Translations under genes and position numbers: made by a program
Assembly: GCA_964451495.1 (NCBI GenBank)
Contig: CAYVHS010000003.1
Coordinates: forward strand, 24,826 to 88,825
Length of the DNA stretch: 64,000 nucleotides
Direction: 5' to 3'
Source: an uncultured Bdellovibrionales bacterium
GTDB taxonomy: Bacteria; Patescibacteriota; Minisyncoccia; Moranbacterales; UBA1568
Notes under the pieces: model-generated
Told to the model about the DNA's origin: nothing
The model's input: only the letters and a program-made list of their open reading frames with translations
Databases searched by the model: none
Shown here: one piece after another, positions 1 to 64,000 of the stretch
Layout: each line of letters opens with the position of its first letter
How positions within the stretch are numbered: the stretch's first letter is position 1

Positions 1-663
1 TTCGGGCGGCAATTTCACGATATCATGCAAAACACCATCGATACGGAAACGTACGAGCATATCTTTCTCTCGGGGCTCCAGATGTATATCAGAGGCACGA
101 TTTTGATACGCATACGAAATGAGCGTATCGACAATGCGAATAATCTGAGGATCACCCGCTACATCTTTTGTGTCCCCCGTATCTTTGAAACCGGATAATA
201 TGATATCCTCAAATGCCTGTGAAACCTCTTTCTTATAAAGCGCTAATGCGTTTTCCAAATCACGTTCCGAAGCCAAAGCGACCACAACTGGTAATCCGGT
301 CTTTTTCTCAAGAAAATTACGAATCTCCAAATCGTGAGGATTGGTCATGGCCACACGCAAGCCAGACGCATCTCTAGCAAAAGCGACGATTCGATGCTTC
401 TTCGCGACAACCTCGGGAACAATCTGCAATATTTCTTCGGGTATAGATTGCTGATTCAGTACGACAAAGGGCACCTGGAGAGCATCCGCCACAAGCTTCC
501 CGAGCTCTTCATCGGTCACCAGATTGTACCAGAGTACCGCCTGCGAAAACGATCCTCCTTCGGAACGAAAACGTTCATCGGCCATTTCGAGATCTTTTTC
601 CTCGACAACACCCGCGTCCAGCAGCAACGCTCTCAATTCGTCATGAGTGAGGACATCTTTCAT
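1..663 (-). CDS. Type II secretion / type IV pilus assembly ATPase (GspE/PilB family), N-terminal part; the gene continues beyond the window start
   Basis: Reverse-strand reading from ATG at 663 stays open to position 1: MKDVLTHDELRALLLDAGVVEEKDLEMADERF...ASDIHLEPREKDMLVRFRIDGVLHDIVKLPPE. A GSPII_E N-terminal-type domain is followed by the 'ASDIH(L/I)EP...RIDGVL' entry into the ATPase core. The same motif occurs in the 39219..42245 protein. It is missing from the supplied ORF track because its stop lies outside the window. Confidence 0.75.
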   Translation of the reverse strand, partial: MKDVLTHDELRALLLDAGVVEEKDLEMADERFRSEGGSFSQAVLWYNLVTDEELGKLVADALQVPFVVLNQQSIPEEILQIVPEVVAKKHRIVAFARDASGLRVAMTNPHDLEIRNFLEKKTGLPVVVALASERDLENALALYKKEVSQAFEDIILSGFKDTGDTKDVAGDPQIIRIVDTLISYAYQNRASDIHLEPREKDMLVRFRIDGVLHDIVKLPPE

Positions 664-675
664 ACAAAAAGGGCT

Positions 676-1053
676 CTATGCCGGGAGATTACTCTTCACT
701 TTATTGATAACTTCCTGAATTGGGATATTCGCCTTGACGAGATATTCTGCAGCTCCGAGATGGAGAACTCTCTTAATATCCTCTTCTTGGCTCAGATTGG
801 ACAATACGATGACTTTAATATCTTTCAAAACTGGATCAGACTTGAGTTCGGCCAGGGTCTCAAATCCATCCTTGCCAGGCATAATCAAATCGAGTAAAAC
901 AAGTGCTGGCTTGCGAATCCGGGCTAATTTTATAGCTTCATTGCCGTTGCCCACTATCTCGGCATGAATATTTTCTTTGGCAAGTTTTGTCTTGTAAATC
1001 TTGGAATAAAACGGGTCATCCTCCACTACCAAGACAAATTTTTCTTCGATCAT
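676..1053 (-). CDS. Single-domain response regulator (CheY-like receiver)
   Basis: 125 aa. VLVVEDDPFY..., LVLLDLIMPGKDGFETL (phospho-acceptor Asp), KVIVLSNL and a Lys near the C-terminus are canonical receiver-domain landmarks. Confidence 0.85.
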   Translation of the reverse strand: MIEEKFVLVVEDDPFYSKIYKTKLAKENIHAEIVGNGNEAIKLARIRKPALVLLDLIMPGKDGFETLAELKSDPVLKDIKVIVLSNLSQEEDIKRVLHLGAAEYLVKANIPIQEVINKVKSNLPA

Positions 1054-1106
1054 ACCAAATTAAAATTAGATATTATCAATTGTTTCTACTATAGACACGC
1101 TTCTGA

Positions 1107-3167
1107 CTAAGAGTCCGTAGACCGGAAAGGAAAGGAAATGAAAAATTTTGTACCAACATTTTCTTCGCTTTCAAACCACACTCGCGCACCCGCTTCTTCT
1201 AGATATGATTTTACCACGGAAAGCCCGAGACCACTACCGCTTGTGTCCTTACGAACAGCATTGGAAGAACGGAAAAATTTAGAAAATATCTTCGATTGAT
1301 CTTCTTTCGGAATACCTATGCCTTTATCAGCAATTGTCACCAAGACAGCCTTATCTGTCGTCTCTACGGTAATAATCACCTGTCCATCTTTTTTGTTGTA
1401 TTTGATACTATTTGCTATGAGATTCTCAAATGATTCATACAAATGTTTCGGAGGAACCATGATGGCAGCAATTGACTCTTTCGGAATATTGAGCACGATC
1501 TCGACAGACCGCTGCTCGGCCTCCGCCGACATCACCTTGATGATCTCCTGTAGAGTATATATCACATCTGTCGGCTTCTTCTCCTCTTTTCCTCTATTTT
1601 GATCAATACGAGAAACGTCCAAGAGGTCATTTACAAGAGCGACCATACGCAAGCTATTGTCATAAATCTGGCTGACTACCTGTACGGCTTCTTTGGGAAG
1701 CTTGCCGAGGTCCCCATTTAAAAGAAGTTCCATACTCCAGCGCATGCTACCAAGTGGCGTCCGCAACTGATGCGCGGCGACAGAAAGAAAGCTATCCTTC
1801 ATCTGGTCCAGCTCATGCTTTTTTGTTATGTCTTGGAAAACCGTAATAGTTCCAATAATTACATCTGATGCATCACGAATGAGAGAGCAAGTTCCAGATA
1901 CGGGAATCTTTTTATCGCCATGAATCAGGAAGGTTTTGTCAGAAAAAATACTCGCCCGTTTCTTCTTCAAAGTTTGGTCGACAAGGAAAACTCGTTGTTC
2001 ATCCGCTACAGTTTCCTGAACAAAAGAAAAGGCTTCTTTGGATAATTGATACTCAACGTCCTGAAACATTTTTCCCGATAAGACCTCGGCTGATTCATTC
2101 ATAAAAATAATCTTGCCATCAATATCAGTCGCAAACACGCCTTCACCGATAGACTTAAGGAAACGAAGGATGCTTTCTGCGCGGTTTTTTTGCTCCTCGA
2201 TACGTCCATTGGCGGCAAATAACTCGTCCGCATGTTGTATGATACGCCTCTGCACCGCCCGTTCCTCAGTGATATCCCGCTCGATCCCGACGAAGAATTT
2301 GACCTCACCCATATTGTCGAAAATCGGCGAAATACGGATATTTGCGAGATAGGTCTTTCCATCTTTCCTCTTATTCGTGAGCTCACCGGTATATCGCAGT
2401 TTTTCGACCTTAATGGTTTTCCACAGTGTTTCATAAAATGATTTGGGCATCTGCCCGCCCCACAGGGATGGTCGGAGTCCAATCATCTCCTCTTTCGAAT
2501 ACCCCGTCAATACTTCCGCGGCATGATTCGCATGCAAAATGATGCCGTGGGAATCCGTAATAATCGTATGATCGAAACTGGCGTCAACAGCTTGCTGAAA
2601 CTTCGTCAAATCTTCGGTCTTCCTTTCCAATTGCTTCGCCGATGCGCCGACATCATCAAGAATATTGAGAATAGCCGCTTTTGACCTTTCCCCTTCGACA
2701 ATTTTTTCATGCAACTCTTTCGTATGAGTTGTAATTTCATTTTCGAGGTCAGTAGTGTATTGATTGAGGTATCCGACCATGTCATTAAAAGATCGGGCTA
2801 TATCGCCAATCTCATCCGCTGAACTAATATCTGTCCTCACTGTAAAATCGCCACCCTTTATTTTCAAGGCGAAATCGCGAAGCTCCCGCAAGAGCCTTAT
2901 AACCGACCCTCCAAAAACATATCCGACTATACCAGCCAACAGACTGATACATCCAACAAGAGACCAGAATCCCACCAGGGCCATTCGTAACTGAGCGTCA
3001 GTCAAAGGTACTAAAAACTTTTCTTGAAATATCAAAACCAAGGCGGTGGTCGATAGAACGACAACAACTATGACCATCTCAATAACCAAAATGACTTTGC
3101 CTCGTAATCCTAATTTCATACTTCCCTCTAAATATCTACTTAGCCTCCATAGGTACGTTATGTTCAC
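1107..3167 (-). CDS. Sensor histidine kinase (TM - HAMP-like - 2x PAS - HisKA - HATPase_c)
   Basis: 686 aa. N-terminal TM segments, PAS-like blocks, an H-box AAHQLRTPLGSM, and a C-terminal G-box region SGSGLGLSVVKSYLEEAGARVWFESEENVGTKF. Confidence 0.85.
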   Translation of the reverse strand: MNITYLWRLSRYLEGSMKLGLRGKVILVIEMVIVVVVLSTTALVLIFQEKFLVPLTDAQLRMALVGFWSLVGCISLLAGIVGYVFGGSVIRLLRELRDFALKIKGGDFTVRTDISSADEIGDIARSFNDMVGYLNQYTTDLENEITTHTKELHEKIVEGERSKAAILNILDDVGASAKQLERKTEDLTKFQQAVDASFDHTIITDSHGIILHANHAAEVLTGYSKEEMIGLRPSLWGGQMPKSFYETLWKTIKVEKLRYTGELTNKRKDGKTYLANIRISPIFDNMGEVKFFVGIERDITEERAVQRRIIQHADELFAANGRIEEQKNRAESILRFLKSIGEGVFATDIDGKIIFMNESAEVLSGKMFQDVEYQLSKEAFSFVQETVADEQRVFLVDQTLKKKRASIFSDKTFLIHGDKKIPVSGTCSLIRDASDVIIGTITVFQDITKKHELDQMKDSFLSVAAHQLRTPLGSMRWSMELLLNGDLGKLPKEAVQVVSQIYDNSLRMVALVNDLLDVSRIDQNRGKEEKKPTDVIYTLQEIIKVMSAEAEQRSVEIVLNIPKESIAAIMVPPKHLYESFENLIANSIKYNKKDGQVIITVETTDKAVLVTIADKGIGIPKEDQSKIFSKFFRSSNAVRKDTSGSGLGLSVVKSYLEEAGARVWFESEENVGTKFFISFPFRSTDS

Positions 3168-4708
3168 TCAACCGTTCCTGTAATTTCAGATTCTGCTTCT
3201 TTAATTCAATCATTCTCAGCTCACGATCTATCATAATCTTGTTAATTTTTTCAATCTGATCAATATACTTCTGTTTCTTTTCTTCTACCAACTTGATTTC
3301 CGTGATATCGAGACAAGAACACAAGTAACCGAGGAAAGTACCTTCTGGGGAATAATGAGGAACGTTCTGCGAAAATACCCACACATATACACCATCAACA
3401 CGACGCAAACGGTATTCGCTTTTGTATGACTCATGCTTATTAAATGCCTCTTCGAATGCCCGTCGCTGACCTTTGGCATCATCTGGATGAATACTTTCCA
3501 TCCATCCCATACTCAATTGATTTTCCAGTGTCTGCCCCGTAAAATCGAGCCAAACTTTATTGAAATAAATACACTTCTTTTCCTCATCCATCACCCAAAT
3601 CATAACTGGTGCCGAATCGGCGATTGCATAGAACAATTTCTCACTTTCACGTTTCTTCGCTTCCATGTCTCGCAATGAGATGAGCATCGCATCGATACGA
3701 TTGGCGAGGCGAGAGAATTCGTCCTTTCCCGGTAGTGTAATCCGCGATTGATGTCCCGTCTCTTTACTAACTCTCTCGACCGATTCCCCAAGAGAAAAAA
3801 GTCTCCGCAATACCAGCACTTCAAAAAGACCCAGTATGACGATAACAATAAGTATGCCCACTCCGAGCAATATCTTTGTAAAAAATGCAATACTATCCTG
3901 ACCCCGTTGATAAATCGCTCGATCAAATTCTACTCGCATAACAAGAGTCTTCCCCCCATCCATATCATCCTTGATGGTATACCCTGAAACAGTCGTATCA
4001 CTTTCGCTTCTCTCTGCAATGAAAACAGTCTGGTCCTCCCCTATATACCGAGCAGCAGCAAAAGATGGGTACTGCGCAATCTCACGAAAGGGCCTCATAG
4101 TTACTGCGAAATGCGTCAGATTGGCGATTTTTGATGCCATTTCATCATCGACAAAAGTAGCAAACATGATTGTCCCTGCGCTTGGAGAGAGTCCATCGCT
4201 TGAAGTAATACTGTGAGTCACATTAATAATCACTCCATCAGAAAGAGCAATGATGCCCGAATGAGCATCCTCTCCCTCGTCATGTACCGTAAGCGCGGGA
4301 TGTGTCTGTATATAATTTTCGAAACTCTCCGAAAAAACGACTTCTTTCCCTGATCCATCGATCTGCTTCTTAAACAGAATGTCACCATTCAAATCGATAA
4401 TAACTATAAACTGTATATGGAGAAGCTCGAGCGAGATATCTTGGAGATTCACATCAATATAACTCTGATTGTGATCCTGCGCGAAAATATACGTATCGTC
4501 CCACTGTCCCCAGTCAGAAATCTTTACCGAGAGACTGTCAATCTCGTTTTGGAGGGCATCAGAAACGCGCGTCACATTCTCCTCAGCCACCTGTCGCTCT
4601 AAATCACGATAATCACTCCTCAGAACACGCGAGAGTACACCGTAGACGACGAAAAACAATATGGAAAGAATTCCAACAACAGAAAAAAGTACCTTGATGC
4701 GAAGATTC
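3136..4708 (-). CDS. Membrane PAS-domain sensor protein without a kinase domain; C-terminal coiled coil ends in a RELRMIELKK motif
   Basis: ORF 3136..4794 trimmed to ATG at 4708 (MNLRIKVLFSVVGILSILFFVV...). A TM helix, a large extracytoplasmic region, a second TM, then a PAS block (KKCIYFNKVWLDFTG...HPDD...YRLRRVDGVYVWV) and the coiled-coil tail ...IMIDRELRMIELKKQNLKLQERLSEH. It overlaps the histidine-kinase gene by 32 nt. The start codon choice is uncertain because no strong RBS is present. Confidence 0.6.
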
Positions 4709-4819
4709 ATAGTATTTTTATGTGTTTTACTTTCCCTACTCTCCTTGGCATACAGGACGAACGACATAATTATATCACAGAACCAGAAACACACTGATCA
4801 AGAGTCCGAAGCTCAGCCC

Positions 4820-4847
4820 TTAACCCTGACACACTTTATGCTATAAT
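4820..4847 (+). promoter_or_regulatory. Candidate sigma70-type promoter (TTAACC - 16/17 nt - TGcTATAAT extended -10) for the plus-strand small-ORF/symporter unit
   Basis: An extended -10 'TGcTATAAT' at 4839..4847 with a weak -35 at 4820..4825, about 70 nt upstream of the 4915 ATG. Confidence 0.35.
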
Positions 4848-4914
4848 ATACGATATATGCAGATGCGTATTTCTAAAAATACACAGAATAGGCAGTAGAC
4901 CTATTACTTACCTT

Positions 4915-5112
4915 ATGAAAAATCTTTTTCGTGCGCCAGCGATACTTGGTGTTGTTGGGTGTATATTTTTCCTCCTCATCCAATGGCCGTATTTGTCTTT
5001 TATCAGCCATAATCTCCTCGAGGAGCCGTATATGTATTGGTTAACTGTTTGGGGAATACTTATTGTGTTCCTCTTTTTATTCGCCTTTTTTATCGAACGC
5101 AATGATTCCTAG
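4915..5112 (+). CDS. Small two-TM membrane protein translationally coupled to the downstream symporter gene (accessory-subunit-like)
   Basis: 65 aa with two hydrophobic helices. Its stop codon TAG (5110..5112) overlaps the symporter start ATG (5102) in 'ATGATTCCTAG'. Small DUF4212/DUF485-type proteins commonly precede SSS-family permeases. Confidence 0.4.
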   Translation: MKNLFRAPAILGVVGCIFFLLIQWPYLSFISHNLLEEPYMYWLTVWGILIVFLFLFAFFIERNDS

Positions 5113-7252
5113 CACTATTGTACTCACTGTAGCATTGATATATTTCATCGCGCTCTTTGCTATCGCGCTCTTCGTGGAAAAAAAGAGTAGCAAAGGATTT
5201 CTTTTCACCCACAACTCTATTATTTATACGCTCACCCTGGGAATATACGCGACCGCATGGACATTTTATGGATCGATTGGCTCTGCAGCAAGCTCGAGCT
5301 TTCTCTTCCTTAGTGTGTATATCGGTCCAACACTCATGATGATTTTGGCTTATGCGATGCTTAAACGACTTGTCCAGATTAAAAGCAAATATGGCATAAC
5401 GAGTATTGCAGGCTACCTTTCCAATCGTTACGGAAAATCACAGGCGGTCGGGGTGATAGCCACACTTATCGCCCTCATCGGAGGCGTCCCTTACTTTGCG
5501 CTCCAAATCAAAGCCGTAGTGTCTTCATATACCTTTATCACCATCGGTACAACGACCGCGGTACATGGCTCTATCGAACTCCTTATCCTTTTCACCATTA
5601 TTATTTTTACCATTTTCTTTGGTTTTCGCACGCTCAGCCAAGATGAGACACATTCCGGACTCGTAATGGTTGTGGCAATACAGTCAATCGTGAAACTGAT
5701 AGCACTAGTCGGAGTCGGATTACTTGCCGTCTATTTTGTCTTCCATGGATTCGGAGACATTTTCGATACCGTTCGACAAAATGCCGACCTCCTCGAAAAA
5801 ATTAATAAATCAAAACCCTCCTATTCACTCTTCCTCTCATACTTCATCCTCTCGATGGGCGCTATCGTCCTTCTGCCACACATGTTTCATGTCATGATTG
5901 TGGAAAATACCTCAGAAAAACACATTCGAAGCAGCGTATGGATGCTCCCTATCTATCTTATCGCAATGACCATCTTTACCTTTCCTATCGCCATGGTAGG
6001 CATACTTCTCACAAAAGACGTTACGCTCACGGATATATTTACCCTGGCTATACCAGCAATACGGGGAAATGCTTGGCTCACACTCCTCGTCTTTATCGGC
6101 GGACTTTCTGCCGCATTTAGCATGATTATGATCTCGACCATTGCCATTACCACCATGGTGACCAATCATCTCGTGATTCCCATTATCAACTCAATCAAAC
6201 CGCTTACATGGATACAAAAGTTTATCCTTCAAATTCGCTGGCTCATTGTCACTCTCATCCTCGGCATCGCCTATCTTTTCGTCATTTCTATCGGGGATTC
6301 ATATATTCTCGTCCAAATAGGCATTATATCTTTCGCTGCGGCATTTCAATTCGGACCCGCTCTTATCGGCGGAATTTTTTGGCAACGAGGGAGTCGTATC
6401 GGCGCATTGGTCGGTCTGTGGAGCGGATTTGCAGTCTGGATATATACATCACTCGTCCCTGCCTTTGTACGAAGCGGTTGGATAGGACAATCTCTGCTCG
6501 ATAATGGCCCCCTAGGCATAAGCTTCCTTCGACCAGAAAATCTTTTTGGTATCACTACGATTCACCCCCTCGCAGTCACGGTACTCTTCTCTCTTCTCCT
6601 CAATGCCGGCCTCTACATCATATGCTCATACTTCTATCCCAATAATGAGACCGAACAAAAAATCGCCGATGATTTCGTTCATATTCTCGAAGAAAAGGCT
6701 TTCACTCTCGAAAACGCAGGCTACCAGAAATCGACCATACTAGTTGCACATAAAAAAGAAATTATTCAGAACATATTCAAAACGTATTTGAGCAAAGATG
6801 AAGCCCCTAGACAAGCACAAGATTGCCTGCGAGAGCTCAATCTCGATAGCGCTGAAACAATGACGCTGAGCCAACTCATACAACTGAACCGCGTGATAGA
6901 GAAAAGGATTGCTAGCTTCGTCGGCACCCCAACCGCGAGTACCATCCTCTCTCAAAACAGCCTTTTTAGCGAGAATGAGAACGCGCAACTCTCAGATATG
7001 TATACGAGGATTGCGACAGACCTAAAAATCACCCCTGAAGAATTCACACAAAAAATAAATTATTTCCTCGACAAAGAAAAAATTCTCATCGATGGAAGCA
7101 AAGCGCTGGAAGAAAAAGTGAAAGAACGCACCATGAAACTCGAAGAAGCTAACAATCAACTACAAGAATTCAATACGCTGATGGTTGGACGTGAACTCAA
7201 AATGATTGAGCTCAAGAAAGAAATCGATGATTTGAAGGCTCAAAAACAATAA
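5102..7252 (+). CDS. Solute:sodium symporter (SSS) family membrane domain fused to a ~230-aa cytoplasmic tail with an S-helix-like coiled coil; no kinase domain
   Basis: ORF 5063..7252 trimmed to ATG 5102 (MIPSTIVLTV...). About 13 TM helices follow, with SSS-like composition (GSIGSAASSSFLFLSVYIGPTLMM...). The C-terminus reads ...KVKERTMKLEEANNQLQEFNTLMVGRELKMIELKKEIDDLKAQKQ, where ERT..L..AN..LQ is an S-helix-type motif. Confidence 0.75.
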   Translation: MIPSTIVLTVALIYFIALFAIALFVEKKSSKGFLFTHNSIIYTLTLGIYATAWTFYGSIGSAASSSFLFLSVYIGPTLMMILAYAMLKRLVQIKSKYGITSIAGYLSNRYGKSQAVGVIATLIALIGGVPYFALQIKAVVSSYTFITIGTTTAVHGSIELLILFTIIIFTIFFGFRTLSQDETHSGLVMVVAIQSIVKLIALVGVGLLAVYFVFHGFGDIFDTVRQNADLLEKINKSKPSYSLFLSYFILSMGAIVLLPHMFHVMIVENTSEKHIRSSVWMLPIYLIAMTIFTFPIAMVGILLTKDVTLTDIFTLAIPAIRGNAWLTLLVFIGGLSAAFSMIMISTIAITTMVTNHLVIPIINSIKPLTWIQKFILQIRWLIVTLILGIAYLFVISIGDSYILVQIGIISFAAAFQFGPALIGGIFWQRGSRIGALVGLWSGFAVWIYTSLVPAFVRSGWIGQSLLDNGPLGISFLRPENLFGITTIHPLAVTVLFSLLLNAGLYIICSYFYPNNETEQKIADDFVHILEEKAFTLENAGYQKSTILVAHKKEIIQNIFKTYLSKDEAPRQAQDCLRELNLDSAETMTLSQLIQLNRVIEKRIASFVGTPTASTILSQNSLFSENENAQLSDMYTRIATDLKITPEEFTQKINYFLDKEKILIDGSKALEEKVKERTMKLEEANNQLQEFNTLMVGRELKMIELKKEIDDLKAQKQ

Positions 7253-7294
7253 ACCTTATTCTTGTTATAAATATTTGGGCTACTTCTCAAATAT

Positions 7295-7894
7295 CTATTT
7301 CCCAAGAATCACCGTGATAGGAGAAGCAGTGGTTTCTTTATTGCCTGGTAACGCTGCTTTTATAGTCACGTTTGGATATTTTTTTATTAGGGCTTCCTTG
7401 ATGATAACTGCTGGTTGTTCTAGTCCCGTGGCATAATACACTGCTACACCAACATAATCACCCGTCGCGTTGCCAGCAACGGATTTACTATAGCCTTCTT
7501 TTTTCAGAAGGTCAGTCACAACGGCTGCGCTTCCTTTGATGGCACCTCCATTGAGGACACTTATAGCCATTGCCTTAAGCTTTACTATGGTTTCATCTTG
7601 CGACGCATTCGTAGCTGTATCAGGCTCTTGTTTCTCTTCGGTCATCTCCGAACTCTCTACGCTATCCGGTGTTTTTTCTCCATTTTTTTCTTGTTCAGTA
7701 ACGAGCGCCACGATAGAGGGGCGCGCAGACTCTTGTTTGCTCATCTGCCACTTGGTATATGCCACAAACCCCACTCCGACGATTGAAGTAATGGTGCACA
7801 CAATCAACGCTACAAACAGAAGCGTTCCAAAAACAGACTCTTTCGAACGTTTTTTCTCTGGAATTTTTTCAGCAGGATTCTCTGTATTTTTCAT
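7295..7894 (-). CDS. LytR_C (LytR/CpsA/Psr C-terminal) domain membrane-anchored protein
   Basis: 199 aa. An N-terminal TM anchor is followed by VKLKAMAISVLNGGAIKGSAAVVTDLLKKEGY...TIKAAL, typical of the LytR C-terminal domain. Confidence 0.6.
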   Translation of the reverse strand: MKNTENPAEKIPEKKRSKESVFGTLLFVALIVCTITSIVGVGFVAYTKWQMSKQESARPSIVALVTEQEKNGEKTPDSVESSEMTEEKQEPDTATNASQDETIVKLKAMAISVLNGGAIKGSAAVVTDLLKKEGYSKSVAGNATGDYVGVAVYYATGLEQPAVIIKEALIKKYPNVTIKAALPGNKETTASPITVILGK

Positions 7895-7900
7895 ATTTTT

Positions 7901-8521
7901 TCAAATGGTCTCCTCATCTCGAAATTTTTTCCAAGCCACAAAAATAAGCGCGATCAAAGCAAAACCAAGAATAACAACACGCAAGATATCTTCCATATCA
8001 GACCAGTACGTCGTCGAACCAATAATAAGCGCTAACACTCCTCCGAACGAAAGGCCCAGAGATACTGCCTCTGCCCCCGCGAGAAACACGCTTCCGCCCA
8101 GAAGGATAATACCAGCTATCACAAAAACGATGAAAACATTGCGATTATACACCTTATTCACATCATCAAATTGTTTCTGGCAGGTAAAGGTCGTATTACA
8201 GTAGCCATTCGGTTCGAAGACATCGCCGCGCTGTACCACGGGCATACTCTTTACATTGTTCTCATTCCATTGCCCACCGATTTCGATGCAAGCTTCTTTG
8301 GTTTCAATAACCTCGTTCACCTGTTTTTCCAAGCAAAAATCTTCAAAAAGTGGCTCATGGTAGACCACGCGTACCAGATAGGTCAGAAACAAATTGATAA
8401 CGATAGCGATACCAATCACTAGAGCCCATTTGATAACGCTCGAGCGATTCTTTGCGACTCCTACTGCTGGTACGGCTTCCATAAAAAATATGTTTAATGA
8501 TATCTTATTATACCATACCAA
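7901..8521 (-). CDS. Hypothetical integral membrane protein
   Basis: 206 aa with 3-4 predicted TM helices and no recognisable catalytic motif. The start may lie at an internal Met (MEAVPAVG...). Confidence 0.5.
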   Translation of the reverse strand: MVWYNKISLNIFFMEAVPAVGVAKNRSSVIKWALVIGIAIVINLFLTYLVRVVYHEPLFEDFCLEKQVNEVIETKEACIEIGGQWNENNVKSMPVVQRGDVFEPNGYCNTTFTCQKQFDDVNKVYNRNVFIVFVIAGIILLGGSVFLAGAEAVSLGLSFGGVLALIIGSTTYWSDMEDILRVVILGFALIALIFVAWKKFRDEETI

Positions 8522-8543
8522 AAACGAAATTCTTATGACGCAT

Positions 8544-9686
8544 CTAGCGAATCGCTTTTGCTACTGCCTTTACGACACCCGTATCGAAAGTACTCGGAAT
8601 AATATTCTGCGCAGAAGGCTTTTTCACCAAAGCAGCGATATTTTTAGCAGCCCGAAGCAACATATCATCCGTAATGATTTTTACTCTATTATCGAGCGCG
8701 CCTCGGAAAATTCCTGGGAACCCGAGCGAATTATTGATCTGATTGGGAAAATCCGACCGCCCTGTCGCGACAACGAAAGCGCCTGCCTTTTTGGCAATAT
8801 CGGGCATAATCTCTGGTATAGGGTTGGCTAAGGCAAAAATAATAGCTTTTGTATTCATGCTTTTTACATGTTCCGCGGTTACGGTACCTCCCTTAGATAC
8901 GCCGATGAGTACATCAGCCCCACGGAGCGCATCGGCAAGCGTCCCGGAAAGTCTTCGCTTATTACTCACTCCGGCAATGACATGTTTGAAAGGATTCATA
9001 TCCTTACGATCAAGACTGATGATGCCCTTGCTGTCTACCATAATGAGATCTCCCACGCCGAATTTGAGGAGCAATTTAGCGATAGCATTGCCAGCAGCAC
9101 CAGCTCCCGAGACGACCACAGTGCTCTTTTTCGCCTGTTTGCCGACTACTTTGAAAGCGCTGATCAGCCCCGCCAAGACAACCATCGCTGTTCCATGCTG
9201 ATCGTCGTGCAGCACAGGGATATCTAGCTCTGCCTGGAGTCGACGCTCAATCTCGAAACACTGCGGCGCAGCGATATCTTCGAGATTAATGCCGCCGAAT
9301 ACCGGCGCGATATTTTTGATAGTCCGGATAGTCTCTTCCATATCCTGTGAGGCAAGCACTATAGGAAACGCATCGACTCCAGCCAGAGTCTTGAAAAGCA
9401 TCGCTTTGCCCTCCATGACCGGCAGCGCTCCCTCTGGACCGATATTACCCAGACCCAAAACAGCCGAACCATCTGAAATAACAGCTACCGTATTTCCTTT
9501 TATGGTATACTCCCTCAGTTTATCCTTATGCTTGGCAAGGTACGTCGAGACCGCTCCGACTCCAGGCGTGTAATACAGGGACAAATCAGACTTACCTAAG
9601 ACCTTTGCCTTGGGACGCATCTCTATTTTACCGCGTAATTTCTTGTGGACTGCTAGTGCTTTTGCTCCAAAATTTTCTTGTGCCAT
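8544..9686 (-). CDS. NAD(P)-dependent malic enzyme (short form)
   Basis: 380 aa. LSLYYTPGVGAVSTYLAKHKDKLREYTIKGNTVAVISDGSAVLGLGNIGPEGALPVMEGKAMLFK plus the dinucleotide-binding motif VVSGAGAAGNAIAKLL are malic-enzyme signatures. Confidence 0.85.
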   Translation of the reverse strand: MAQENFGAKALAVHKKLRGKIEMRPKAKVLGKSDLSLYYTPGVGAVSTYLAKHKDKLREYTIKGNTVAVISDGSAVLGLGNIGPEGALPVMEGKAMLFKTLAGVDAFPIVLASQDMEETIRTIKNIAPVFGGINLEDIAAPQCFEIERRLQAELDIPVLHDDQHGTAMVVLAGLISAFKVVGKQAKKSTVVVSGAGAAGNAIAKLLLKFGVGDLIMVDSKGIISLDRKDMNPFKHVIAGVSNKRRLSGTLADALRGADVLIGVSKGGTVTAEHVKSMNTKAIIFALANPIPEIMPDIAKKAGAFVVATGRSDFPNQINNSLGFPGIFRGALDNRVKIITDDMLLRAAKNIAALVKKPSAQNIIPSTFDTGVVKAVAKAIR

Positions 9687-9791
9687 ACAGTTTTTTTAGG
9701 GAATTACTCCTTCTCTCTTGCCTCTTCATTGTAGCACAAAACAAAAAATATACCGCCTAGGGGTATATAAAAACGCCTCCTTGAGCACAGT

Positions 9792-10595
9792 CTACCTGAA
9801 CTCCTTGTAGAGAAAGGTTATCCCAAACACAGCCAGCATAATCAGCACGATGGTGCCTCCCGTTGACAGATTGAGGAAAAACGAGACGAAAATTCCTGAA
9901 AGAACAGAAAAAAATGAGATTGCTTCTGCCACTATGATTGTTTTTGCAAAACTCGTCCGCCACTGGAGCGCCGTCACCACTGGAATCACGATAAGCGCCG
10001 CGATGAGTAGTACGCCCACTATCGGAATAGCCAGAGACACAGTCAGCGCGGACAAAACGATGAGCACGGTATTCACGAGACGAGTCGGGATACCACTCAC
10101 ACGAGCCGCTTCTTCATCAAAAGTCACATACACGAGCTCTTTATAGAACAAGGAGAGGAGTACTGCCACTATTATTGCAAGCGTACTAATCACATACACG
10201 TCAGTCATCGTAACCGTCACGATACTCCCGAACAGATAATTGAAGAGATTTGTATTAAATCCATGTGCAAGAGAAAGAAGGACAACAGCGAGGGCGAGAC
10301 TCCCCGAAAGGAAAAGCGCGAGGGCTGATTCTCCATAAATTTTCTTTGAATTCCGGAGTCGCTCGATACCGAGCGAGGCGAGCACTGTCGTAGCGAGAGC
10401 AGCAAACACTGGCGGAATCCCAAGTAAAATGCCTATAGCAATACCAGCTAAAGACACGTGGGAAAGCGTATCAGCAATCAGCGAGTATCTGCGTAGCACA
10501 AGAAACATACCGATAAGCGGCGCGATAAAGGCGACGATAGCCCCTGCTTCGAGTCCTCGAATGATGAATCCGTATTGAAAAATATCCGTAAGCAT
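9792..10595 (-). CDS. ABC-3 family metal (Zn/Mn) ABC transporter permease (ZnuB-like)
   Basis: 267 aa with 8-9 TM helices and composition typical of ZnuB/MntB permeases. It sits in an operon with an ABC ATPase, a TroA/ZnuA-like binding protein and a Fur-family regulator. Confidence 0.8.
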   Translation of the reverse strand: MLTDIFQYGFIIRGLEAGAIVAFIAPLIGMFLVLRRYSLIADTLSHVSLAGIAIGILLGIPPVFAALATTVLASLGIERLRNSKKIYGESALALFLSGSLALAVVLLSLAHGFNTNLFNYLFGSIVTVTMTDVYVISTLAIIVAVLLSLFYKELVYVTFDEEAARVSGIPTRLVNTVLIVLSALTVSLAIPIVGVLLIAALIVIPVVTALQWRTSFAKTIIVAEAISFFSVLSGIFVSFFLNLSTGGTIVLIMLAVFGITFLYKEFR

Positions 10596-10598
10596 ATG

Positions 10599-11345
10599 TT
10601 ATTCGTTATACCCGCTACCTTTTTTCGCCACCTGAGTCTTGAGATATTCTCCTGGCTCTGTGTAACACGTCAGTGTCCGATCGACACAGATGATATGCAT
10701 CACCTCACGCGTCACCCGGGCGATATCATGAGACACGAGAATCAGCGTCAGATCGAGATCACTATTTAACTTCCGGAGCAACGCATAAAAATCATCCTGC
10801 GTCTCGCGGTCAACACCCGTCGTCGGCTCATCCATGAAAATAACTTCGGGCTGACTCGCAAGTGCGCGTGCGATAAATACCCGTTGTTGTTGTCCTCCCG
10901 AAAGATCTCCGATCAATCGGTCGGCGAATGAGAGCATATCCACTTGACGCAGCGCTTTTTCTGCTTCTTCTCTATCTTCACTCGTGATACGACGAAACAA
11001 TCCTCTCTTGCCGTATCTCCCCATGAGCACTACCCCGCTTACCGTCACAGGAAAATTCACATCGAAACTGGTGGCCTTCTGTGGCACATATCCGATCTTG
11101 TCCCAATCCTTGAAATCCTTGATGTCTTTTCCGAAAAGTCGTATCAAACCTGTACTGGGCGCGAGCAACCCGAGCATGATTTTGAGCAGTGTTGTTTTGC
11201 CTGCGCCATTGGGTCCGATGAGACCGATATAATCCCCCCGATGAATCCCTAGGGTGATATCAGATAACACTTCATTTTTCCCATCATAAGAAAATGATAT
11301 CCCCTCGGCTTCAATGATATTCTTGGTATGGTCTATGCGTTGCAT
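10599..11345 (-). CDS. Metal ABC transporter ATP-binding protein (ZnuC-like)
   Basis: Walker A GPNGAGKTT, ABC signature LSGGQQQRV, Walker B IFMDEPTTGVD. Confidence 0.85.
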   Translation of the reverse strand: MQRIDHTKNIIEAEGISFSYDGKNEVLSDITLGIHRGDYIGLIGPNGAGKTTLLKIMLGLLAPSTGLIRLFGKDIKDFKDWDKIGYVPQKATSFDVNFPVTVSGVVLMGRYGKRGLFRRITSEDREEAEKALRQVDMLSFADRLIGDLSGGQQQRVFIARALASQPEVIFMDEPTTGVDRETQDDFYALLRKLNSDLDLTLILVSHDIARVTREVMHIICVDRTLTCYTEPGEYLKTQVAKKGSGYNE

Positions 11346-12274
11346 TGTAGTGCTGTTTCCAAATGAGTAAGATTCGTCATCATTTCTGTGAAATAGTCCT
11401 TGCCCTGAGATACCTCTTCATCCGTCAGTCCTTCGAGTGGATTGAGGACGAGGGTTTCAGCGCCAATTTCTTGTGCGATAGTTTCTGCAAGTTTCGGACT
11501 TACTAAAGTCTCAAAAAAAATATACTTCACCCCATTCTCCTTCGCAAACGAAGCGACGTTCGTCAGCGCCTTGGCGGATGGTTCTGTATCTGGAGAAATC
11601 CCCGCGATAGACACTTGCTCTAACCCATATGCCACTGCCAAGTGCCCAAAAGCCGCATGCGATGTGACAATCTTTCGACTTTTACAATCTGCCAAACCCT
11701 TCATATAAGCCACATCCAAATCGTGTAGTCGCTCCTGTAGCTTGGCGGCATTGTTCTCATAGTACTCTTTGTTTGCAGGATCAGCCGACGCGAATCCTTC
11801 TGCTATTTTCTCGGTCATTTTTATTACCAAAACAGGCGCGAGCCAGACATGTGGATCAGTGACAGTTTCGCCGTCCTCCATCATCTGTTCTGTCCCTAAT
11901 CCCTCGCTCGCCACGACAAGCACTGTATGCGATGAATCCATATTTTTTTTCAACGCATCTCCCCATGCTTCCAGACCCGCTCCATTCAAAATAATAAGTC
12001 GACTCTTCTCGATGTTCATCATGTCTTGTGGCGTCGGTTCGTACTCATGCGGCTCCGCCCCGGCAGGCGTCAGATTAGATACTATTGCTTTCTGCCCTCC
12101 TATCTCTCCAGCCAAAAAAGCGAGCGGATAAAAACTTGTCACTACTTCGAGCTTCTTATTGTCTGGTAAGATCTCGGTTGATTGCTGTACCGATTTACCT
12201 CGATACACAAAACCCGCTCCGATAATCCCTACCAATATCACCACTCCCACAATGAACACAAAAAATTTCTTCAT
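11333..12274 (-). CDS. Metal-binding lipoprotein/substrate-binding protein of the ZnuA/TroA family
   Basis: 313 aa with an N-terminal signal/TM. Metal-coordinating context (...DPHVWL...HAAFGHLAVAYGL...) typical of cluster-9 solute-binding proteins. It overlaps the ATPase gene by 13 nt. Confidence 0.8.
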   Translation of the reverse strand: MKKFFVFIVGVVILVGIIGAGFVYRGKSVQQSTEILPDNKKLEVVTSFYPLAFLAGEIGGQKAIVSNLTPAGAEPHEYEPTPQDMMNIEKSRLIILNGAGLEAWGDALKKNMDSSHTVLVVASEGLGTEQMMEDGETVTDPHVWLAPVLVIKMTEKIAEGFASADPANKEYYENNAAKLQERLHDLDVAYMKGLADCKSRKIVTSHAAFGHLAVAYGLEQVSIAGISPDTEPSAKALTNVASFAKENGVKYIFFETLVSPKLAETIAQEIGAETLVLNPLEGLTDEEVSQGKDYFTEMMTNLTHLETALQCNA

Positions 12275-12302
12275 ACTTTTCCTTTCTTATCAAATGATCT
12301 AC

Positions 12303-12722
12303 CTACGCACATTTTCTGCAGAGACCGAAAAACTCAAACGAATGTTCGAGGATTTTGAACCCCTCCTTTTTCGCAATCTTCTTTTCCTCGCCACAGAGAG
12401 ATGCCCCGAGATGAACGTCTCTCATATCTCCGCACGAGACACATGTCACATGGTGATGATGTGTCCCTGCCAGCTCGTAGAACGTCGCATCATTCCGAAG
12501 CATTAACTCCTTTATATAACCGCCCTTTTTGAGCGTCTCGATCTCACGATAAATGGTTGTTTTGTTGAATATTTTTTTCTTGACATCCAGTCTCATCTTT
12601 ATCTCCTGCGCCGATACCGGCCGTGAAACGACAAAAAGAAACTTGAGAATCGCTTCTCGTGCGGCTGATTTTCGGAAACCCTTTTCTTGTAATTCACGCA
12701 AAATTGTCTCTATGGTTTTCAT
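12303..12722 (-). CDS. Fur-family transcriptional regulator (Zur-like)
   Basis: 139 aa. A winged-helix N-terminus; HHHHVTCVSCGDMRDVH ... C-terminal CRKCA gives Fur-family metal-site motifs including two CxxC pairs. It is the first gene of the znu-like operon. Confidence 0.8.
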   Translation of the reverse strand: MKTIETILRELQEKGFRKSAAREAILKFLFVVSRPVSAQEIKMRLDVKKKIFNKTTIYREIETLKKGGYIKELMLRNDATFYELAGTHHHHVTCVSCGDMRDVHLGASLCGEEKKIAKKEGFKILEHSFEFFGLCRKCA

Positions 12723-12730
12723 ATTTCATC

Positions 12731-12793
12731 ACGCAACTAAGTTGCATCAAAATCTACCTCTCTATACTAACGCAACTGTGTTGCATGAGTCAA
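12731..12793 (-). promoter_or_regulatory. Promoter of the zur-znu operon with two copies of a 17-bp palindromic operator (ACGCAACTnnGTTGCAT)
   Basis: On the minus strand: -35 TTGACT (12793..12788), a 17-nt spacer containing box 2 (12770..12786, core GCAACtgtGTTGC), -10 TAGTAT near 12769..12764, then box 1 (12731..12747, core GCAACTaAGTTGC) just upstream of the ATG at 12722. Confidence 0.5.
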
Positions 12794-12930
12794 GGGCTTG
12801 TCTCATAGCGATTACACTCTTCTTTATCTACCAATAAGTAGAACGTGACAATCAAAAAAACAGCTCCCTCGATAGGAAGCTGTTTTTGATATAAGAGATA
12901 CCGTTCCACTCTCTGCAACACTCACATATC

Positions 12931-13638
12931 CTAATACCCGACGTAGCGCTCAATCGTAGCTTCTGCCCGGAGAGATTCCACAAACGCCTGGGCTTCTGTA
13001 CTGAATTTCTGTGATTCGAGCTGCTGACGAATTCGCCCACGGAAATCAGCCATATCCACTCCCTTGGTGGGTACTGTTTTGTTGTCTTTGAGATATTGAT
13101 CGATATCTTCTTCGCTCACCTTCACTTTATCGGCCAGTATCTGCTCCAATTGTTTGTTAATCAGAATCTGATCGGTTAAATCCTGTCTCGTCATATTCTG
13201 CTGGAGTAAAGCCGCATCAAGAGATGACCCCTGAGCCACCATCTGATCTTCTACTTTCTTAATTTCCGCAGCGATATCTTCGTTCTTTATTACGATCTGG
13301 AGGCTTTTGGTTTTATCAGCCAACAACTTTTTGGTAATCATGGCATCAAGAACATCTTTTCCGCCCCGTTTTTCCAATTCCTCTACAATACTCAGACGAC
13401 TTATCGGCGTGCCGTTGACGACCGCGGCCACGAACCATCCTTTTTTATTGGAAATGATATACGTACCGAGCAAAACAATGGCCGCTACAAAAAGGAAAAT
13501 CAGCCATGCATTCGTGCTCATTTTTGACTTTCGTGGTTTCGATGCCTGACGAACAGATTGGTTTTCTGGCTTATCCAGAGATACAACTTCTGACTGCTTC
13601 GCCACCACTTCTTCTTTTTTTGGCATTTCATTTTCCAT
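12931..13638 (-). CDS. SurA N-terminal-domain-like periplasmic chaperone-type protein, membrane anchored
   Basis: ORF trimmed to MENEMPKKEE... A single TM anchor, then VAAVVNGTPISRLSIVEELEKRGGKDVLDAMITKKLLADKTK..., typical of the SurA_N / PpiD N-terminal chaperone domain. No PPIase motif was seen. Confidence 0.6.
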   Translation of the reverse strand: MENEMPKKEEVVAKQSEVVSLDKPENQSVRQASKPRKSKMSTNAWLIFLFVAAIVLLGTYIISNKKGWFVAAVVNGTPISRLSIVEELEKRGGKDVLDAMITKKLLADKTKSLQIVIKNEDIAAEIKKVEDQMVAQGSSLDAALLQQNMTRQDLTDQILINKQLEQILADKVKVSEEDIDQYLKDNKTVPTKGVDMADFRGRIRQQLESQKFSTEAQAFVESLRAEATIERYVGY

Positions 13639-13843
13639 ACACGTATGCTTACATATGAATAATTTTATACTATCCCACCCAGTATATCGCAAAATCAAAG
13701 CCTGGGGAAGGGCTTTTACACGAATAAACGCGAATTATTGTCCGCTTAGGGCATAGAAATGACCTCAGAACATATCAAAAAATAAAGGGCTCCACTCACG
13801 ATTTCTCGTAGGGAGCCCTAAAATGGCGACGACAGGCCATCGA

Positions 13844-14254
13844 TTAAGCAAACACTGGATCGCGTACCAGCTGATGTGACCATTGGAATAGTCCTGGCGC
13901 CCAACGTACCGATCCCCTCTCCTGACAAAGAATGTCGATGTCCTCCGTCGCAAAAATGCGAAGCGGCTCATAATCGCCATCCATAGAGCCCTCAAGACTA
14001 AACGCAACCCCGCTTGCAAGATGTACGACAGCCATACGACTCGTTACCATGGCAGAGCGTCGCTCCAGCTGATTCCAGATTTTCTCGAGCATACGCTTGT
14101 CGAGCGTGGCGACAATATCCCCGTTCGTATCAATGGCGGGGAAATGACCGAGGCCGCCACCCTCGAGTTCGAGGAAATGAAACTGCGTGATATGCCAGCC
14201 AGCCAGGTCGTGACCGAACAGATCAGCCAATTTCTTCAGTTGCTTTGGGTCCAT
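13844..14254 (-). CDS. Hypothetical protein
   Basis: 136 aa. A perfect RBS (AGGAGG, 7 nt spacing) precedes the ATG. No recognisable motif. The overlapping plus-strand ORF 14021..14368 has no RBS and is considered spurious. Confidence 0.5.
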   Translation of the reverse strand: MDPKQLKKLADLFGHDLAGWHITQFHFLELEGGGLGHFPAIDTNGDIVATLDKRMLEKIWNQLERRSAMVTSRMAVVHLASGVAFSLEGSMDGDYEPLRIFATEDIDILCQERGSVRWAPGLFQWSHQLVRDPVFA

Positions 14255-14405
14255 GATGGATTACCTCCTTTTGGTTTGCGGTTTGGAAACGTACTATACA
14301 ACGAGAGCACCTTAACATTATGTTTCAAGAAATGTCAATTCCTGCCTACTGATGTAGGCAGGAATTGATTCTTTCTCTGTTCTCCGCCAGCTGGCGAATT
14401 CACTG

Positions 14406-14490
14406 AGGAAAGAGCGGGATTCGAACCCGCGATACCTTGCGGTATGCACGCTTTCCAAGCGTGTGCCTTCGACCACTCGGCCATCTTTCC
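14406..14490 (-). tRNA. tRNA-Ser (anticodon GGA)
   Basis: Reverse complement GGAAAGATGGCCGAGTGGTCGAAGGCACACGCTTGGAAAGCGTGCATACCGCAAGGTATCGCGGGTTCGAATCCCGCTCTTTCCT. A 7-bp acceptor stem, D-arm, anticodon stem CACGC/GCGTG with loop TTGGAAA (anticodon GGA), a long variable arm, and a T-arm GCGGG-TTCGAAT-CCCGC. Confidence 0.8.
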
Positions 14491-14493
14491 TTA

Positions 14494-14754
14494 TTATTCA
14501 ATACTCCCCAGAACGCTCTTTAATAACCACCCTATTCGTTCGCGACCCTTTCCGCTTTTCAAAAATTTCTCTTCCCTGGTCGCATCCTCTTTGCTTGAAA
14601 AGGCCTCATAATATACCAACTTCCAGGGAATGAGATTTTTTGTGAAAGACACTGTACCACTATTATGCTCTTTTAATCTTCTTTTGAGATTATTCGTTAC
14701 ACCCTTGTATAGTCGCTTATTTTTTTCACTTTGAAGAATATAAACATAATACAT
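14494..14754 (-). CDS. GIY-YIG nuclease-domain protein (small, stand-alone)
   Basis: 86 aa. YYVYILQSEKNKRLYKGVTNNLKRRLKEHN is the GIY-YIG signature. It lies immediately beside the tRNA-Ser, a common arrangement. Confidence 0.75.
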   Translation of the reverse strand: MYYVYILQSEKNKRLYKGVTNNLKRRLKEHNSGTVSFTKNLIPWKLVYYEAFSSKEDATREEKFLKSGKGRERIGWLLKSVLGSIE

Positions 14755-14856
14755 AAGGTTCTTTTAAGCCACTCTCCGCCCAAGGCGGACCAGCCTTGGG
14801 CTGGGGCCATCTTTCCTGCTGCGCGCCCAAGAAACAATTCTGGGGCACGAAGTATC

Positions 14857-16284
14857 TTAGCGTATCTCGCGGATTCCGACAAGCTTGAGCGTCTCGTGAT
14901 TCGGCGTCCTGCCATAGAACACGACGGTCTGATCACCAGGAGCGAGTTTGTCGTCTTTCTTGGTGTCCTGCATGAGTCGATCGACGAAACTTTCTGGGGA
15001 TTGATCATTCTCGTAGAGATACGGTGTGACTCCCCAAACAAGCGCGAGTTCACGCCATGTCTGACGACTATTCGTCGCGACAAAAATCTTGCTCTCCGGA
15101 CGGAAGTGCGACAAAAGACGTGCGGTCACTCCGCTGATCGAAACAACGAGCGCAGCCTTGGCATGGAAACTCTGCGCGAGCTCATAGACGCTCCGGATCA
15201 TCGTCGCATACTCGTTCTTAAAATTGAGATCGAGCGCTTTGTAGAGATTATCAAACGGAGATTCTTCCGTCTTCCTAATAATTTCAGCCATCATAGCCAC
15301 CGCCTCTACTGGGTACTTACCCATGGCGGATTCTTCGGAGAGCATCACAGCGTCTGCATGGTCAATCACAGCATTGGACACATCGCTCACCTCGGCGCGG
15401 GTCGGACGAGGATTCTCTGTCATACTCTTGAGCATCTGGGTAGCAACGATGACTGGCTTGGCTGACCGGAGACTCTCGGCGATGATATGCTTCTGGAGAA
15501 TAGCCACTTCACTCGCTGGCATCTCGATACCGAGATCCCCGCGAGCTACCATCACCGCATCCGTCGCTTTCACGATTGATTCGAGATTCTTGATAGCTTC
15601 TTTGCGCTCTATTTTTGCGACGATCTGGGGCAAACGAGCATCTGCACCGAGTACCGCGCGCATCTCTGCCCGAGCCTCTTCGATATCGCTGGCCGATCCG
15701 ACGAATGATAGGCCGACGAAGTCCACACCCTCTTCCAATACGAAATGTAAATCCTTCATGTCTTTTTCCGAAAGAATCGACAGGTCGATTTTCGAATCCG
15801 GCAAAATAACACCTTTGCGATTTTTGATAGTGCCATCATTTTTCGCGACTGCAATGACGAACGTGTCTTGCTTTTCGATAACTGTCAATTCGATCAGTCC
15901 ATCCTCGATGAGAATAGCGTGCTCTATTTCTACTCCCTTGGTAATACCGACCATATCGAGCAAAATAGTCGGCTCTTCTGATGCTGCCAAAGTATCCTTC
16001 TCAGCAATATCACTGACACGCACGCGATCACCCTTCTTCACTTCGAAAGCCTCAGTGACTTCGGTACGGATACGCGGCCCCTGGAGATCAGCCAAAATGC
16101 CGATTGAAACATTCAATTCATCCGATAATGCACGCACGCGATGGATCACTTCTTTGTGCCAAGCATGTTCTCCATGAGAAAAATTGAGACGCACGACGTT
16201 TACCCCGGCCGCGACGAGTTTCGCGAGCATTTCCTTGCTTTCTGATGCCGGACCGACAGTCGCGACGATCTTTGTCTGTTTCAT
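14857..16284 (-). CDS. pyk: Pyruvate kinase
   Basis: 475 aa. MKQTKIVATVGPASE...VVRLNFSHGEH...LADLQGPRIRT are canonical pyruvate kinase motifs. Confidence 0.9.
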   Translation of the reverse strand: MKQTKIVATVGPASESKEMLAKLVAAGVNVVRLNFSHGEHAWHKEVIHRVRALSDELNVSIGILADLQGPRIRTEVTEAFEVKKGDRVRVSDIAEKDTLAASEEPTILLDMVGITKGVEIEHAILIEDGLIELTVIEKQDTFVIAVAKNDGTIKNRKGVILPDSKIDLSILSEKDMKDLHFVLEEGVDFVGLSFVGSASDIEEARAEMRAVLGADARLPQIVAKIERKEAIKNLESIVKATDAVMVARGDLGIEMPASEVAILQKHIIAESLRSAKPVIVATQMLKSMTENPRPTRAEVSDVSNAVIDHADAVMLSEESAMGKYPVEAVAMMAEIIRKTEESPFDNLYKALDLNFKNEYATMIRSVYELAQSFHAKAALVVSISGVTARLLSHFRPESKIFVATNSRQTWRELALVWGVTPYLYENDQSPESFVDRLMQDTKKDDKLAPGDQTVVFYGRTPNHETLKLVGIREIR

Positions 16285-16417
16285 ATCTTCTATGATTTTT
16301 TTAGTTACCGTATAAGTATACTCGAAAAATCGTATATGAGGAAGAAAAAACGGCCGATCTCGCAGAAGAATGATTCTCTTCTTTGAAATCGACCGTGGTT
16401 ATTTGCTGCGGTGGCTA

Positions 16418-16810
16418 TTATTGACAGACCCGAACGGGCTGCATCGCTGGGCGGCCATATACATCGTAGACCAGGCGGCCATAACGATCAGTCGCTTGTT
16501 GTGATGCGATCCAGCACTGCGGCCGCACTACCACTGGTGGTGACGGGGCAATCGCATCGAGTATGGCTAGAGCGGCCACTCCTCCCACTATCGCAGCAGC
16601 AGCATTGTTGCTGTGACCACGATGGTGGTGCGACGACTGATAACCCTGGCCCGTGTAGCTGCCATGGCCATCGCGTCCCGGCGGGCCCGGATAGACATCT
16701 CGCCCATGAGCATGGGCCTTGGTTACGCCGATGATGCTAGCTATCAGCAAAACTGATCCGAACATCGCCATCTTGATAACACGTGCTACATTTATTTTCT
16801 TGGCTTGCAT
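16418..16810 (-). CDS. Small secreted His/Gly/Pro-rich protein (hypothetical)
   Basis: 130 aa with a signal peptide, then HAHGRDVYPGPPGRDGHGSYTGQGYQSSHHHRGH... and two Cys near the C-terminus. The locus (about 16.38-16.81 kb) is conspicuously GC-richer than its flanks. Confidence 0.4.
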   Translation of the reverse strand: MQAKKINVARVIKMAMFGSVLLIASIIGVTKAHAHGRDVYPGPPGRDGHGSYTGQGYQSSHHHRGHSNNAAAAIVGGVAALAILDAIAPSPPVVVRPQCWIASQQATDRYGRLVYDVYGRPAMQPVRVCQ

Positions 16811-16962
16811 GATTGTCTCCTGAAAAAATGGCAGCGTATGTGCCGGACTGAAATTGAATAGGTTGTCAAAAAACTACTCGACCCTATATTATACACCCAA
16901 AAACACCAACTGTCAAGGATAAATTGTTATTTTTGGCTTGAATGAAGTGTTTTGAGCAAAAA

Positions 16963-16991
16963 GAAAACAAGCCCCGCAAGGCTTGTTTTTG
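16963..16991 (-). terminator. Intrinsic terminator (hairpin ACAAGCC-ccgca-GGCTTGT with flanking A/T runs), downstream of the 17008..17550 gene
   Basis: aaaacaagccccgcaaggcttgttttt. On the minus strand a T-run follows the stem. Confidence 0.55.
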
Positions 16992-17007
16992 GCTATCTCC
17001 AAAAAAA

Positions 17008-17550
17008 CTAATTCTTGTAGACTTCCTTGATCTGGAACATGATGTATCCGCCGATGATAGCACCGATGATAGCATTCACAAGATGAATCCCGACGATACT
17101 TCCGACGATACTCACAATCATCGCATAAAACATCAAGCGCCATGCACCGCGAGTCCGTTTGAATAGCCCTGGGAGAGCGATAGCCTGCAAAACAAGCGCC
17201 GCCAAAGAGAACAAAAGACTGATAATAGCCGTGGCGCCGCCACCCAAAACGAGCAATGGAGAAACAACCAGCACGAGAATAGTCGCCGGGATAGCAAAAA
17301 TAATACCGAGAATGACCAAATATGGAGAAATCTTTGCAATAAGCTCCTTGCCTCCCATTGGAATCTGAAACGGAGCCTTCTTGATCATGTACTCATCGAG
17401 AAATGTTTCGAGTTGTCCGAGAAGTCCTTTCACATCAGAAACGGTCTTATTTTCTGCTTCCGATGCTGGAGCAGCTGGTGCCGGCTCTGGGTTCGACTGG
17501 TTGTTATGCGTCTCTTCCATAGTGTTTTCTCGCTCCCTCTCCGTTTGCAA
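17008..17550 (-). CDS. Hypothetical membrane protein (Pro/Ala-rich N-terminus, 3-4 TM helices)
   Basis: 180 aa with hydrophobic helices in the C-terminal two thirds. No motif recognised. Confidence 0.5.
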   Translation of the reverse strand: MQTERERENTMEETHNNQSNPEPAPAAPASEAENKTVSDVKGLLGQLETFLDEYMIKKAPFQIPMGGKELIAKISPYLVILGIIFAIPATILVLVVSPLLVLGGGATAIISLLFSLAALVLQAIALPGLFKRTRGAWRLMFYAMIVSIVGSIVGIHLVNAIIGAIIGGYIMFQIKEVYKN

Positions 17551-17599
17551 ACGAATTCGGACGCGAAACGTATTATTAATAATGACTTTACCTTCTTAT

Positions 17600-18100
17600 C
17601 TATAGTATATCCCCCTCTTCGAGTTCGCGCAAAATCTCTTCTGGTATCGGACTACGCTTGGGGCTCACTCCGGGATAACGCCAGGCGCTGATAATCTTCA
17701 AACCACCATTAGCAGATAACAAGTAATGGGGATTTTTACCCTCTTTTATTATCTCTTGTTGTCTGTCTATCTGTCCGGTAGACTGGTTTTTTGTTATCTG
17801 TGTTTGAAACATCACCCAGATCTCCTGTTTCCAAACCTCTTTACCGTTTACGATTTTGGATGATACCGGCTGCATCACCGCGACGGTATGTTTCACGATG
17901 CCTTCTTCGCGACGCCTAGGATTACGTATCACGCCGCGCACTTTCTGTGCCGATAGACCGTACTGTTTCATCTTGTACTCTGCATGTACCGTAAACCTAC
18001 ACACGCCACCCGCACCGGACGCTTTCTTTTTTTGTTTTTCGAGAAATCGTTCTCGGGCCTTCTTTGCAAATTCCTGGTAGGGTGAGGGCATAAAGCACAA
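17600..18100 (-). CDS. Hypothetical protein
   Basis: 166 aa, basic and non-membrane, with no recognisable motif. Confidence 0.4.
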   Translation of the reverse strand: MCFMPSPYQEFAKKARERFLEKQKKKASGAGGVCRFTVHAEYKMKQYGLSAQKVRGVIRNPRRREEGIVKHTVAVMQPVSSKIVNGKEVWKQEIWVMFQTQITKNQSTGQIDRQQEIIKEGKNPHYLLSANGGLKIISAWRYPGVSPKRSPIPEEILRELEEGDIL

Positions 18101-18166
18101 AAATCAAAACACAAAGAAAAAAACTCCAAAGCACGTGTATTTTTTGTATTCTGTGTTTTGTGTTTT

Positions 18167-19063
18167 TTAAGAAAGATTCATTCCTCGAAGCGCAGCCACG
18201 CGATCCTCAATGGGTGGATGCGTCATGAACAACCTTGAGACTTTTTTGCCCTTGAAGGGGTTCGAGATATACAGCGAGGCCGTAGCGCGGTTGGCCGCTT
18301 CGAGCGGTTCCGTATCACCGGAAATCTTTTCCAAAGCACGAGCGAGTCCCTCAGGATAACGCGTTAGTAGAGCCCCGGAAGCATCAGCGAGAAACTCACG
18401 CTTGCGAGAAATCGCCATCTGCATGAGCATCGTCGCTAGTGGCGCCAAGATCGAAAGCACTATGGCAGCAATGAAGAAAAGCATCTGGGCCTGACCACTC
18501 CGATTGTCATCATTATTCCGCCCACCGAAAAACGCAAAGTGTCGGAACCAATCCGCCAAAAGAGCTACAAAACCCACAAGGATGACCACGACAGTCGAAA
18601 CAAGCGTGTCGCGGTTGCCGATATGCGAAAGCTCATGAGCTATCACGCCTTCAAGCTCGCTTTTTTCCAAACGCGCGATGATGCCCGTCGTGAGACAAAT
18701 GACCCCGTGCTCTGGATCACGCCCTGTAGCAAATGCATTGAGCGCCGTGTCCTCAATCGTATAAATTTTCGGTACGGGCAGTCCGGCGGTGATAGCCAGA
18801 TTCTCCACGAGACGATAGAGCTCTTTGTTGCTTTCAAATTCCACCGGTTTAGCATCACTCATCGAAAGCACGATGCGGTCGCTCCACCAATACGACGCGA
18901 TGCTCATGATAGTCGAAAAGGCGACCGCCACATAAAGAACGGTGCTCGACCCCATCGCCCCAGCAAAGACATAGCCAACGCCGATGACGAAAACCAAAAA
19001 CCCAGTCAGGTAGACCCACGTCAGCCGGCTATTTTTATCATAACTTGTATAGAGTGTTGTCAT
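18167..19063 (-). CDS. htpX: Zinc metalloprotease HtpX (M48 family)
   Basis: 298 aa. TM helices plus HELSHIGNRD (HExxH) and a downstream Glu motif. Confidence 0.85.
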   Translation of the reverse strand: MTTLYTSYDKNSRLTWVYLTGFLVFVIGVGYVFAGAMGSSTVLYVAVAFSTIMSIASYWWSDRIVLSMSDAKPVEFESNKELYRLVENLAITAGLPVPKIYTIEDTALNAFATGRDPEHGVICLTTGIIARLEKSELEGVIAHELSHIGNRDTLVSTVVVILVGFVALLADWFRHFAFFGGRNNDDNRSGQAQMLFFIAAIVLSILAPLATMLMQMAISRKREFLADASGALLTRYPEGLARALEKISGDTEPLEAANRATASLYISNPFKGKKVSRLFMTHPPIEDRVAALRGMNLS

Positions 19064-19109
19064 ATATTTGATTCAGATGGATTGCTCCTCTATTCTAAGA
19101 TACAAACGG

Positions 19110-19143
19110 AAGAAAAGAAAACAGGCGCTAAAAAGCGCCTGTT
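19110..19143 (-). terminator. Intrinsic terminator after lemA (ACAGGCGCT-aaaa-AGCGCCTGT plus T-run on the minus strand)
   Basis: aaaacaggcgctaaaaagcgcctgtt, preceded on the plus strand by a tttcttttct run. Confidence 0.6.
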
Positions 19144-19156
19144 ACAAAGAAAATAT

Positions 19157-19708
19157 CTAGAATTCCACTTTGACTGGCTCCTTTTGCTCTTCTTCGACTT
19201 CAAAGAATTCGCGCTTTGCAAAATTGAACATGCCGGCGATGATATTGGATGGGAACATCTCGATCTTCGTATTGAGTTCCATCACATTGCCATTGTAGAA
19301 TCGGCGAGCAGCCTGAATCTTGTTTTCTGTATCGGAAAGCTCGCGCTGCAACTCAAGGAAATTCTGATTGGCCTTGAGATCTGGATAGGCCTCTGCGATG
19401 GCAAAGACAGACTTGAGAGCGTCTGTCAGCATATTCTCTGCCTGACCCTTGTCGGCTACACCCGTCGCAGACATGGCTTTGGCACGAGCTTCAGTCACTT
19501 TCTCGAATACGCCGCTCTCGTGAGCTGCATACCCCTTCACCGCACTGACGAGATTGGGGATGAGATCGTAGCGACGCTTGAGCTGGACATCGATATCACT
19601 CCAGGCTTCACTCGCACGATTTTTGAAACGAACGAGACTGTTATAAGCAGCAATCACATACACAACAAAGGCGGCGAGCACCCCCAGTAGAATCAATCCT
19701 ATACCCAT
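19157..19708 (-). CDS. lemA: LemA family protein
   Basis: 183 aa. An N-terminal TM, then AYNSLVRFKNRASEAWSDIDVQLKRRYDLIPNLV... is the LemA signature. LemA and HtpX are a frequently conserved pair. Confidence 0.85.
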   Translation of the reverse strand: MGIGLILLGVLAAFVVYVIAAYNSLVRFKNRASEAWSDIDVQLKRRYDLIPNLVSAVKGYAAHESGVFEKVTEARAKAMSATGVADKGQAENMLTDALKSVFAIAEAYPDLKANQNFLELQRELSDTENKIQAARRFYNGNVMELNTKIEMFPSNIIAGMFNFAKREFFEVEEEQKEPVKVEF

Positions 19709-19867
19709 AAAAGTATGTATTAAAATTAAAGGTAACCCTATTATAGCACAAAAAAAGTGGTATAATGGAGTTATAAAAACTCAAGTTTTTCAAGTTCATA
19801 AAACAGACTACGAAAAGCTGCTGATTTATAACTTTACAAACGTGATTAACTTTATAACTTAGATCTT

Positions 19868-20308
19868 ATGGAGTGGTTCCAACCGTATCTGATATTTATT
19901 ATACCCATTGTCGTCGGCATTGTGACTCAGATACTCAAATTCGTACTCTACACCCTGAAACATGGCTGGGATCCAGAATACATCTTCACGCATGGCCATA
20001 TGCCGAGTGCTCATACTGCCCTCGTCGTCTCGCTCCTCACTTCCGTCGGCTATTACGAAGGCGCTCATTCCGGAGCCTTCGCCCTCTCGGCTGTCCTCGC
20101 CTTTATCGTCATCGATGATGCCGCCCGTATCCGCATGCATTTGGGTGATCAGGGTCGCTATCTCAACATGCTCATAGAACAGCTCCATCTCAATCAGGAT
20201 GAATTCCCGCGACTAAAAGAGCGTGTCGGTCATCGCGTCAGTGAAGTGGTCGGTGGCGCTATCGTCGGATTCTTCATGACACTCCTCTTTATTGCAGTCA
20301 CTCTCTAA
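19868..20308 (+). CDS. Divergent PAP2-family (acid phosphatase/vanadium-haloperoxidase-related) membrane protein
   Basis: 146 aa. GHMPSAHTALVVSLLTSVG ... IDDAARIRMHLG matches the 'divergent PAP2' family. Confidence 0.7.
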   Translation: MEWFQPYLIFIIPIVVGIVTQILKFVLYTLKHGWDPEYIFTHGHMPSAHTALVVSLLTSVGYYEGAHSGAFALSAVLAFIVIDDAARIRMHLGDQGRYLNMLIEQLHLNQDEFPRLKERVGHRVSEVVGGAIVGFFMTLLFIAVTL

Positions 20309-20330
20309 AGACAGCCTCTCTCGCATATAC

Positions 20331-20367
20331 AAACCAGCCTATCAAAAAATACTTGGCTGGTTTTTTT
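20331..20367 (+). terminator. Intrinsic terminator after the PAP2-like gene
   Basis: aaccagcc...ggctggttttttt, a stem followed by a T-run. Confidence 0.5.
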
Positions 20368-20418
20368 CTTTCGCTCAGGAGGATGGTACACTAACACTAT
20401 AAAAATCCTATAAGAAAC

Positions 20419-22287
20419 ATGTTCAGAGAAATACCTCAAAATGTCGTTCGTCCAGAAAAAAGCCGAGATGAACTTCGGTCATTTCTTTCGGAGCGAACCA
20501 GAAAGGATTACGAAAAGACAGTTGGCCATGAAATGGCTCCGAAAGATTTCAATGTATGGGTCGTGCAGACCGAAGCGACACGGTCTCAATCTTTACATTC
20601 CGCTGATGCTCTCACCAAAGAATTTCAATTATCACTGAGTACAAATCAACAAACACTTTCTGACAATCGGGATGTGGCAGTCTCCATAGTCCCCCAAGAT
20701 GAACTTCGACATGCGCTTCCCAATGCTTTCCCGGGCTATGGTGAAGTAACCCCCAATCTTCTGCCGGACCTCGTTATCGTTTCTGGCGACGTCGGCTATC
20801 ATGACACACAGCCTGAGAGCAGTTTGACTCGTGCGTATATTAACTTTGAGATGCAGGCTATTCGTGATATCCGCCATGCCGCAGACGCAACACTTCACCA
20901 TTTCTTTCCGACCGGAGAAAAACTCACGAGCGACTGGGATCAAGAATTCCTCCAAGCACACGTCCTCGGAAAAAACTATCATGAGCTTTTTCTGAGAAAA
21001 CATGAGATTACCGAAGAAATCGCCCTCGAACTTATCGCCAGCTCGCTTTTCAATGACACCGATTACGAGTGGGAAATTTCCGGCCGAGCATTTGATACCT
21101 ATGCTCGCACCAATGATGAACACTCCCTCAGAAAAATCACCACTGACGGACGCATCCGGAAAGCGGTCAAGCAGATGCGGAGATCTTTCGTTTTGACACA
21201 CCTGGTCGAACAATATCGATCAGAAAAGAAAAAGGAATCAGGCTCAGGAGAATTTCAAAACGAGGAAGAGTATATCGCCTATGTACAAGCGCTGGTCCGA
21301 AAAACCGAGTCCACCGCAAAAGACATTGACCCCGAACAATTACAGACCGCGGTCTATGCCTCGCTGAAAAAATTGATCGATGCAAAAAAACAAGACTATC
21401 TCACGGATGTCGAAAGCGAAACCATGGAAGAGCGGCTCTTGCAGCCAATCATCGTCTCTGTCGGAAAAAGCAAGAAATACCAGGAAGCATCATTCGAAGC
21501 TGGCGCCGACGCCGTCCTTCCCGAACTCACCCCTGCAGGTATGAAAAAGGTAGTGGAGCTCGCAAAGCGTATTCGCACCAGCCCCGCCTCCATGGCGACC
21601 GAACGCCTCCGCAGAAACAAATCCGAATTCTATCATTCGGTCGTCGACCAGATCGAAGATCGATCCAAAGAGACTGCTGATACTGAAAAGGAATTGGGAA
21701 TCCTCTCATCGCTCTTCAAGAAAATTGACGCAAAAACGATCCTCGATGTCGGCTGTGGATACGGTCGTCTCGCCAAACCCTTGGCCAAAGAGGGTTTTGA
21801 TGTGACCGGCATCGATGCGAGTCAAGCGCTCCTCACGAAAGCAAAAGAAATGAAAGGGAAAACAAAAAATCTCCACTACGCCAAGGGAGATATTATCGAC
21901 TACACAGGTTCCGTTCCGAAAGAAAGTTTTGATGCTGTGTATTATGGTTGGCATTCTTTCCTCGAAGCATACGGGCTCGGCAATGCCCTTGCCTCCCTTC
22001 GATCAGCGCGCCACGCGTTGAAACCAAACGGTGTCATCACCTTTGACCAACCAGCACGCACCAACCCTGAACTGGAAGAGGGATGGTATGGCGACGCGGA
22101 ACACGGCTACCTCGCCTATCTCATGGATGAAGAGGAATTGAAATTCATGCTTCGTCTCGCGGGCTTTGAAGACGTACATATTCTTCACTGGACCACCAAG
22201 CCCAGTACCCTCTACCCCGAGGGCATGCAGAAAATATCGGTCGCCGCCCGAAAACCATCAATGCTGAAAATTAAAGAAGGATCTTGA
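20419..22287 (+). CDS. Large fusion protein: ~400-aa uncharacterised N-terminal region plus C-terminal class-I SAM-dependent methyltransferase domain
   Basis: 622 aa. The C-terminus has ILDVGCGYGRLAKPLAKEGFDVTGIDASQALL (motif I, GxGxG), DAVYYGWHSF and LKPNGVITF. The N-terminal 400 aa carry no motif I recognise. The gene looks GC-richer than the surrounding chromosome. Confidence 0.7.
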   Translation: MFREIPQNVVRPEKSRDELRSFLSERTRKDYEKTVGHEMAPKDFNVWVVQTEATRSQSLHSADALTKEFQLSLSTNQQTLSDNRDVAVSIVPQDELRHALPNAFPGYGEVTPNLLPDLVIVSGDVGYHDTQPESSLTRAYINFEMQAIRDIRHAADATLHHFFPTGEKLTSDWDQEFLQAHVLGKNYHELFLRKHEITEEIALELIASSLFNDTDYEWEISGRAFDTYARTNDEHSLRKITTDGRIRKAVKQMRRSFVLTHLVEQYRSEKKKESGSGEFQNEEEYIAYVQALVRKTESTAKDIDPEQLQTAVYASLKKLIDAKKQDYLTDVESETMEERLLQPIIVSVGKSKKYQEASFEAGADAVLPELTPAGMKKVVELAKRIRTSPASMATERLRRNKSEFYHSVVDQIEDRSKETADTEKELGILSSLFKKIDAKTILDVGCGYGRLAKPLAKEGFDVTGIDASQALLTKAKEMKGKTKNLHYAKGDIIDYTGSVPKESFDAVYYGWHSFLEAYGLGNALASLRSARHALKPNGVITFDQPARTNPELEEGWYGDAEHGYLAYLMDEEELKFMLRLAGFEDVHILHWTTKPSTLYPEGMQKISVAARKPSMLKIKEGS

Positions 22288-22315
22288 ATCCCCTCTTCCT
22301 TTTCCAAAAGACAGG

Positions 22316-22349
22316 CCAAAAAAATGAGTCTTACCATTATAGTAAGACT
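22316..22349 (-). terminator. Intrinsic terminator (perfect 9-bp stem GAGTCTTAC/GTAAGACTC), effective on the minus strand
   Basis: ccaaaaaaatgagtcttaccattatagtaagactca. The A-run on plus equals a T-run after the hairpin on minus. Confidence 0.55.
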
Positions 22350-22366
22350 CAGATACTTCACCAGCA

Positions 22367-22756
22367 TCACTCCGGACTTTTCAACAAAGCCATCGACTCA
22401 TTGATCTGGCTTTCAAGTACTCGCATTGCTTCGAGACCTCTGGTCAATTCATCGAGATGCGGACGTACCTGCTCACGCAGACAATGCTCGCCCTCGCGAA
22501 TTCCTGCTTGAAATCCGGCCAAGAAGAATTTGGCAAACATACCACGATACAATCGCGTCGAGGCAGGTCGAGTTTCAAACTTTTCCATCTCAGTCATTCC
22601 AAATGCCATGGGAAATATTCCGAGAAGCATCTCGCCTTCGCGGCAAAGTTGACGCACTTCATCTTCTTCGGATACCGTTGCAAAACACCGAACACCTTCC
22701 CTGGTAGCGCTGTCCACGACGACAGCAAAACTAAAAGCAATCGGTACATCTTTCAT
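22367..22756 (-). CDS. Small hypothetical protein (first gene of the leader-repeat cluster)
   Basis: ORF 22367..22804 trimmed to ATG 22756 (MKDVPIAFSF...), preceded by GGAGA. Leader-repeat copy 1 lies directly upstream. Confidence 0.45.
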   Translation of the reverse strand: MKDVPIAFSFAVVVDSATREGVRCFATVSEEDEVRQLCREGEMLLGIFPMAFGMTEMEKFETRPASTRLYRGMFAKFFLAGFQAGIREGEHCLREQVRPHLDELTRGLEAMRVLESQINESMALLKSPE

Positions 22757-22810
22757 GATTCTCTCCTCTGGTTGGTAAAAAACTTTTTCGATCCGAACAT
22801 TCACGATATC

Positions 22811-22884
22811 ATTTCCCTTTCACAAACTTCTTATACAAGAAATTTCTGAAAGGGAGGCGAGAGGAAATGATATTCCATCTCGCC
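22811..22884 (-). repeat. Leader-repeat copy 1: conserved two-hairpin element 5' of a minus-strand gene
   Basis: atttccctttcacaaacttcttatacaagaaatttctgaaagggaggcgagaggaaatgatattccatctcgcc. Hairpin A = CCCTTTCACAAACTTCTT / AAGAAATTTCTGAAAGGG (18-bp stem with 2 mismatches). Hairpin B = GGCGAGA...TCTCGCC. Confidence 0.7.
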
Positions 22885-23187
22885 AATAGAGTGGCTCTTT
22901 GCCGAATGTGCCCAGAATAGCAACACATCCGGCATAACATTGTGGTTCCCACAACGCTCTCCTCGGGTTTTTGTTAGCACTTCCCCAAACAGAGTCATTC
23001 ACCCACTTTAAGATCCTCAAAATATTTGAGGAGTCAAAGTAAGTGTTTGTTCATCACCACGTGTGCATCACAACGTTTCCGCTATGTGCCTCTCAACGCA
23101 GACGAACTCCCGAGGATGTGATCAAGCACCCCCTCATGCACCGGTACTACATCATTCAATAATGCTAACCCGGCATATCTCAAACTC

Positions 23188-23382
23188 TCAATAGAACCGC
23201 GGACACCCCCTATCTTTGGAAAGAAAATGCTTGATTCTCCTATGAACCGACTGAAGCTCCCCGCTCTTGAACGGCTTCCCCATCAAAATCGAGAATCTTC
23301 CAGCCGTTCCGGCATTTCCATGCCGGGTCCACACAACGATTCTCCGTCCTCGTACCGTGAGGCTCTTGTAGATATCTGGCAT
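23188..23382 (-). CDS. Small basic hypothetical protein (65 aa)
   Basis: ORF trimmed to ATG 23382 (MPDIYKSLTVRGRR...), preceded by GAGGAGAGAGAA. The longer ORF-track version begins inside the repeat at a GTG. Confidence 0.35.
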   Translation of the reverse strand: MPDIYKSLTVRGRRIVVWTRHGNAGTAGRFSILMGKPFKSGELQSVHRRIKHFLSKDRGCPRFY

Positions 23383-23390
23383 TTCTCTCT

Positions 23391-23523
23391 CCTCGTATAG
23401 ATACGGCGAAATTGCCGCGACGGTTTTCTCAAAGAACATCGGGAACCATTTCCCTTTCACAAACTTCTTACGTAAGAAATTTCTGAAAGGGAGGCGAGAG
23501 AGGAAATATTATTCCGTCTCGCC
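23391..23523 (-). repeat. Leader-repeat copy 2 (long form, shares an extra ~50-bp 5'-proximal block with copy 4)
   Basis: ...gatacggcgaaattgccgcgacggttttctcaaagaacatcgggaaccatttccctttcacaaacttcttacgtaagaaatttctgaaagggaggcgagagaggaaatattattccgtctcgcc. The same two hairpins are present; the hairpin-A loop differs (acgtaag). Confidence 0.7.
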
Positions 23524-23533
23524 AAAAACTACT

Positions 23534-23998
23534 TCACGATTTGTTTACAATGTCGAGGAGCCGACCCAGAACGACTGGCCAATCTTTCACCCACGCGCCG
23601 TCAATCTCTTTCATCGGCGCATACATGAAGCATACGCGATGACCATTGATGTTGATTTCCTTACCGATAAGCCAATCCATCATGGCACAGGCCGGGTGAT
23701 GGTGATGATTGGTATCGGTCGCCACTGCGACTCGGATCCCCTCTGTCGCGAGATATACTGCGAGCGGATATCCGACCGCGAATGCCTCGCCGAGGTGATT
23801 CATCCCCTCACCGCCGAGCATCATCTCTTCGGCTGGCATCAGGAGATCGATCAGTGCGACATCGAACGACTCCTGCTGCACAGCCATCGCGACATCCGAA
23901 TAATCTCGAAGAACGATGACTTCATGCCCAAGAGCTGTGAGATCAGCGAGGCCAGTCTGGCAATGTCGCTTTGAGTCGTCCACCAAAAGAATCTTCAT
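23534..23998 (-). CDS. Divergent receiver (REC)-like protein with TDTNHHHHP motif
   Basis: ORF trimmed to ATG 23998 (RBS GAGGAGG). MKILLVDDSKRH...FDVALIDLLMPAEEMMLGGEG...RVAVATDTNHHHHPACAMMDW...KDWPVVLGRLL. DD, the D in LIDLLMP and a T before the His run map onto receiver-fold positions. Confidence 0.55.
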   Translation of the reverse strand: MKILLVDDSKRHCQTGLADLTALGHEVIVLRDYSDVAMAVQQESFDVALIDLLMPAEEMMLGGEGMNHLGEAFAVGYPLAVYLATEGIRVAVATDTNHHHHPACAMMDWLIGKEININGHRVCFMYAPMKEIDGAWVKDWPVVLGRLLDIVNKS

Positions 23999-24378
23999 TT
24001 CATTTCCTCCTCTACGTTGAGCAAAAAGAATACGATGTTCTGTTCTCCTGAACCTTCTACGAGCGGTCGAGTATACACACGACCAGCAAACGCTTTCGCG
24101 AGTGAGCTCGCGCCCAATCGAGTCGACTCCCCCTGCCATCCTGGCATAATCGCAATGAGCACCTTCGTCTCATCACCATCCTTCAGAAAGCGGAGTGCCT
24201 GGGACGTATCGTCCGTCAGCAGAAGCTCGGCCTCATCCGACGAATTCACAATCTGAATCATGGAATTCATTTCCATGATCGCCTTCAGCGCGATCTCGAT
24301 CGGATTCTTCAGCACGATCTCAATCGGATTGGTCGAACGACGCTCCGAACCCCCTATACTCACAAAAATCTTCATCAT
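23995..24378 (-). CDS. Small hypothetical protein with an in-frame 24-bp tandem duplication; translationally coupled to the downstream REC-like gene
   Basis: 127 aa (MMKIFVSIGG...NPIEIVLKNPIEIALKAI...). Its stop TGA overlaps the next gene's ATG (ATGA at 23995..23998). RBS AAGGAG. Confidence 0.5.
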   Translation of the reverse strand: MMKIFVSIGGSERRSTNPIEIVLKNPIEIALKAIMEMNSMIQIVNSSDEAELLLTDDTSQALRFLKDGDETKVLIAIMPGWQGESTRLGASSLAKAFAGRVYTRPLVEGSGEQNIVFFLLNVEEEMK

Positions 24379-24403
24379 CTACTCCTTTGTCAAATGAACT
24401 CAA

Positions 24404-24481
24404 GGGAAATCCCCTTTCACAAACTTCTTACATAAGAAATTTCTGAAAGGGAGGCGAGAGGAAATGATATTCCGTCTCGCC
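24404..24481 (-). repeat. Leader-repeat copy 3
   Basis: gggaaatcccctttcacaaacttcttacataagaaatttctgaaagggaggcgagaggaaatgatattccgtctcgcc. Confidence 0.7.
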
Positions 24482-24488
24482 ATGAACG

Positions 24489-24887
24489 CTACTCCTGAAG
24501 CTTGGCGATGATCGCGGCGAATTGCTCCGGCTTTTTGTTAGTCAATTCCGGCTCCATCGGCTCCACCACACCAGCTGCCTCGAAGTTTTTCAACCCCGAA
24601 GATGAGTGCGAATAGATTGGGCCAATGTAGCCAAATGACCGGAGAACCGAGACAATCAGAGCGCCCGTGATTCCCTGCGGGATCGGGTACTCCGCATCGT
24701 CAAACTGCCAATCGACAAAGATCGCGTCCGGCGTGATTTCAAGTGCTTGCTCGACTGCTTGCGAGACACTGTCGATCTGCCAAACAATATTCACTTCGTG
24801 GGCAGTCGGATCGAAACCGCATTGTCTTGCTAAAAACAACATAATATCGACTTCGCCTTTTTGATCATCGATTATTGCGATTTTCAT
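24489..24887 (-). CDS. Small divergent REC-like/unknown protein
   Basis: ORF trimmed to ATG 24887 (RBS AAGGAGAGAG). MKIAIIDDQKGEV...PDAIFVDWQF...IYSHSS gives a weak receiver-fold pattern. Confidence 0.45.
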   Translation of the reverse strand: MKIAIIDDQKGEVDIMLFLARQCGFDPTAHEVNIVWQIDSVSQAVEQALEITPDAIFVDWQFDDAEYPIPQGITGALIVSVLRSFGYIGPIYSHSSSGLKNFEAAGVVEPMEPELTNKKPEQFAAIIAKLQE

Positions 24888-24992
24888 TTCTCTCTCCTTG
24901 ATTAAAAGAACTTCATCTCGATGAAAATTCAAACTATTTTGAATCCTCAATAGAGAGGAGAAGCGGTGTGTTCACGACTTCTCCGAATTACC

Positions 24993-25373
24993 TTACTCCA
25001 ACCTTTTGGCAAGCAGCTCGCGCAAGACGAGGGTCGGACAACTCTCGAGGACGCCTTCCCAATCTGGGATATCCATCCAAGAGTCGCCATCGTCGCCAGA
25101 GTCGAAGTGGTAAAGGAATGTAAGTGAGATTTTCCCGTCCCTGATCAGATTCCTCATCAATGTCATGAAGATCATGTGGGACTTCTCATCACTATTGTAG
25201 TCACACTCTTCAAATGCTTCCCATTCTTCTTCGTATCCTTCCACCTTGAACGTTACGCCCTCCCGAGACCATTCTAGATCCTTCCCAAAACAGAAGTGCA
25301 GAATGTCTTTACCGACTTCCAACACAACACTGGCTGGGATGAAAGCTACATATTGATTGTATGAGGTGCTCAT
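24993..25373 (-). CDS. Small acidic hypothetical protein
   Basis: ORF trimmed to ATG 25373 (MSTSYNQYVAF...), RBS AAGGAGAGAGAA. Leader-repeat copy 4 lies immediately upstream. Confidence 0.45.
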   Translation of the reverse strand: MSTSYNQYVAFIPASVVLEVGKDILHFCFGKDLEWSREGVTFKVEGYEEEWEAFEECDYNSDEKSHMIFMTLMRNLIRDGKISLTFLYHFDSGDDGDSWMDIPDWEGVLESCPTLVLRELLAKRLE

Positions 25374-25387
25374 TTCTCTCTCCTTTG

Positions 25388-25520
25388 GTAGATACGGCGA
25401 AATTGCCACGACGGTTTTGTCAAAGAACTAGGGAAACTATTTCCCTTTCACAAACTTCTTGCGTAAGAAATTTCTGAAAAGGAGGTGTGTACAGTAACTG
25501 CCTGTACACACCAAACCATT
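25388..25520 (-). repeat. Leader-repeat copy 4 (long form); hairpin B replaced by a covarying perfect 11-bp stem
   Basis: gtagatacggcgaaattgccacgacggttttgtcaaagaactagggaaactatttccctttcacaaacttcttgcgtaagaaatttctgaaaaggaggtgtgtacagtaactgcctgtacacacc. Hairpin A is conserved. Hairpin B is GGTGTGTACAG/CTGTACACACC instead of GGCGAGA/TCTCGCC. Confidence 0.7.
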
Positions 25521-25575
25521 AAAGAACAACTCAAGGACTAGGGTAGAAAAATTCTTCTACCCCAGCCGAGAAACA

Positions 25576-26247
25576 TTACTCGGCTTCTTCTTCTGGGTTG
25601 AGGAGCCGGCCCAAAATCTTGAGCCAGTCCTTGCCCTTAGAACGGAAGTCAGTCCCAGAGCCTTTGCAGGGCCAACAATTGGCCGTCAGCCCGTTTATAT
25701 TTCTTTTTCCGGCCCCATTACACTCCGCACACGGCCCCTCAGTTCCGACAATACCAACCTTTTGAACACTGTTGGTCATGAGCACCTGAGCGCCGTCGAT
25801 AGAGAAGACATGCCCGTCGAAAGCATCAAGCATGGCCGACGCGGGGTGATGATGGTGATTCATATCCGTCACCACCGCCACATGTTTTGCACCCATTTTT
25901 GCTGCATGAAGTGCAAGCGACCAGCCAACCGCCATTTCCTGACCGACATACTTCCTCCCTGCACCGCCTTGAGACATGGAACCAGCGGGCATCAGGAGGT
26001 CTGTGAGAACTACGTCCCAGTAGGGAAGTTCAGACTCATCTCGTGCCTTAATGTATGCCTCCCGAGCTTTCATTCCATCCCGCTCGTACTGCTCTTCGAG
26101 GGCCTTCCGATTGGGGGCGTACTGCGTACCAAGCAGCTGATATGCCTCATCATGGCTCGAGCAAACGGTAAGGTCATGCTCTTTGCCCAGGAGCTGAATC
26201 GCTGCATCAAGATGGACTTGCGTGTCGTCGATGACAAGAACCTTCAT
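25576..26247 (-). CDS. Divergent REC-like protein with TDMNHHHHP motif and a C-terminal DnaJ-type CxxCxGxG zinc-ribbon insert
   Basis: ORF trimmed to ATG 26247 (MKVLVIDDTQVHL...DVVLTDLLMPAGSMSQGGAG...HVAVVTDMNHHHHPASAMLDAF...CAECNGAGKRNINGLTANCWPCKGSG...KDWLKILGRLL). It is a paralog of 23534..23998. Confidence 0.55.
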   Translation of the reverse strand: MKVLVIDDTQVHLDAAIQLLGKEHDLTVCSSHDEAYQLLGTQYAPNRKALEEQYERDGMKAREAYIKARDESELPYWDVVLTDLLMPAGSMSQGGAGRKYVGQEMAVGWSLALHAAKMGAKHVAVVTDMNHHHHPASAMLDAFDGHVFSIDGAQVLMTNSVQKVGIVGTEGPCAECNGAGKRNINGLTANCWPCKGSGTDFRSKGKDWLKILGRLLNPEEEAE

Positions 26248-26306
26248 TTTCTTCTCCAACCCCAGTGCCCGAGGTGCGGTTGCCAGTATTGGCAGATTTC
26301 TCAAAG

Positions 26307-26320
26307 AACTTGTACAAGTT
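26307..26320. promoter_or_regulatory. Perfect 14-bp palindrome AACTTGTACAAGTT in the divergent region between the REC-like cluster and the TrmB-family regulator (operator candidate)
   Basis: tctcaaagaacttgtacaagttgttttg. The upstream half, tctcaaagaac, also occurs in the long leader repeats 2 and 4. Confidence 0.35.
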
Positions 26321-26452
26321 GTTTTGTGTCTCTGCTCTTCAACTTGACTGCGTAGTATACCTTGTTTTGAGTAAAGTGTCAATAATAAGGTCAATATATC
26401 GTCAATAGTAAACGCGATACGAACCGAGTACTTTCATTTTTTGGCTTTATTA

Positions 26453-26481
26453 TTGACTTTTATTTCATTTTCTGATATACT
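26453..26481 (+). promoter_or_regulatory. Candidate sigma70 promoter for the TrmB-family gene: TTGACT - 17 nt - TATACT
   Basis: ttattgacttttatttcattttctgatatactcat. Ideal 17-nt spacing, 50 nt upstream of ATG 26531. Confidence 0.45.
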
Positions 26482-26530
26482 CATATTATCGACCTTTTTA
26501 CCGACATATTTAAAATATCACTGAAAAAAC

Positions 26531-27262
26531 ATGCTTTTTCAAGACTTACAGCAATTTGGATTGAGCGAAAAGGAGGCTCGGGTCTATATGGCCCTGCTTG
26601 AGATTGGCGAAGCCTCTGTGGGACACATAACCCAGAAATCCGGCGTAAAACGCACCACCGTCTATGATGTAATAGAAGATTTGAAAGCATCCGGCCTCGT
26701 CGGTATGATAAAAAAAGAAAAGAAGACCCTGTATTTCGCCGAAGACCCCCGCTCTCTCGAAGGAAAGCTCGAAGAAAAAAAGGAAAGCCTAAAACGAATG
26801 CTTCCCGAACTCCTTTCTATTGCCAACTTCCTTGATAAAAAGCCAAAAATTCGATTTTACGAAGGCAAGGAAGGTATCAAGGAGGTGTACAAAGATACGC
26901 TCCAATATCCCGATCAAGAACTCCTGGCTTGGGTAGCGGAAGAAGCTATCGAGGCATTCGACGAGGCATTTCTCAACGCATACTATCTCCCCCGTCGTGT
27001 GGAAAAAAAGATTTGGGTCCGCGCTATCGCCCCCGATGTCCCACTCATGCAGCAGTATAAGGGTCAAGATGTCCCCTCGCTCCGGAAAACCCGTCTCATC
27101 GATGCCAAGCGCTTCCCCCTCGATGCCGAAATCAATCTCTACGGGAGAAACAAAATCGCCATCATGTCCTTTTCCGAACAGACCAGCCTCATCATCGAGA
27201 GCGAAAAAATATTTCGTACTCTCAAAAGTATTTTCGAGTGCCAATGGGAAAGCCTGGCATAA
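26531..27262 (+). CDS. TrmB-family transcriptional regulator
   Basis: 243 aa. LQQFGLSEKEARVYMALLEIGEASVGHITQKSGVKRTTVYDVIEDLKASGLV is the TrmB N-terminal wHTH, with a C-terminal sensing domain. Confidence 0.75.
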   Translation: MLFQDLQQFGLSEKEARVYMALLEIGEASVGHITQKSGVKRTTVYDVIEDLKASGLVGMIKKEKKTLYFAEDPRSLEGKLEEKKESLKRMLPELLSIANFLDKKPKIRFYEGKEGIKEVYKDTLQYPDQELLAWVAEEAIEAFDEAFLNAYYLPRRVEKKIWVRAIAPDVPLMQQYKGQDVPSLRKTRLIDAKRFPLDAEINLYGRNKIAIMSFSEQTSLIIESEKIFRTLKSIFECQWESLA

Positions 27263-27393
27263 GATTTACATTTTCATCAAACACCAAACACGCTACATCT
27301 GATACCTTTCTCGCCGTACACGTAGTCTCTCTCCTTGCACATAAAAACTCCCATCAAGGGAGTTTTTCATGTCTCGTTTTTGTATCGAACACA

Positions 27394-28662
27394 TCAAAGC
27401 TTGCTGAGCTCTTCTTCTATGACCTGCCGCTCATTCCAGGGCAGACGCTGATCACCGAGAGCCATCGTCTCCTCGGCGCCCTTGCCCGTGATGAGCACGA
27501 TATCGCCGATTTCAGCCAACTCTAGTGCTTGGTGGATTGCTTCGCGCCGATCAAATATCCGGTAATAACTTTTTGCTCCACTTGCTGTCTGCATGCGTTT
27601 CTTCTGCGTGATTCCCTTCTCTATATCATCGATAATCTGCTCGGGGTCTTCATGATACGGATCTTCGTTTGTGAGGATGACGATATCAGCATTCGATGAA
27701 ACTATCTCCCCCATCATAGGACGCTTGCCTCGATCACGCTCTCCACAAGCACCCAGGACATGAATAATTTTCGAACCAGGGATTTTGAGCGGGATGATAG
27801 ATCCATACAATTTCTCGAGTGCATCCGGAGTCACGGCGTAATCGATGAGGATATCAGCATTGATAGAATTAGGTACGAGCTCCATACGTCCTGGTACTCC
27901 CGTGATACTTTCGAGTGCTTCTTTGGCAATAGAGAAATCAATAGCGAGAAGCCGTGCGACACCGAGAGCTGCCAAAGCATTTTCGATATTGAAAAGACCT
28001 GGCAAATGTATATGGAACACTATACCCTCGACGACAAATTCCGTTCCATTGAAATCGAGCTCGATATTCTGCGCATAGAGATGCGCACTGACATCTTTGA
28101 CACTATAGGCGATGGCTTCTTTGCCCGTGATACGGAAAAACTCTGGCTCTTCCATATCAGCGTTAATCACAGCTTTGTTGGCCACTTCGAACAGCTTTTT
28201 CTTTGCATCGCGATATCCATCCATGGTCTTGTGATAATCGAGATGCTCGCGTGTGACATTGGTCATCACAGCGATCTCATAAGAAATACCCCAGACGCGA
28301 TTTTGATCGAGCGCGTGCGATGATGTTTCGATCACAGTATATTCGCATCCTTCGGCGACGGCTTCATAGAGAAACTTCTGTAGCTTCCATGGCGAAAGCG
28401 TCGTGAATTTCGAGGCATTGGTCCAATGTCTCTCGCCAATCTCGAAATTAATGGTGGATGCGAGCGCGATTTTTTTACCAGCCTGTTTCAAAATTCGAGC
28501 GATCATCTGCGTCGTCGTCGTCTTGCCGTTGGTCCCCGTCACACCGATCACTTTTATTTTTTTGCCAGGAAAACCGAAATACAAACAGGCCAGAACTGCC
28601 TGCGCAAGATGATACCGATTCTTGAGTGCCTGTGGCACGAATTGAGAGACGAAACGTTTCAT
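27394..28662 (-). CDS. Mur ligase family protein (MurE/MurF-like, short N-terminus)
   Basis: 422 aa. P-loop GVTGTNGKTTTTQMI, DYHKTMDGYRDAKKKLF, and a C-terminal Mur-ligase domain (...GKGAEETMALGD...). It lacks the ~100-aa N-terminal domain of canonical MurE, so the exact paralog is uncertain. Confidence 0.7.
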   Translation of the reverse strand: MKRFVSQFVPQALKNRYHLAQAVLACLYFGFPGKKIKVIGVTGTNGKTTTTQMIARILKQAGKKIALASTINFEIGERHWTNASKFTTLSPWKLQKFLYEAVAEGCEYTVIETSSHALDQNRVWGISYEIAVMTNVTREHLDYHKTMDGYRDAKKKLFEVANKAVINADMEEPEFFRITGKEAIAYSVKDVSAHLYAQNIELDFNGTEFVVEGIVFHIHLPGLFNIENALAALGVARLLAIDFSIAKEALESITGVPGRMELVPNSINADILIDYAVTPDALEKLYGSIIPLKIPGSKIIHVLGACGERDRGKRPMMGEIVSSNADIVILTNEDPYHEDPEQIIDDIEKGITQKKRMQTASGAKSYYRIFDRREAIHQALELAEIGDIVLITGKGAEETMALGDQRLPWNERQVIEEELSKL

Positions 28663-29588
28663 TTTTTTCGGAGAGAGCTGATAAATTTCTTGCCGTACCC
28701 GATACTCCTATAGAGGAAATATGCATGAGAATCGATAACGATATCATAGCATCCCGGGAAAATTATCGGCAGCGTCTTGGGCGAAAACCCCACCTTGAAA
28801 CGCGTGATACCTGCCCAGGTAGATGCCCTATCTTCGGTCTTGATACCACCGAAATCATACCGCGTGCACCCACGCGTTTTCGCAAATTTCATCTGCTCCC
28901 ACTGGAGGAGCATGGGTGCCATAACATCACGGTGTTCATCCGACGTCCCGCCGTGGAGATAAATAGCCGTCCCTTCATAGACGATGACGATATTGGCTGC
29001 CACTACTTTCCCCGCATATTCCGCTACAAACAAAAAACAAACATCTTCCGGCAGCACGGAGAAAAAATATTCATAATAGCTCCTCGGATGCGGCACGATG
29101 TCTTTGCGGAGAGCGGTAGCTAGGATGAGATCGAGAAACGCATCCTGATATTTCTTTTCTCGTGTCGCGAATACTTTCACACCCTTCTTTTCTGCCAGCC
29201 GTATATTATATCGGGTCTTCGACTTCATCGCTGCAAAAAGCACTTCTTCTGAAGGAGAGATATCGACGACGAACAATTCTTTCGGCTGCATATCATGCGG
29301 CGCCCGCACGAGCCTTACTCCTTGGCTCGCGAGCACACTCACTATCTCCTCTGTTTCCGGCTCGATCCGCAGCCACTTCGCCCCCGCTTTTTTTGCCTCC
29401 GCGAGAATATCCGCTATCTGAAATTTTTCGTTGACGGGTGCCATCGGAAAACGTGGTGTATACAGATACTTCCCGACGAAAGGAAGCTCATGCACGAAAC
29501 CATACATATCGTTTCCGATACGTACTTTGGTATGCCCGGCTACCTCTTGGAGATTAGCCCAGGCCTCTGATTGGAGAAACTCTTTCAT
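28659..29588 (-). CDS. FemAB/FemX-family peptidoglycan peptide-bridge aminoacyltransferase
   Basis: 309 aa with FemAB-type composition. It overlaps the Mur ligase gene by 4 nt, a peptidoglycan context. Confidence 0.7.
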   Translation of the reverse strand: MKEFLQSEAWANLQEVAGHTKVRIGNDMYGFVHELPFVGKYLYTPRFPMAPVNEKFQIADILAEAKKAGAKWLRIEPETEEIVSVLASQGVRLVRAPHDMQPKELFVVDISPSEEVLFAAMKSKTRYNIRLAEKKGVKVFATREKKYQDAFLDLILATALRKDIVPHPRSYYEYFFSVLPEDVCFLFVAEYAGKVVAANIVIVYEGTAIYLHGGTSDEHRDVMAPMLLQWEQMKFAKTRGCTRYDFGGIKTEDRASTWAGITRFKVGFSPKTLPIIFPGCYDIVIDSHAYFLYRSIGYGKKFISSLRKK

Positions 29589-30154
29589 TTGCCTAGATTT
29601 TTGAGCGCTTGACGGATACGGACACTGACATCGGTGATATCAGCCGGCACGAGTTTGAGAGCCTCGCGGGCTTCGGTGACAGAGTACCCGAGCGAAACCA
29701 ACGCCTCGATAGCGTCTTGGCCCGCGAGCGCGGTCGCCTGATCATCGATACCGATGGCGTCGACTTTGTTCTCGAGTTCGATGATGACCCGCTCAGCGGT
29801 TTTCTTGCCCACGCCCGAGACGCGAGTCAGGATACTCGGATCCTTGTTCACGATGGCTGTGCAGATAGTCCGAGGATCCGCTATAGACAGTATAGAAAGT
29901 GCTACCTTAGGCCCAATGCCAGAAATAGAAATGAGGAGTTCGAACATCGTCCGCTCTTCCTCGCTCAGAAACCCAAAGAGGGCGAATTGATCCTCGCGGA
30001 CATGCGTATGAATATGGAGTAATACCTGGTCTTTGCCCGCAAGCTTGCCGAGCGTATACGCGGAAAGCGCCACCAAATATCCCACGCCTCCCACCATGAG
30101 AATAATAGAATTTCCTTTGATTCCGGCAATTTTCCCTTCCAGCTGTGCGCTCAT
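29585..30154 (-). CDS. ruvA: Holliday junction branch-migration complex subunit RuvA
   Basis: 189 aa. MSAQLEGKIAGIKGNSIILMVGGVGYLV...HVREDQFALFGF...GIGPKVALSIL. Confidence 0.85.
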   Translation of the reverse strand: MSAQLEGKIAGIKGNSIILMVGGVGYLVALSAYTLGKLAGKDQVLLHIHTHVREDQFALFGFLSEEERTMFELLISISGIGPKVALSILSIADPRTICTAIVNKDPSILTRVSGVGKKTAERVIIELENKVDAIGIDDQATALAGQDAIEALVSLGYSVTEAREALKLVPADITDVSVRIRQALKNLGK

Positions 30155-30355
30155 ACAAATAGATTTCTAGACTCTTTTCTAATAATCCTGATAAAGTGGG
30201 CAAACAAAATACCTGCCTTCAGAGTACTTTGCCATTGTAACACGCTGTTTTCCAGATACAAAAGCTTGCCAAAAGGCTTTATGCATGCTACAAATGGTAT
30301 GTCTCAACCAATGCTCATTGTATCATTAATTATAAAGCTTCAAGCTTAAAAGAAT

Positions 30356-30628
30356 ATGCCGATCAAAAAAGCAGCCATCAAGTACATGCGCGTTACTGCG
30401 AAAAATACGCTCCGCAACAAGATCGTGACGGGTGTCGTGAAAAGCGCCGTCAAGAAGACTCGTGAAGCCGTTGCTACCGGAAAAATTGCTGATGCCCAAG
30501 ACGAACTGAAAAAGGCCATCAAAGCGATCGACAAAGCAGCCCAGAAAAAGGTCATCAAGAAAAACACCGCTGCTCGCAAGAAGTCCCGCCTAAACGCTCT
30601 CGTCAAGAAAGCCGCAGCAAAGAAATAG
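30356..30628 (+). CDS. rpsT: 30S ribosomal protein S20
   Basis: 90 aa. MPIKKAAIKYMRVTAKNTLRNK..., Lys/Ala-rich and typical of S20. Confidence 0.9.
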   Translation: MPIKKAAIKYMRVTAKNTLRNKIVTGVVKSAVKKTREAVATGKIADAQDELKKAIKAIDKAAQKKVIKKNTAARKKSRLNALVKKAAAKK

Positions 30629-30650
30629 TCTTCGCCTACTGTATACAATA

Positions 30651-30679
30651 AAACCTCCCACAAGGGAGGTTTTTGTTTT
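30651..30679 (+). terminator. Intrinsic terminator after rpsT (CCTCCC-acaa-GGGAGG + TTTTTGTTTT)
   Basis: aaaacctcccacaagggaggtttttgtttt. Confidence 0.7.
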
Positions 30680-30729
30680 GAAAATTCTGTTTTTATTTCT
30701 CCAAAAAAGGAAAGGGGCTCAAAAATATT

Positions 30730-31704
30730 TTAGAACTTGCAGACAAACAGGTCTAGCACGACTAGCGGATCCATACCGCCGGTTTTGAGCTTGGTGTCGA
30801 AACCGGAAAGCATCTCTAGCCCTTTTTTCAGACGCGAGAGCGGGAAACCCTCGATGATACCGAGCATCTTCTGTACGGCAAATGGCGGGAGTTTCGTTTG
30901 CGATGCGATATCGCCCGCTCGTCTCATCCCCTGATCATAGGCTTCACGCACGACGAGGAGCCGTCTCGTCTGCCACGCACACATCGCGAGAATAGGGAAG
31001 GCACTTTCTGTATTGCTCACTTCCTGACGAAACAACATGAGCGCTCTCTTCCGATCACTCCGCCCGAGTGCATCGAGCGCTTCAAACAGCACGTTCTCTG
31101 GTGTGCCCTCAATAAACAGAGCGATATCCTCTATAATGATTTCTTTCCTTTCTCCCTTGTATGCTACCAATTTTTCCAATTCAGAAACCGCCCGAGCCGT
31201 ATCACCGCCAACTGCCGATACAAACATCCGTAGCGCTTCTCGTGAAAAACTCGATGCTGCATCGATACGAGCGAGTTCTCCTTCTATAGTTTTCGTGATA
31301 GACCCCAGGTCCTTCTCACTTTGCTTGGGAAAATTTTCTTCTTTGTCAGCCTGCTTGAGGAGGAGACTCGTCACAGGATGTGTCTTTTTGATTTTTCCTG
31401 GATGGATAAAAACAAGCGTCGTATCAGTCTGATTTTCTTTCTGACTCTTCATGAATTGCACGAGCATCTTTTCTGGGCCTTCTCCAAGCTCGAAAGGATG
31501 CAGAATGATCACCATTTTTCGCGACGCGAACAACCCGCCCTCACAGGCATCGAGAGCTCGTCTGACATGTTCCGGTGTCCCCTGATCTTCGAAATCAAAC
31601 GTAAAAATATCTGCTTCCGGATATTTCTCCGCAAACGCTTTTTGGAGATCTCTCCTACGTCGAGACAAGAGAAACTGGTCTTCACCATGGAGAAAGAGAA
31701 TCAT
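30730..31704 (-). CDS. holA: DNA polymerase III delta subunit
   Basis: ORF trimmed to MILFLHGEDQFLL... Length and composition fit HolA. Confidence 0.7.
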   Translation of the reverse strand: MILFLHGEDQFLLSRRRRDLQKAFAEKYPEADIFTFDFEDQGTPEHVRRALDACEGGLFASRKMVIILHPFELGEGPEKMLVQFMKSQKENQTDTTLVFIHPGKIKKTHPVTSLLLKQADKEENFPKQSEKDLGSITKTIEGELARIDAASSFSREALRMFVSAVGGDTARAVSELEKLVAYKGERKEIIIEDIALFIEGTPENVLFEALDALGRSDRKRALMLFRQEVSNTESAFPILAMCAWQTRRLLVVREAYDQGMRRAGDIASQTKLPPFAVQKMLGIIEGFPLSRLKKGLEMLSGFDTKLKTGGMDPLVVLDLFVCKF

Positions 31705-31804
31705 AAGACAGTCAACAGATAACAAATACCATATTCCTCATTATACACTCCAAAACAAAAGCGGGCACCTGCCCGCTTTAACATCCTCTTTTTGTTCTAT
31801 TTTA

Positions 31805-32932
31805 CTAAACCGGCTCCCATTTCAGGGCCTGGCCTGGCTCGAGCACCTCGACCCACATCTGCCCCGGGACAAAGTTTATCTCATTGCCCGACTCATCGAA
31901 GAAAAAAAGCTTGCTCGAGATATTCGACTTATCTTTCTTCCATGTTCCCCTCTGCTGTTGTCCGTTCATATAGTAGAACGCGTCACCGCTATCCTGAGTA
32001 TCGTACCATGGGTCACCAAGCTGCACGTTGTTGTACTGTCCTTCGATCTGCTCGGACTGTGCCATGAGAACGATGACGTTCTTGGGTGCATTGCGTTTTT
32101 TATTGTTGCGATCGATGTCCGGCACGTTCCCCCATGTACGGAGATAGCTATTGGTAGTGCGATCATAATCGTATTCGACTGCGAAAGGCCCGGCAAAGGC
32201 TACGCGTAGATGGCCTCCTTGTGGACGCTGATCGAGAGCTACTTCGGGAGCATGTTTGTACCCGACGAATTTGTTTTCCAGACGATACCCGAAATCTTTG
32301 GCACACTGGAAAAATCCTTCTCCCTTGCCATAGCCACTATCGACACCGCGAGCCATACCTTCTTTGCGGAAACAAGGGTTCTCCGGACAAGCGTTGGCTG
32401 ATTTGCCGGCGTCACCGTTACAGTTGATATTTTCTATCTCACCACGATCGAGGATACCCTTGGCAAGCCCGGTCGGATCGGATTCAGAATGTGATTCAGA
32501 CCGTCCCCAAGAAACAAAGATAGCATCGATGCCTTTGGCAAGATCGATGAAGTCATGCCGTGCGCTCCGCATCGATCCGACTTCGGTCGGTGTATTGCAG
32601 AGGTATACCCCCATGAGCCGTGTAATACTCGAAGTAATGACCGGGATTTCGAAAACCATGTCCGCCTCAGAAAATCCTGCTGTGGGTCGAGCCGTCACGT
32701 CGCCTGGCTGCATCACAGCGATCGGGCGTCGATTCCAATTATCACATGGGAGACCGGAAATTGGGCTGACGTTACCCTCATTGACTGGCGCCGTCTGTAC
32801 GGCAGCCTGGTTTTTAGTATTATTGATTTCTATTGGCTTACGAGCCTCCTGCTTACCAAAAACAAAGTAACCGATTATCGCGGTCACTACAACGGCGAGC
32901 AGGGCGATGATAACCCTCTGACGTTTGTCCAT
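31805..32932 (-). CDS. DUF3048-domain protein (YerB-like), membrane anchored
   Basis: ORF trimmed to MDKRQRVIIALLAVVV... The ...NWNRRPIAVMQPGDVTARPTAGFSEADMVFEIPV... region is characteristic of DUF3048. Confidence 0.65.
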   Translation of the reverse strand: MDKRQRVIIALLAVVVTAIIGYFVFGKQEARKPIEINNTKNQAAVQTAPVNEGNVSPISGLPCDNWNRRPIAVMQPGDVTARPTAGFSEADMVFEIPVITSSITRLMGVYLCNTPTEVGSMRSARHDFIDLAKGIDAIFVSWGRSESHSESDPTGLAKGILDRGEIENINCNGDAGKSANACPENPCFRKEGMARGVDSGYGKGEGFFQCAKDFGYRLENKFVGYKHAPEVALDQRPQGGHLRVAFAGPFAVEYDYDRTTNSYLRTWGNVPDIDRNNKKRNAPKNVIVLMAQSEQIEGQYNNVQLGDPWYDTQDSGDAFYYMNGQQQRGTWKKDKSNISSKLFFFDESGNEINFVPGQMWVEVLEPGQALKWEPV

Positions 32933-32981
32933 AGAATAGATGGTTTTAAAAAATTTAACATGACTCCTCAGAAACAGGGAG

Positions 32982-33833
32982 TCACTTCTGACAACCGAGA
33001 CAGTAGAAAACACTTCTCTGCCCGATTTTTTTTCGCTCTATTATTGTATCACATTTCTTGCAAGGCTCATGCTCGCGATTGTAGACATAGAGGGTACGCT
33101 GAAACCGCCCCTGCAAACCATCTGTATCACGGAAGTCTCCATCACTCGTACCACGGAGCTTCACTGCTTTGCGGAGTACCGTTTTTATTCCGAGGAGCAG
33201 CTCTTTTCTCTCTCGTTCCGAGAGTGTAGCGATTCGTCGTATTGGCAAAATACCAGCGAGGAAAAGCGCTTCGCTCCGATAGATATTGCCGATACCAGCA
33301 ATGAGATTCTGATCAAGCATGGCGACACTCACCATCGCTGTCTTTTTTTTCTCTAGGAGCGCATCAAAAGTTTTCTGGTTGAGTGCTGGCGAGAGCGCGT
33401 CGATACCGAGGACGGCAATACTTTTCAGTGTTTCTACTTCTTCTGTTTCTATGACTCGCAACCAGCCGAATTTTCGCATGTCAGAAAATTCGACAGTCGT
33501 ACCGCTAGACAACGTGAAGATATGATGGATATAGCCATTCATAGGATCACTGACAAAGGCCTTTCCATTCCGATTTTTTTCGTTTTTCACGAGCAAATGC
33601 CCCGTCATCTTGAGATGAATCACGATAGAAGAGCCATTACCTAAATCGATGACTACATGTTTGCCGAAACGCCGCGTACCGAGAATCGTCGCGCCTTTCA
33701 CGCGCTTCACGAATACTGCATATGATGGATAAACGCTCTTTTTCCAGTCACTCCAAAAACCAGCAATCGCTTCCCCGACCACTTTTGCTCCCAGCTGCGA
33801 CACGACCGTTTGGACTTCTGGTAATTCCGGCAT
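32982..33833 (-). CDS. mutM: Formamidopyrimidine-DNA glycosylase (Fpg/MutM)
   Basis: ORF trimmed to MPELPEVQTV (N-terminal catalytic Pro). The C-terminal zinc finger is CKKCDTIIERKKIGQRSVFYCLGCQK. Confidence 0.85.
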   Translation of the reverse strand: MPELPEVQTVVSQLGAKVVGEAIAGFWSDWKKSVYPSYAVFVKRVKGATILGTRRFGKHVVIDLGNGSSIVIHLKMTGHLLVKNEKNRNGKAFVSDPMNGYIHHIFTLSSGTTVEFSDMRKFGWLRVIETEEVETLKSIAVLGIDALSPALNQKTFDALLEKKKTAMVSVAMLDQNLIAGIGNIYRSEALFLAGILPIRRIATLSERERKELLLGIKTVLRKAVKLRGTSDGDFRDTDGLQGRFQRTLYVYNREHEPCKKCDTIIERKKIGQRSVFYCLGCQK

Positions 33834-33925
33834 ACAGACCTTCTTTAAAGCAATAATAAAGCCATCTATTGACAAAACGATATAAGTATGCTATCCTATA
33901 ATCCCAAAAAGATTGGAGTATACTC

Positions 33926-34159
33926 ATGTCGCCAGAGCAGGTAACAGAGACTCTCCGAAACAGAATCGTAGAATTCGGAGATAGATCATCCTATGTGCTT
34001 TTTGAGGAAGAGTTCCTTGTTGGAAAAGCACATGGCCTATTCACTGCAATCCAAGAGCCTGAGAATCGCAATGATGGAACCATCATCACCGCTGTGATTT
34101 TCGAAGGGAAAAAATTCCTCTGCGTGGAAGAAGATGGTACTACCTCTTTTTTCCATTGA
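33926..34159 (+). CDS. Small hypothetical protein
   Basis: 77 aa. GGAG lies 8 nt upstream of the ATG. No motif. Confidence 0.35.
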   Translation: MSPEQVTETLRNRIVEFGDRSSYVLFEEEFLVGKAHGLFTAIQEPENRNDGTIITAVIFEGKKFLCVEEDGTTSFFH

Positions 34160-34187
34160 ACGCCTACCTTACCAGTAGTCGTTTTTT

Positions 34188-34571
34188 TTACACCTCGACA
34201 ATAAGCTGCTCGCGCCCGCTTATAGAGTGAGCCATATTGGCAACTCGTTGCAAATCATCAGGGTCTTTTTTACTAACCGCTTCATGATCAAGCCCAAAAA
34301 CCATAATGCACAGCTGATTGTGCAACCGCCTTCTTCTTGTTTGACTATTCTCTAATCTTCCCATATCAACCCTATGTGAAGTATTTTCATTAAACACCTC
34401 TCTCGAATATTCACCACATATCACCCTTAGTCTTTTGTATGCTTCCGTCCCTACTTTTGGAAAAACAACATTCCGAAGACCAAAATCCAGTGCCGCTTCT
34501 TCAAACACATTTTCTGTATCAGGAACTTCGGCTGTATTGCTAGGCATCATATTTTCTGCAGACATACTCAA
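34188..34571 (-). CDS. Hypothetical protein in an AT-rich segment
   Basis: 127 aa with a weak RBS. The local AT-richness (34.16-34.63 kb) differs from the flanks. Confidence 0.3.
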   Translation of the reverse strand: MSMSAENMMPSNTAEVPDTENVFEEAALDFGLRNVVFPKVGTEAYKRLRVICGEYSREVFNENTSHRVDMGRLENSQTRRRRLHNQLCIMVFGLDHEAVSKKDPDDLQRVANMAHSISGREQLIVEV

Positions 34572-34633
34572 AAATATTCATTGATTACTAGATACGTTCC
34601 TCAATATATCATGAATTTTCTCCTTAGGAAGGA

Positions 34634-37258
34634 TCAAATTTCCCCCCAATTTTTACCAATGAGCACTTCGGCGATGAGGGGCACGCGCAGAGGGTAAGCT
34701 GTCTCCATTGCCCGCTTCACTTCCTTGGCAAATACTTCCGCGATAGACTCCTTCACTTCGAAAATAAGTTCGTCATGTACTTGGAGTACCATCTTGGCAT
34801 CCTGGCCATATGCATGTACCACTTCTTCTGCGCGCAGCATAGAGAGTTTCATGATGTCAGCTGCCAGGCCCTGGATCGGCATGTTGATAGCGGTCCGTTC
34901 GGCTGCATGCGCTATCTGCACGTTGCCACTCTCGATTTCTGGGATGTAGCGGCGACGGCCGAGTTCAGTCTCTACGAAATGATTTTTTCTCGCACCCGCT
35001 TTCATCTCTTCGATGAACTTCGTGACTCCCGCAAATTTTTTGAAATACTCGGCGATAAACTCGGCCGCGGTTTTCGTATCGATTCCTGCGGCCTGCGAAA
35101 GTCCAAAACTCCCCATGCCGTACATGATGCCGAAATTGAATACTTTTGCTTGCCTTCGCATGTCCGTCGTCACTTCTTCTGGCTTGACTTTAAACACTAC
35201 CGAAGCCGTCTTAGTATGGACATCTTCGCCATTTTTGAACGATTCCGCGAGCGACTCATCGCCGCTCAAATGAGCCATGACACGGAGTTCGATCTGAGAA
35301 TAATCCGCCCCCACAAAGACACATCCTTCACTCGCTTCGAACGCGCCACGGATACGCTCGCTCCAGGAATTACGCGCCGGGATATTCTGCAGATTCGGAT
35401 CAGATGACGAGAGTCGTCCCGTCGCCGCTACCGCCTGATGGAACGTCGTATGCAATCGTCCGTCTGTACCGACGAGCACGGGTAATGCATCGAGATAGGT
35501 CGTCTTTAGTTTGAACAGTTCTCGATAACTTTCGATTTTCGCTACGATCGGATACGCCTGCAATTTTTGCAATTCTCCCGAGGCAGTCGAGATGCCTGTC
35601 TTGGTTTTTTTGATATTCGTCGTCGGAATCTGCAACTCTTGAAAGAGGATTTCTGAAAGTTGTTTGGGTGAATTGATATTGAACTCCTTTCCGGAAAGCG
35701 TATAAATATCTTGCTCGAGTGTTGCAAGCTCTGCTTTTAGTTGATCAGAAAGCATCTTGAATTTTTCCGTATTGAGAAAGATGCCGTTTCGCTCTATCTC
35801 AAACAGCACCGAAATGAGTGGGAGCTCGATACTCCCATAGACATCGAGTAGCGTATGCCCAACAGTCTGCTCGGCTGATATTTCCTTCATCTGATTACCG
35901 AGCCGAGCATTGATCGTATAGAGTGCCGCGGCTTTGGTTTCTGTATTCTCAAGCCCGAGTTCCTTGATGAGTAGCTGATCAAATTCCACATTGCCACCAG
36001 AATCGAGGAGATAGGCGATGAGCTTCACGTCACGTGCCACCCCAGCAAGTGCTATGTTCTCTTTAACGAGAAGGTGCATCGCTTCTTTGGCATCATAAAA
36101 AATCTTGGGCCGCTTGGCATGTTCGAAAAATTCTTTCAACGTTTTTTTGGTCACTTCATCCCATGTGATAGACACCTGCGCGCCTTCCTCTATCGCGAGC
36201 ATTACTTGCGCTATGCCATCACCGCCGAAAAGCGACGCTTCACTTTTTTCGATCCATACTGCTACGCCCTTGCCTTCATATGTCTTGAACCACATTTCCA
36301 ATTCTTCCACATTTTTCAGTTTCTTGTTCTTGATTTTCTGCCCGCCCTGCTCTTTCGCAAGTGAACTGCCTGTTGTCTGATCATTTTCCGATCCCGGTAG
36401 TCTCTTGACCAGACTAAAAAATCCGAACTCTTGAAAAATATTTTTCACGACATCACGATCATACTCGCGTGCTACGGCAGCGAGAAGATCGAGCTCGACC
36501 GGCGCCGTCGTATCGATAGTGCCGAGTGTCCGCGACAAAAATGCATTCTCCTTATCAGCCTCGAGCTTGGCTTTGACAGCTGGTTTGAGACTTTCTAGGG
36601 CCGCATAGACACCCTCGAGATTGCTGTATTGTTTGAGTAGATCCGTAGCTGTCTTTTCTCCAATACCCTTTACTCCTGGGATATTATCTGACTGATCCCC
36701 GCACAGTCCTTTGTAGTCGACGAGTTGTCCTGGTTTGAATCCATATTTCGCTTCCACTGCCGCCTCATCGAAAAGCACGAGATCCTTGATTCCCTTGCGA
36801 ATCGAGAACACTTTGACGAGCGGCGTCACGAGCTGGAGCGCATCGTTGTCCCCCGTCACGATGATGACCTCGACGCCCTCGGCTTCTGCCTGCCTCGCGA
36901 TTGTCCCTACACAGTCATCTGCTTCATATCCTGCCTTTTCATAGATTGGAATATTGAAAGCCCTCGTGACATCTTTGACGAGCGGTATCTGAGCATAGAG
37001 ATCATCCGGTGCCTTTTGTCTCGTAGCTTTGTATTTGTCATAAAGCTCATCGCGGAACGTTCCTCCCGGGAGATCAAACGACGCTGCGATATATTCGGGT
37101 TTGAACTTCTCGAGCACGGCGAGGAGTGTCATCGAGAATCCATAGACAGCGTTCACTACCTCGCCCGACTTGGTCGTGAGCGGAGGAAGCGCATGATAGG
37201 CCCGATGAATGAGTGCGTTCCCATCGAGCAAAACCAGTTTTTTCGGCTTCTTTTCCAT
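34634..37258 (-). CDS. polA: DNA polymerase I
   Basis: 874 aa. An N-terminal 5'-3' exonuclease (LVLLDGNALIHRAYHAL), and C-terminal pol-A motifs (RRQAKVFNFGIMYGM, LQVHDELIFE). Confidence 0.9.
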   Translation of the reverse strand: MEKKPKKLVLLDGNALIHRAYHALPPLTTKSGEVVNAVYGFSMTLLAVLEKFKPEYIAASFDLPGGTFRDELYDKYKATRQKAPDDLYAQIPLVKDVTRAFNIPIYEKAGYEADDCVGTIARQAEAEGVEVIIVTGDNDALQLVTPLVKVFSIRKGIKDLVLFDEAAVEAKYGFKPGQLVDYKGLCGDQSDNIPGVKGIGEKTATDLLKQYSNLEGVYAALESLKPAVKAKLEADKENAFLSRTLGTIDTTAPVELDLLAAVAREYDRDVVKNIFQEFGFFSLVKRLPGSENDQTTGSSLAKEQGGQKIKNKKLKNVEELEMWFKTYEGKGVAVWIEKSEASLFGGDGIAQVMLAIEEGAQVSITWDEVTKKTLKEFFEHAKRPKIFYDAKEAMHLLVKENIALAGVARDVKLIAYLLDSGGNVEFDQLLIKELGLENTETKAAALYTINARLGNQMKEISAEQTVGHTLLDVYGSIELPLISVLFEIERNGIFLNTEKFKMLSDQLKAELATLEQDIYTLSGKEFNINSPKQLSEILFQELQIPTTNIKKTKTGISTASGELQKLQAYPIVAKIESYRELFKLKTTYLDALPVLVGTDGRLHTTFHQAVAATGRLSSSDPNLQNIPARNSWSERIRGAFEASEGCVFVGADYSQIELRVMAHLSGDESLAESFKNGEDVHTKTASVVFKVKPEEVTTDMRRQAKVFNFGIMYGMGSFGLSQAAGIDTKTAAEFIAEYFKKFAGVTKFIEEMKAGARKNHFVETELGRRRYIPEIESGNVQIAHAAERTAINMPIQGLAADIMKLSMLRAEEVVHAYGQDAKMVLQVHDELIFEVKESIAEVFAKEVKRAMETAYPLRVPLIAEVLIGKNWGEI

Positions 37259-37313
37259 GTTTTCAGTATACGTCTGAGCCAGAGGAAAAGCAAAATCCGC
37301 CCCACAACAGCCG

Positions 37314-37754
37314 CTATTGTTTTTTTACTGTAATTTTCCGTTCATTTTCCGAAAAAGACTCGAGAGATATTTCCGTCCTCTGTCCCGGGAGAATCTCCAC
37401 GATACGCTCCGGCCATTCGAGGATGACGATGCCTCTAGGGTCATCGCACCATTCGGCAAAACCCAACTCTTTAAAGTCTTTGGACTCTATGCGATACGCA
37501 TCCGCATGATAGATGCGCTCAATACCAGTTTCAGACGGCGCACGCAATTCATACTGCTTCATAATGACAAACGTCGGGCTCGTATAGGGCCTTTCTGCTC
37601 CTAGGCCCTGGAGAAGTCCTTGTGTCAGTGTCGTTTTGCCCGCACCCAAATCACCTCGGAGACATATCAGAGTGCCCGGCGTGATCTCTTGTGCCAGTTT
37701 CTCGCCCAACTCTCTCGTTTCCTTGTCTGAATGAGTAGTATAGATGTTTTTCAT
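37314..37754 (-). CDS. tsaE: tRNA threonylcarbamoyladenosine biosynthesis ATPase TsaE
   Basis: 146 aa. P-loop GDLGAGKTTLTQGLLQGLG, typical YjeE/TsaE. Confidence 0.8.
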   Translation of the reverse strand: MKNIYTTHSDKETRELGEKLAQEITPGTLICLRGDLGAGKTTLTQGLLQGLGAERPYTSPTFVIMKQYELRAPSETGIERIYHADAYRIESKDFKELGFAEWCDDPRGIVILEWPERIVEILPGQRTEISLESFSENERKITVKKQ

Positions 37755-37940
37755 ATCCTCATCCTAATGCAAAACATCATTTTTGGCTAGAGAAAAGCCT
37801 CAAAACCAGACGGAAGGGTAACTCACGCTACACACCTCTATTTGACACTCTATTTTTTCTCTGCTATTTTTGACTATCTCTCTCCCGTTATATTCCACCT
37901 TTCCGGTCCGAGATATTACCCTATTAGAAATTCTCCCGTT

Positions 37941-39092
37941 ATGTCATTTTCTCCTGTCCAGCAATTCCAAGAACTTCTCAAAAAAACCGTAGCCCCAATC
38001 ATTCTTTTACCGGCTTATCCGAGCCGAGATACCCTCGCCTCAGCTTTTGCGCTGGCGTTCTCGTTCAAGCAAATGGGCAAAGAGGCTCACATCGCTGGCG
38101 AGAATATCCTCAAAGACAAAGAGCTCGTTTCTTTCCTCGGCGAACCCGAAAACCTCCTCCCGACTATTACGGGAGCACGAGACTTTGTTCTCTCTTTCAA
38201 TACTGAACGCAACAAGATTACCAATGTCCGTTCTGAAACGATAGATAACGAGCTACGCATCTACCTCACACCAGAGCGCGGGTCTATCGACCCACGTGAT
38301 TTCTCTTTCATTCCCGCTCAATTCAAATTTGACCTCGCTATCATCATCGGAGCATCAGATAAAGAGTCTCTCGGGAAAATCTACGAGGACAACCCGGATA
38401 TCTTTTATGAAATCCCCATCATCAACATCGACAACCATCCCGATAACGAACTCTACGGGCAGATCAATCTCGTCGATATTACCGCTTCATCCAACGCAGA
38501 GATTCTCTCTGAAACATTCGAAAAAACTTTCCCAAATGTTCTCGATGAACGCGTCAGCGAAAGCCTGCTCACTGGCATCATCGCCGCAACCGAAAGTTTC
38601 CAGAAAAAAAATACGACTCCACAAGCACTTCAAATAGCCTCTCGGCTCATGGATCATGGTGCCGACCAACAGAAAATTGTTCGCTCTCTCTACAAAACAC
38701 AACCACTCCACCTTCTCAAACTCTGGGGACGCGTCATGGCCCAAGCCAAATGGAACGAAGAACTCAAGCTCATCTGGGCGCTTGTTTCTCTCGAGGATCT
38801 CATCCAGTCCCGTGCCCGCGTCGAGGATCTACCAGCTGTCCTAGAAAAAATCCACAGCAATTATTCCTCGGCCAACTACTTCATGATTCTTTCTCCAGAA
38901 ACTAATTCTCAGATAGGCGGTATCATCAAGTCTACATCAGCAGACAATCTTTCCCGTGTCTCCGAACGCATTGGTCATGGGGAAATCCAAGGAGATATCT
39001 TCCGATTCTCTCTGTCAGCCAATAGTCTCGACGAAGCAGAAGAACACGTCATCGCTCTGCTACAAAAAACCACTCCCCTAGTCTCAAAGTAA
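37941..39092 (+). CDS. DHH/DHHA1-like (NrnA-like) protein with degenerate catalytic motifs
   Basis: ORF trimmed to MSFSPVQQ... It has an overall NrnA-like layout, but the DHH motif appears as IDNHPDN and the N-terminal DxD motif as PSRD. Confidence 0.55.
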   Translation: MSFSPVQQFQELLKKTVAPIILLPAYPSRDTLASAFALAFSFKQMGKEAHIAGENILKDKELVSFLGEPENLLPTITGARDFVLSFNTERNKITNVRSETIDNELRIYLTPERGSIDPRDFSFIPAQFKFDLAIIIGASDKESLGKIYEDNPDIFYEIPIINIDNHPDNELYGQINLVDITASSNAEILSETFEKTFPNVLDERVSESLLTGIIAATESFQKKNTTPQALQIASRLMDHGADQQKIVRSLYKTQPLHLLKLWGRVMAQAKWNEELKLIWALVSLEDLIQSRARVEDLPAVLEKIHSNYSSANYFMILSPETNSQIGGIIKSTSADNLSRVSERIGHGEIQGDIFRFSLSANSLDEAEEHVIALLQKTTPLVSK

Positions 39093-39218
39093 TCTCTTCA
39101 AAAAAGACATCTCCACCCCGAAACAAGGGTGGTTTTTCTTTGCTCAGAAAGAGCTCTTTGGAGTACAATGATGGAGTAAGAAGAAAAACGGAACCCCGTA
39201 AACAAAAACATCACTCGT

Positions 39219-42200
39219 ATGGTCAAGATTACTCACGGAGACATATCGCCCTCTGATGAAAAAAACAAACAAGCAGATGATCTCCTCCAAAAAATGCGCT
39301 CCGTCTCTATCGAAGAGACGGCTTCACGGTTGGCAGGCATGTGCGGTCTCCCTTATATTGATCTCGCTCTTTTCCCCGTTGAAGAAGAAAGCCTTTCGCT
39401 TATCAACGAGGCCGATGCGAGGCATCTAGGATTGGCTCTTTTCCAAAAAAAATCTACCAGGGCGAGCTTTGCCATCCTTGATCCAAACAACAAGGAAACT
39501 CTAGAATTTATCACAAAAGTCGCCCAAGAAAGGGGCTGGGAAGTAGAACTCTATGTCGTTTCGATACCGGCTCTCGAGGCAGCGTGGAAGACTTATTCCA
39601 AACATACGTTTATTGATAGCCTCGATCTCGTCCGCGTTTCACTCAAAGGCGATGATCTCGAAACATTTGATAAAAATTTTGGAGAACTTCTAGAATTAAA
39701 AGAAAATCATCGACTTAATACTTCTCGAGCCACAGAAATTATTCTCGCTGGAGCCAAGAAGCTTGACGCGAGTGATATTCATATCGAACCAGAAGAAGAG
39801 AGGGCTCGCCTGCGCTATCGTATCGATGGCGTACTCCAAGATATCGGCATGCTCCCGCTCGCCGTGTACCGACTCCTCCTGTCTCGTATCAAAATGATAG
39901 GCAAGATGCGCCTCAACGTCAGAGATAGAGCTCAGGATGGTCACTTCTTCGTCAATCTCGATGAAAAGCGCATCGATATCCGCGTCAACAGCATCCCCGG
40001 CAAATACGGCGAAAGCATCAACATGCGTCTTCTCTCAAGCGATGATGTTATTGCTGATATCGACAGTCTCGGTCTACGTGGTCTGGCCCGTGAAGAAATC
40101 CTCAAAGAAGTCGAGCGGCCTCACGGCATGATCCTCAATACCGGCCCGACCGGGTCTGGAAAAACAACTACTCTCTACACGCTCCTCCATCACATCAATC
40201 GTCCCGGGACAAAGATTATTACGGTCGAGGATCCAATCGAATATTCATTGCCCGGTATCGTCCAGACAGAAGTGTCCAAAGACAAATCATACACATTTGC
40301 TACCGCGCTCCGTGCCATCGTCCGTCAAGATCCAGATGTTCTCCTCGTCGGAGAAATCCGTGATGACGAAACTGCTGATATTGCCGTCAATGCCGCCCTC
40401 ACTGGGCATCTCGTCCTCTCAACGCTCCATGCTAATGGCGCTCCCGCTGCTGTTCCACGACTTATCGAGCTCGGTGTCAAACCATCGCTCATCACCGCCT
40501 CACTCAATATCATCATCGCTCAGCGCCTCGTCCGCGTGCTGTGTAAAAAATGTCGCACATCATACGAGCCAGCCAAATCGACATTCGATGTCATCACCAA
40601 GCTCATCACTATCATCTCTCCGAAAGCAAACGTGACACTGCCCAAAAAGATCGATGTCCTCTGGAAGGCCACGGGGTGCGCGGAATGCCACTTTACCGGC
40701 TACAAAGGACGTATCGGCATCTTCGAGATATTCTCTCTCTCCAAAGAAATCATCGAGATCATCAACAACATGGGTAATGAGCGTGAGATTCTCAAGGCCG
40801 CTCTCGAAGGCGGTATGGTCACCATGACACAAGACGGAATCCTCAAAACACTCGAGGGAATTACGACGCTCGATGAAATCTGGCGCGTCACCGACCAAGT
40901 AGATATGCTCAAAGAAATCTTCCTCGAACTCATGTCTGGTGATCTGCAGCGCACGCTCTTCATTCCAGAGAATCTCTCTTCTGATGTAGCGAAACACCTC
41001 TCTTCGCTCACCGAATTCTCACGCTATGCCAATACTATCGATTCACAGTTACGGTTTCAATCGATTTTCTCTGCGGCTATCGTCTCACGCGCTGGCGATA
41101 TCCATATCGAACCAGGAAACGAAACGTTCAGCGTCCGATTCCGCATCGATGGCATTCTTCAGAACGCTGCCACGTTTCCGATAAATGACTACCCGAGTCT
41201 CATCAGTGAGATAAAGACGCTCGTCGGACTCAAGATCGGTGAACGAGCTGGGGTGACCGATAAGCGTTTCTCTGTCACTCTCGAAAAGTCTCCCGATGCC
41301 GGCGTAAGCGAGAGGATAGATATCCGCCTCTCCCTTATCCCTGGAGGATTCGGCGAGACCATCGTTATGCGACTCCTCAATCAATCAGCCACAACGCTTG
41401 ATCTAGAAACACTCGATATCCGCAAACAAAACATCGAAAAAATTCTCGCCTCTATAAAAAAACCACACGGTATCATCCTTAATACTGGTCCTACTGGATC
41501 TGGAAAAACGACGACGCTCTACAGCACTCTCTCGCTACTCAATAAACCTGAAGTGAAAATCATCACCGTCGAAGATCCAATCGAATATCAGATGCAAGGT
41601 GTCCTCCAGACTCAAGTAAACGAAGCCGAGGGGTACACGTTCTCGACTGCTCTCCGCTCTCTCCTCCGTCAAAACCCAGATATCCTCATGATTGGCGAAA
41701 TCCGCGATGATGAGACAGCACAAATCGCCATCCAATCCGCCAATACGGGGCACCTCGTCCTCTCGACGCTCCATACCAATTCTGCAGCCGGCACCATTCC
41801 TCGTCTCATGAAAATGGGCGTTTCTGGTGATGACCTCGCCAATGCCGGAGGATCACTCATCGCGCAGCGACTCGTCCGCAGACTCTGCAAAGAATGCAAG
41901 GAATTGGCGCCTCTATCAGATGAGGATGCCCAGAAGATTACACAAACCCTCGCATCTCTTTCAGAAAAAGCAGGTGTCACTCTACCCACAGACAAACAGA
42001 CAGCATGGATACACAAAGGCTGCCCTGTCTGCCATGGCACCGGCTATTCCGGCCAACTAGTCCTCTCCGAAGTGATTCCGCTCGATAATGATATCAAAGA
42101 CCTCATCGCCAGAGGAGCCCTCACTCACGAGATCGAAGAAAAAGCTCTCGAAAATGGGATGATCACCATCGCGCAAGATGGTGTGCTCGCAGTACTCGAG

Positions 42201-42245
42201 GGACGCACCACTCTCGAGGAAGTAAAGCGCGTAACTGATTTCTAA
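39219..42245 (+). CDS. GspE/PilB-family secretion ATPase with two tandem complete ATPase cores (1008 aa)
   Basis: An N-terminal GSPII_E_N-like domain, then two repeats each with ASDIHIEP...RIDGVLQ, Walker A LNTGPTGSGKTTTLY, Asp box, Walker B/His box (LVGEIRD...LVLSTLH) and a tetra-Cys motif (CKKC...CAEC and CKEC...CPVC). Confidence 0.85.
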   Translation: MVKITHGDISPSDEKNKQADDLLQKMRSVSIEETASRLAGMCGLPYIDLALFPVEEESLSLINEADARHLGLALFQKKSTRASFAILDPNNKETLEFITKVAQERGWEVELYVVSIPALEAAWKTYSKHTFIDSLDLVRVSLKGDDLETFDKNFGELLELKENHRLNTSRATEIILAGAKKLDASDIHIEPEEERARLRYRIDGVLQDIGMLPLAVYRLLLSRIKMIGKMRLNVRDRAQDGHFFVNLDEKRIDIRVNSIPGKYGESINMRLLSSDDVIADIDSLGLRGLAREEILKEVERPHGMILNTGPTGSGKTTTLYTLLHHINRPGTKIITVEDPIEYSLPGIVQTEVSKDKSYTFATALRAIVRQDPDVLLVGEIRDDETADIAVNAALTGHLVLSTLHANGAPAAVPRLIELGVKPSLITASLNIIIAQRLVRVLCKKCRTSYEPAKSTFDVITKLITIISPKANVTLPKKIDVLWKATGCAECHFTGYKGRIGIFEIFSLSKEIIEIINNMGNEREILKAALEGGMVTMTQDGILKTLEGITTLDEIWRVTDQVDMLKEIFLELMSGDLQRTLFIPENLSSDVAKHLSSLTEFSRYANTIDSQLRFQSIFSAAIVSRAGDIHIEPGNETFSVRFRIDGILQNAATFPINDYPSLISEIKTLVGLKIGERAGVTDKRFSVTLEKSPDAGVSERIDIRLSLIPGGFGETIVMRLLNQSATTLDLETLDIRKQNIEKILASIKKPHGIILNTGPTGSGKTTTLYSTLSLLNKPEVKIITVEDPIEYQMQGVLQTQVNEAEGYTFSTALRSLLRQNPDILMIGEIRDDETAQIAIQSANTGHLVLSTLHTNSAAGTIPRLMKMGVSGDDLANAGGSLIAQRLVRRLCKECKELAPLSDEDAQKITQTLASLSEKAGVTLPTDKQTAWIHKGCPVCHGTGYSGQLVLSEVIPLDNDIKDLIARGALTHEIEEKALENGMITIAQDGVLAVLEGRTTLEEVKRVTDF

Positions 42246-42260
42246 ACTACTATAAAAAAC

Positions 42261-42290
42261 AAAAAAAGACTTCCTAGGAAGTCTTTTTTC
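42261..42290 (+). terminator. Intrinsic (bidirectional-capable) terminator after the GspE gene
   Basis: aaaaaaagacttcctaggaagtcttttttc, a 20-nt self-complementary core with flanking A- and T-runs. Confidence 0.7.
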
Positions 42291-42299
42291 TCATCTTTC

Positions 42300-42480
42300 T
42301 GCTTCACCTGTAGACAAACCTCAAGCATAGGAGCTCGCGGAAAGGAACAGCGTCGAGGTATAGCGCAGCCGAAACCACCCTACCCGATCTTGACAGACAG
42401 TTCCCGTGATTGAGGACAAAAGATAGGAGTCCCCAATTGTCTACATGTGAAGCAGCCCTAAAAGCTAGGGGTTCTTTTTT
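42300..42480 (+). ncRNA. Candidate structured small RNA (~180 nt) closed by a 17-bp terminal stem and ending in an intrinsic terminator; identity unresolved (SRP-RNA-like or 6S-like long hairpin)
   Basis: The 5' arm gcttcacctgtagacaa (42301..42317) pairs with ttgtctacatgtgaagc (42436..42452) with 1 mismatch. Nested internal pairings exist (cctcaa/ttgagg, ggaac/gttcc). The 3' end has ccctaaaagctaggg + gttctttttt (42453..42480). The element is wedged between two terminators and 150 nt upstream of ruvB, so it is not a simple 5'UTR. Confidence 0.35.
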
Positions 42481-42635
42481 AAAACGACCCTTGATAATAG
42501 CATGGCTTTGTTTATTTGTCAAGAGGTGTTACAATATAGATACAGAGGTCTTACTTCTTCCTTTATTTGAGCCTATAATAACACAAGGACCGCTGTGTCT
42601 ATGTGACCGTATAACCGAAACTTTCACCCACTTGT

Positions 42636-43646
42636 ATGATCAATTCTGATATCCAACCACTCGATGAACAAACCTTCGACAACACTCTCCGTCCCCAGGT
42701 TTTCGGCGAATACATCGGGCAAGAAAAAATCAAGCGCCATCTGGATATATTCATCCGAGCCGCCAAAAAACGAGAGGAGAGTATCGACCATGTACTCCTC
42801 TATGGACCGGCGGGTCTCGGCAAGACAACACTGGCTCATATCATCGCTAAAGAAATGGGCGTGAACATCAAAGTGACATCGGGCCCAGCCATCGAACGCG
42901 TCGGTGATCTCGGATCTATCCTGACCAATCTAGAAAACGGCGATGTCCTCTTCATCGATGAGATTCACCGACTCAATAAGATGATCGAGGAAGTCCTCTA
43001 TCCAGCGATGGAAGACTACAAGCTCGATATCATCATCGGCAAAGGGCCCGCCGCACGGACCATCCAGCTCGATCTCCCCCACTTCACCCTCATCGGTGCT
43101 ACGACGCGCCTCGGTTCGCTCTCCAATCCACTCCGCAACCGTTTCGGGTCAACTCACCGTCTCGAATTTTATACCCCTGAAGAAATCGAAAAAATAGTGA
43201 AGCGCTCCTCTGGTATCCTCGATATCGGTCTCGATGAGAGCGGCGCTCAAAAGATAGCCCGCTCAAGTCGTCAAACCCCCCGTGTCGCCAATAGGATCCT
43301 CAAACGCGTCCGCGATTACGCCCAAATCAAGAACGCCTCCACTATCACCGGAGGAATAGCCGGGGAAGCCCTTTCTCTCTACGACATCGACATGCTCGGC
43401 CTCGAGCCGACCGACCGACACATTCTCCGCACCATCATCGAGAAATTCCGTGGTGGGCCGGCGGGCATCCAGGCTATAGCCGCCGTCACGGGAGAAGAAA
43501 TCCAAACCATCGAAGATGTCTACGAGCCATACCTCATCCAACTCGGGTTCCTCGCCCGTACCCCCCGTGGACGAGTGGTCACAGAAGCAGGATTTGTTCA
43601 CCTCGGCCTCGACATTCCCGATGGCCATCAGAATAAACTCCTCTAG
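42636..43646 (+). CDS. ruvB: Holliday junction branch-migration ATPase RuvB
   Basis: 336 aa. [16 protein letters not shown], Walker [25 protein letters not shown]. Confidence 0.9.
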
Positions 43647-43743
43647 TACACCTCTCTCTAGCTGCCTTTCAAGAAGCATGCTTTTCTTTGGATTTCAGAA
43701 TGCGTAATGCTAGAATAAAAATACAAGAAACCATATACAAACT

Positions 43744-43965
43744 ATGCGTCCTTTCCTTGGCCTGATCTACACCGTTCTTTTCTTCAGCTATGTCGCGACG
43801 AGTGTCTTCATCGTGTATCATATCGTTCGCTATTCGCTCAGTCGTCAAGCGGCTATTTTTGGCGTGGCCTTGTTTGTCACGGTACTAACGGTCCTCCTCT
43901 TTACCAACGCAATTCTCTTTTTCTCCCTTCCCATTGATACGCTCATACCATCTGTTTATCGCTAA
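43744..43965 (+). CDS. Small two-TM membrane protein
   Basis: 73 aa with two hydrophobic helices, upstream of a bacterial-PH-domain membrane protein. Confidence 0.4.
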   Translation: MRPFLGLIYTVLFFSYVATSVFIVYHIVRYSLSRQAAIFGVALFVTVLTVLLFTNAILFFSLPIDTLIPSVYR

Positions 43966-43976
43966 TACCCTCTCGT

Positions 43977-44555
43977 ATGTTTCCAAATAAAAATCAACGC
44001 CACTTCCAAGGGCAACACGAAAATGAACAGATCCTCCGGGTTATTCATCGTCATTGGTTCAATCTTTTTTCTCACCTTTTCGCTGTAATTTTCTTTTCCT
44101 TTTTGCTTATCAGTAGCTTGCTCGTTCTCCCTATTCTTTTTCCTGACATAGTCAGCGAGGATAACTGGCGATTTTTTGTTTTTGTTGAGAATACCTTTTT
44201 CATTTTCATGTGGATTTTTGGGTTTCTTGTTTGGATTGATTATTATTTCGACGTCTGGATCATCACGAGCGAACGTATCGTCAATATTGAACAGCGCGGT
44301 CTATTTGTGAGAGAGATTAGCGAACTTAACTTCGCTAGAGTGCAAGATGTCACGGCCGAGGTTAAGGGAATTATCCCCACCATTCTCAATTATGGTGATG
44401 TTTTCATCCAAACAGCTGGAGAGACCGAACGGTTTGTTTTCCGTCAAGTAGGCGATCCATACAAAATCAAAGACATGATTATTCAACTTTCCAGGAATAG
44501 TAGTCGCCAAGATCTCCAAAATGCCGTCTCGGCCATCAAAAGTCAACTTTCATAA
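43977..44555 (+). CDS. Bacterial PH-domain (bPH_2, YdbS/YdbT-like) membrane protein
   Basis: 192 aa. Two N-terminal TM helices, then a ...WIITSERIVNIEQRGLFVREISELNFARVQDV... PH-like domain. Confidence 0.6.
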   Translation: MFPNKNQRHFQGQHENEQILRVIHRHWFNLFSHLFAVIFFSFLLISSLLVLPILFPDIVSEDNWRFFVFVENTFFIFMWIFGFLVWIDYYFDVWIITSERIVNIEQRGLFVREISELNFARVQDVTAEVKGIIPTILNYGDVFIQTAGETERFVFRQVGDPYKIKDMIIQLSRNSSRQDLQNAVSAIKSQLS

Positions 44556-44720
44556 ATACACCTGCTCGGGGTTTCCTTTTTTCGTTTACTCCGCTAGAAT
44601 AGCTTTGTTTTAACTATCCATGAGAGGCCCTGGCCGACTAGATGTGGCTCACAGAAAAGCGCTTGCGCGCTATGATACTGTGAAAACACGCTAGATAGCG
44701 CGGGGCGAACTATACTACCT

Positions 44721-45437
44721 ATGTCTGGACACTCACACTGGGCTACCACTCATCGCGCCAAAGATCTAAACGACGCCAAACGCGGTGCCGTCTTCACCAA
44801 GTACGGCCGCCTCATCACTATCGCGGCGCGGGAAGGTGGGGATCCAGACATGAATTACAAGCTCCGTCTCGCCATCGACAACGCCAAAGGTGTCAATATG
44901 CCGAAAGATAATATCGAGCGAGCTATCAAGGCTGGCACTGGAGAAAACAAAGACGGAGCCATCATCGAAGAGGTACTGTACGAAGCCTACGGACCAAATC
45001 AGGCGGCGCTTCTCATCGAAGGCCTCACTGACAACAAAAACCGCGCTGTAAGCGAAGTAAAAACTATTCTCACGAAGAATAATGGAAAATTTGTTCCCGC
45101 AGGATCCGTCTCATTTATGTTCAAACGCTGTGGCATGATTGTTTTCTCCTTAGAAAAATACAAAGCTGAAGACCTCGAAATGGAAACGATCGAGTCCGGT
45201 GCCGAAGACTTCAAAATTGAAGATGAAGTATTTCTCGTCATTACCAAAGTCGAGGATCTCCAGGCCGTTAAAACCTATTTCGAAAACAAAGACTACACCC
45301 CGCAGGCCTCAGAGCTCGGCTATTTCCCAACCCAAACCGTCACTCTCTCTGGCGCTGACCTGGAGAAATACCTCAAACTCAAGGAACTCCTCGAAGACAA
45401 CGCCGACGTCCAGACCGTGTGGAGCAATGTAAATTAG
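44721..45437 (+). CDS. yebC: YebC/PmpR-family transcriptional regulatory protein
   Basis: 238 aa. MSGHSHWATTHRAKDLNDAKRGAVFTKYGRLITIAAREGGDPDMNYKLRLAID is the canonical family N-terminus. Confidence 0.9.
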   Translation: MSGHSHWATTHRAKDLNDAKRGAVFTKYGRLITIAAREGGDPDMNYKLRLAIDNAKGVNMPKDNIERAIKAGTGENKDGAIIEEVLYEAYGPNQAALLIEGLTDNKNRAVSEVKTILTKNNGKFVPAGSVSFMFKRCGMIVFSLEKYKAEDLEMETIESGAEDFKIEDEVFLVITKVEDLQAVKTYFENKDYTPQASELGYFPTQTVTLSGADLEKYLKLKELLEDNADVQTVWSNVN

Positions 45438-45507
45438 CCCATAGCTGGTGGCTTAGAGTTTTTAAAGGCGATACTATCTTTTCTCTCTACAAGCTGCGGT
45501 TTAAAAT

Positions 45508-46008
45508 TTGGAAACTATGCGAATTTTAGGTATTGACCCGGGTACAGCTACTGTCGGCTGGGGAGTCATCGAAATCTCCGGTGGGGACTACTCCCCTATC
45601 GCATACGGGCATATCAGTACGTCGAAAGAGCTCTCGATGCCAGAGCGTTTGCGCGAGATAGCTGATGATCTCGAATCACTCATCCGTACTCATGAACCAA
45701 CTGAGGCAGCTGTCGAAGAACTTTTCTTTTTCAACAACCAAAAAACGGTTATTTCAGTAGCGCAAGCTCGCGGAGTTATCCTCTTGACTTTAGAGCGTTT
45801 TGGTGTTAGAATATCCGGTTATACTCCGCTTGAAGTAAAACAAGCCCTCACTAATTATGGCCGGGCCGACAAGACTCAGGTGCAGCTCATGACCAAAAAC
45901 ATCCTCAAACTCAAAACTATACCCAAGCCAGATGACGCGGCTGATGCACTCGCTCTGGCTATCTGCCATGCCAATCGAAGGAAGATGGAGCTCATCAAAA
46001 ACTCCTAG
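45508..46008 (+). CDS. ruvC: Holliday junction resolvase RuvC
   Basis: 166 aa. MRILGIDPGTATVGWGVIE...EELFFFNNQKTV...DAADALALAICHA. Confidence 0.9.
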   Translation: METMRILGIDPGTATVGWGVIEISGGDYSPIAYGHISTSKELSMPERLREIADDLESLIRTHEPTEAAVEELFFFNNQKTVISVAQARGVILLTLERFGVRISGYTPLEVKQALTNYGRADKTQVQLMTKNILKLKTIPKPDDAADALALAICHANRRKMELIKNS

Positions 46009-46127
46009 CCTCAATATTTTATTACCACCAACAAGTAGGAGTGCAGACTTCAACCCGCACCGGGTAGCCACACCTACCATCGAACGGATACCTATTATAA
46101 GAAGGTTTTAATTAGCTATTTTATTCT

Positions 46128-46784
46128 ATGCAATACCATCCGCTTATCACTTTTTTTGTCGAGCAAGGACTCCCGCTCCAGACGGTCACTCTTCTCCTCA
46201 TGCTGCCTATAGTCGCGACCTTAGTGGCATTCTTCCGTCAGGTGATCGGCATCAAAGCCTTTGGGATCTATACCCCCTCCATCATCACGTTCGCGCTCGT
46301 CGCTTTTGACCCGAATGGCCTCAAATACGGCATCACAATTTTTATTAGTGTTATTTTGGTGGGGATGGTGTCGCGTTTCATCCTTCAAAAGTTTCGTTTG
46401 CTCTATCTACCACGGGTGGCCATCACTCTTTCTATTGTCTCATTAGCTGTGCTCGGTATCTTGGCAATCGGGGGGGTTTTCCATCGGACAGGACTGGCTG
46501 GCATCGATATTTTCCCGCTCCTTATCATGATTACTTTGGTTGAAAAATTTGTAGCGACTCAAATCGAAAAAGGGAGTCGCGTTGCATTCATACTCGCTAT
46601 CGAAACATTGGTTATTTCTATCGCGGGCTACTTTCTGATACGATGGACTGCCCTAACGTCTCTTATCCTTCACTACCCCTGGGCTATTCTTCCTACCTTC
46701 CTCATCAATTTTTCCCTCGGAAAATGGGACGGTCTCCGTGTCACAGAATATATTCGTTTCCGAAAAATTTTTCGCTACATGTAG
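46128..46784 (+). CDS. Polytopic (6-7 TM) membrane protein, first gene of the ATP-grasp module
   Basis: 218 aa, essentially all TM helices. It sits immediately upstream of two ATP-grasp genes on the same strand. Confidence 0.55.
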   Translation: MQYHPLITFFVEQGLPLQTVTLLLMLPIVATLVAFFRQVIGIKAFGIYTPSIITFALVAFDPNGLKYGITIFISVILVGMVSRFILQKFRLLYLPRVAITLSIVSLAVLGILAIGGVFHRTGLAGIDIFPLLIMITLVEKFVATQIEKGSRVAFILAIETLVISIAGYFLIRWTALTSLILHYPWAILPTFLINFSLGKWDGLRVTEYIRFRKIFRYM

Positions 46785-46815
46785 GCCTCTTCTCTTTGTT
46801 TTTTGACTCTTCCTT

Positions 46816-48213
46816 ATGTTTGAATTTTTCAGGAAAAGCAGTGGGTTGCTCGGCATGAATGCGAGGAATCTCAATTATATTCGCCCCTACAACCGCACGC
46901 GCAGCCGTGAAATAGCGGATAACAAACTTCTCTGTAAACGAATTTTACAGAAAAATGGCCTCGGTGTATCAGCACTGGTGGCCAAAATCCGCACCTACGA
47001 AGAGCTTGACCACTTTGACTGGGCCAGTCTCCCTGATAGCTTTGCACTCAAACCCAATCGTGGTTTTGGAGGCGAAGGCATCCTGGTTGTGTATGCTCGA
47101 AAAAAAAATCGTCCTGATGCTTGGGTCAAGGCCGATGGTTCTATCATAACTATCGAAGATATCAGAAACCATATTCGTAACATCATCGATGGCTCTTTCT
47201 CTCTCAATAACACTCCGGATATCGCTTTTTTTGAAGAACGTCTCAAACTCTCTAAATTTCTCAAGCCCTACACATACAAGGGCATTCCTGATATCCGTGT
47301 TATTATTTTCAATCGTGTCCCTGTCATGGCTATGCTTCGTCTCCCCACGCGTGCTTCTGATGGCAAGGCCAATCTCCAGCAAGGGGCTATCGGCGTAGGT
47401 ATTGATATGGCTACCGGCACGACTACCACCGCCATCTTGGGCAAGGGTCATATCATCGAATATGTTCCCGATACGCGCCTCATTCTCTCTGGTATTAAAA
47501 TTCCCTACTGGAAAGATATCCTCCGCATGTCCATTCAAGCCCAAGAACTTTCTGGATTGGGCTTTCTCGGGGCGGATATTGCTATCGATCGCGAACGAGG
47601 GCCAGTCATCCTCGAGCTCAATGCCAGGCCAGGACTCTCGATCCAGCTCGCCAACCTCTCTGGACTCAAAGAAAGACTCAAGCGTGTCTCTGGGCTCAAA
47701 ATAAAGACATCTGAACGGGGCATGCGAGTCGGCATGAATCTCTTCGGTGGTGAAATCGAAGAAGAAATCGAGGGACTCTCCGGGAAACGAGTCATCGGTA
47801 CTATCGAAAAAGTAAAACTTATCGGCAAAGACGGTGTAGAAATTGAAGTTAACGCCAAAATTGATACCGGCGCCGACTCAACATCTATCGATACCGAACT
47901 CGCCAAAGCACTCGGGTTTGAAAAAACTTTGGAACTTTTTTCCGAAAGAATTACGCCTTATGAAGATATCCTTAGTGAGCTTGTCAAAGAAAAACGAGAA
48001 CGCTTGTTCTCCGATATCCCTGACTTAGCAGACACCGTACCCGTCAAATCCTCCCATGGATATTCCTACCGGCCAAAAATCCTTGTCACGCTCACGATGG
48101 ACATGATAACCTTGCCAGCAAAAGTATCGGTTATCGATCGATCCCATCTCGAATATCAAGTAATTATCGGCCGCAAACATCTCAGAAAATTTCTTGTTGA
48201 TGTAAGTAAATAA
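46816..48213 (+). CDS. ATP-grasp amidoligase (alpha-L-glutamate-ligase-related type) fused to a C-terminal retropepsin-like aspartyl peptidase domain
   Basis: 465 aa. The N-terminus has GMNARNLNYIRPYNR ... ALKPNRGFGGEGILVVY ... VILELNARPGLSIQLAN (ATP-grasp). The C-terminus has VIGTIEKVKLIGKDGVEIEVNAKIDTGADSTSID (DTGA active-site motif of the RimK-associated retropepsin-like fold). Confidence 0.7.
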   Translation: MFEFFRKSSGLLGMNARNLNYIRPYNRTRSREIADNKLLCKRILQKNGLGVSALVAKIRTYEELDHFDWASLPDSFALKPNRGFGGEGILVVYARKKNRPDAWVKADGSIITIEDIRNHIRNIIDGSFSLNNTPDIAFFEERLKLSKFLKPYTYKGIPDIRVIIFNRVPVMAMLRLPTRASDGKANLQQGAIGVGIDMATGTTTTAILGKGHIIEYVPDTRLILSGIKIPYWKDILRMSIQAQELSGLGFLGADIAIDRERGPVILELNARPGLSIQLANLSGLKERLKRVSGLKIKTSERGMRVGMNLFGGEIEEEIEGLSGKRVIGTIEKVKLIGKDGVEIEVNAKIDTGADSTSIDTELAKALGFEKTLELFSERITPYEDILSELVKEKRERLFSDIPDLADTVPVKSSHGYSYRPKILVTLTMDMITLPAKVSVIDRSHLEYQVIIGRKHLRKFLVDVSK

Positions 48214-48225
48214 CTCTACCCTACT

Positions 48226-49230
48226 ATGAACATAAGCGACATTCACGAATACACGCAACACGGGGGGGTCCGCTCTCTTTTGAAACGCGCCATCGAGTGT
48301 GGCATCCGCGTCTCCGCTCTTCCTGGAGCAACTCGTCTCACGCGATTCGACTACGCAGATAAGATTTTTTTTCTCAAAGGCGCCAATGCTCCCGTCATGC
48401 GAAGGATGGGCAATTTTACCAGAGACAAAAACCTCACTAAAACTCTTCTCGAGGCTATCGGGGTCCGAACACCACGCGGCATCGTCGCGAGCTCTGTAAA
48501 AGATGCTTTGGAGCTGATTAAAACACAAGAGCTCTCATTCCCTCTTATCCTAAAACCGACGCATGGGTCGAGGGCACTGGGGGTAACATGGGATATACGT
48601 TCTGAAAAAAACCTTCGGGGAGCTTTTGCTCATTTTCAAGTTATCAGCAAAAAAAATGATTTTAAGAAAATTACCTTTCTGGTCGAAGAAATGTTCATTG
48701 GCAATGAATACCGCGTACTCGTTCTAAATGACAAAGTCATCTCCTGCGTGGAAAAGGTGCCAGCAACCGTCATCGGCGATGGAGAATCATCAACACAAGC
48801 CCTCATCGATGCATTCAACAAGACTCGCCTTTTAGGATTCAAAATCCGTGTCGATGCCATCGTTAAAAACACTCTCAAAGCGAAGGGGTTAACACTCAAA
48901 TCAATCCTTCCTCATAATTATGTTCTGCGGCTCAGAAATAATCTCAACATGTCTGATGGAGGCCGATCCATCGACAGGACAGCGGCTATCCACCAGTCAT
49001 TCAAAGACCTCTGTGTCAAAGCGACAGAGATTACCGGCCTTACTTTTGCTGGTGTTGATGTTATCGCAAAAGATATTTCTACATCAGCCAAGCAAGGCTC
49101 TTATGTTATCCTCGAACTCAATCCAAATCCATATTACAACATGAATGAAAAACCCCTCGTAGAAGGCAAAGGGGTCGATGTCTCACTCCTCCTCCTGAAA
49201 AATATCTTTCCGTCGCTCAAGAAGAATTAG
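48226..49230 (+). CDS. ATP-grasp family ligase (RimK / cyanophycin-synthetase-N-terminal-like)
   Basis: 334 aa. LTKTLLEAIGVRTPRG...FPLILKPTHGSRALGV...YRVLVLNDKVISCVEK...YVILELNPNPYYNMNE fits an ATP-grasp fold. Confidence 0.7.
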   Translation: MNISDIHEYTQHGGVRSLLKRAIECGIRVSALPGATRLTRFDYADKIFFLKGANAPVMRRMGNFTRDKNLTKTLLEAIGVRTPRGIVASSVKDALELIKTQELSFPLILKPTHGSRALGVTWDIRSEKNLRGAFAHFQVISKKNDFKKITFLVEEMFIGNEYRVLVLNDKVISCVEKVPATVIGDGESSTQALIDAFNKTRLLGFKIRVDAIVKNTLKAKGLTLKSILPHNYVLRLRNNLNMSDGGRSIDRTAAIHQSFKDLCVKATEITGLTFAGVDVIAKDISTSAKQGSYVILELNPNPYYNMNEKPLVEGKGVDVSLLLLKNIFPSLKKN

Positions 49231-49293
49231 CCACGCAATTACAACCAAGAAAATGGTAGGCTCTAGCAGCTGATTGAAACGTTAACAGCATAC

Positions 49294-49330
49294 AAAAAAC
49301 CACCCTTCGATAGACTCTAGGTGGTTTTTA
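49294..49330. terminator. Bidirectional intrinsic terminator between the ATP-grasp module (+) and the PBP gene (-)
   Basis: aaaaaaccacccttcgatagactctaggtggttttta, stem ACCACC/GGTGGT with an A-run upstream and a T-run downstream. Confidence 0.6.
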
Positions 49331-49344
49331 TTTCAAACATCTCC

Positions 49345-52008
49345 TTAGGGGGTGGTCACAGTAATGCTCTTCTGGTCGCTCACTTTGTTCCCATTATCAT
49401 CTTCCACTTCCACTTTAACCGAAAGAGAAGACTTGTCCGATGGAACGGAGTAACTCACAGAATATGATTCTGATTCGCCTGAACCAACCTCGGATCCCTC
49501 GACAGAGTACTTCACACTTTTTACTCCATAGGGGGCATCAATATTAGCACGGAGAGTAATAGAGGATGATGCCTCCGCGCTCCCTGGCACAGAGAGACTC
49601 ACTTCTGGCATATTCCCCTTAAAATCACTTGCCTTACAATCATCCCTCGGTGGAGCCGCCATGGTTTTAGACCCTTTCTTCTGACTCTTATACCAATCCT
49701 TTACCCCCTCTTCCCAATTTTTATACTGGGAATTACTCTCTGGCTTATCTGGAATTGGCCCGCGCGGATCGTCTGTCGACACATAATGCAAGATATCATG
49801 CGGGCTGATAAAATCTTTCTTTTCCGTATCGCTATCCGAACAATATTTATTAGCGAGACAATAGGTATTTTTTTCGCCAGGAATTTTACAAACTTTCAAA
49901 TTCTCCTCTTTCTCAAGTTTTCCAGCGAGCATAGGTTTATTGGTTTTACCATCACCGTCACCGATCTCATCATCAGGATTATATTTCGGAAATTCTTCAA
50001 CCGCATAATTTGCTAACGCCTTATCAAGAAACGCCCGCCAGATGGGCGCGGCAACATTCACACCATCCGCTCCCGCTATCATAGACGAGTTATCATTATT
50101 CCCCGCCCACACACCAACAGCGAGTGATGGAGTATACCCAATAGTCCATCCGTCTCGGAATTCATTTGTGGTGCCCGTCTTCGCTGCCACAGGACGATTG
50201 TCGAATCGAAGTGGACTATTCTCACCAAATACCCACGCACGATTATCATTGTTCGAAAGAATTGAATCGAGCATTGCTACATACTTTTCATCCACAACAC
50301 GCTCACCAGCATCTACCTTGAACTCTTCGAGCACTCCACCCTTAGCATCCTCAATCTTAAGAACAGAGGCTCCACTCCGTTTAATTCCACCTGTCGCAAG
50401 TGTACTAAAGGCGTTTACATGATCGAGAAGCTTCACATCCCCACCACCGAGCACAAGTGAGAGCCCTAATTGATCCAAATTATTCAAACCAGAAATTCCC
50501 AGGTTCTTAGCTAGAGTGACGGCGTCTTTTACACCGACAAGGTACAACATCTTCACAGCGGGTACATTAAGCGATCCACCGAGCGCCTTCATCACTGATA
50601 CGGGCCCATGAAACTCCCCCGTATAGTTCTGGGGTTCATAGCTTTTTCCTTCTGCGGTCTCAAACTGCGTCTTCACATCATAGAGCATCGTTTCTGGTAA
50701 ATACCCTTTCGTAAAAGCCGATAGATACACATATGGCTTAAATGATGATCCTGGTTGCTGAAGAGATGTGGCCACATTGAAGTTTGGTTCAAATACACAA
50801 GATTTTCCAGAAACACAATTGGCTGGCTCTGGTGTACCAAAATAATCCTTGGATCCAACCATAGCGAGGATCTGTCCAGTTTTCGGATCCATCGCGACCA
50901 GCGCAGCATTCGCTGATTTCCACTTCTTATTTTTTTCCACTCCTTCACGCACTGCCTGCTCAGCAGCCTGCTGTTTATCCCAATCAAGCGTAGTCGTCAC
51001 TTTGAAACCACTCTGTTCCACCGCCTGGTCTCCATACTTCTGCTGTAAATAATCCTTAATAAACATGACAAAATGCGGCGCAGCAATGATATTTTTTTGT
51101 GGTTGAATCTTGTCGAGTGTATTAGTATCCAAAGCCTCATTTGCTTGATCTTCAGAGATATACCCCAGACTCTTCATTTGCTTCAAAGCAAAGGCTTTGC
51201 GACCAATAAGGGCATCGCGATGAGACCCATAGGGAGAATAATACGCCGTGGCCTGAGGAAGGGCCGCGATAAGGGCCGCTTCATCTAGAGAGAGTTCCCG
51301 AGCTGGCTTACCAAAAAAAGTCTGTGCAGCAGCTTCTACACCATATGCATTTGACCCATAAGGAATTTCATTGAGATACATTGCCAAGATTTCATCTTTG
51401 GAAAACTTTGTTTCCATCTCGAGCGAAAGAATTACTTCTTTGATTTTTCTCGTCAAAGTCTTTTCATTCGAGAGAAGTGAGTTTTTCACAAACTGCTGAG
51501 TAATAGTCGATCCACCCTGCGCTTTACCAAATTGTGTAATATCTTTGAATATAGAACGAGCGATTGAGGTGAGTTTAATACCATGATGTGAATAAAAATC
51601 CTGGTCCTCGAGACTAATTGTGGCATATTTCACAACATCAGGCATATCTGAAAACGGTATAATAGTGCGCTTCTCCTCTCCATGTACTTCATATAGAAGA
51701 TGCACTCCAGTTCGATCGTATATTTTCGTTGATTCTGGTATGAAACGAGTATTGACACTCCCTGGACTTGGAAGATCTTTAGCAAAAAATGCAAAAACAC
51801 CAATAATTACAATAATACCCACAAAAGAAAGACTAAGCATCCCTTTCCAAAGAAGGGGCCAAATTTTATTTTTCTGCTTTGTTTCCGGAAGAAATCTCCG
51901 CTTTTTAAGAAGAAATGCCATAAAAATACCAAAAGGATACACACTCATTATACACCATACAAAAGCCACCTCACACAAAACACCCCCTTCCCTTGTTTTT
52001 ATTATCAA
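49345..52008 (-). CDS. Class A penicillin-binding protein (transglycosylase + transpeptidase) with a C-terminal Ser-rich repeat extension
   Basis: 887 aa. GT51 motifs (EDQDFYSHHGI, GGSTITQQ), a transpeptidase SxxK (SSFKPYVYL) and KTGT. The start may be an internal Met. Confidence 0.85.
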   Translation of the reverse strand: MIIKTREGGVLCEVAFVWCIMSVYPFGIFMAFLLKKRRFLPETKQKNKIWPLLWKGMLSLSFVGIIVIIGVFAFFAKDLPSPGSVNTRFIPESTKIYDRTGVHLLYEVHGEEKRTIIPFSDMPDVVKYATISLEDQDFYSHHGIKLTSIARSIFKDITQFGKAQGGSTITQQFVKNSLLSNEKTLTRKIKEVILSLEMETKFSKDEILAMYLNEIPYGSNAYGVEAAAQTFFGKPARELSLDEAALIAALPQATAYYSPYGSHRDALIGRKAFALKQMKSLGYISEDQANEALDTNTLDKIQPQKNIIAAPHFVMFIKDYLQQKYGDQAVEQSGFKVTTTLDWDKQQAAEQAVREGVEKNKKWKSANAALVAMDPKTGQILAMVGSKDYFGTPEPANCVSGKSCVFEPNFNVATSLQQPGSSFKPYVYLSAFTKGYLPETMLYDVKTQFETAEGKSYEPQNYTGEFHGPVSVMKALGGSLNVPAVKMLYLVGVKDAVTLAKNLGISGLNNLDQLGLSLVLGGGDVKLLDHVNAFSTLATGGIKRSGASVLKIEDAKGGVLEEFKVDAGERVVDEKYVAMLDSILSNNDNRAWVFGENSPLRFDNRPVAAKTGTTNEFRDGWTIGYTPSLAVGVWAGNNDNSSMIAGADGVNVAAPIWRAFLDKALANYAVEEFPKYNPDDEIGDGDGKTNKPMLAGKLEKEENLKVCKIPGEKNTYCLANKYCSDSDTEKKDFISPHDILHYVSTDDPRGPIPDKPESNSQYKNWEEGVKDWYKSQKKGSKTMAAPPRDDCKASDFKGNMPEVSLSVPGSAEASSSITLRANIDAPYGVKSVKYSVEGSEVGSGESESYSVSYSVPSDKSSLSVKVEVEDDNGNKVSDQKSITVTTP

Positions 52009-52074
52009 ACCCTACCTAATCATGCGAAGGAGGGTGGATAATGACCACCATCTCAACTCGAGGTGTATACCGTG

Positions 52075-52362
52075 CTATTGAGAAATTTTCACCTCCACCA
52101 CACCTTCACATCCCAGTACAGTATTAATTCTTTCTCGTATACGGTCTCTTTGGAGCCAGACTTCACTCGACCACAAAGAACTCCTCGGTGTTAAAAACAG
52201 TTTTTTCTCTTTATAGAAGCTCGGTATAATATTTTCTCCTCCACGCACACCATATTCCTCAATCAAAACCCGCTTACAGACATAAAAAACTGTCTTCTCA
52301 TCAAGAACTTCTGGGTTAAGAACTGTTTTCTTTAGAGGAAGGAGCTCTTTTAATGTCCGCAT
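52075..52362 (-). CDS. DUF721 (DciA-like) protein
   Basis: 95 aa. ...LFLTPRSSLWSSEVWLQRDRIRERINTVLG...VVEVKI matches the DUF721 pattern. It is positioned next to dnaN as in many genomes. Confidence 0.6.
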   Translation of the reverse strand: MRTLKELLPLKKTVLNPEVLDEKTVFYVCKRVLIEEYGVRGGENIIPSFYKEKKLFLTPRSSLWSSEVWLQRDRIRERINTVLGCEGVVEVKISQ

Positions 52363-52559
52363 ACCCAGTAATGAAACTTCGACAATATTCTCTTTGTTAT
52401 TGTCGATAATTAAGCTAATATATTATTTATCAACTTCTTTTTTCATATCACTCAAGCACTCATCAAAGTTCTACTACTGGACATATTTCTATTACTACAC
52501 AAAGTGAAAATATATATTCACTTTTGAGCAAATACTTGTAAAATCAGTTAAACAAACCA

Positions 52560-53708
52560 TTATTTCTTGATTGGCATTATAATATAAAGATATTCATTTT
52601 GAACACTATTATTTTTACTAACCATTTTCAGCGCGGCGGGAGTTGTCCCTGTATTCGCACAAAAAAGCATCTTTTCACTTGAAAGAGCATTCACCCCCTC
52701 TAAAACATACCGTGGATTAAATACTATTCTAAGCGGCGTCGCTTCTTGTAAAAATTCTCCCTCAAGCACAGTTTTATTCTCACCTATCTCTTGTGATGAA
52801 GAGGTGACTGTACAGGATTTTGCTTGTGGATCAAAAGAAAGAGTGATTTCATTAGCATCATACGAAGAAAAAGCACTCGCTATTTTTATTGCTCGCTGAA
52901 AGGCCTCTTTATTAAAAACACATTGCAAAGAAAAAGATTGTGGAATTATCTGCTTATAATCAGGATATTTTCCATTAATTACACGTGAAATTATCTGCAC
53001 TCCATCAATTTCAAAAAAAATCTGATTTTCTTCAAGCGCAATCTTTACCTCATTACTCTCAGGGGTAATAACACGATTAATCTCCTGTAATGTACCACTT
53101 GGAAGAATAAGTGATGGATTCTGCTCTAAAAAGTCTTCATATCGGCTCTTATGTTCTAAAAATGGAATCACTTCTTCCGCAAGACGAAAACTATCTGTTG
53201 CTGCTAAATGAAGAGCATCTTTTAAAAAGAATATATTTACTCCAGTTAATTCAAGACGAGCCTCATTTAAACTCACACAAAATAAAAGCCTAGAAAGAGC
53301 GCTTTTTAATTCTTGAGCTGGGAAAGAAAATAAATATTCCTTTTTATATTGTGGAATAATAGGAAAATCCTTTCCATCTAAGCCTTTTATCCTCATTTGA
53401 TGAGAAGTGCTTGATATTTTTAATGTTTGATTATCAGATTCAAGCTCTAAAACATCACCACTAGGAAGATTATGGATAAAATTACTCAATAATTTAGCTG
53501 GGATAGCAATTTTCCCTTCCTTTTCTATTTTTGCCCCTATATATGATATAACACCAATTTCTAGATTTGTTGCAGAAAGTTTTAATCTTCCATTTTCTGT
53601 TTCTAGAAGAAAGTTACTTAGAATAGGTAGTGTAGATTGTTTTCCTACTACTCGCTCGAGATATGTGAGGGATTTTGCAAGATTTTCTTGGGTACAAATA
53701 AGTTTCAT
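52560..53708 (-). CDS. dnaN: DNA polymerase III beta sliding clamp
   Basis: 382 aa. MKLICTQENLAKSLTYLERVVGKQSTLPILSNFLLETENGRLKLSATNLEIGV. Confidence 0.9.
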   Translation of the reverse strand: MKLICTQENLAKSLTYLERVVGKQSTLPILSNFLLETENGRLKLSATNLEIGVISYIGAKIEKEGKIAIPAKLLSNFIHNLPSGDVLELESDNQTLKISSTSHQMRIKGLDGKDFPIIPQYKKEYLFSFPAQELKSALSRLLFCVSLNEARLELTGVNIFFLKDALHLAATDSFRLAEEVIPFLEHKSRYEDFLEQNPSLILPSGTLQEINRVITPESNEVKIALEENQIFFEIDGVQIISRVINGKYPDYKQIIPQSFSLQCVFNKEAFQRAIKIASAFSSYDANEITLSFDPQAKSCTVTSSSQEIGENKTVLEGEFLQEATPLRIVFNPRYVLEGVNALSSEKMLFCANTGTTPAALKMVSKNNSVQNEYLYIIMPIKK

Positions 53709-53992
53709 AGAAATATAGTGATGAATAAACCCACTCTTAGTAATAGAATCTTTTTTTTAAAAAATATAAATACTTTTATTATGATTAGTGTGGTGGATAT
53801 CTGGATAAGTTCTATTTTTGTTTTAGGAGGGGCCTTAAAAGAGAATAAGCTTTTGTATAAAAAAGAGCAAATGTGTTTATTTTGAGTATAATTTTAAAGG
53901 AGAATTTTTGTTTGGGGTTTTATTCACTAAATATGTTTTTCTATACAGTGTTTATTAACCATATTTCTCGACTTATACAGACTTATACAGGG
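53709..53992. other. dnaA-dnaN intergenic AT-rich region with DnaA-box-like sites and a 10-bp tandem repeat (candidate oriC element/DUE)
   Basis: gtgtggtggatatctggataagttc contains two TGGATA(A)-core boxes. acttatacag occurs twice in tandem at 53961..53980. The region is very AT-rich. Confidence 0.4.
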
Positions 53993-55399
53993 TTAGTTGT
54001 AATAGAGACGCTCTTTTAATGTAGAGAGCTCTTCTTTGAGTCGTATATTTGTTTCTTTCCCCTTATTTATTTTTTCAAAAGCATGGAGGGTGGTGGTGTG
54101 ATCGCGGCCGCCGAGAATTTCTCCGATAGTAGAAAATGGAGTTTGAAGTTCGCTACGGAGTATAAACATCATTACTTGGCGGGGATGGGAAATTTCCTTT
54201 TTCCGACCCTTTTTGAGGAGATCTTCTCTTGTCACGGTATAAAACTCCATAATAACTCGGAATATATCATCTACCTGGAGTGTTTTTTTGTTGTTTTCAA
54301 TGAGTTGAGAAAGAATTTTTTCAGTATTTTCAATTGTGGGAGGTATTTTATGGAATTCACAAAAGGCAATAACTCTATTAAGGGCCCCTTCAAGTTCGCG
54401 AATATTTTGTGAGATATTTTCTGCGATATAGCGAATGGACGGGGTGTCTATATGAAAACCCTTTTCAGTAATTTTTGCCTCAAGGATGGCGATTCTTGTT
54501 TCAACATTAGGACGGCTAATGTCGGTGATCATACCCCCTTCAAAACGTGAACGGAGACGTTCTTCTAGGGTGGGAATCGCTTTGGGAGGGCGGTCGCTTG
54601 ATATAACTATTTGTTTATTGAGCTGGTAGAGAGCGTTAAATATGTGGAAGAATTCGTTTTGGGTCTTTTCTCGGCCAGAAAGAAATTGAATATCATCAAT
54701 AATGAGGAGATCCATCTGTTGGTAGTATTCTTTAAATTTATCAATCTTCTGATTTTTAATAGAATCAACCAGTTCTGTGGTAAATCGCTCAGAATTAATA
54801 TATTTTATGCGTTTTTCTGGGGAGTTCTTCATCACTTCATTCCCAATAGATTGGAGGAGATGAGTTTTTCCGAGGCCTACTCCTCCATAAATAAAGAGTG
54901 GGTTATAAGCCATTCCAAGATTTTGTGAAACAGCAAAGCAGGCAGCTTTCGCTAACTCGTTATTTTCAGCAACGATAAAATTTTCAAATGTGTAGCGATT
55001 GTTAAGGTTTGTTTCATGGAAAATAGGTGTAGAGGGAGCCGCTGCGGTAAAAAATGGCTTTTCTATAATCTTTTTTCTAACAAAACCGTTTGTTGATGGG
55101 GCTTGGACGGCGTCAATATTTTTTATAGAATCAACTGTTTGAGTGGTGGGTTTTTCTGGAGAAATGATGCATCGAATCTCTTGAATTTCTGGATGAAAGC
55201 CCTTGAGTGCTTTAAGAATATAGATATTATACTTGTTTTCAAGCCACTCTTTGGCAAATCCATTTGGTACTCCAATAGTGACACTATTGTCTTGGTTACT
55301 CAAAATACTGGTATTTTTAAACCAGGTAATGAAGTTTGCTTTGGAGATAGAGAGTTCGATTTGGCCCAAAACAGCCCTCCATAACTCGTCGTTTGTCAT
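53993..55399 (-). CDS. dnaA: Chromosomal replication initiator DnaA
   Basis: 468 aa. Walker A GGVGLGKTHLLQ, LLIDDIQFLSG (box VII region), and a C-terminal DNA-binding domain ...HTTTLHAFEKI. Confidence 0.95.
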   Translation of the reverse strand: MTNDELWRAVLGQIELSISKANFITWFKNTSILSNQDNSVTIGVPNGFAKEWLENKYNIYILKALKGFHPEIQEIRCIISPEKPTTQTVDSIKNIDAVQAPSTNGFVRKKIIEKPFFTAAAPSTPIFHETNLNNRYTFENFIVAENNELAKAACFAVSQNLGMAYNPLFIYGGVGLGKTHLLQSIGNEVMKNSPEKRIKYINSERFTTELVDSIKNQKIDKFKEYYQQMDLLIIDDIQFLSGREKTQNEFFHIFNALYQLNKQIVISSDRPPKAIPTLEERLRSRFEGGMITDISRPNVETRIAILEAKITEKGFHIDTPSIRYIAENISQNIRELEGALNRVIAFCEFHKIPPTIENTEKILSQLIENNKKTLQVDDIFRVIMEFYTVTREDLLKKGRKKEISHPRQVMMFILRSELQTPFSTIGEILGGRDHTTTLHAFEKINKGKETNIRLKEELSTLKERLYYN

Positions 55400-55741
55400 A
55401 AGGGGAGAAAGGTTATCAACAATGAAACTTATTATAGCACGTGAAAAAAGAAGATACGAGTAAAAAAAGAAACAAAGTGGATAAATGGTGTATAAGTATC
55501 GAATATCCTTTAAAAACTAACTGTTACTCTTGCTAAAAACAAAGAAGTCGGCTATACTACTCTAAAGCTTCAAAGGGTTAATTGGATAACACAATTGAAT
55601 AGGGGATGTTATAATTCCTTTTCTGTTCTCTGTTTTTCCAAAACACCTTTTAAAACGGTGTTTTTCTTTATTTGAAGCCAAAAACAGTGCCACTCTAATT
55701 TATTAAACGCGGATAGGCATGGCCGCAGAATAGTATATATT
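55400..55741. other. dnaA/rpsA divergent intergenic region with DnaA-box-like sequences (candidate oriC / dnaA promoter region)
   Basis: TTATCAACA (55403..55411), TTATCCACT as reverse complement (55467..55475), TGGATAA core at 55574..55581. A hairpin aaaacaccttttaaaacggtgttttt lies at 55630..55656. Confidence 0.4.
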
Positions 55742-56923
55742 ATGACAAAAATAGCTCAGGAGATCGAAGAACAAGCCAATATGTCCCCTATGGATGAGTT
55801 GCTCGCTCAGCACGTTGTTGAGATTCCGGAAGTAGGTGATGTTATACAAGGAACAGTGGTTTTTGTAGCTTCAAGCTCAGCGCTTATTGACCTGGGGCCG
55901 CTTGGAACAGGTATTGTGCTTGGCAAAGAAATGCGGGATGGTCTTGGTCCGCAAGGAAAACTGAAGGTTGGAACAGCGGTTACCGCGACACTCATGAGTT
56001 ATGAAAACGAAGATGGTTATATTGAGCTGTCTATCCGCGAAGCTTCTTACGAGAAGTCTTGGGAAGATATTGAGCATAAGCTTACTAACCGAGAAGTGGT
56101 CCTTACGAAGGTGACAGAGGCTAATAAAGGCGGACTCATGGTAGAAATCAACGGTATTGTTGGTTTTATCCCCGTTTCTCAGCTTTCGAGCGAGCACTAT
56201 CCTCGTGTTGAAGATGGCGATAAAAATAAAATCCTTGATTTGCTCAAGAAACTTATTGGACAAGAGATCCATGTCCGTATTTTGGATGCTGATCGTGAAA
56301 GCGAAAAATTGATTGTGAGCGAAAAAGCAGCACAAAGCGAAAAAGAAAAAGAGCTTATCAATCTTCTTAAGGTAGGAGATGTTATTGAAGGAGAAGTGAG
56401 TGGCGTGGTTGATTTCGGTGCTTTCGTTAAATTTGCGCCTCCAGTACAAGAGGATGGTAAAAAAAGAGGGGAAAAACTTGAGGGTCTGGTGCATATTTCT
56501 GAACTAGCCTGGCAACTTATTGATGATCCACGTGAGATGATTAAGACAGGAGATCAGGTAGAGGCCAAGATTATTGGTATTGAAGAAAGTCGTATCTCGC
56601 TTTCTATGAAGGCGCTGAAGCGAGATCCTTGGGAGAGTGTACTCGAAAAGTACAAGGTGGGAGATGTGGTACCAGGCAAGGTGGATAAAATTAATCACTT
56701 CGGAGCTTTTGTTTATCTCGATAAAGATATCCATGGGCTGGCACACGTGAGTGAATTCCAGGAAGTATACCCAAACAAGAAGATCGAAGAGGTTTTCAAA
56801 GAAGGCGAAACATATACCTGGAATATCCTTTCTATTGAGCCAAAAAGCCATCGTATGGGACTTTTGCCGGTAAAGGAAGGTACAAAGAAGAAAGAAGAAA
56901 AAGAAGAGAAGGAAGAAAAATAG
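55742..56923 (+). CDS. rpsA: 30S ribosomal protein S1 (four S1 domains, KE-rich tail)
   Basis: 393 aa with repeated S1-domain pattern (GDVIQGTVV..., GDVIEGEVSGVVDFGAFVKF..., GDVVPGKVDKINHFGAFVYL) and a ...KKKEEKEEKEEK C-terminus. Confidence 0.85.
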   Translation: MTKIAQEIEEQANMSPMDELLAQHVVEIPEVGDVIQGTVVFVASSSALIDLGPLGTGIVLGKEMRDGLGPQGKLKVGTAVTATLMSYENEDGYIELSIREASYEKSWEDIEHKLTNREVVLTKVTEANKGGLMVEINGIVGFIPVSQLSSEHYPRVEDGDKNKILDLLKKLIGQEIHVRILDADRESEKLIVSEKAAQSEKEKELINLLKVGDVIEGEVSGVVDFGAFVKFAPPVQEDGKKRGEKLEGLVHISELAWQLIDDPREMIKTGDQVEAKIIGIEESRISLSMKALKRDPWESVLEKYKVGDVVPGKVDKINHFGAFVYLDKDIHGLAHVSEFQEVYPNKKIEEVFKEGETYTWNILSIEPKSHRMGLLPVKEGTKKKEEKEEKEEK

Positions 56924-56979
56924 ACTTGATTTGGAGACATCCTGCCTTGCGCAGGATGTTTTCATGAAAAACCAATGGT

Positions 56980-57543
56980 ATGAAAAATATTTTTATTCTT
57001 TCCGGGCCTTCTGGGGCAGGAGAAGACTCTATTATAGATGGTCTCGAGAAGCATTTCCCTATAGAACGGGTTATCACAACAACGACTCGTGCTATGCGCC
57101 CAGGGGAAAGTGATGGACACCCCTATTATTTCATCACCAAAGAAGACTTTATACAAAGGATCGCTGATGGTGAGTTTATTGAGTATGCCGATCAGTATAA
57201 TAGCAATCTTTATGGCGTAACGAAAAAAGAGCTTGATCGACTGGAAAACTCTGGGAAAATAGGTATTTGGAAAATTGATTATCAGGGGGTGGCGACTGCA
57301 AAACGTCTTTTCCCTGACGTGGTTGCTATTTTTATTACGGCTCCACTGGAAATTTTGGAACAGCGTATACGGATGAGAGACAATCCATCTGAAACATTTA
57401 TTCAGGAGCGCATGAGCTATACAAAAGAATGGCTCAAACATACGGATATTTATGACTACGCCATCGAAAACGAACAAGGAAAGCTCGGTGAAGCAATCCA
57501 AAAAGTTGGTGAAATTATTAAGCGGCACAGTGCTCTCGCCTAA
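56980..57543 (+). CDS. gmk: Guanylate kinase
   Basis: 187 aa. ILSGPSGAGEDSI (P-loop), TTTRAMRPGE...GHPYYF. Confidence 0.9.
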   Translation: MKNIFILSGPSGAGEDSIIDGLEKHFPIERVITTTTRAMRPGESDGHPYYFITKEDFIQRIADGEFIEYADQYNSNLYGVTKKELDRLENSGKIGIWKIDYQGVATAKRLFPDVVAIFITAPLEILEQRIRMRDNPSETFIQERMSYTKEWLKHTDIYDYAIENEQGKLGEAIQKVGEIIKRHSALA

Positions 57544-57583
57544 AGATAGCCTGTCCCCATTCGCACGGAGCTTTATCAAGAGG

Positions 57584-58552
57584 ATGCAAAATACTGCTTC
57601 CCTGCACAGTCTTTGGAGTCCAAAGCAGAGTTTTATTGTGGCTGTTTCTGGCGGACCAGATAGCATGTGTTTGCTTGATGTCCTTGTGCATCTTTCGAAA
57701 AAATATTCTTTTCTTTTACATGTTGCGCATGTGAATTATCGTTTGCGCGGGGAAGCATCAGATCTTGATGAGCAGCTTGTGACGGAGCAGGCTCTTCGTT
57801 ATGGTTTAGATTACACTGTTTTTAAGCCAAAAAAAAGCACCCATGCAAATCTCGAAGAGCGTCTTCGCGAAGAGAGATACGGTTTTTTTGAAAAAATACG
57901 TCAAGAGAAGCAAGCCGATGCTATTATGGTTGCGCATAATGAGGATGACCAAGCTGAGACTTTTCTCTTGCGTCTCTTGCGTGGCACTGGGCTAGCAGGT
58001 TTGGCGGGGATTCGCTCTAAGAACGGTTTTATTCGGCGCCCACTGCTCCAGATGGACCGATCGGATATCTTGAGATATCTCCGAGAACAAAAAATCCCCT
58101 TTCGAGAGGATACAAGCAATGAAAATCCAAGCTTTATGCGAAATCGTGTTCGCCATGAACTCCTCCCCCTTATCGAAAAGAGGTTTCAGCCAAAAATCAA
58201 GAAACTTCTTGCAAAAAATGCCCTGCTTATCGCTGATGACTACGCACTTCTCCAGGAGTTATCCGGACTTTATACTGAAATGGGCGTGCCAGATTCCGCT
58301 CAAAAGCAATATATTTTTTCATGTTCCAAACTCATGGCTTATCCTAGGCCCGTTTTACGTTTTAAGCTCCGATCTCTTCTGAAACCATTTTTTTCTGGAA
58401 AGGCCAAAGAAAGCGGTTTTATCAATGAAATTATCAAAAGTTTGGAGAGTGGTAAGGGGAAAACACAAACTGTTTCGTGTGATGGATTGAAATTCATCCG
58501 AAAAGGTGATACAGTAACTCTGCTCTTTTCAGAGAGCAAGAAGAAGAAATAG
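57584..58552 (+). CDS. tilS: tRNA(Ile)-lysidine synthetase
   Basis: ORF trimmed to MQNTASLH... so it does not overlap gmk. PP-loop SGGPDSMCLLDVL; tilS-ftsH synteny. Confidence 0.8.
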   Translation: MQNTASLHSLWSPKQSFIVAVSGGPDSMCLLDVLVHLSKKYSFLLHVAHVNYRLRGEASDLDEQLVTEQALRYGLDYTVFKPKKSTHANLEERLREERYGFFEKIRQEKQADAIMVAHNEDDQAETFLLRLLRGTGLAGLAGIRSKNGFIRRPLLQMDRSDILRYLREQKIPFREDTSNENPSFMRNRVRHELLPLIEKRFQPKIKKLLAKNALLIADDYALLQELSGLYTEMGVPDSAQKQYIFSCSKLMAYPRPVLRFKLRSLLKPFFSGKAKESGFINEIIKSLESGKGKTQTVSCDGLKFIRKGDTVTLLFSESKKKK

Positions 58553-58626
58553 CTCAAAACAAAGCGTTGTTTTGAGTTAGGGACCTATTAATTCATGGGT
58601 GTAGTATCCAATATACGTTATTATTT

Positions 58627-60465
58627 ATGGAAAAAATACTTAAAAATCTCTCAACGGTAATTTTACTCTTCCTGCTTATTTCGGGGATATTCATTTTGTA
58701 CCAGTCTCCAGAGAAAAAGCCGACCACAGTATCGCTTTCCGAATTGGTAGCGGAAATTAATCAGGATAAAGTCAAGAATATTTCGGTTCAGGCAAATACG
58801 CTCAGTATCGAAATGAAAGATGGAGCCAAGCAGACAGCAAGCAAGGAATCAGAGAGCTCACTTTCCGATAGTTTGAATAATTACGGAATTGATAAGGAAA
58901 AGCTCAAGGATGTTTCTATTAGTGTCAAAGAGGATTCTGGGGCTAGTTTTTGGTTAGCGACGATTCTCCCCTTCCTCCTCCCCTTCCTCCTCATAGCGGC
59001 TTTTATCTGGTTTATGATGCGGCAGGCCCAAAGAGGTAACGCCCAAGCACTTTCTTTCGGAACGAGTCGAGCGCGCATGATTGACCCCAAAGACAAGAAG
59101 AAACGTACGATGTTTGCCGATGTGGCTGGTGCAGTAGAAGCCAAAACCGAGCTTCAAGAAGTAGTCGATTTTTTGAAGTATCCAAAAAAGTTCCTCAATA
59201 TGGGCGCAAAGATTCCAAAAGGAGTCTTGCTTCTCGGTCCTCCAGGAACCGGCAAGACGCTCATGGCTAAAGCGGTGGCTGGCGAGGCAGGCGTCCCCTT
59301 CTTTAATATCAGTGGATCAGAATTTGTCGAGATGTTTGTGGGCGTCGGAGCGAGCCGCGTTCGTGACCTTTTCAAACAGGCCAAGAAAAATGCTCCGGCT
59401 ATTGTTTTTATCGATGAAATTGATGCTGTTGGTCGTCATCGTGGCGCTGGCCTCGGTGGTGGGCACGATGAACGAGAACAGACGCTCAATCAGATTTTGG
59501 TGGAAATGGATGGGTTTGAGACTGACATAAGTGTTATCGTGATGGCCTCTACGAATCGTCCAGATGTCCTCGACCCTGCCCTGCTTCGCCCTGGTCGTTT
59601 CGACCGTCGTGTGACGATGGATTTGCCAGATATTAATGAGCGCGAACAGATTCTCGCTATTCATGTGAAAAACAAACCGCTCGCTCCGGATGTGAAGATG
59701 CGACAGATCGCTGAGCGCACCCCTGGTTTCTCTGGAGCTGATCTTGCGAATCTCGTGAATGAAGGTGCGATTTTGGCCACGCGTCGAGATATGAAGACTA
59801 TTGGTATGCGTGAATTGGCTGAGTCTATAGAGAAGGTCATCCTTGGTCCAGAACGTCGTAGCCGCGCTATCAACCAAAAGGAAAAAGAAATTATCGCCTA
59901 TCATGAGGGTGGCCACGCCCTCGTCGGAGCGAGTCTCCCTCATGCTGACCCTGTACAGAAGATATCGATTATTTCTCGTGGCCATGCAGGCGGATACACC
60001 CTTGCAGTGCCTCAAGAAGACAAAATGCTGCATTCCCATGATTATTTCCGAGATGAGCTCGCCGTTCTTCTTGGTGGGTATGCGAGTGAGAAGCTTATTT
60101 TCAAAGATACGACAACAGGGCCCTCTAATGATTTGGAGCGCGCAACACAGATGGCGCGTAATATGGTGACGCGTTATGGAATGAGTCGCCTGGGCGCTCG
60201 CACGTTTGGCAAAAAAGAAGAGCTCGTATTTCTCGGTCGAGAGATGCATGAAGAAAGGAATTATTCTGAGAAAACTGCCCAGGATATTGACGCCGAGGTA
60301 ACATATCTTATCGACGAGGCTTTCAAGTGCGCGACAAAAATTTTAACTGATAAGAAGATTCTTTTAGAAACAATCGCAAAGAGGCTTCTTGAGAAAGAAA
60401 CTATCGAAAAGGATGAGTTTGATGAGATTATAGTAGGAGGGAAAACAGCGACGGCTTCAATCTAG
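58627..60465 (+). CDS. ftsH: ATP-dependent zinc metalloprotease FtsH
   Basis: 612 aa. Two TM helices, the AAA module ([35 protein letters not shown]) and HEGGHALV (HExxH). Confidence 0.95.
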
Positions 60466-60506
60466 ATAGGTGGCAAAGAAGAAAGGGTATCAAGAGAAAC
60501 CACATC

Positions 60507-61385
60507 GTGTATATGAAAACCTCTTTCCAGGAGCTTCTTATTCTCGCTTGGAAATCAACTTTTTCTTGTAGGAAGAGCTGGATTTTTGGGTTGATAATTT
60601 CTTTTGTGGCTATGAAGGAGAGAGCTCTCCTCTCCCCATCTCATGAAGCACTTTCATTTCAAGAGGCTATTATTTCTGTTCTGCAGAAGTATGACTCCGT
60701 TTCTTTCTTTATTGCGGTTATCTTTTTGCTTTTCGTCGTCAGAATTTTTGGGAGGAGCAATCTGGTAGTTGTTTTGGATATGGCCTCAAGGAATCCCACG
60801 CAGAGAAAAAAGCTAACTACCACAAGAGTGATACGTATTTTTTTTCGAGCAGCTTTTTTCGAACTGTTTTCTCTTGGGGCGATTTTGCTTACGGCTACTA
60901 CCTTGTGTTTGCCTGTATGGGCCGCCCTTCGGTATAACGACGAGGCCCTGGGTGTGGTCGTAGCTCTCAGCATAGCGACAGCGCTTGTTGTTTTTCCGGT
61001 AGTATTTTTTGTTTTGGAATTTGCGTTTTTCTATTTCCTTTTGGCTCGGATACGCTTTTTCTCTTCGATTGAGAATGGGGCACTACTTTTTTCTCGATAC
61101 GGAGGCAGGAGTATCGCATTTGGATTTTTTTATACTGGCTTATTAGTAGCCTTTACTTTTTCTCTAAATCTCGTTATGCTAACAATTGTCGTGTTTTCTC
61201 GGAAGATTGGTTTGGGATGGGCTGAAGAAATGATATCTTTTTTGGGTAGTTTTTTCTTTATCGCGTGGTTTAGCATCATAGAACAATCACTCCGACTTTT
61301 CTTTTTTAAGGACTTAGCGCGTCCACAAGAAAAAGAAGAGCAGATTTTGGTAAATGAGACATCGCCAGAGGTCCCTCGAGTATAA
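60507..61385 (+). CDS. Hypothetical integral membrane protein
   Basis: 292 aa with 6-7 TM helices. No motif. Confidence 0.5.
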   Translation: MYMKTSFQELLILAWKSTFSCRKSWIFGLIISFVAMKERALLSPSHEALSFQEAIISVLQKYDSVSFFIAVIFLLFVVRIFGRSNLVVVLDMASRNPTQRKKLTTTRVIRIFFRAAFFELFSLGAILLTATTLCLPVWAALRYNDEALGVVVALSIATALVVFPVVFFVLEFAFFYFLLARIRFFSSIENGALLFSRYGGRSIAFGFFYTGLLVAFTFSLNLVMLTIVVFSRKIGLGWAEEMISFLGSFFFIAWFSIIEQSLRLFFFKDLARPQEKEEQILVNETSPEVPRV

Positions 61386-61389
61386 CATT

Positions 61390-61463
61390 GGACAATTAGC
61401 TCAGTTGGTTAGAGCGTCACATTGACATTGTGAAGGTCACTGGTTCGAATCCAGTATTGTCCA
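61390..61463 (+). tRNA. tRNA-Val (anticodon GAC)
   Basis: GGACAATTAGCTCAGTTGGTTAGAGCGTCACATTGACATTGTGAAGGTCACTGGTTCGAATCCAGTATTGTCCA. Cloverleaf with anticodon loop TTGACAT. Confidence 0.85.
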
Positions 61464-61579
61464 CATTGAAGAGTATTATATTCCGACCTCAGTTGCGTGG
61501 AGGATGGAGGCATATACACAATAAAAAAGAGTGCTACCCTAGCACTCTTTTTTTATTGCAGTTTTAAGAGAAAGGTGAT

Positions 61580-62626
61580 TTATGGTACCTGTGTGCTTGA
61601 TCGCACGTTCACGTTTGTTTGTTGGATGACAGAAGGAATAAACTGTGCCCCTGGTCCAAATGATTGGGTGGCTCCTCTGACAGAGCTGTTTACTTGCCCA
61701 GTAACGTTACCGATTTCTCTTTGGATATTGGCCTGTACTTGTCCGATGCCGCGTTGGATGAGTCCATTGATTGTTTTTGTGACCATACCCGTGACTACGC
61801 TAGAAAGAAATTCAGCAGGATTTGATGCGTTTGTGATTATGTTGTTTCCCATGTTTTGTATATTTGATACAAGGGAATCGATAGTAGCTGATGGGGTGAT
61901 CACTTGACCGCCTTTTTCTACTGGTTTGAATCCGGATGACTGAGCTTTCACTGTCTGGATTTCAATTTCTTGTGCGAGTTTATTTTGGTAAGCCTCCTCT
62001 GCGAGGATAGTGTACCCGTAGGGGTTATTCGCTGGATTGGAGAAAAATGCGTTAAAAGCTCGCCAATCCCCTTCGGCAAACATAGCTCTAGGGCTCTCAG
62101 TATATTCTTCCAGGTTTATTTGTGGCTGTTGAGAAGAGCGGTTTATAGTAGCATTCTTTGCTTGGTTGACGAGGTAGCTTGAGTAGTTACCTTCGATATT
62201 TCCGCCGATATTGCCAACGCCGACATAGTTGGCTGAAGCGTATTTTCCTCGGCTGGTCAGAGTAAAAAAATCGTTCATGTAAAGATTGGTTTTTTGTAGA
62301 GGTTCTTCGTAGAGGAAGCTCTCGTAGTTCGTAATAAAGAGCGCCTGCCCTGTAGTTCCGCCGCCTACGAGTTGATTGATTTGAGTATTGATAACCTGAG
62401 TGGCGGCAACCTTGAGCGTTCCCAAAAGAACCCCCTCGATATTTCTGTAAATTATTTCCATCATCTGCTTCAGGCTAGCTGCAGCGAGTGATTCCCCCCA
62501 GACACCAGCATGCGCTGTTGGCATAGAAGAAAAAATCATAGTGACTATAGCGAGAACAGAAAACATAGACCGTACAAGAGTATACCGCACTTTTTGAGGT
62601 GAAGATTTCTGGAAAAGAAGAAACAT
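61580..62626 (-). CDS. Hypothetical secreted protein (signal peptide; Asn/Gln/Gly-rich)
   Basis: 348 aa. N-terminal signal anchor ...SMPTAHAGVW. No catalytic motif. Confidence 0.5.
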   Translation of the reverse strand: MFLLFQKSSPQKVRYTLVRSMFSVLAIVTMIFSSMPTAHAGVWGESLAAASLKQMMEIIYRNIEGVLLGTLKVAATQVINTQINQLVGGGTTGQALFITNYESFLYEEPLQKTNLYMNDFFTLTSRGKYASANYVGVGNIGGNIEGNYSSYLVNQAKNATINRSSQQPQINLEEYTESPRAMFAEGDWRAFNAFFSNPANNPYGYTILAEEAYQNKLAQEIEIQTVKAQSSGFKPVEKGGQVITPSATIDSLVSNIQNMGNNIITNASNPAEFLSSVVTGMVTKTINGLIQRGIGQVQANIQREIGNVTGQVNSSVRGATQSFGPGAQFIPSVIQQTNVNVRSSTQVP

Positions 62627-62636
62627 AGTATCTGTT

Positions 62637-63632
62637 TTAGAGGTCGATTGGAATTTGTTCGATGCCGTATTCTGTAAGTTTTTGACTCACTTCATCAGAG
62701 AACGACATTGCGGCGCCGATGAACCCCTGAGCTTTGGAGAGGGTGGCAATTTGGCTAATCGGATCATCTTGCGTGGGCTTGAGCTCGCTCTTTAGTTGAG
62801 CTGCATACTTAGCCATTTTAAGAGCTTTTACATGAACATCAAGCATGGCTTCGGGTACCTCGATGCTCTTTGTTTCTTCGAGCATCTTCTCCCCTTTAGC
62901 TGAAAGCTCATTGAGATATTGCATATTTCCAGACGCAAGAGCGGAAATAGAATCACTTGAAACGGAAGAGAAAATTTCTGTCAGATCCTCTTCTGTATGA
63001 AATGCTTTTGGAGAATTATTTGCGACTAGATACGACATGACTGTGAGGTATTCCAATACGTCTTTCTTCTCTTCGGCGAGTTGCTTTTTTTCACTGAGGT
63101 TTTTTGAGGGGGCCTTTTTTATTTTGATATCTTTGATTTCAACCTCTGGGAGGACGACTTCCTCGGAGGAGTTGCCACTCAATATTTTTTGGACGGCCGT
63201 ATCTATTTGATCGAGAGTAACAGCCTCGCCGCTAGAGTTCGCATTTTTTAATGCAACTGCGATTTCATTTGTGACTTGCTCTGTCATGTTAGTATCTATC
63301 GGTTCAGATGTTTTTTTCGGGCCCGTTGTTGATGAGGCTGGCGTGAGTTTGTCGCCAGGAGCTTTTTTGAGGGGGTCATAGCCGCTTTCGACTTCGACGC
63401 CATCAGAGTAGCCGTCACCATCAGAATCTTTATTGAACGCATCAGTGCCGTAAAGTTTTTCTTCGTCATTACTCAGTCCATCCTGATCAGAATCTTGGAA
63501 GATATTTTTTCCACTTGAAGAGTCGTCTGCCAAAACAAAAAAAGCCACACTAAAAGAGAGCAGGCTAAAGAAAACAAACATCGAGAGTCGCGCATTCTTT
63601 TCAGAAATACTTCGAAAAAATTCTCGACCCAT
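62637..63632 (-). CDS. Hypothetical secreted protein with thrombospondin-type-3-like Ca-binding repeats
   Basis: 331 aa. A signal peptide, then DSDQDGLSNDEEKLYGTDAFNKDSDGDGYSDGVEVESGYDP (DxDxDG-type calcium-binding repeats), then a Lys/Glu-rich helical region. Confidence 0.5.
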   Translation of the reverse strand: MGREFFRSISEKNARLSMFVFFSLLSFSVAFFVLADDSSSGKNIFQDSDQDGLSNDEEKLYGTDAFNKDSDGDGYSDGVEVESGYDPLKKAPGDKLTPASSTTGPKKTSEPIDTNMTEQVTNEIAVALKNANSSGEAVTLDQIDTAVQKILSGNSSEEVVLPEVEIKDIKIKKAPSKNLSEKKQLAEEKKDVLEYLTVMSYLVANNSPKAFHTEEDLTEIFSSVSSDSISALASGNMQYLNELSAKGEKMLEETKSIEVPEAMLDVHVKALKMAKYAAQLKSELKPTQDDPISQIATLSKAQGFIGAAMSFSDEVSQKLTEYGIEQIPIDL

Positions 63633-64000
63633 ACCAGAAATATTTTGTATTTTTTTACAGAATAATTATAACATTTTTCTTAAGAAGTACAAATACACTG
63701 CGTAGCAAAAAAATAATTTGTGTGTACTTTATAAAGTTATAATTTTTTTATCCAATATAGATTCTATAAAACCCCAGTACTCTATGATGTATTAGAAACC
63801 CTTTGTCGGTTGATGGAGGGTATTGGGTTGCTCCAAATCGAATCGAGATGAGTAAAATTGTGTAGATATTTCTTTGATTGCCTGTCTAGATTTTAGCTGA
63901 AAATAGTCGCAAAAATAAATAAACAAATACTTGTTTATTTGATCTAGAGCCTTATTTAATTGAAAGCCTGGTTTTTTTAATAAAAGTAATATTATGCAAT

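Follow-up and report, generated by a model that had tools for sequence, protein, structure and literature searches.

Kinase-less sensors with a shared C-terminal tail and a partner motif in neighbouring histidine kinases suggest a plug-and-socket coupling

How do sensor proteins without an output domain of their own pass on a signal? The question is raised by two genes in the window, the 64-kb stretch of DNA that was analysed as a whole, whose products end in the same tail and which lie beside a histidine kinase gene (Table 1). The symporter fusion ends in ...KVKERTMKLEEANNQLQEFNTLMVGRELKMIELKKEIDDLKAQKQ and the CHASE4-PAS protein in ...KINKIMIDRELRMIELKKQNLKLQERLSEHNVPMEAK; in both, the motif V-[GD]-R-E-L-[KR]-M-I-E-L-K-K is found near the C-terminus, and the stop codon follows 8-25 residues beyond it. 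Open reading frames and Pfam searches confirmed the initial annotation, which had described two kinase-less sensors with a common tail, and Pfam also confirmed the complete histidine kinase and the single receiver-domain regulator adjacent to them. Pfam identified only SSF (residues 60-455) in the symporter fusion, and CHASE4 (9e-30), PAS (5e-16) and a weak HAMP in the CHASE4-PAS protein; HisKA, HATPase_c or other output domains were not found by Pfam in either protein. The kinase yielded HAMP, two PAS, HisKA and HATPase_c.

Table 1 Features of the sensor-kinase locus; positions refer to the window.
Feature	Position	Strand	Description
pilB, 5' part	1..663	-	translation; Pfam MshEN 1e-16, T2SSE 7e-10
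Single-domain response regulator	676..1053	-	receiver only; Pfam Response_reg 5e-21
Histidine kinase	1107..3119	-	2 transmembrane helices, HAMP, LNILED helix, PAS, PAS, HisKA, HATPase_c
LNILED unit (putative socket)	2625..2693	-	GERSKAAILNILDDVGASAKQLE; between HAMP and first PAS; motif match at 2669
CHASE4-HAMP-PAS sensor, kinase-less	3136..4710	-	CHASE4, transmembrane segment, HAMP, PAS, tail
CHASE4-PAS tail module (putative plug)	3178..3258	-	QIEKINKIMIDRELRMIELKKQNLKLQ; motif match at 3225
Small ORF	4915..5112	+	65 aa, two hydrophobic helices; stop overlaps symporter start by 11 nt
SLC5/SSS symporter fusion, kinase-less	5102..7252	+	SSS transporter, helical linker, S-helix, tail
Helical bundle between transporter and S-helix	6743..7021	+	residues 548-640 of P0001; alignment with kinase-bearing SLC5 homologs
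ERT signature of S-helix	7124..7132	+	residues 675-677, sequence KVKERTMKL
Symporter tail module (putative plug)	7157..7237	+	QLQEFNTLMVGRELKMIELKKEIDDLK; motif match at 7190

Gene starts were placed as follows. The longest symporter ORF (5063..7252, plus strand) opens with TTG at 5063, and we assigned the start to ATG 5102 because the 100% identical 716-aa protein P0001 begins there. Likewise, the longest CHASE4-PAS ORF (3136..4794, minus strand) opens with GTG at 4794, and its start was set to 4710 because the identical 524-aa protein P0121 begins at this position. For the kinase, the longest ORF starts at GTG 3167; ATG 3119 is the likely start because it is preceded by a good ribosome-binding site, AGAGGGAAG. 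This start leaves a gap of 16 nt after the CHASE4-PAS gene, and the 32-nt overlap of the two genes reported in the initial annotation is probably an artefact of ORF calling.

A six-frame scan of the 64 kb returned exactly two tail matches, one per sensor, which rules out a chance match. The tail has the consensus E-L-E-[RK]-F-N-[KR]-L-x-V-G-R-E-L-K-M-I-E-L-K-K-E-I-x-x-L, and its conservation profile, built from 359 sequences, covers positions -11 to +15. Six residues are invariant, one of them an Arg in a core 'd' heptad position. The tail is conserved in orthologs of both sensors, a point for which a check had been proposed. Among the 120 symporter homologs listed, all 20 kinase-less orthologs (714-745 aa, identity down to ~42%) carry RE[LI][KR]M.ELK at the C-terminus, and the kinase-bearing homologs have HisKA where the tail would be and lack it. 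Nearly all of the ~45 CHASE4-PAS orthologs (499-528 aa) have the tail, four of them with a relaxed variant of the motif. Searching with a tail profile of 37 columns (E<=1e-3), we found matches in 12,922 protein clusters, defined at 50% identity, from bacteria and archaea. The motif ended at most 35 residues from the C-terminus in 136 of the 146 top matches (median 14), and the 25 commonest of the 37 Pfam families in tail proteins (n=79) were input domains or uncharacterised, the input families comprising PAS, HAMP, Cache, GAF, CHASE4, PocR, 4HB_MCP and CBS. The shared tail is neither an accident nor a kinase remnant.

The initial annotation had likened the tail to a signalling helix (S-helix), as defined by Anantharaman, Balaji and Aravind 2006 (PMC1592074). 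This holds in part: the symporter fusion has a true ERT signature in parallel coiled-coil register, in a segment that aligns with its kinase-bearing homologs, and the invariant tail Arg occupies a core 'd' position 21 residues, or three heptads, after the ERT Arg. However, in both window sensors nothing lies downstream of the helix, and in the CHASE4-PAS protein no ERT signature accompanies the tail. With its consensus VGRELKMIELK, the tail is a separate motif. Upstream, the symporter fusion resembles the SLC5/STAC kinases, i.e., the 'transceptors' CbrA, CrbS and RpuS, in its order of SSS/SLC5 transporter, helical linker and signalling helix, and homologs annotated as Na+/proline symporter / histidine kinase share 40-48% identity over ~95% of the protein. 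An AlphaFold2 model predicts five helices in the linker bundle (pLDDT 75-90), which would correspond to the STAC domain of SLC5 kinases by its position rather than by a fold match to PDB 5A1Q. Unlike these kinases, the window fusion has neither HisKA nor HATPase_c and stops after the tail, and its signal would have to leave through a separate kinase.

A candidate for this partner function emerged from the kinases that adjoin tail genes, and was not seen in the initial annotation. They carry a helix, A-x-L-N-I-L-E-D, either singly or as a tandem array of 2-8 repeats, each 21 residues long, upstream of the kinase core, with the consensus L-E-x-T-Q-R-A-x-L-N-I-L-E-D-F-x-x-E-K. The pattern LN[ILMV][LM]xD occurred in 16 of 19 kinases beside tail genes, compared with 1 of 95 kinases in the background set (p=1e-15), and within only 1 of 198 tail proteins themselves. 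We inspected 80 tail loci from ~20 bacterial phyla, Methanosarcinales, Methanoperedenaceae and DPANN archaea. The gene after the tail gene mostly shares its strand, and in many cases the stop and start codons of the two overlap (ATGA); HATPase_c was present in 25 of 57 such neighbours. An LNILED gene was located within 3.5 kb downstream at 29 of 55 loci and upstream at none of 43 (p=6e-10). At the remaining 26 of 55 loci, a clear LNILED gene is missing over this distance; some of these loci have weak variants, and at others the tail gene is followed by genes for receiver-domain, KaiC-like, B12-binding, hemerythrin-like or solute-binding proteins, which indicates that LNILED kinases are not the sole context of tails.

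In the reverse test, loci were chosen solely by a DNA pattern for A.LNILEDF. A tail-bearing ORF lay directly upstream of 48 of 54 complete LNILED genes, with a gap of -36 to +132 nt, and downstream of none of 52 (p=7e-24), the pairing statistics throughout being derived from simple ORF calling and regular expressions on strict-motif loci that are phylogenetically non-independent. The pairing of tail gene and LNILED kinase is near-obligate and directional. Many of the partner kinases consist of LNILED repeats, HisKA and HATPase_c alone (301-443 aa). In addition, residue +3 of the tail (K/R) tracks residue +3 of LNILED (L/M), with 88:3 versus 6:10 (p=5e-8, uncorrected for phylogeny), and at one locus (L037) a tail protein is fused in a single frame to a GAF-LNLMED-PAS kinase. 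Both motif cores have two hydrophobic helical faces and opposite charges (R, K, K and K in the tail; E, D and E in the LNILED motif), which is consistent with a bundle of more than two helices. Neither motif is described in Pfam, NCBIfam, PDB sequences or the searchable literature, and their pairing suggests a widespread and apparently undescribed route for separate sensors into a kinase.

The window kinase fits this pattern. It contains a single motif copy in the form LNILDD, the sole such motif within the window, facing two sensor tails, and the loop between its transmembrane helices comprises only ~15 residues. LNILED-bearing kinases are also found beside orthologs of the tail sensors at L001, L003, L205/P0148, L207 (as a variant) and L208, and an LNILED-type kinase is nearby in all five symporter-tail contexts for which DNA was available. 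The symporter gene of the window is transcribed divergently and is not directly upstream of the kinase gene; on the P0011 contig, the whole set forms one row of symporter-tail, CHASE4-PAS, kinase, regulator, PilB and PilC genes. Orthologs of the regulator follow the kinase at L001, L003 and L207 and on the P0011 contig, and the order regulator-PilB-PilC recurs at L003 and on this contig. In the window, pilB, the gene for an ATPase of the type IV pilus / type II secretion kind, closes the visible part of the minus-strand row and is cut by the window edge; it is located downstream of the sensor, kinase and regulator genes, the reverse of the order initially described.

We propose, with a probability of roughly 60%, that the tail acts as a plug and LNILED as its socket, by which separate sensors dock on one kinase. 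An enzyme-less sensor would bind in trans, via its tail helix, to a kinase with the complementary LNILED helix. In the window, one kinase would be served by two sensors, of which the CHASE4-HAMP-PAS protein may report an extracytoplasmic and/or cytoplasmic ligand and the SLC5 symporter fusion may report solute transport, similarly to CbrA-type transceptors. Almost without an external sensor of its own, the kinase would receive this input at the LNILDD socket between HAMP and PAS and phosphorylate the adjacent regulator, which in turn probably acts on the PilB encoded immediately after it. Two tail helices probably pack on a dimeric LNILED coiled coil to give a four-helix bundle; this stoichiometry, the direction of signalling and the pilus output are inferred. 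The initial suggestion that accessory sensors couple to the kinase via the shared helix is strongly supported by comparative genomics, given that the tail is kept in orthologs, tail genes lie directly upstream of kinases and these carry a partner motif; the physical contact of tail and socket is what we infer from the sequences. Docking on the regulator, also suggested, found no support.

Alternatively, the tail might be a homodimerisation cap that ends the signalling helix, with the sensors acting otherwise, e.g., by membrane contacts or transport regulation, and with the LNILED link reflecting shared operon ancestry. The tail indeed continues the S-helix coiled-coil register across the 21 residues between the two Arg, AlphaFold2 models it as part of one 71-residue helix, and at about half of the tail loci there is no clear LNILED gene nearby. 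Nevertheless, we regard a cap as improbable, since a plain zipper would not preserve six invariant residues, a core Arg included, over ~13,000 clusters, and since it would leave the specific, directional pairing (48/54 vs 0/52; 16/19 vs 1/95) unexplained and the sensor-less LNILED kinases without input. Somewhat less probable still is a tail partner other than the kinase, namely the single-domain regulator, PilB or a third protein that also recognises LNILED. Linkage of both motifs would also be expected if each bound a common third factor, a receiver gene follows the kinase in 6 of 6 Parcubacteria-type contexts examined (with pilB next in three), and of the 57 genes that come next after a tail gene, 11 encode a receiver domain. 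However, the pairing in the reverse test reaches 89% although many of its contigs contain just the two genes, the regulator and PilB are inconsistently present outside this lineage, and tallies of neighbouring genes gave no third conserved gene.

We consider it very unlikely that the tail mimics DHp helix 1 as a decoy or inhibitor of a kinase or regulator. The resemblance of VGRELKM to VSHELRT, whose phospho-accepting His is matched by an Arg in the tail, is superficial, and the register is one residue off, the tail Arg being at +21 from the ERT Arg and the His of P0078, a kinase-bearing homolog, at the usual +20; when the tail was compared, profile to profile, with S-helix plus DHp helix 1, the probability was 1.9% and only nine S-helix columns could be aligned, and the association is specific to LNILED kinases rather than to kinases generally. 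Finally, although homologs of both sensors with HisKA and HATPase_c exist, truncated or frameshifted kinase genes and assembly errors are refuted by the identical stops in independent assemblies (P0001, 716 aa; P0121, 524 aa), by the mere 42 nt between the symporter stop and a convergent gene, by the fact that the gene after the CHASE4-PAS gene encodes a complete kinase, transmembrane and HAMP segments of its own included, by dozens of orthologs of the same length and tail down to ~30% identity, by thousands of unrelated input-only proteins that end likewise, and by a check for truncated kinase genes that found no kinase remnants.

The plug-and-socket arrangement has partial parallels in known systems. 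HAMP domains are parallel four-helix bundles that relay signals into kinases, and the two hydrophobic seams per helix suggest that tail and LNILED might form a similar bundle just upstream of PAS/DHp, functionally resembling a HAMP split between two proteins. There is no sequence relationship to HAMP, however, the two halves are on separate polypeptides, and sockets may occur in arrays of 2-8. In the DctA-DcuS, BceAB-BceS and LuxP-LuxQ systems, a separate protein, transporters included, gives the stimulus to a kinase with little sensing of its own, as proposed here. Their contacts are case-specific and membrane or periplasmic, whereas the helix pair described here would be portable, cytoplasmic and common to thousands of unrelated sensors and kinases. 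In split histidine kinases, neighbouring genes encode two polypeptides that share the kinase function between them (PMC3591291). Function is likewise spread over the products of adjacent genes in the window, but the split separates input modules from a kinase core that is intact, with two dedicated motifs marking the division.

The small ORF upstream of the symporter gene is conserved before symporter orthologs at L205 (~75% identity), L001 and L207. CbrX provides a precedent for a small ORF placed before a transporter-sensor gene (PMC13022988), and as in cbrX-cbrA, the two-helix ORF of the window overlaps the start of its SLC5 gene.

Two kinase-less sensors of the window, the SSS/SLC5 symporter fusion and the CHASE4-PAS protein, end on the same C-terminal helix with a RELKMIELKK-type motif, here called the tail (...FNTLMVGRELKMIELKKEIDDLKAQKQ and ...INKIMIDRELRMIELKKQNLKLQERLSEHNVPMEAK), and a six-frame scan of all 64 kb found this motif in exactly these two proteins. 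The shared ends, noticed in the initial annotation, are confirmed because the identical proteins P0001 (symporter fusion) and P0121 (CHASE4-PAS protein) from independent assemblies end alike. SSF is the sole Pfam domain of the symporter fusion (aa 60-455, E = 2.3e-7, score above the gathering score); neither Pfam nor NCBIfam detected HisKA or HATPase_c, and the protein stops 20 residues past the start of the tail motif. The CHASE4-PAS protein carries an extracytoplasmic CHASE4 domain between transmembrane segments (Pfam, aa 80-233, E = 9e-30), followed by HAMP and PAS; Pfam, in agreement with NCBIfam, revealed no kinase or other output domain.

The minus-strand genes for the CHASE4-PAS protein, a histidine kinase, a single-domain response regulator and PilB form one tight row, to which the symporter gene is divergent; the stop of the latter lies 42 nt from a convergent gene. 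The domains of the adjacent kinase and regulator were confirmed by Pfam. Two points of the earlier layout have to be revised. The most likely start of the kinase is the ATG at 3119, which follows the ribosome-binding site AGAGGGAAG, so that the reported 32-nt overlap with the PAS gene becomes a 16-nt gap; and the set had been placed downstream of pilB, while it is pilB that lies downstream of the set.

Features of the sensor-kinase region, with the evidence for each
Feature	Position	Strand	Basis
pilB, 5' part	1..663	-	MshEN and T2SSE matches
Single-domain response regulator	676..1053	-	ORF, Pfam
Histidine kinase	1107..3119 or 3167	-	ORF, Pfam
LNILED unit of the kinase, HAMP-PAS1 interval	2625..2693	-	motif scan
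CHASE4-transmembrane-HAMP-PAS protein	3136..4710 (longest ORF to 4794)	-	ORF, Pfam
Sigma-70-like site	4820..4847	+	
Small ORF	4915..5112	+	ORF
SSS/SLC5 symporter fusion, divergent to the minus-strand row	5102..7252 (longest ORF from 5063)	+	Pfam SSF

The symporter fusion is related to the SLC5/STAC sensor kinases such as CbrA and CrbS, and its homologs are annotated as Na+/proline symporter fusions, but the C-terminal HisKA and HATPase_c that define these kinases are missing from it. STAC is a four-helix bundle after the transporter with an LGPx(x)A motif (PDB 5A1Q). The region after the transporter in the symporter fusion, a candidate STAC domain, can be aligned with that of kinase-bearing SLC5 homologs; it contains an [IV]G.P.A motif, and AlphaFold2 models it with confidence as a helical bundle. 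In cbrX-cbrA, a small two-helix ORF lies over the start of the SLC5 gene, and its product, the peptide CbrX, co-purifies with the SLC5 domain (PMC13022988). A small ORF of 65 aa with two hydrophobic helices and no Pfam match is placed likewise in the window, ending 11 nt inside the symporter gene. It is conserved at the related loci L205 (~75% identity), L001 and L207, again ahead of the symporter orthologs. Upstream of this ORF and the symporter gene, the divergent intergenic region contains the region's best sigma-70-like site (TTAACC-16-TATAAT with TG, 10/12), in a sequence whose total number of such sites shows no excess over shuffled sequence.

The initial annotation had also likened both tails to a signalling helix (S-helix). 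An S-helix precedes the tail in the symporter fusion, with an ERT signature (KVKERTMKL, heptad positions c-d-e) that is common to the kinase-bearing homologs; the CHASE4-PAS protein has no ERT. In the AlphaFold2 model, S-helix and tail of the symporter fusion form a single 71-residue helix, in which the tail Arg follows the Arg of ERT by exactly 21 residues. S-helices, defined by the ERT signature, almost always lie between two signalling domains (PMC1592074); the symporter fusion departs from this rule, since only the tail comes after its S-helix.

The 120 best homologs of the symporter fusion include 20 of 714-745 aa, every one with RE[LI][KR]M.ELK at the C-terminus; these stem from Parcubacteria-type candidate-phyla-radiation assemblies, with identities down to ~42%. 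In all longer homologs, HisKA and HATPase_c, PAS or GGDEF modules take its place, and the tail motif is absent. In the alignment, both groups have the transporter, the helical linker domain and the ERT S-helix in common; past this point, the kinase-less group continues with FN.L.VGRELKM.ELK, the others with the start of the DHp helix. The same tail is found on ~45 CHASE4-HAMP-PAS orthologs of 499-528 aa (identity down to ~30%), four of which have a relaxed variant of the motif, so that it is kept in orthologs of both sensors. The reading that the two proteins are truncated or frameshifted kinases, or assembly errors, is ruled out by the lack of downstream coding space and of kinase remnants, by identical stops in independent assemblies and by the conserved ortholog lengths. 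Profile-profile comparison with hhalign likewise found no relationship between the tail and S-helix plus DHp helix 1 (1.9% probability, 9 S-helix columns aligned). DNA binding by the basic tail in the manner of bZIP proteins is rejected on the sequence, as the N..R spacing is unlike the bZIP signature and no basic cluster lies upstream.

An exhaustive search of 1.84 billion representatives with a 37-column tail profile, A1, yielded 12,922 proteins at E <= 1e-3 and 103 at E <= 1e-10, and the exact tail pattern has at least 600 matches in species-representative genomes. The motif ends at most 35 residues from the C-terminus in 136 of the 146 top profile matches (median 14). Among the exact-pattern matches listed are Nitrospinota, Planctomycetota, Acidobacteriota, Bacteroidota, Proteobacteria, Chloroflexi, Verrucomicrobia and Actinomycetes, as well as many candidate-phyla-radiation lineages, Methanosarcinales, Methanoperedenaceae and DPANN archaea. 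When 79 matches of at least 160 aa were scanned with Pfam, the 25 most frequent of 37 families were input modules (PAS, HAMP, Cache, GAF, CHASE4, PocR, 4HB_MCP, CBS and a PilS-type membrane domain) or uncharacterised; kinase, cyclase and DNA-binding domains were absent from these 25. Both window proteins follow this pattern, having input domains only and ending 8-35 aa after RE[LI][KR]M.ELK. The conserved module comprises 27 residues in 359 sequences (E-L-E-[RK]-F-[NQ]-[KR]-L-x-V-G-R-E-L-K-M-[IV]-E-L-K-K-E-I-x-x-L). Its invariant Arg occupies a core 'd' heptad position, and another face of the helix bears a second short hydrophobic seam (V-2, L+2, I+5). A minority of tail proteins (P0284, P0307, P0365, P0378 and P0248) extends 45-90 residues beyond the tail, with a further conserved segment (…DGIKLEEDV…).

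The kinases adjoining tail-sensor orthologs in two relatives contain an LNILED-like helix (KKAMLNILEDF, KKAMLNLLEDS), and so does the window kinase (SKAAILNILDD). The 64 kb hold exactly one such unit, between HAMP and PAS1 of the window kinase. At 80 genome loci, the tail gene is mostly followed by a co-directional gene, frequently overlapping it by ATGA; HATPase_c was detected in 25 of 57 of these next genes. Short kinases of 314-443 aa are common among them; in these kinases, 2-5 tandem 21-residue repeats (TQRAILNILEDFxxEKxRLEx) lead directly into HisKA and HATPase_c. LN[ILMV][LM]xD is present in 16 of the 19 kinases encoded directly after tail genes versus 1 of 95 background kinases out of two homolog searches (p = 1e-15), and in just one of 198 tail proteins. 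With an HMM of the unit, an LNILED gene was found within 3.5 kb downstream in 29 of 55 tail loci and upstream in 0 of 43 (p = 6e-10). These pairing statistics, like those below, rest on simple gene calls and motif patterns in loci that are not independent.

The pairing is also seen in the reverse direction. Metagenome loci were picked solely by a degenerate DNA pattern for A.LNILEDF; 54 LNILED genes in them are complete at the 5' end and preceded by at least 600 nt. A tail-bearing ORF lies directly upstream of 48 of them, with the tail 11-25 aa from the stop, and downstream in 0 of 52 (p = 7e-24). The gaps differ in length (-36 to +132 nt) and in frame, most being ordinary ATGA overlaps, so that recoding, i.e. 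the joining of sensor and kinase by read-through or frameshifting, is rejected. LNILED proteins adjoining tail genes have HATPase_c in 32 of 39 cases; one is a GGDEF-EAL protein. Additionally, the subtypes co-vary: tails with RELK go with LNIL and tails with RELR with LNLM (88:3 versus 6:10 in 113 non-redundant gene pairs; p = 5e-8, ignoring phylogeny). Neither the tail nor the LNILED repeat has a match in Pfam-A, NCBIfam or PDB sequences.

In the window, the kinase with AAILNILDD lies directly downstream of the CHASE4-PAS gene on the same strand, whichever start is taken. The symporter gene follows the pattern loosely, as a divergent neighbour of the kinase; its orthologs at L001 and on the P0011 contig run co-directional with the kinase. 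On the latter contig, genes for symporter-tail, CHASE4-PAS, kinase, receiver, PilB and PilC occupy one strand. The order is symporter-tail, LNILED kinase, receiver at L001; PAS-tail, membrane protein, LNILED kinase, three receivers, symporter-tail at L208; and symporter-tail, CHASE4 protein, kinase with the variant AMPNVLEDF, receiver at L207. Tail sensors, LNILED kinase and single-domain regulator therefore travel together, and in three of six contexts the regulator gene is followed by pilB. At L205 (1..2520, minus strand), in a close relative, a protein of the P0148 type (908-914 aa) joins CHASE4-transmembrane-HAMP directly to LNILED-PAS-PAS-HisKA-HATPase. The CHASE4-transmembrane-HAMP part has recombined onto the kinase, with loss of the sensor PAS and tail and of the kinase's own membrane and HAMP part, while the LNILED unit is kept; a symporter-tail gene lies 6.5 kb away. 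The other fused relatives P0157, P0160 and P0162 have neither tail nor LNILED unit.

These data suggest a portable plug-and-socket, universal in bacteria and archaea, by which thousands of unrelated input-only sensors (PAS, Cache, GAF, CHASE4, SLC5 transporters and others) would dock through one conserved helix, the tail, on kinases with the LNILED socket. We give this reading a probability of about one half. The two membrane helices of the window kinase are connected by a loop of ~15 residues and the kinase therefore has essentially no external sensor; the two tail-bearing sensors would be its detachable inputs. We infer a direct contact of tail and LNILED helix, with its geometry and stoichiometry: dimeric sensor tails would pack on the LNILED coiled coil of the kinase into a four-helix bundle, comparable to a HAMP domain split over two proteins. 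Helix movements driven by ligand or transport would then be passed to the PAS and DHp modules of the kinase, and the single-domain regulator, once phosphorylated, would act through protein contact, plausibly with PilB, and type IV pili would be the plausible output. Counting against docking in the window are the divergent symporter gene, which is not directly upstream of the kinase, and the single socket that both sensors would have to share.

Precedents exist for accessory co-sensors and split kinases, but Pfam, NCBIfam, PDB sequences and the searchable literature, outside of which lie subscription journals, contain no description of a helix pair portable over thousands of sensors and kinases; full-text searches brought up unrelated papers only. 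Genome annotations contain many PAS, Cache and HAMP proteins without an output domain and many soluble kinases without a sensor. If the plug-and-socket reading is correct, it adds a new layer to two-component signalling, in which many 'output-less' sensors are detachable kinase inputs, and one sequence rule assigns a cognate kinase to ~13,000 clusters of 'orphan' sensors. It would also account for sensor-less kinases consisting solely of coiled-coil repeats and show how several inputs integrate at one kinase, those with 2-8 sockets in tandem but without a sensor of their own being hubs for separately encoded sensors. The pair might further serve as a compact natural part for modular biosensors. 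The genomes of Parcubacteria-type bacteria of the candidate phyla radiation are small, and surface appendages are considered important for the host-dependent life of these bacteria; in the window, a transporter-coupled sensor and a CHASE4 receptor would control type IV pili in such a bacterium.

Several individual loci touch on the wiring. Two or three tail-bearing sensor genes stand in tandem on one strand at L040 (2985..8737), L079 (5287..9902), L074, L066, L061 and L027, and a 5'-truncated LNILED ORF at L119 has eight socket repeats, which suggests many-to-one wiring of sensors. The only socket-bearing tail protein, P0312 (211 aa), consists of a PAS domain, then ATLNILEDVEEAR, with the tail 12 residues on; this hints that it could be plug and plug-receiver at once, and at relay chains. 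At L037 (2110..3747, plus strand), in a Bordetella-like metagenome bin, a tail (RELRMIELK...VRY), linker, GAF, LNLMED unit, PAS and HisKA share one frame, either by fusion of partner genes or by loss of a stop codon.

Also counting against the plug-and-socket reading, a clear LNILED neighbour is missing in about half of the tail loci, where genes for receiver, KaiC-like, B12-binding, hemerythrin-like and solute-binding proteins are found instead. At L013 (6168..6488) and L036 (6216..6983), a KaiC/RecA-like ATPase gene rather than a kinase gene comes after the tail gene, and the tail may thus have partners beyond kinases. In the Planctomycetota loci L006, L022 and L024, the gene after a tail of the variant RELRMIELKREINDL…PRY encodes a kinase of 600-730 aa whose N-terminal domain is Tll0287-like; its LNILED-like match is no more than weak and may be a divergent socket. 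A conserved protein of ~140 aa (…EAGVYAYWGLF), hemerythrin-like in the Pfam tally, is encoded directly after the tail sensor at L049 (6144..6566), L066 (6149..6568) and L030 (6135..6557), at the first two between tail sensor and LNILED kinase. At L010, L068 and L076, its place is taken by a phosphonate/NMT1-type solute-binding protein.

Follow-up and report, generated by a model that had tools for sequence, protein, structure and literature searches.

Structured hairpin elements at the gene junctions of one Patescibacteria operon as candidate intercistronic RNA modules

In a 64-kb stretch of DNA (64,000 nt, hereafter the window) from a Patescibacteria genome, a cluster of small minus-strand genes carries copies of a hairpin-forming repeat at its gene junctions, raising the question of what such a repeat does between genes. 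The original prediction regarded each copy as the 5' leader of a separate, co-regulated transcription unit (a thermometer, a protein-binding leader, or an attenuator) or, alternatively, as a REP/MITE-like repeat recruited as a leader. The present study suggests instead that the copies represent one family of structured intercistronic RNA modules for processing, stability, or insulation, a reading that is given a probability of about 45% and whose mechanism we infer from sequence patterns.

The repetition itself was confirmed. A 37-nt core, CCCTTTCACAAACTTCTT-N4-AAGAAATTTCTGAAA, occurred exactly four times and in one orientation in the 64-kb window (at 22815, 23452, 24412, and 25443) and not once in 100 shuffles of the sequence, in agreement with the four hairpin copies already predicted, and a repeat search returned a 71-nt family with copies at 22814-22884, 23451-23523, 24411-24481, and 25442-25512. 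Copies 1-3 resemble one another, and copies 2 and 4 share a 115-nt repeat with 89% identity. In addition, a fifth, diverged copy that the original prediction lacked was detected at 24916-24984, in the gap separating the gene at 24993-25373 from that at 24489-24887 (z = -3.27; B/A spacer of 0). On the minus (gene) strand, the order in each copy is the stop codon, the GC-rich hairpin B, hairpin A with no spacer, often a hairpin C, GTTCTTTGA, the RBS, and the ATG. The copies, together with an extra hairpin and the leader of the first gene, are located as follows:

26250-26309, minus strand: gene 1 leader, with GTTCTTTGA at 26301-26309 and then the conserved leader motif D (hairpin D1, then ACCGCACCTCGGGCACTGGGGTTGGAGA)
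25519-25575, minus strand: an extra hairpin (GGGGTAGAA...TTCTACCC) and GTTCTTTAA, located past the stop codon of gene 1 and ahead of copy 4
25420-25512, minus strand: element copy 4, with B at 25484-25512, A at 25442-25483, C at 25430-25446, and GTTCTTTGA at 25420-25428
24903-24984, minus strand: element copy 5, with B at 24957-24984 (GGAGAAG...CTTCTCC), A at 24916-24956, and GTTCTTTTA at 24903-24911
24390-24481, minus strand: element copy 3, with B at 24453-24481, A at 24411-24452, C at 24402-24416, and GTTCATTTGA at 24390-24399
23429-23523, minus strand: element copy 2, with B at 23493-23523, A at 23451-23492, C at 23441-23454, and GTTCTTTGA at 23429-23437
22814-22884, minus strand: element copy 1, with B at 22856-22884 and A at 22814-22855, lacking a clear C hairpin

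The extra hairpin at 25519-25575 may be left over from an emptied cassette leader. The genes and signals among which these elements are placed are the following:

26531-27262, plus strand: gene for a TrmB-family regulator, the divergent neighbour of the cluster promoter
26354-26382, minus strand: sigma-70-type promoter TTGACA-17-TATACT, with 11 of 12 matches, divergent from the TrmB-family gene
25576-26247, minus strand: gene 1 (223 aa), a receiver-like protein with a C-terminal zinc ribbon
24993-25373, minus strand: gene 2 (126 aa), no known family
24489-24887, minus strand: gene 3 (132 aa), receiver-like N-terminus as read by eye (MKIAIIDD), no database match
23995-24378, minus strand: gene 4 (127 aa), forming a conserved core pair with the overlapping gene 5
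23534-23998, minus strand: gene 5 (154 aa), a receiver-like protein of the conserved core pair
23188-23382, minus strand: gene 6 (64 aa), no known family
22886-23187: a 300-nt stretch before copy 1 without a convincing gene, containing short overlapping ORFs of no family
22367-22756, minus strand: gene 7 (129 aa), no known family
22325-22351, minus strand: canonical intrinsic terminator, a 12-bp stem followed by T7
20419-22287, plus strand: methyltransferase gene, convergent and faced by the cluster terminator

Consensus scans indicate that the seven-gene cluster is probably one polycistronic unit with one strong promoter and one canonical terminator; given this single promoter and single terminator, the elements would be intercistronic rather than separate 5' leaders. 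The junction between genes 4 and 5 has no element. A sigma-70 consensus scan of the window and of the related locus L009, which has the same promoter/regulator arrangement, detected no sense promoter inside the cluster. In L013, another related locus, no sense promoter was scored by the regulator gene, and the two weak sense matches (9/12) both fell within coding sequence. Likewise, no element of the window, L009, or L013 had -35/-10 hexamers at 16-18 nt spacing on its sense strand. The operon plan consists of a divergent TrmB-family gene, the promoter, five to seven small genes round a conserved receiver-like pair, and the terminator, and the operon is restricted to one group within the Patescibacteria.

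These results bear directly on whether each copy leads a transcription unit of its own. The predicted downstream starts (22756, 23382, 24378, and 25373) and their RBSs were correct, each copy lies about 20-95 nt 5' of an RBS and start codon, and the copies are highly similar, as a shared regulator predicts; moreover, the promoter scan covers the sigma-70 type only. However, no sigma-70 promoter was found in or upstream of any copy in the three genomes, and -35-like/-10-like candidates, read by eye, are spaced 15 to 27 nt apart. Hairpin B starts 7-10 nt past the preceding stop codon, thus leaving no space for a promoter, and the gap between A and the RBS is only 26 nt in copy 3. Furthermore, gene 1 has a promoter yet no B-A element upstream, and bears the same GUUCUUUGA leader. 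Independent 5' leaders are therefore very unlikely and unsupported as originally stated, considering the one promoter, the lack of internal sense promoters, and the finding (see below) that B travels with the upstream gene.

The distribution in relatives points in the same direction. Approximately 28 instances were identified in 10 related Patescibacteria loci from at least eight lineages, in every case between two genes that share a strand and belong to a single syntenic cluster, which bears out the proposed tie to gene junctions. The distance from the stop codon to A is 29-92 nt and that from A to the start codon about 20-95 nt, with a few starts set by eye. Neither the rest of the 64-kb window nor any locus flank contained a copy, and across 185,579 scanned genomes the exact core was limited to a single contig in each assembly where it occurred, always within this cluster; the search for further copies thus yielded extra ones only at the junctions of this cluster and none dispersed. 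All copies are oriented sense to the genes, and the TrmB-family gene always adjoins the cluster. As anticipated, the element belongs to no named RNA family: Rfam 15 returned two tRNAs only over the window, no element-related match at E <= 5 for 22300-26600, and no matches for the 10 related loci. No phage match was found.

A generic dispersed repeat, or its variant of a palindromic double-stranded DNA operator for the TrmB-family regulator, would account for an imperfect palindrome present in several copies. REPs have a 5' GTAG, and about 11 of the 28 copies have a GTAG that precedes B by 8-11 nt; in a few copies (window copy 4, L015 ~1695, and L020 ~3840) B-A-C stands between GTTCTTT-like direct repeats, and the ever-adjoining TrmB-family gene would suit an operator. 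REP/BIME, ERIC, and Correia (NEMIS) repeats, which are likewise repeated imperfect palindromes in transcribed intergenic regions, fold in mRNA, alter its stability or processing, and can promote rearrangements. Those families, however, are scattered over whole genomes in either orientation, at tens to hundreds of copies, and terminal inverted repeats or target duplications occur in some of them, whereas the present element is confined to one operon, always sense, and inherited at syntenic junctions across divergent lineages. Its left and right ends share no terminal inverted repeats, and several of the GTAGs overlap stop codons. Moreover, the half-sites of an operator would be 18 bp, and a double-stranded operator predicts no strand asymmetry, in contrast to the sense-strand preference described next. 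A REP- or MITE-like origin, including recruitment as a leader, is accordingly unsupported, and this explanation as a whole, with its operator variant, is most improbable.

Hairpin A provides the strongest evidence for structure. Its stem comprises 18-19 bp with a conserved base, CCCUUUCAG...CUGAAAGGG, and its tetraloops vary (GUAU, ACGU, AUGU, ACGC, and others). The loop is thus 4 nt rather than the predicted 7, because CTT and AAG also pair; the predicted 18-bp stem was correct in length, but its two mismatches are, in the minus-strand RNA, one G.G mismatch and one U.G wobble. Across the alignment, 92.2% of cells pair compared with 82.7% in shuffles (observed value reached in 0/500), and both sides have changed in 8 of 16 pairs. 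The covariation score is 0.347, against 0.190 in shuffled alignments (none of the 500 reaching the observed score), and slid controls score no higher than 0.18, so that the covariation of A lies above all 500 shuffles. In addition, the more stable fold of A is that of the sense strand in 24 of 26 variants (e.g., -18.0 kcal/mol vs -3.2 kcal/mol for the antisense strand), which suggests that A acts as RNA, and 36 G.U cells were counted vs 9 A.C cells. This asymmetry would also fit a structure in single-stranded sense DNA.

Hairpin B is conserved in shape and free in stem sequence. It is GGCGAGA...TCTCGCC in copies 1-3 and, as originally described, is swapped in copy 4 for another perfectly complementary stem, GGTGTGTACAG...CTGTACACACC. 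In total, at least 13 unrelated stems keep the shape, with loops of UAUCAU, UAAUAU, or unrelated sequences; the different stems of B, together with the covariation of A, bear out the earlier proposal that structure is selected beyond sequence. Free energies for B range from -10 to -21 kcal/mol over all copies, each with a GC-rich stem-loop as in intrinsic terminators, and B is separated from A by 0 nt in nearly all copies, A stacking directly on B. No canonical U-tract lies directly 3' of the B stem, where the tail is UCCCUUUC. The predicted absence of a U-tract was nearly right: with lenient settings, a terminator scan accepts only the B tail of copy 4 (TCCTTTTC) and the short C hairpins.

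Hairpin C lies 3' of A in copies 2-4 and is missing in copies 1 and 5 and in the most distant relatives (L019). Its 5' arm is the final GGGAA of A, so that A and C share these bases, and its stem is 5-6 bp in most lineages and 8 bp in L013; its covariation is weak because the stem is nearly invariant. The state in which A is shortened and C formed lies 1.8-6.3 kcal/mol above the full-A state, and C is the minimum-energy fold of a 3' fragment lacking the 5' arm of A. After C, the leader-start motif GUUCUUUGA precedes the RBS. The gene 1 primary transcript has a comparable layout, with a 5' hairpin, GUUCUUUGA, and an SD.

Such shared bases could indicate intra-operon attenuators, in which a weak terminator would be formed by C and the U-rich GUUCUUUG tail (or by B and a CU-rich tail), and A, because it sequesters the C 5' arm, would be the antiterminator; a trans-acting factor opening or blocking A would then set termination at each junction and hence operon polarity. 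The overlap of the A 3' arm and the C 5' arm is the classical antiterminator/terminator layout, the two folds are only about 2-6 kcal/mol apart, and the terminator scan picks up C with its tail in three copies of the window, in L009, and in L013 (8-bp stem). By contrast, C is mostly 5-6 bp and absent in several copies, GAU or GAA rather than U is directly 3' of the stem, and GUUCUUUGA also occurs in the first-gene leader of L015 with no C-like hairpin before it. Operon ends in the window, L009, and L013 genomes use terminators with a long stem and a T7-type tail. Moreover, A has no competitor upstream, and read-through would thus always be the default. Attenuation is accordingly a minor possibility and rather doubtful.

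Comparison between genomes revealed how the modules are exchanged. Blastn homology blocks between the window and the related locus L001 start or end inside A, indicating that modules are exchanged at A; B travels with the upstream gene, and what moves with the downstream gene is only C, GTTCTTTGA, and the leader. With block ends placed in this way, the unit of evolution coincides with the unit proposed to arise by processing. Accessory cistrons differ among lineages and the core pair is conserved. The copies are homogenised within each genome, three being near-identical in L013, and the element evolves in concert within each genome.

These patterns are also what a DNA-level recombination element marking cassette boundaries would leave, if gain, loss, and shuffling of cistrons were selected and any RNA effect were secondary. 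The breakpoints in A, the highly variable accessory content round a conserved core, the homogenisation within genomes (including the similarity of window copies 1-3), and a GTTCTTT-like motif at the 3' boundary and also ahead of the first cassette all fit this explanation, for which the promoter-early stem-loops (PeSLs) of T4-type phages, mobile regulatory cassettes built as composite terminator/promoter motifs, are a documented precedent (PMC2839356, PMC4122927). Like PeSLs, the present element is a short conserved intergenic stem-loop motif that recurs in a hyperplastic region between small ORFs of one strand and of unknown function, and indel or swap junctions between close relatives fall in the repeat, here within A. 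It differs in having no detectable promoter, in its two or three adjacent hairpins with covariation and sense-strand bias, and in residing on a bacterial chromosome rather than in a phage. Integron attC arrays are similar in their small promoterless same-strand ORFs behind one upstream promoter, a structured repeat of about 100 nt after each ORF, within-genome repeat homogeneity, strand-specific folding, and variable cassette content. However, attC hallmarks are missing here, namely the R''/R' inverse core sites (GTTRRRY / RYYYAAC) and a single long bulged hairpin: the 3' motif GTTCTTT is YYYY rather than RRRY, no AAAGAAC lies upstream of B, the hairpins are separate and adjacent, and the coding strand folds better. 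Crossovers fall within A, not in GTTCTTT or a GTT core, and no integrase was seen nearby, nor any recombinase domain among the called genes of related syntenic loci or the window ORFs scanned. Exchange between identical 40-nt repeats, moreover, requires no selected function, and long-term conservation accompanied by compensatory changes, sense-strand G.U enrichment, fixed post-stop placement, and zero-spacer B/A junction argue for a transcript role. A primarily recombinational function is thus unlikely.

The RNA-processing reading would unite these features. A may be the shared recognition or cleavage helix for a double-strand- or structure-specific RNase of the RNase III type, and a cut at A would split the long transcript into units consisting of the C hairpin, GUUCUUUGA, the SD, the ORF, and the B hairpin. 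In each, B would protect the 3' end of the upstream unit, and C, forming fully only after A is opened, would cap the 5' end of the downstream unit. Being a ~40-nt repeat identical within a genome, A would also serve as the crossover point where such units are gained, lost, or swapped. Cleavage, its enzyme, and co-transcription are all deduced from consensus scans. An 18-19 bp A stacked on B is compatible with an RNase III site (a double-stranded stem of about two helical turns), although A is at the lower size limit of RNase III substrates; no rnc gene was found among the 10 window ORFs scanned. The strong sequence conservation at the base of A and in GUUCUUUGA is not explained by simple hairpin protection and may point to a binding factor.

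RNase III processing hairpins occur in phage T7 early mRNA and in rRNA operons. They too are long imperfect hairpins that separate cistrons of a single transcript, the upstream RNA should in both cases keep a protective 3' hairpin after cleavage, and the mid-stem internal mismatch of A recalls single-cut sites; on the other hand, sequence similarity is absent, A is shorter and flanked by a dedicated 3' cap (B) and a latent 5' cap (C), and its cleavage is putative. The tandem hairpins upstream of genes, in a locus encoding receiver-domain proteins, also resemble ANTAR targets, which are two short stems with hexaloops bearing conserved A1 and G4 and overlapping a terminator; in contrast, A has a non-conserved tetraloop on an 18-19 bp stem, the B loops vary, and no ANTAR domain was found. 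A bolder extension, which we regard as speculative and improbable, is a "punctuated cassette array" in which A is the dedicated site of an endonuclease (acting on RNA) or a recombinase (acting on single-stranded sense DNA) and the A-to-A unit is both the processed mRNA and the unit of exchange. If true, whole genes in CPR would be organised by a logic like that of integrons or CRISPR arrays, but with no known integrase or Cas6.

The genomes of Patescibacteria (CPR) are tiny, and their gene regulation is almost unstudied by experiment. The present study adds a conserved RNA structure that is well supported by its covariation, its strand bias, and some 28 instances from at least eight lineages; the structure is absent from Rfam and is unusual in its restriction to one operon, its presence at almost every cistron junction, and its concerted evolution in each genome. 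The host operon is itself of unknown function, with receiver-like proteins beside a TrmB-family regulator, and the exchange of modules at A provides a route for accessory-gene shuffling within a conserved CPR operon. If the processing model is true, the operon would be a testable case of a minimal bacterium making several independently stabilised mRNAs from one promoter, and the element would be a ready-made natural insulator part.

The 37-nt core of the repeated element occurred exactly four times in the 64 kb scanned by pattern, in a single orientation, and in none of 100 shuffles of the window, confirming the four copies of the original prediction. The repeat search of the window gave one 71-nt family with four members, and copies 2 and 4 were additionally joined by a 115-nt repeat with 89% identity. 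The local genes were all on the minus strand, and read in that direction the element followed the order upstream stop codon, hairpin B, hairpin A, hairpin C (copies 2-4), the leader-start motif GTTCTTTGA or a near variant, and then RBS and ATG. The GC-rich hairpin B lay 7-10 nt after the stop codon in copies 2 and 3; hairpin A, with a stem of 18-19 bp and a loop of 4 nt, abutted B without a spacer, and the short hairpin C (GGGAA...UUCCC) used the final bases of A as its 5' arm. Of the two mismatches first described in the A stem, one stood as a G.G mismatch and the other proved to be a U.G wobble in the minus-strand RNA. Moreover, the series was extended by a diverged fifth copy, which separated the gene at 24993-25373 from that at 24489-24887 and in which B directly touched an A-like hairpin and both were followed by GTTCTTTTA downstream. 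The features of this region were as follows:

26531-27262, divergent gene encoding a TrmB-family regulator (domain scan)
26354-26382, minus strand, strong sense promoter TTGACA-17-TATACT (consensus scan)
26382 to 22325, minus strand, cluster of seven small genes (ORF calls)
24957-24984 (B) and 24916-24956 (A-like hairpin), minus strand, diverged copy 5 (fold z = -3.27)
23534-24378, minus strand, conserved core pair, the gene for a 116-127-aa protein overlapping that for a 150-156-aa protein, with orthologues in all loci
22325-22351, minus strand, canonical terminator, 12-bp stem plus T7 (consensus scan)
20419-22287, convergent gene with a methyltransferase domain, 622 aa (domain scan)

No convincing sense promoter was detected between the cluster promoter and the terminator in the consensus scan of the window cluster, and the one other minus-strand promoter match in the cluster was weak (9/12; 23162-23191), located in a stretch with no convincing gene upstream of copy 1. 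Given this single promoter and single terminator with nothing convincing between them, we infer that the cluster probably forms one operon, with the elements in intercistronic positions. The reading of the copies as independent 5' leaders was therefore not borne out; what stood of the original interpretation was the selection on the RNA structure and its linkage to genes, and the element would serve as intercistronic punctuation of one operon. Among the loci of relatives, L009 had a single sense promoter and a single canonical terminator with none in between (consensus scan), and L013 had a canonical terminator and two weak sense promoter matches (9/12), both in coding sequence, with no promoter scored beside its regulator gene in the consensus scan. 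A separate promoter and leader for each copy is one rival explanation, and TTGTGA or TGAAAG as -35 with GTTC as -10, as well as ECF-like and SigH-like patterns, were tried as candidates; all were rejected, their -35/-10 spacing varying from 15 to 27 nt. The TTGACA inside the motif GTTCTTTGACA was also rejected as a -35: in copy 3 it lies directly against the RBS, and in gene 1 the motif follows the real promoter at a distance of ~50 nt. The stretch of ~300 nt that separates gene 6 from copy 1 (22886-23187) contained only short overlapping ORFs without family and no convincing gene, and may be a decayed cassette. The remaining ORFs of the window were ordinary chromosomal genes (ABC transporter, RuvA, YebC, LemA, M48 peptidase).

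A scan of one genome per species located the exact core on one contig in each of three genome assemblies (labels Patescibacteria, Moraniibacteriota and 'Bdellovibrionales'), always in this cluster; the 'Bdellovibrionales'-labelled contig may be mis-binned. The 154-aa receiver-like protein had 115 homologue clusters (of the few with source names, most were Patescibacteria), and the DNA around some of these homologues held syntenic clusters. The proposed search for further copies, run with nhmmer and a covariance model on the window and the related loci, revealed that the element was confined to the syntenic clusters and to the gene strand, with ~28 instances in 10 loci, 100% of them between same-strand genes. 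The stop codon preceded A by 29-92 nt, and A preceded the start codon by roughly 20-95 nt, a few automatically called starts being corrected by eye. The element was absent from the more distant homologue loci L018, L022 and L023. This restriction argues against a dispersed repeat, and the idea of a recruited REP/MITE-like repeat was not supported: REP elements are dispersed and MITEs carry terminal inverted repeats, features that the element does not show. In addition, a metagenome scan with the mismatch positions of the pattern left free returned only unrelated AT-rich perfect palindromes (L004-L008). In viral contigs the conserved base of A had eight chance matches, without a continuous stem or a B hairpin, and a tblastn search of phages with the receiver-like protein gave no match, so a phage origin was rejected. 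As the original prediction held, the element matched no named RNA family, Rfam 15 giving no match in the window or the 10 related loci; a full-text literature search found no published description, and the element is undescribed so far.

The pairs of hairpin A were counted in twenty distinct hairpins, anchored at the base and with the apical loop trimmed, since a full-element MAFFT alignment misaligned hairpins of unequal length; a covariance-model alignment with mixed sense and antisense matches was left out of these counts. Paired cells amounted to 92.2% compared with 82.7% in shuffles (0/500 as high), 8 of 16 pairs were changed on both sides, and the covariation score was 0.347 compared with 0.190 in shuffles (0/500) and at most 0.18 with the partners slid. 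The window-type G.G mismatch became G-C or A-U in other lineages, and the lower nine pairs (UCCCUUUCA / UGAAAGGGA) were nearly invariant, with an upper stem varying by lineage. Furthermore, for 24 of 26 A variants the sense strand gave a better fold than its antisense counterpart (marked cases, -18.0 vs -3.2 and -21.9 vs -8.7 kcal/mol), and the A cells contained 36 G.U against 9 A.C. This bias argues strongly against an operator role in double-stranded DNA and points to a structure acting in the transcript, single-stranded sense DNA being less likely.

Hairpin B was present in every copy and ended 0 nt, rarely 1-2 nt, before A. At least 13 unrelated stems were found, including GGCGAGA, GGCGAGG, GGTGTGTACAG, GGCTACA, GGGCGACGC, GGCGAACAC, GGCGAGTATG, GGTGAAC, GGTAAGAA and GGGCAAACA, which bore out and extended the compensatory-change argument first made for this hairpin and, together with the covariation in A, supported the view that the structure itself is selected. 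Hairpin C, with an almost invariant stem, occurred in roughly two-thirds of copies, and one subtype had an extra inner hairpin between GGG and CCC with compensatory changes (CCGUC/GACGG vs CCGCC/GGUGG). When A was shortened by 3-4 bp so that C could form, the fold lay only 1.8-6.3 kcal/mol above the full-A fold, and C was the best fold of the RNA left after removing the 5' arm of A. The B/A junction also carried a pyrimidine tract, CACCUCCUUUUC or CACCUCCCUUUC (e.g., 25476-25490 on the minus strand and the L013 copies), which we take to resemble the 3' anti-Shine-Dalgarno tail of 16S rRNA, and its partner GAAAGGGA is SD-like; pairing of CACCUCCUUUUC with the downstream SD is doubtful, CCUCC giving way to CCUUCC or CCCCUC in other lineages. 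A mini-ORF (AUG...UGA) after A was discarded, being found in copy 2 and L013 only. About 8-11 nt upstream of B, about 11 of 28 copies carried GTAG (often GTAGGYAGTTC), among them window copies 2 and 3 and copies of L001, L002, L003 and L016; this is reminiscent of the GTAG in REP elements, although several of those seen here overlap the stop codon.

Module boundaries were obtained by blastn of the window cluster against the related locus L001 (about 85% identical), and the ends of the homology blocks fell in hairpin A. The third L001 copy matched copy 4 of the window in its left half (window 25530-25439) and copy 1 of the window in its right half (window 22857-22761). The window had two additional genes between A of copy 4 and A of copy 3, the two loci differed in the gene following A downstream of the conserved receiver-like gene, and the gene 1 leader (26310-26242) reappeared behind another L001 copy. 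These block ends imply that B moves with the upstream gene and C plus the leader with the downstream gene, A being the shared joint, and they show A as the crossover point of module exchange. Copies within one genome shared lineage-specific substitutions (AGAGAUUUCUY in the three L009 copies), and L013 had three identical copies, two B hairpins included; this reflects concerted evolution. An alternative is that the element serves primarily in cassette recombination at the DNA level; attC sites, however, have inverse core sites and one long hairpin, and the element has neither. In evolutionary behaviour, the element resembles the PeSL cassettes of T4-type phages (PMC2839356, PMC4122927), but no promoter, a defining PeSL feature, was detected in it.

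Two motifs were recognized in the leaders:

26301-26309, 25420-25428 and 23429-23437, minus strand, exact GTTCTTTGA in cluster leaders
24903-24911, 25519-25527 and 24390-24399, minus strand, GTTCTTTGA variants in other cluster leaders
26250-26296, minus strand, motif D (second leader motif), present in a subset of cistrons
L001 about 5165-5235 and L003 about 2385-2447, motif D in relatives, conserved leader motif
L013 about 4770-4836 and 7455-7518, L015 about 340-396 and 2110-2166, motif D in relatives, conserved leader motif

The three exact occurrences of GTTCTTTGA in the window compare with about 0.5 expected by chance by our own arithmetic. Gene 1 alone has a promoter of its own; its leader had a 5' hairpin followed by GTTCTTTGA and no B-A, and variants were also found in the first-gene leaders of L009, L016 and L015. 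The motif thus belongs to the leader of each cistron and not to the hairpin module. GTTCTTTGA heads all cistron leaders in the cluster, that of gene 1 included, and could be a cleavage site, a landing pad for the ribosome or S1, or a protein-binding site. In motif D, a 5-bp hairpin, for which at least five stem sequences were found, is followed by ACCCGCNCCUCGGGG-N3-8-CUGGGG-N1-3-UGGAGA-ATG; the predicted stem (CCG...UGG) includes the first Shine-Dalgarno bases. The motif had no Rfam match and may act in translational control. In the interval from the gene 1 stop codon to B of copy 4 (25519-25575, minus strand), an extra hairpin GGGGTAGAA...TTCTACCC plus GTTCTTTAA looks like the leader of a lost gene; a matching GTTTCTTAA-plus-B arrangement was present in L001, but after a different gene.

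For the cluster proteins, scans against Pfam, NCBIfam and PADLOC gave domain matches in two of seven, both under the curated cut-offs: Response_reg for the product of 23534-23998, covering its N-terminal half only, and a zinc ribbon for that of 25576-26247. These weak matches contained no pointer to a partner protein. Protein clustering revealed that the core pair was never split by an element and was surrounded by lineage-specific cistrons; it had no informative NCBIfam or PADLOC match. The 150-156-aa protein combined a receiver-like N-terminal half (DD...D-x-x-MP) with the His-rich motif TDTNHHHHP, and paralogues with a fused CxxC zinc ribbon were often first in the operon. In L020 (1956-4008), the corresponding cluster contained a TROVE/Ro60-family gene; the 370 nt of non-coding sequence behind it included a diverged B-A copy between GTTCTTTC and GTTCTTTGA, and Rfam gave no Y-RNA match for this locus.

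In summary, these data show that the cistron junctions of one operon carry a conserved RNA structure of several hairpins on the sense strand, which is also where modules are exchanged. As to its function, we favor, at somewhat below even odds (about 0.45), a reading in which A is a processing helix common to the junctions and is cut in the long transcript. The cut would yield units composed of C hairpin, GUUCUUUGA, SD, ORF and B hairpin, in which B would cap the 3' end and C, available only once A has been opened, the 5' end. Such processing would account for the zero-spacer B/A junction and the overlap of A and C, for the native order in gene 1 (5' hairpin, GUUCUUUGA, SD), and for evolutionary modules that match the predicted mRNA units. 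In its probable RNA role, the element resembles the RNase III sites of T7 and rRNA and the co-transcribed REP, ERIC and Correia repeats; for an ANTAR target, its loops are wrong. A rival to processing is a weak terminator formed by C plus a U-rich stretch, with A as antiterminator, for which 3' ends would fall within GUUCUUUG. The U-tract that defines intrinsic terminators is missing from the element. The comparative support for the element is strong, its confinement to one operon and its concerted evolution are unusual, and processing is the proposed mechanism.

Follow-up and report, generated by a model that had tools for sequence, protein, structure and literature searches.

Two proteins with a run of four histidines, here termed A and B, are best explained as a whole as paralogs within a large family of strongly derived, stand-alone CheY-like receivers, which we call REC*, a reading to which we assign a probability of roughly 0.45. 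Both are encoded in the 64,000-nucleotide stretch of DNA that was analysed (the window), and the features discussed below are collected in Table 1. The sequence strings that the original prediction had quoted for A, B and a third protein, C, were all located on the minus strand, at the coordinates it had given, and its claim that A and B are paralogs is upheld by BLASTP (36% identity, E=6e-23, far above chance level).

Table 1 Features of the REC* cluster and its surroundings, in window coordinates
Feature	Coordinates	Strand	Description
A	23534..23998	-	Short (A-type) receiver-like protein, 154 aa; His motif; pocket D7, D8, D51, T94, K138
B	25576..26247	-	Long (B-type) paralog, 223 aa; acceptor D83, Lys K206
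C	24489..24887	-	Possible receiver domain, 132 aa; D7, D8, D59, S93/S96, K118-P119
X	24993..25373	-	Acidic ORF, 126 aa; first gene of X-C unit; no family match
Y	23995..24378	-	127 aa; Y-family HMM E=4e-26
W	22367..22756	-	ORF, 129 aa; last gene ahead of terminator; no family match
TDTNHHHHP of A	23693..23719	-	Residues 94-102; end of beta4 and 7-residue beta4-alpha4 loop
TDMNHHHHP of B	25843..25869	-	Residues 127-135; motif match in B
CxxCxGxG repeats of B (CAECNGAG...CWPCKGSG)	25654..25731	-	Two repeats, residues 173-198; just before beta5
TrmB-like winged-helix regulator	26531..27262	+	243 aa; Pfam TrmB E=3.3e-17; divergent from B
Sigma-70 consensus promoter of B	26354..26382	-	TTGACA-17-TATACT; 11/12 match
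Promoter-like site of TrmB-like gene	26453..26481	+	TTGACT-17-TATACT, extended TG
Intrinsic-terminator-like hairpin	22325..22351	-	T7 tail; directly after W
Element copy 1	25416..25522	-	Between B and X; 102.5 bits
Element copy 2	24386..24491	-	Between C and Y; 106 bits
Element copy 3	23425..23533	-	Between A and Z; 111.3 bits
Element copy 4	22788..22894	-	Upstream of W; 105.6 bits
HAMP-PAS-HisKA-HATPase_c kinase	1107..3167		Nearest kinase, ~20 kb away
Canonical stand-alone regulator	676..1053		Directly downstream of the kinase

The AF2 model of A (pLDDT 93.6, pTM 0.90) has the five-stranded parallel (beta-alpha)5 fold of receivers, and a Foldseek search with this model returned receivers almost exclusively, at a target TM-score of about 0.7. 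It places an acidic pair after beta1 (D7/D8), an acceptor Asp after beta3 (D51), a Thr/Ser closing beta4 and a Lys closing beta5, the usual Pro after the Lys being missing. In the model the strand 89-94 ends at T94, a helix spans residues 102-110, and the strand 135-138 ends at K138; the motif loop has the lowest confidence in the core (pLDDT block 82). A profile of the REC* family (residues 1-56) aligns to solved receivers with E-values down to 4e-7, and D51 of A falls on the acceptor Asp of their D-x-x-M-P motif. The original prediction had put the DD pair, the Asp and the Thr into the receiver acid pocket, and profile alignment, model, and conservation in 147 representatives bear this placement out, with the Lys in addition.

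The likeness to receivers is confined in sequence to the N-terminal half of A and B, the C-terminal half having no match to receiver profiles. With Pfam PF00072, whose cut-off is 30.2 bits, A scores 20.1 and B 12.6, both below it and over model positions 1-54 only; a few REC* homologs do exceed the cut-off, for example P0173 at 40.1 bits. In the family the loops flanking the pocket (beta3-alpha3 and beta4-alpha4) are lengthened, and a beta-meander, joined in B by the two-CxxC knuckle, is inserted on the alpha4-beta5 side. B, which matches the REC* family HMM at E=3e-38, has a further insert of ~35 aa (residues 40-74) that separates alpha2 from beta3, and its putative zinc knuckle precedes beta5. 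As modelled, the fold of REC* is shown to be that of a receiver: Pfam searches and structure prediction of A, the checks proposed at the outset, gave no confident non-receiver fold, with the Pfam scores sub-cut-off. Membership in the DHH or HAD families was also considered and rejected, because fold and profile searches return only receivers; there was no Pfam DHH match at E<=1, and the structural neighbours are receivers.

Conservation was counted in an alignment of 147 REC* representatives, the top of at least 807 clusters, with denominators that vary by column. All five residues of the receiver phospho-Asp pocket are retained in REC*, as seen for D8 (114/115), D51 (144/145), T/S at position 94 (146/146) and K138 (101/103). 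A nearly invariant signature, (T/S)-D-x-N-H-H-x-(H/D)-P-x-S-A-x-x-D, occupies the lengthened beta4-alpha4 loop. The run of four histidines after the Thr, on which the original prediction centred, is indeed present in A and B, but the unit conserved in the family is HHx(H/D). H98 and H99 are each kept in 144 of 146 representatives, and at position 101 a His stands in 114 and an Asp in 26. The third His, at position 100, varies (D 63, N 18, A 16, S 14, H 11); a lack of conservation in orthologs, named beforehand as the finding that would deprive the run of functional weight, applies to position 100 and not to the two preceding histidines. The remaining signature positions are D95 (125), P102 (135), S104 (126), A105 (133) and D108 (142). 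Where position 101 is Asp, position 53 (two residues past the acceptor Asp) is polar in 23/26 and His in 12/26 representatives; where it is His, position 53 is His in 0/114. Likewise position 109 is His in 17/26 of the former against 9/114 of the latter. Since this covariation of positions 101, 53 and 109 is probably that of one clade, it may reflect a single evolutionary event.

The His/Asp motif beside the pocket may be a metal or ligand site. In our reading H98, H99, H/D101, D95 and D108 would form an extra site where the acid pocket opens, with a transition metal as its most likely ligand, and this putative site would gate, tune or replace Asp phosphorylation. On this view REC* would act as a small switch, signalling by protein contacts on its modified alpha4-beta5-alpha5 face.

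About 20 near-invariant residues surround one pocket, which is more enzyme-like and speaks against a switch. Were REC* an enzyme, one would expect a metal-dependent phosphohydrolase or phosphotransferase derived from a receiver, in which Asp51, Thr94 and Lys138 would carry out HAD-like phosphoryl chemistry, with a second metal or the substrate bound by the His/Asp cluster. Such a function would suit the very high density of near-invariant polar residues at the strands' C-terminal ends, the offsetting of the H-to-D swap by new His residues elsewhere, the lack of a fused output domain in all of the top 147 representatives, and the 45-55% identity between classes, which is high for such fast-evolving genomes. 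We nevertheless regard it as unlikely, because the fold and the N-terminal profile are those of a receiver and neither HAD nor DHH, no enzyme-family Pfam match was obtained at E<=1, D-L-L-M-P is the switch motif of receivers, and the neighbouring genes suggest no substrate pathway.

The statement that no kinase is adjacent agrees with the absence of HisKA and HATPase_c domains from 8.5 to 42 kb of the window, and no kinase turned up as a recurrent neighbour in the 51 related loci that were clustered. A and B do not have the cognate kinase beside the regulator that marks a classical two-component system. A classical kinase with a stand-alone regulator does occur in the window, at 676..4794, so that an unlinked kinase could phosphorylate A or B. 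On that basis the two might be ordinary phospho-accepting single-domain regulators whose kinases are unlinked (for example the one ~20 kb away), with a His motif that binds no metal and would only tune the rate of autodephosphorylation or partner specificity. The full conservation of the five pocket residues is compatible with this, as is the fact that in CheY-type receivers the residues just past the conserved Thr and the acceptor Asp determine phosphorylation kinetics. This alternative seems doubtful, however, given that no kinase adjoins the genes here and none recurs as a neighbour in the related loci examined, and that the kinase in question already has its own canonical regulator downstream. 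Moreover the canonical K-P is replaced by K-(D/N)-W, and kinetic tuning alone leaves three to four invariant metal-type ligands and the H-to-D swap unexplained.

Returning to the derived-receiver reading, the REC* family comprises at least 807 clusters at 50% identity (E<=1e-10), almost all from Patescibacteria, to which it is essentially restricted. The genome carrying A and B itself belongs to the candidate phyla radiation (CPR). No curated Pfam or NCBIfam model matches the family, and our literature searches found no description of it. Three architectures occur: a short A-type with a preceding Y gene, a fusion of Y and receiver, and a longer B-type with inserts. A defence-system or phage origin was rejected, since PADLOC and PHROGs gave only generic matches (receiver N-terminal half, winged helix) and none that was specific, and the surrounding genes are housekeeping genes.

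The partner of the A-type is Y, whose stop overlaps the start of A (ATGA), and which is the counterpart of the N-terminal domain in fused REC* members of ~260-300 aa. Such fusions make up 44 of the 147 representatives (about a third), and among the related loci Y lies directly upstream of 28 of the 31 A-type genes. Y and A appear translationally coupled here, and gene order suggests that the A-type receiver would work as a pair with the Y domain. The original prediction had mentioned neither this gene, nor the link to a TrmB-like regulator, nor the apparent single-operon layout. In the AF2 model of a natural fusion, P0117 (pTM 0.77), the Y domain is alpha/beta, with five strands and four helices; by sequence it resembles neither solved structures nor receivers.

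The B-type differs in its neighbour and in its inserts. The DnaJ-type zinc element that had been pointed out in B is borne out as a sequence motif, a putative knuckle of DnaJ/anti-TRAP type that recurs in a subfamily: a paired CxxC stands at this position in 26 of 58 B-type representatives (about 45%) and in 9 of 27 B-type loci, and in no A-type or Y-fused member. Its Pfam matches are below cut-off both for Anti-TRAP (E=0.0015, 19 bits vs 32) and for DnaJ_CXXCXGXG (E=0.013, 16.2 bits vs 32.7), and the CxxCxGxG pair is probably a single-zinc knuckle. A divergently oriented TrmB-like gene is found upstream, at a distance below 1.2 kb, for 20 of the 27 B-type genes and for 0 A-type genes, which suggests that a B-type receiver may be controlled by, or act with, this DNA-binding protein. 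The TrmB-like protein has a TrmB N-terminal domain, and its C-terminal ~170 residues are without a Pfam match. We also asked whether a dedicated orthologous TrmB subfamily accompanies REC*, and rejected this, none being seen in a neighbour-joining tree. As these genomes commonly use TrmB-like genes for local regulation, and those adjacent to REC* are not monophyletic, the protein may simply regulate B and not be its partner. To our knowledge no TrmB-family protein is a partner of a receiver-like protein, and literature searches found none paired with one.

It is very unlikely that REC* is a pseudo-receiver scaffold with a permanently occluded pocket that carries no signal of its own, its His/Asp cluster holding zinc for structural reasons or contacting Y or TrmB. 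In known pseudo-receivers the acceptor Asp or another pocket residue has usually been lost, and in REC* more than 97% of the aligned representatives keep all five; what a scaffold would explain are the pairing or fusion with another domain, the additional knuckle of structural type predicted in B, and the receiver-like sequence in only half of the domain.

The genes B-X-C-Y-A-Z-W appear, from their arrangement, to form one seven-gene operon co-expressed from a single promoter, that of B, which is the sole strong minus-strand promoter in the cluster; TTGACA-17-TAxxxT promoters likewise precede B-type genes in other loci. The hairpin after W is likely to mark the end of the operon. Z is the gene that follows A and precedes W, and X, Z and W had no homologs in the related loci. 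In the closest relative (L006) B and Y are not separated by the X-C unit. The shared leaders noted earlier proved to be a real repeated element, present in four structured copies and specific to the cluster, with a constant order of variable GC hairpin, invariant palindrome with an 18-bp stem, and shared leader. No known RNA family was found by Rfam in 22000..27000. A TTGAC(A/G) box that follows the palindrome recurs inside the transcribed leader of B. The idea that the palindrome is an operator for separate promoters was unsupported, there being no sigma-70-like promoter after it.

Protein C, described originally as a more divergent receiver-like protein, is possibly a receiver domain. Its five homologs show in alignment the pattern DD / D59 / S93 / K118-P, and hhalign matches its family to that of A with a probability of 69% (E=4e-5), in the N-terminal half only. 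Against Pfam Response_reg the C family reaches a sub-threshold E=0.029 in 2 of 6 members, and C has no PDB sequence match. These observations support the earlier description of C weakly.

There is a bolder version, which we consider improbable as a whole, in which REC* would be a kinase-independent sensory receiver and supply the detachable sensor of a regulator split in two. The domain would be switched directly by a His/Asp site over the phospho-aspartate pocket that responds to a transition metal (or to pH or redox state); the other half would be the TrmB-like protein for the B-type or the Y domain for the A-type, and the invariant, cluster-specific palindrome would be a DNA or RNA target. 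If this holds, it would be a widespread route to signal-responsive regulators in the kinase-poor, genome-reduced Patescibacteria, whose tiny genomes encode few classical signalling systems and whose regulation is mostly uncharacterised.

More generally REC* is a large, tightly conserved and unmodelled family with a clear signature that can be used for annotation. Should a metal or another ligand bind at the extra site, a receiver domain would have been turned into a direct sensor, and a conserved regulatory module of Patescibacteria would for the first time become accessible to study; if it binds neither, REC* is still a well-defined new receiver subfamily.

The known systems closest to REC* include the single-domain CheY-like regulators (PF00072), with which it shares the (beta-alpha)5 fold, the DD pair, the Asp in D-x-x-M-P, the Thr/Ser, the Lys, and the lack of an output domain. 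It differs from them in a beta3-alpha3 loop longer by ~11 residues and a beta4-alpha4 loop longer by four, in the added invariant-type HHx(H/D) signature and the beta-meander between alpha4 and beta5, in having K-(D/N)-W for K-P, and in having no cognate kinase gene adjacent. Atypical and pseudo-receivers (among them aspartate-less receivers, FrzS and the N-domain of KaiA) likewise use the receiver fold outside a kinase-regulator pair and signal by protein contacts; REC*, in contrast, retains every pocket residue and gains new conserved polar ones. HAD enzymes combine acidic residues with Thr/Ser and Lys, and DHH enzymes bind divalent metals through Asp/His clusters at strand ends; the likeness of the REC* arrangement DD...D...(D/N)HH...D to these is one of mechanism only, with a different fold assignment and no sequence or profile match. 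Finally B resembles the DnaJ cysteine-rich domain and anti-TRAP in having a pair of CxxCxGxG repeats, which would suffice for a single zinc centre like that of anti-TRAP, and departs from both in that its putative knuckle sits in a loop of a receiver-like domain.

The window's receiver-like proteins A (short, A-type) and B (B-type, with internal inserts) are paralogues, as the original prediction had proposed: they share 36% identity (E=6e-23) in an alignment along their length, with two extra segments in B, and all the motif strings cited for them were found in the window. Against a cut-off of 30.2 bits, the Pfam Response_reg model scored 20.1 bits with A and 12.6 bits with B, covering the first ~55 residues alone. 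Comparison of a profile from 108 homologues with solved receiver domains gave E values down to 4e-7 over residues 1-56 only, and aligned Asp51 (numbering as in A) with the acceptor Asp of D-x-x-M-P. The AlphaFold2 model of A, computed from the 108-homologue alignment (pLDDT 93.6, pTM 0.90), has the topology β1 (2-6), α1 (10-22), β2 (26-30), α2 (33-42) and β3 (47-51), followed by a long loop containing a short helix, α3 (76-85), β4 (89-94), a 7-residue loop (95-101), α4 (102-110), a beta-meander (115-132), β5 (135-138) and α5 (140-153). REC*, the family of A and B, has a derived receiver fold in which the pocket is kept.

Features of the window and their positions
Feature	Position	Strand	Remark
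A	23534..23998	minus	ORF listing, 154 aa, starts MKILLVDD
TDTNHHHHP motif of A	23693..23719	minus	
B	25576..26247	minus	ORF listing, 223 aa, starts MKVLVIDD
TDMNHHHHP motif of B	25843..25869	minus	
Two CxxCxGxG repeats of B	25654..25731	minus	
C	24489..24887	minus	ORF listing, 132 aa, starts MKIAIIDD
Intergenic element copy	25416..25522	minus	
Intergenic element copy	24386..24491	minus	
Intergenic element copy	23425..23533	minus	
Intergenic element copy	22788..22894	minus	
Promoter TTGACA-17-TATACT	26382..26354	minus	before B; only strong minus-strand promoter in cluster
Terminator	22351..22325	minus	after W; only canonical one in cluster
TrmB-like gene	26531..27262	divergent from B	Pfam TrmB E=3.3e-17
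CHASE4-PAS protein	3136..4794	minus	left end of window, classical two-component locus 676..4794
HAMP-PAS-HisKA-HATPase_c kinase	1107..3167	minus	32-nt overlap with CHASE4-PAS gene
Canonical stand-alone response regulator, 125 aa	676..1053	minus	

A word-indexed search returned 115 homologues of ~150 aa each, a few with named sources (Patescibacteria group, Candidatus Uhrbacteria, Chlamydiae) and most of them unnamed metagenome proteins, and an exhaustive profile search gave 807 clusters (50% identity) at E<=1e-10. Conservation was counted in the best 147 of the 807 cluster representatives, aligned to the family HMM. These retain the pocket residues D8 (114/115), D51 (144/145), T/S94 (146/146) and K138 (101/103); it is beside this retention that the reading of REC* as a pseudo-receiver scaffold has to be weighed, and we regard it as quite improbable. 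Family-specific residues in the same set are H98 and H99 (144/146 each), D108 (142), P102 (135), A105 (133), S104 (126), D95 (125) and N97 (107). Position 101 is His in 114 and Asp in 26, and position 100, which holds the third His in the window's run, varies (D 63, N 18, A 16, S 14, H 11). Since H98 and H99 are near-invariant, 101 is His or Asp and 100 is variable, the conserved unit is (T/S)-D-x-N-H-H-x-(H/D)-P-x-S-A-x-x-D. The run of four His that had first drawn attention is not conserved as such, whereas H98, H99 and H/D101 are, and the functional weight given to the motif, judged by conservation in orthologues, is borne out. REC* has added an invariant His/Asp signature on a loop flanking the pocket.

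The family occurs in three architectures and is paired with either Y, the small gene directly upstream of A, or a TrmB-like gene. Among the best 147 representatives 45 are A-type, short and stand-alone, 44 carry a further domain of about 110-130 aa at the N-terminus, and 58 are B-type with internal inserts; at least two CxxC motifs lie C-terminal to the His motif in 26 of the 58 B-type proteins and in none of the A-type or fused ones. Y (23995..24378), whose stop codon overlaps the start of A, belongs to the same family as the domain with which the fused proteins begin (HMM match, E=4e-26). In the AlphaFold2 model of a natural Y-REC* fusion, P0117 (pLDDT 85, pTM 0.77), the Y domain is alpha/beta, with five strands and four helices, and a disordered linker joins it to the receiver-like domain; no sequence similarity of Y to solved structures, the A family or the family of protein C was detectable. 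The first helix of Y contains a 24-nt tandem duplication (24283..24330, NPIEIVLK / NPIEIALK) absent from all Y-family sequences aligned from related loci.

Gene neighbours were counted in 47 species-level genome loci, nearly all from Patescibacteria (Moranbacteria, Uhrbacteria, Saccharibacteria, Paceibacteria and others), with a few bins labelled otherwise. Y lies directly upstream of 28 of the 31 A-type genes and of none of the 27 B-type genes; 20 of the 27 B-type genes lie <1.2 kb from a divergently transcribed upstream TrmB-like regulator, which precedes none of the 31 A-type genes. The window obeys both rules, and the complete TrmB / B / Y / A arrangement is also present in the related loci L006, L008 and L024. 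Since the TrmB-like proteins adjoining REC* genes do not form one clade, their link to REC* is at the family level. As several TrmB-like paralogues in the Saccharibacteria-type loci L049 and L038 each have a periplasmic-binding-protein gene (Peripla_BP_6) as partner, TrmB-like proteins serve there as general local regulators. Housekeeping genes, e.g. those for PNPase, UvrB, RuvB, CCA-adding enzyme and XerC, make up the other recurrent neighbours of REC* genes.

Read most simply, the cluster is a single operon of seven genes (B-X-C-Y-A-Z-W) whose intercistronic elements are structured; promoters equivalent to the one before B also stand in front of B-type genes in other loci. The ~107-nt element is specific to the cluster, where it occurs in four copies. 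In gene sense it comprises a GC-rich hairpin whose sequence varies, with seven compensatory base pairs, an invariant palindrome with an 18-bp stem (CCTTTCAGAAATTTCTT-N4-AAGAAGTTTGTGAAAGG), and a shared leader with the ribosome-binding site. The palindrome contains a conserved G-G mismatch as well as a U-G pair, which is paired on the gene-sense strand only; its core had no further match in the 64-kb window (0 expected by chance), and the sole other covariance-model match there was marginal (30623..30708, 16.6 bits, E=0.12). The covariance model found more copies in intergenic regions of at least nine orthologous clusters (L001, L004, L006, L008, L009, L019, L023, L030 and L033), where all full-length matches run in the same direction as the REC* genes; the element had no Rfam match. 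It may serve in RNA processing or partial termination, or as a site where a protein binds. For the remaining ORFs X, Z and W no homologues were found in any library or related locus searched. In the window, X-C with one element (24386..25522) separates B from Y; it is missing in the closest relative, L006 (5275..5420), and looks like a cassette gained or lost via recombination between the repeated elements. A long ORF of 197 aa (25762..26355, plus strand) is antisense to B, and similar ORFs that lie opposite REC* genes in eight loci group together; these are most likely shadow ORFs of conserved coding sequence. Convergent with the operon, and syntenic in seven related loci, is a gene (20419..22287) for a protein of 622 aa, in which a class I methyltransferase domain at the C-terminus follows an unannotated N-terminal region of ~430 aa.

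C may plausibly be a receiver. In its alignment the residues DD, D59 in FVDW, S93 and K118-P form a receiver-like pattern, and it has only five homologues, all close. Matches were weak: hhalign against the A family gave a probability of 69%, over the N-terminal half, and Response_reg reached E=0.029 at best, in two of six family members; a PDB sequence search gave no match.

The absence of an adjacent kinase, noted originally, was confirmed, with none found from 8.5 to 42 kb of the window or among the recurrent REC* neighbours in related loci. The classical two-component locus at the left end has CHASE4-PAS and kinase ORFs that may represent a single gene, split or frameshifted, and its regulator can be aligned with A around D-L-x-M-P only. 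That REC* is an ordinary regulator, accepting phosphoryl groups from distant kinases, seems to us unlikely.

Elsewhere in the window, dnaA (53993..55399, minus strand) adjoins an AT-rich stretch (GC 0.33 at 52-54 kb) at which GC skew changes sign (region 52000..55400); this is probably the replication origin. A 1008-aa protein (39219..42245) with two T2SSE (PilB-like) ATPase stretches appears to be a secretion/pilus ATPase duplicated in tandem, and L004 has a gene like it (~1005 aa) near its REC* gene. A ZnuABC-type metal ABC transporter operon (9792..12274) is ~11 kb from the cluster, and TerC (L001) and a cation-efflux gene (L004) occur near REC* genes elsewhere; as these cases are too few, we claim no metal link from them.

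No curated family model matches REC*, and no description of it was found in the literature searched. The extra His/Asp residues could together make up a site for a metal or ligand by which phosphorylation is gated or replaced, with output through protein contacts; an enzyme built on the receiver scaffold is, in our estimate, a doubtful alternative. Among Asp101 representatives (n=26), position 53 (acceptor Asp +2) carries a polar residue in 23 cases and His in 12; His101 representatives (n=114) have Leu, Met or Phe there, and none has His. At position 109, His occurs in 17/26 of the former versus 9/114 of the latter. This swap looks like a ligand migrating within one site, which would tie the motif to the acceptor-Asp loop, and it may be a single event, since the Asp101 sequences probably form one clade. 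The geometry of the His motif relative to the acceptor Asp is inferred. Three points place the motif near the pocket: the block that carries it has the lowest confidence within the core of the A model, the β3-α3 loop, which flanks the acceptor Asp on its other side, is longer too, and the motif-bearing β4-α4 loop has 7 residues, compared with 3 in CheY.
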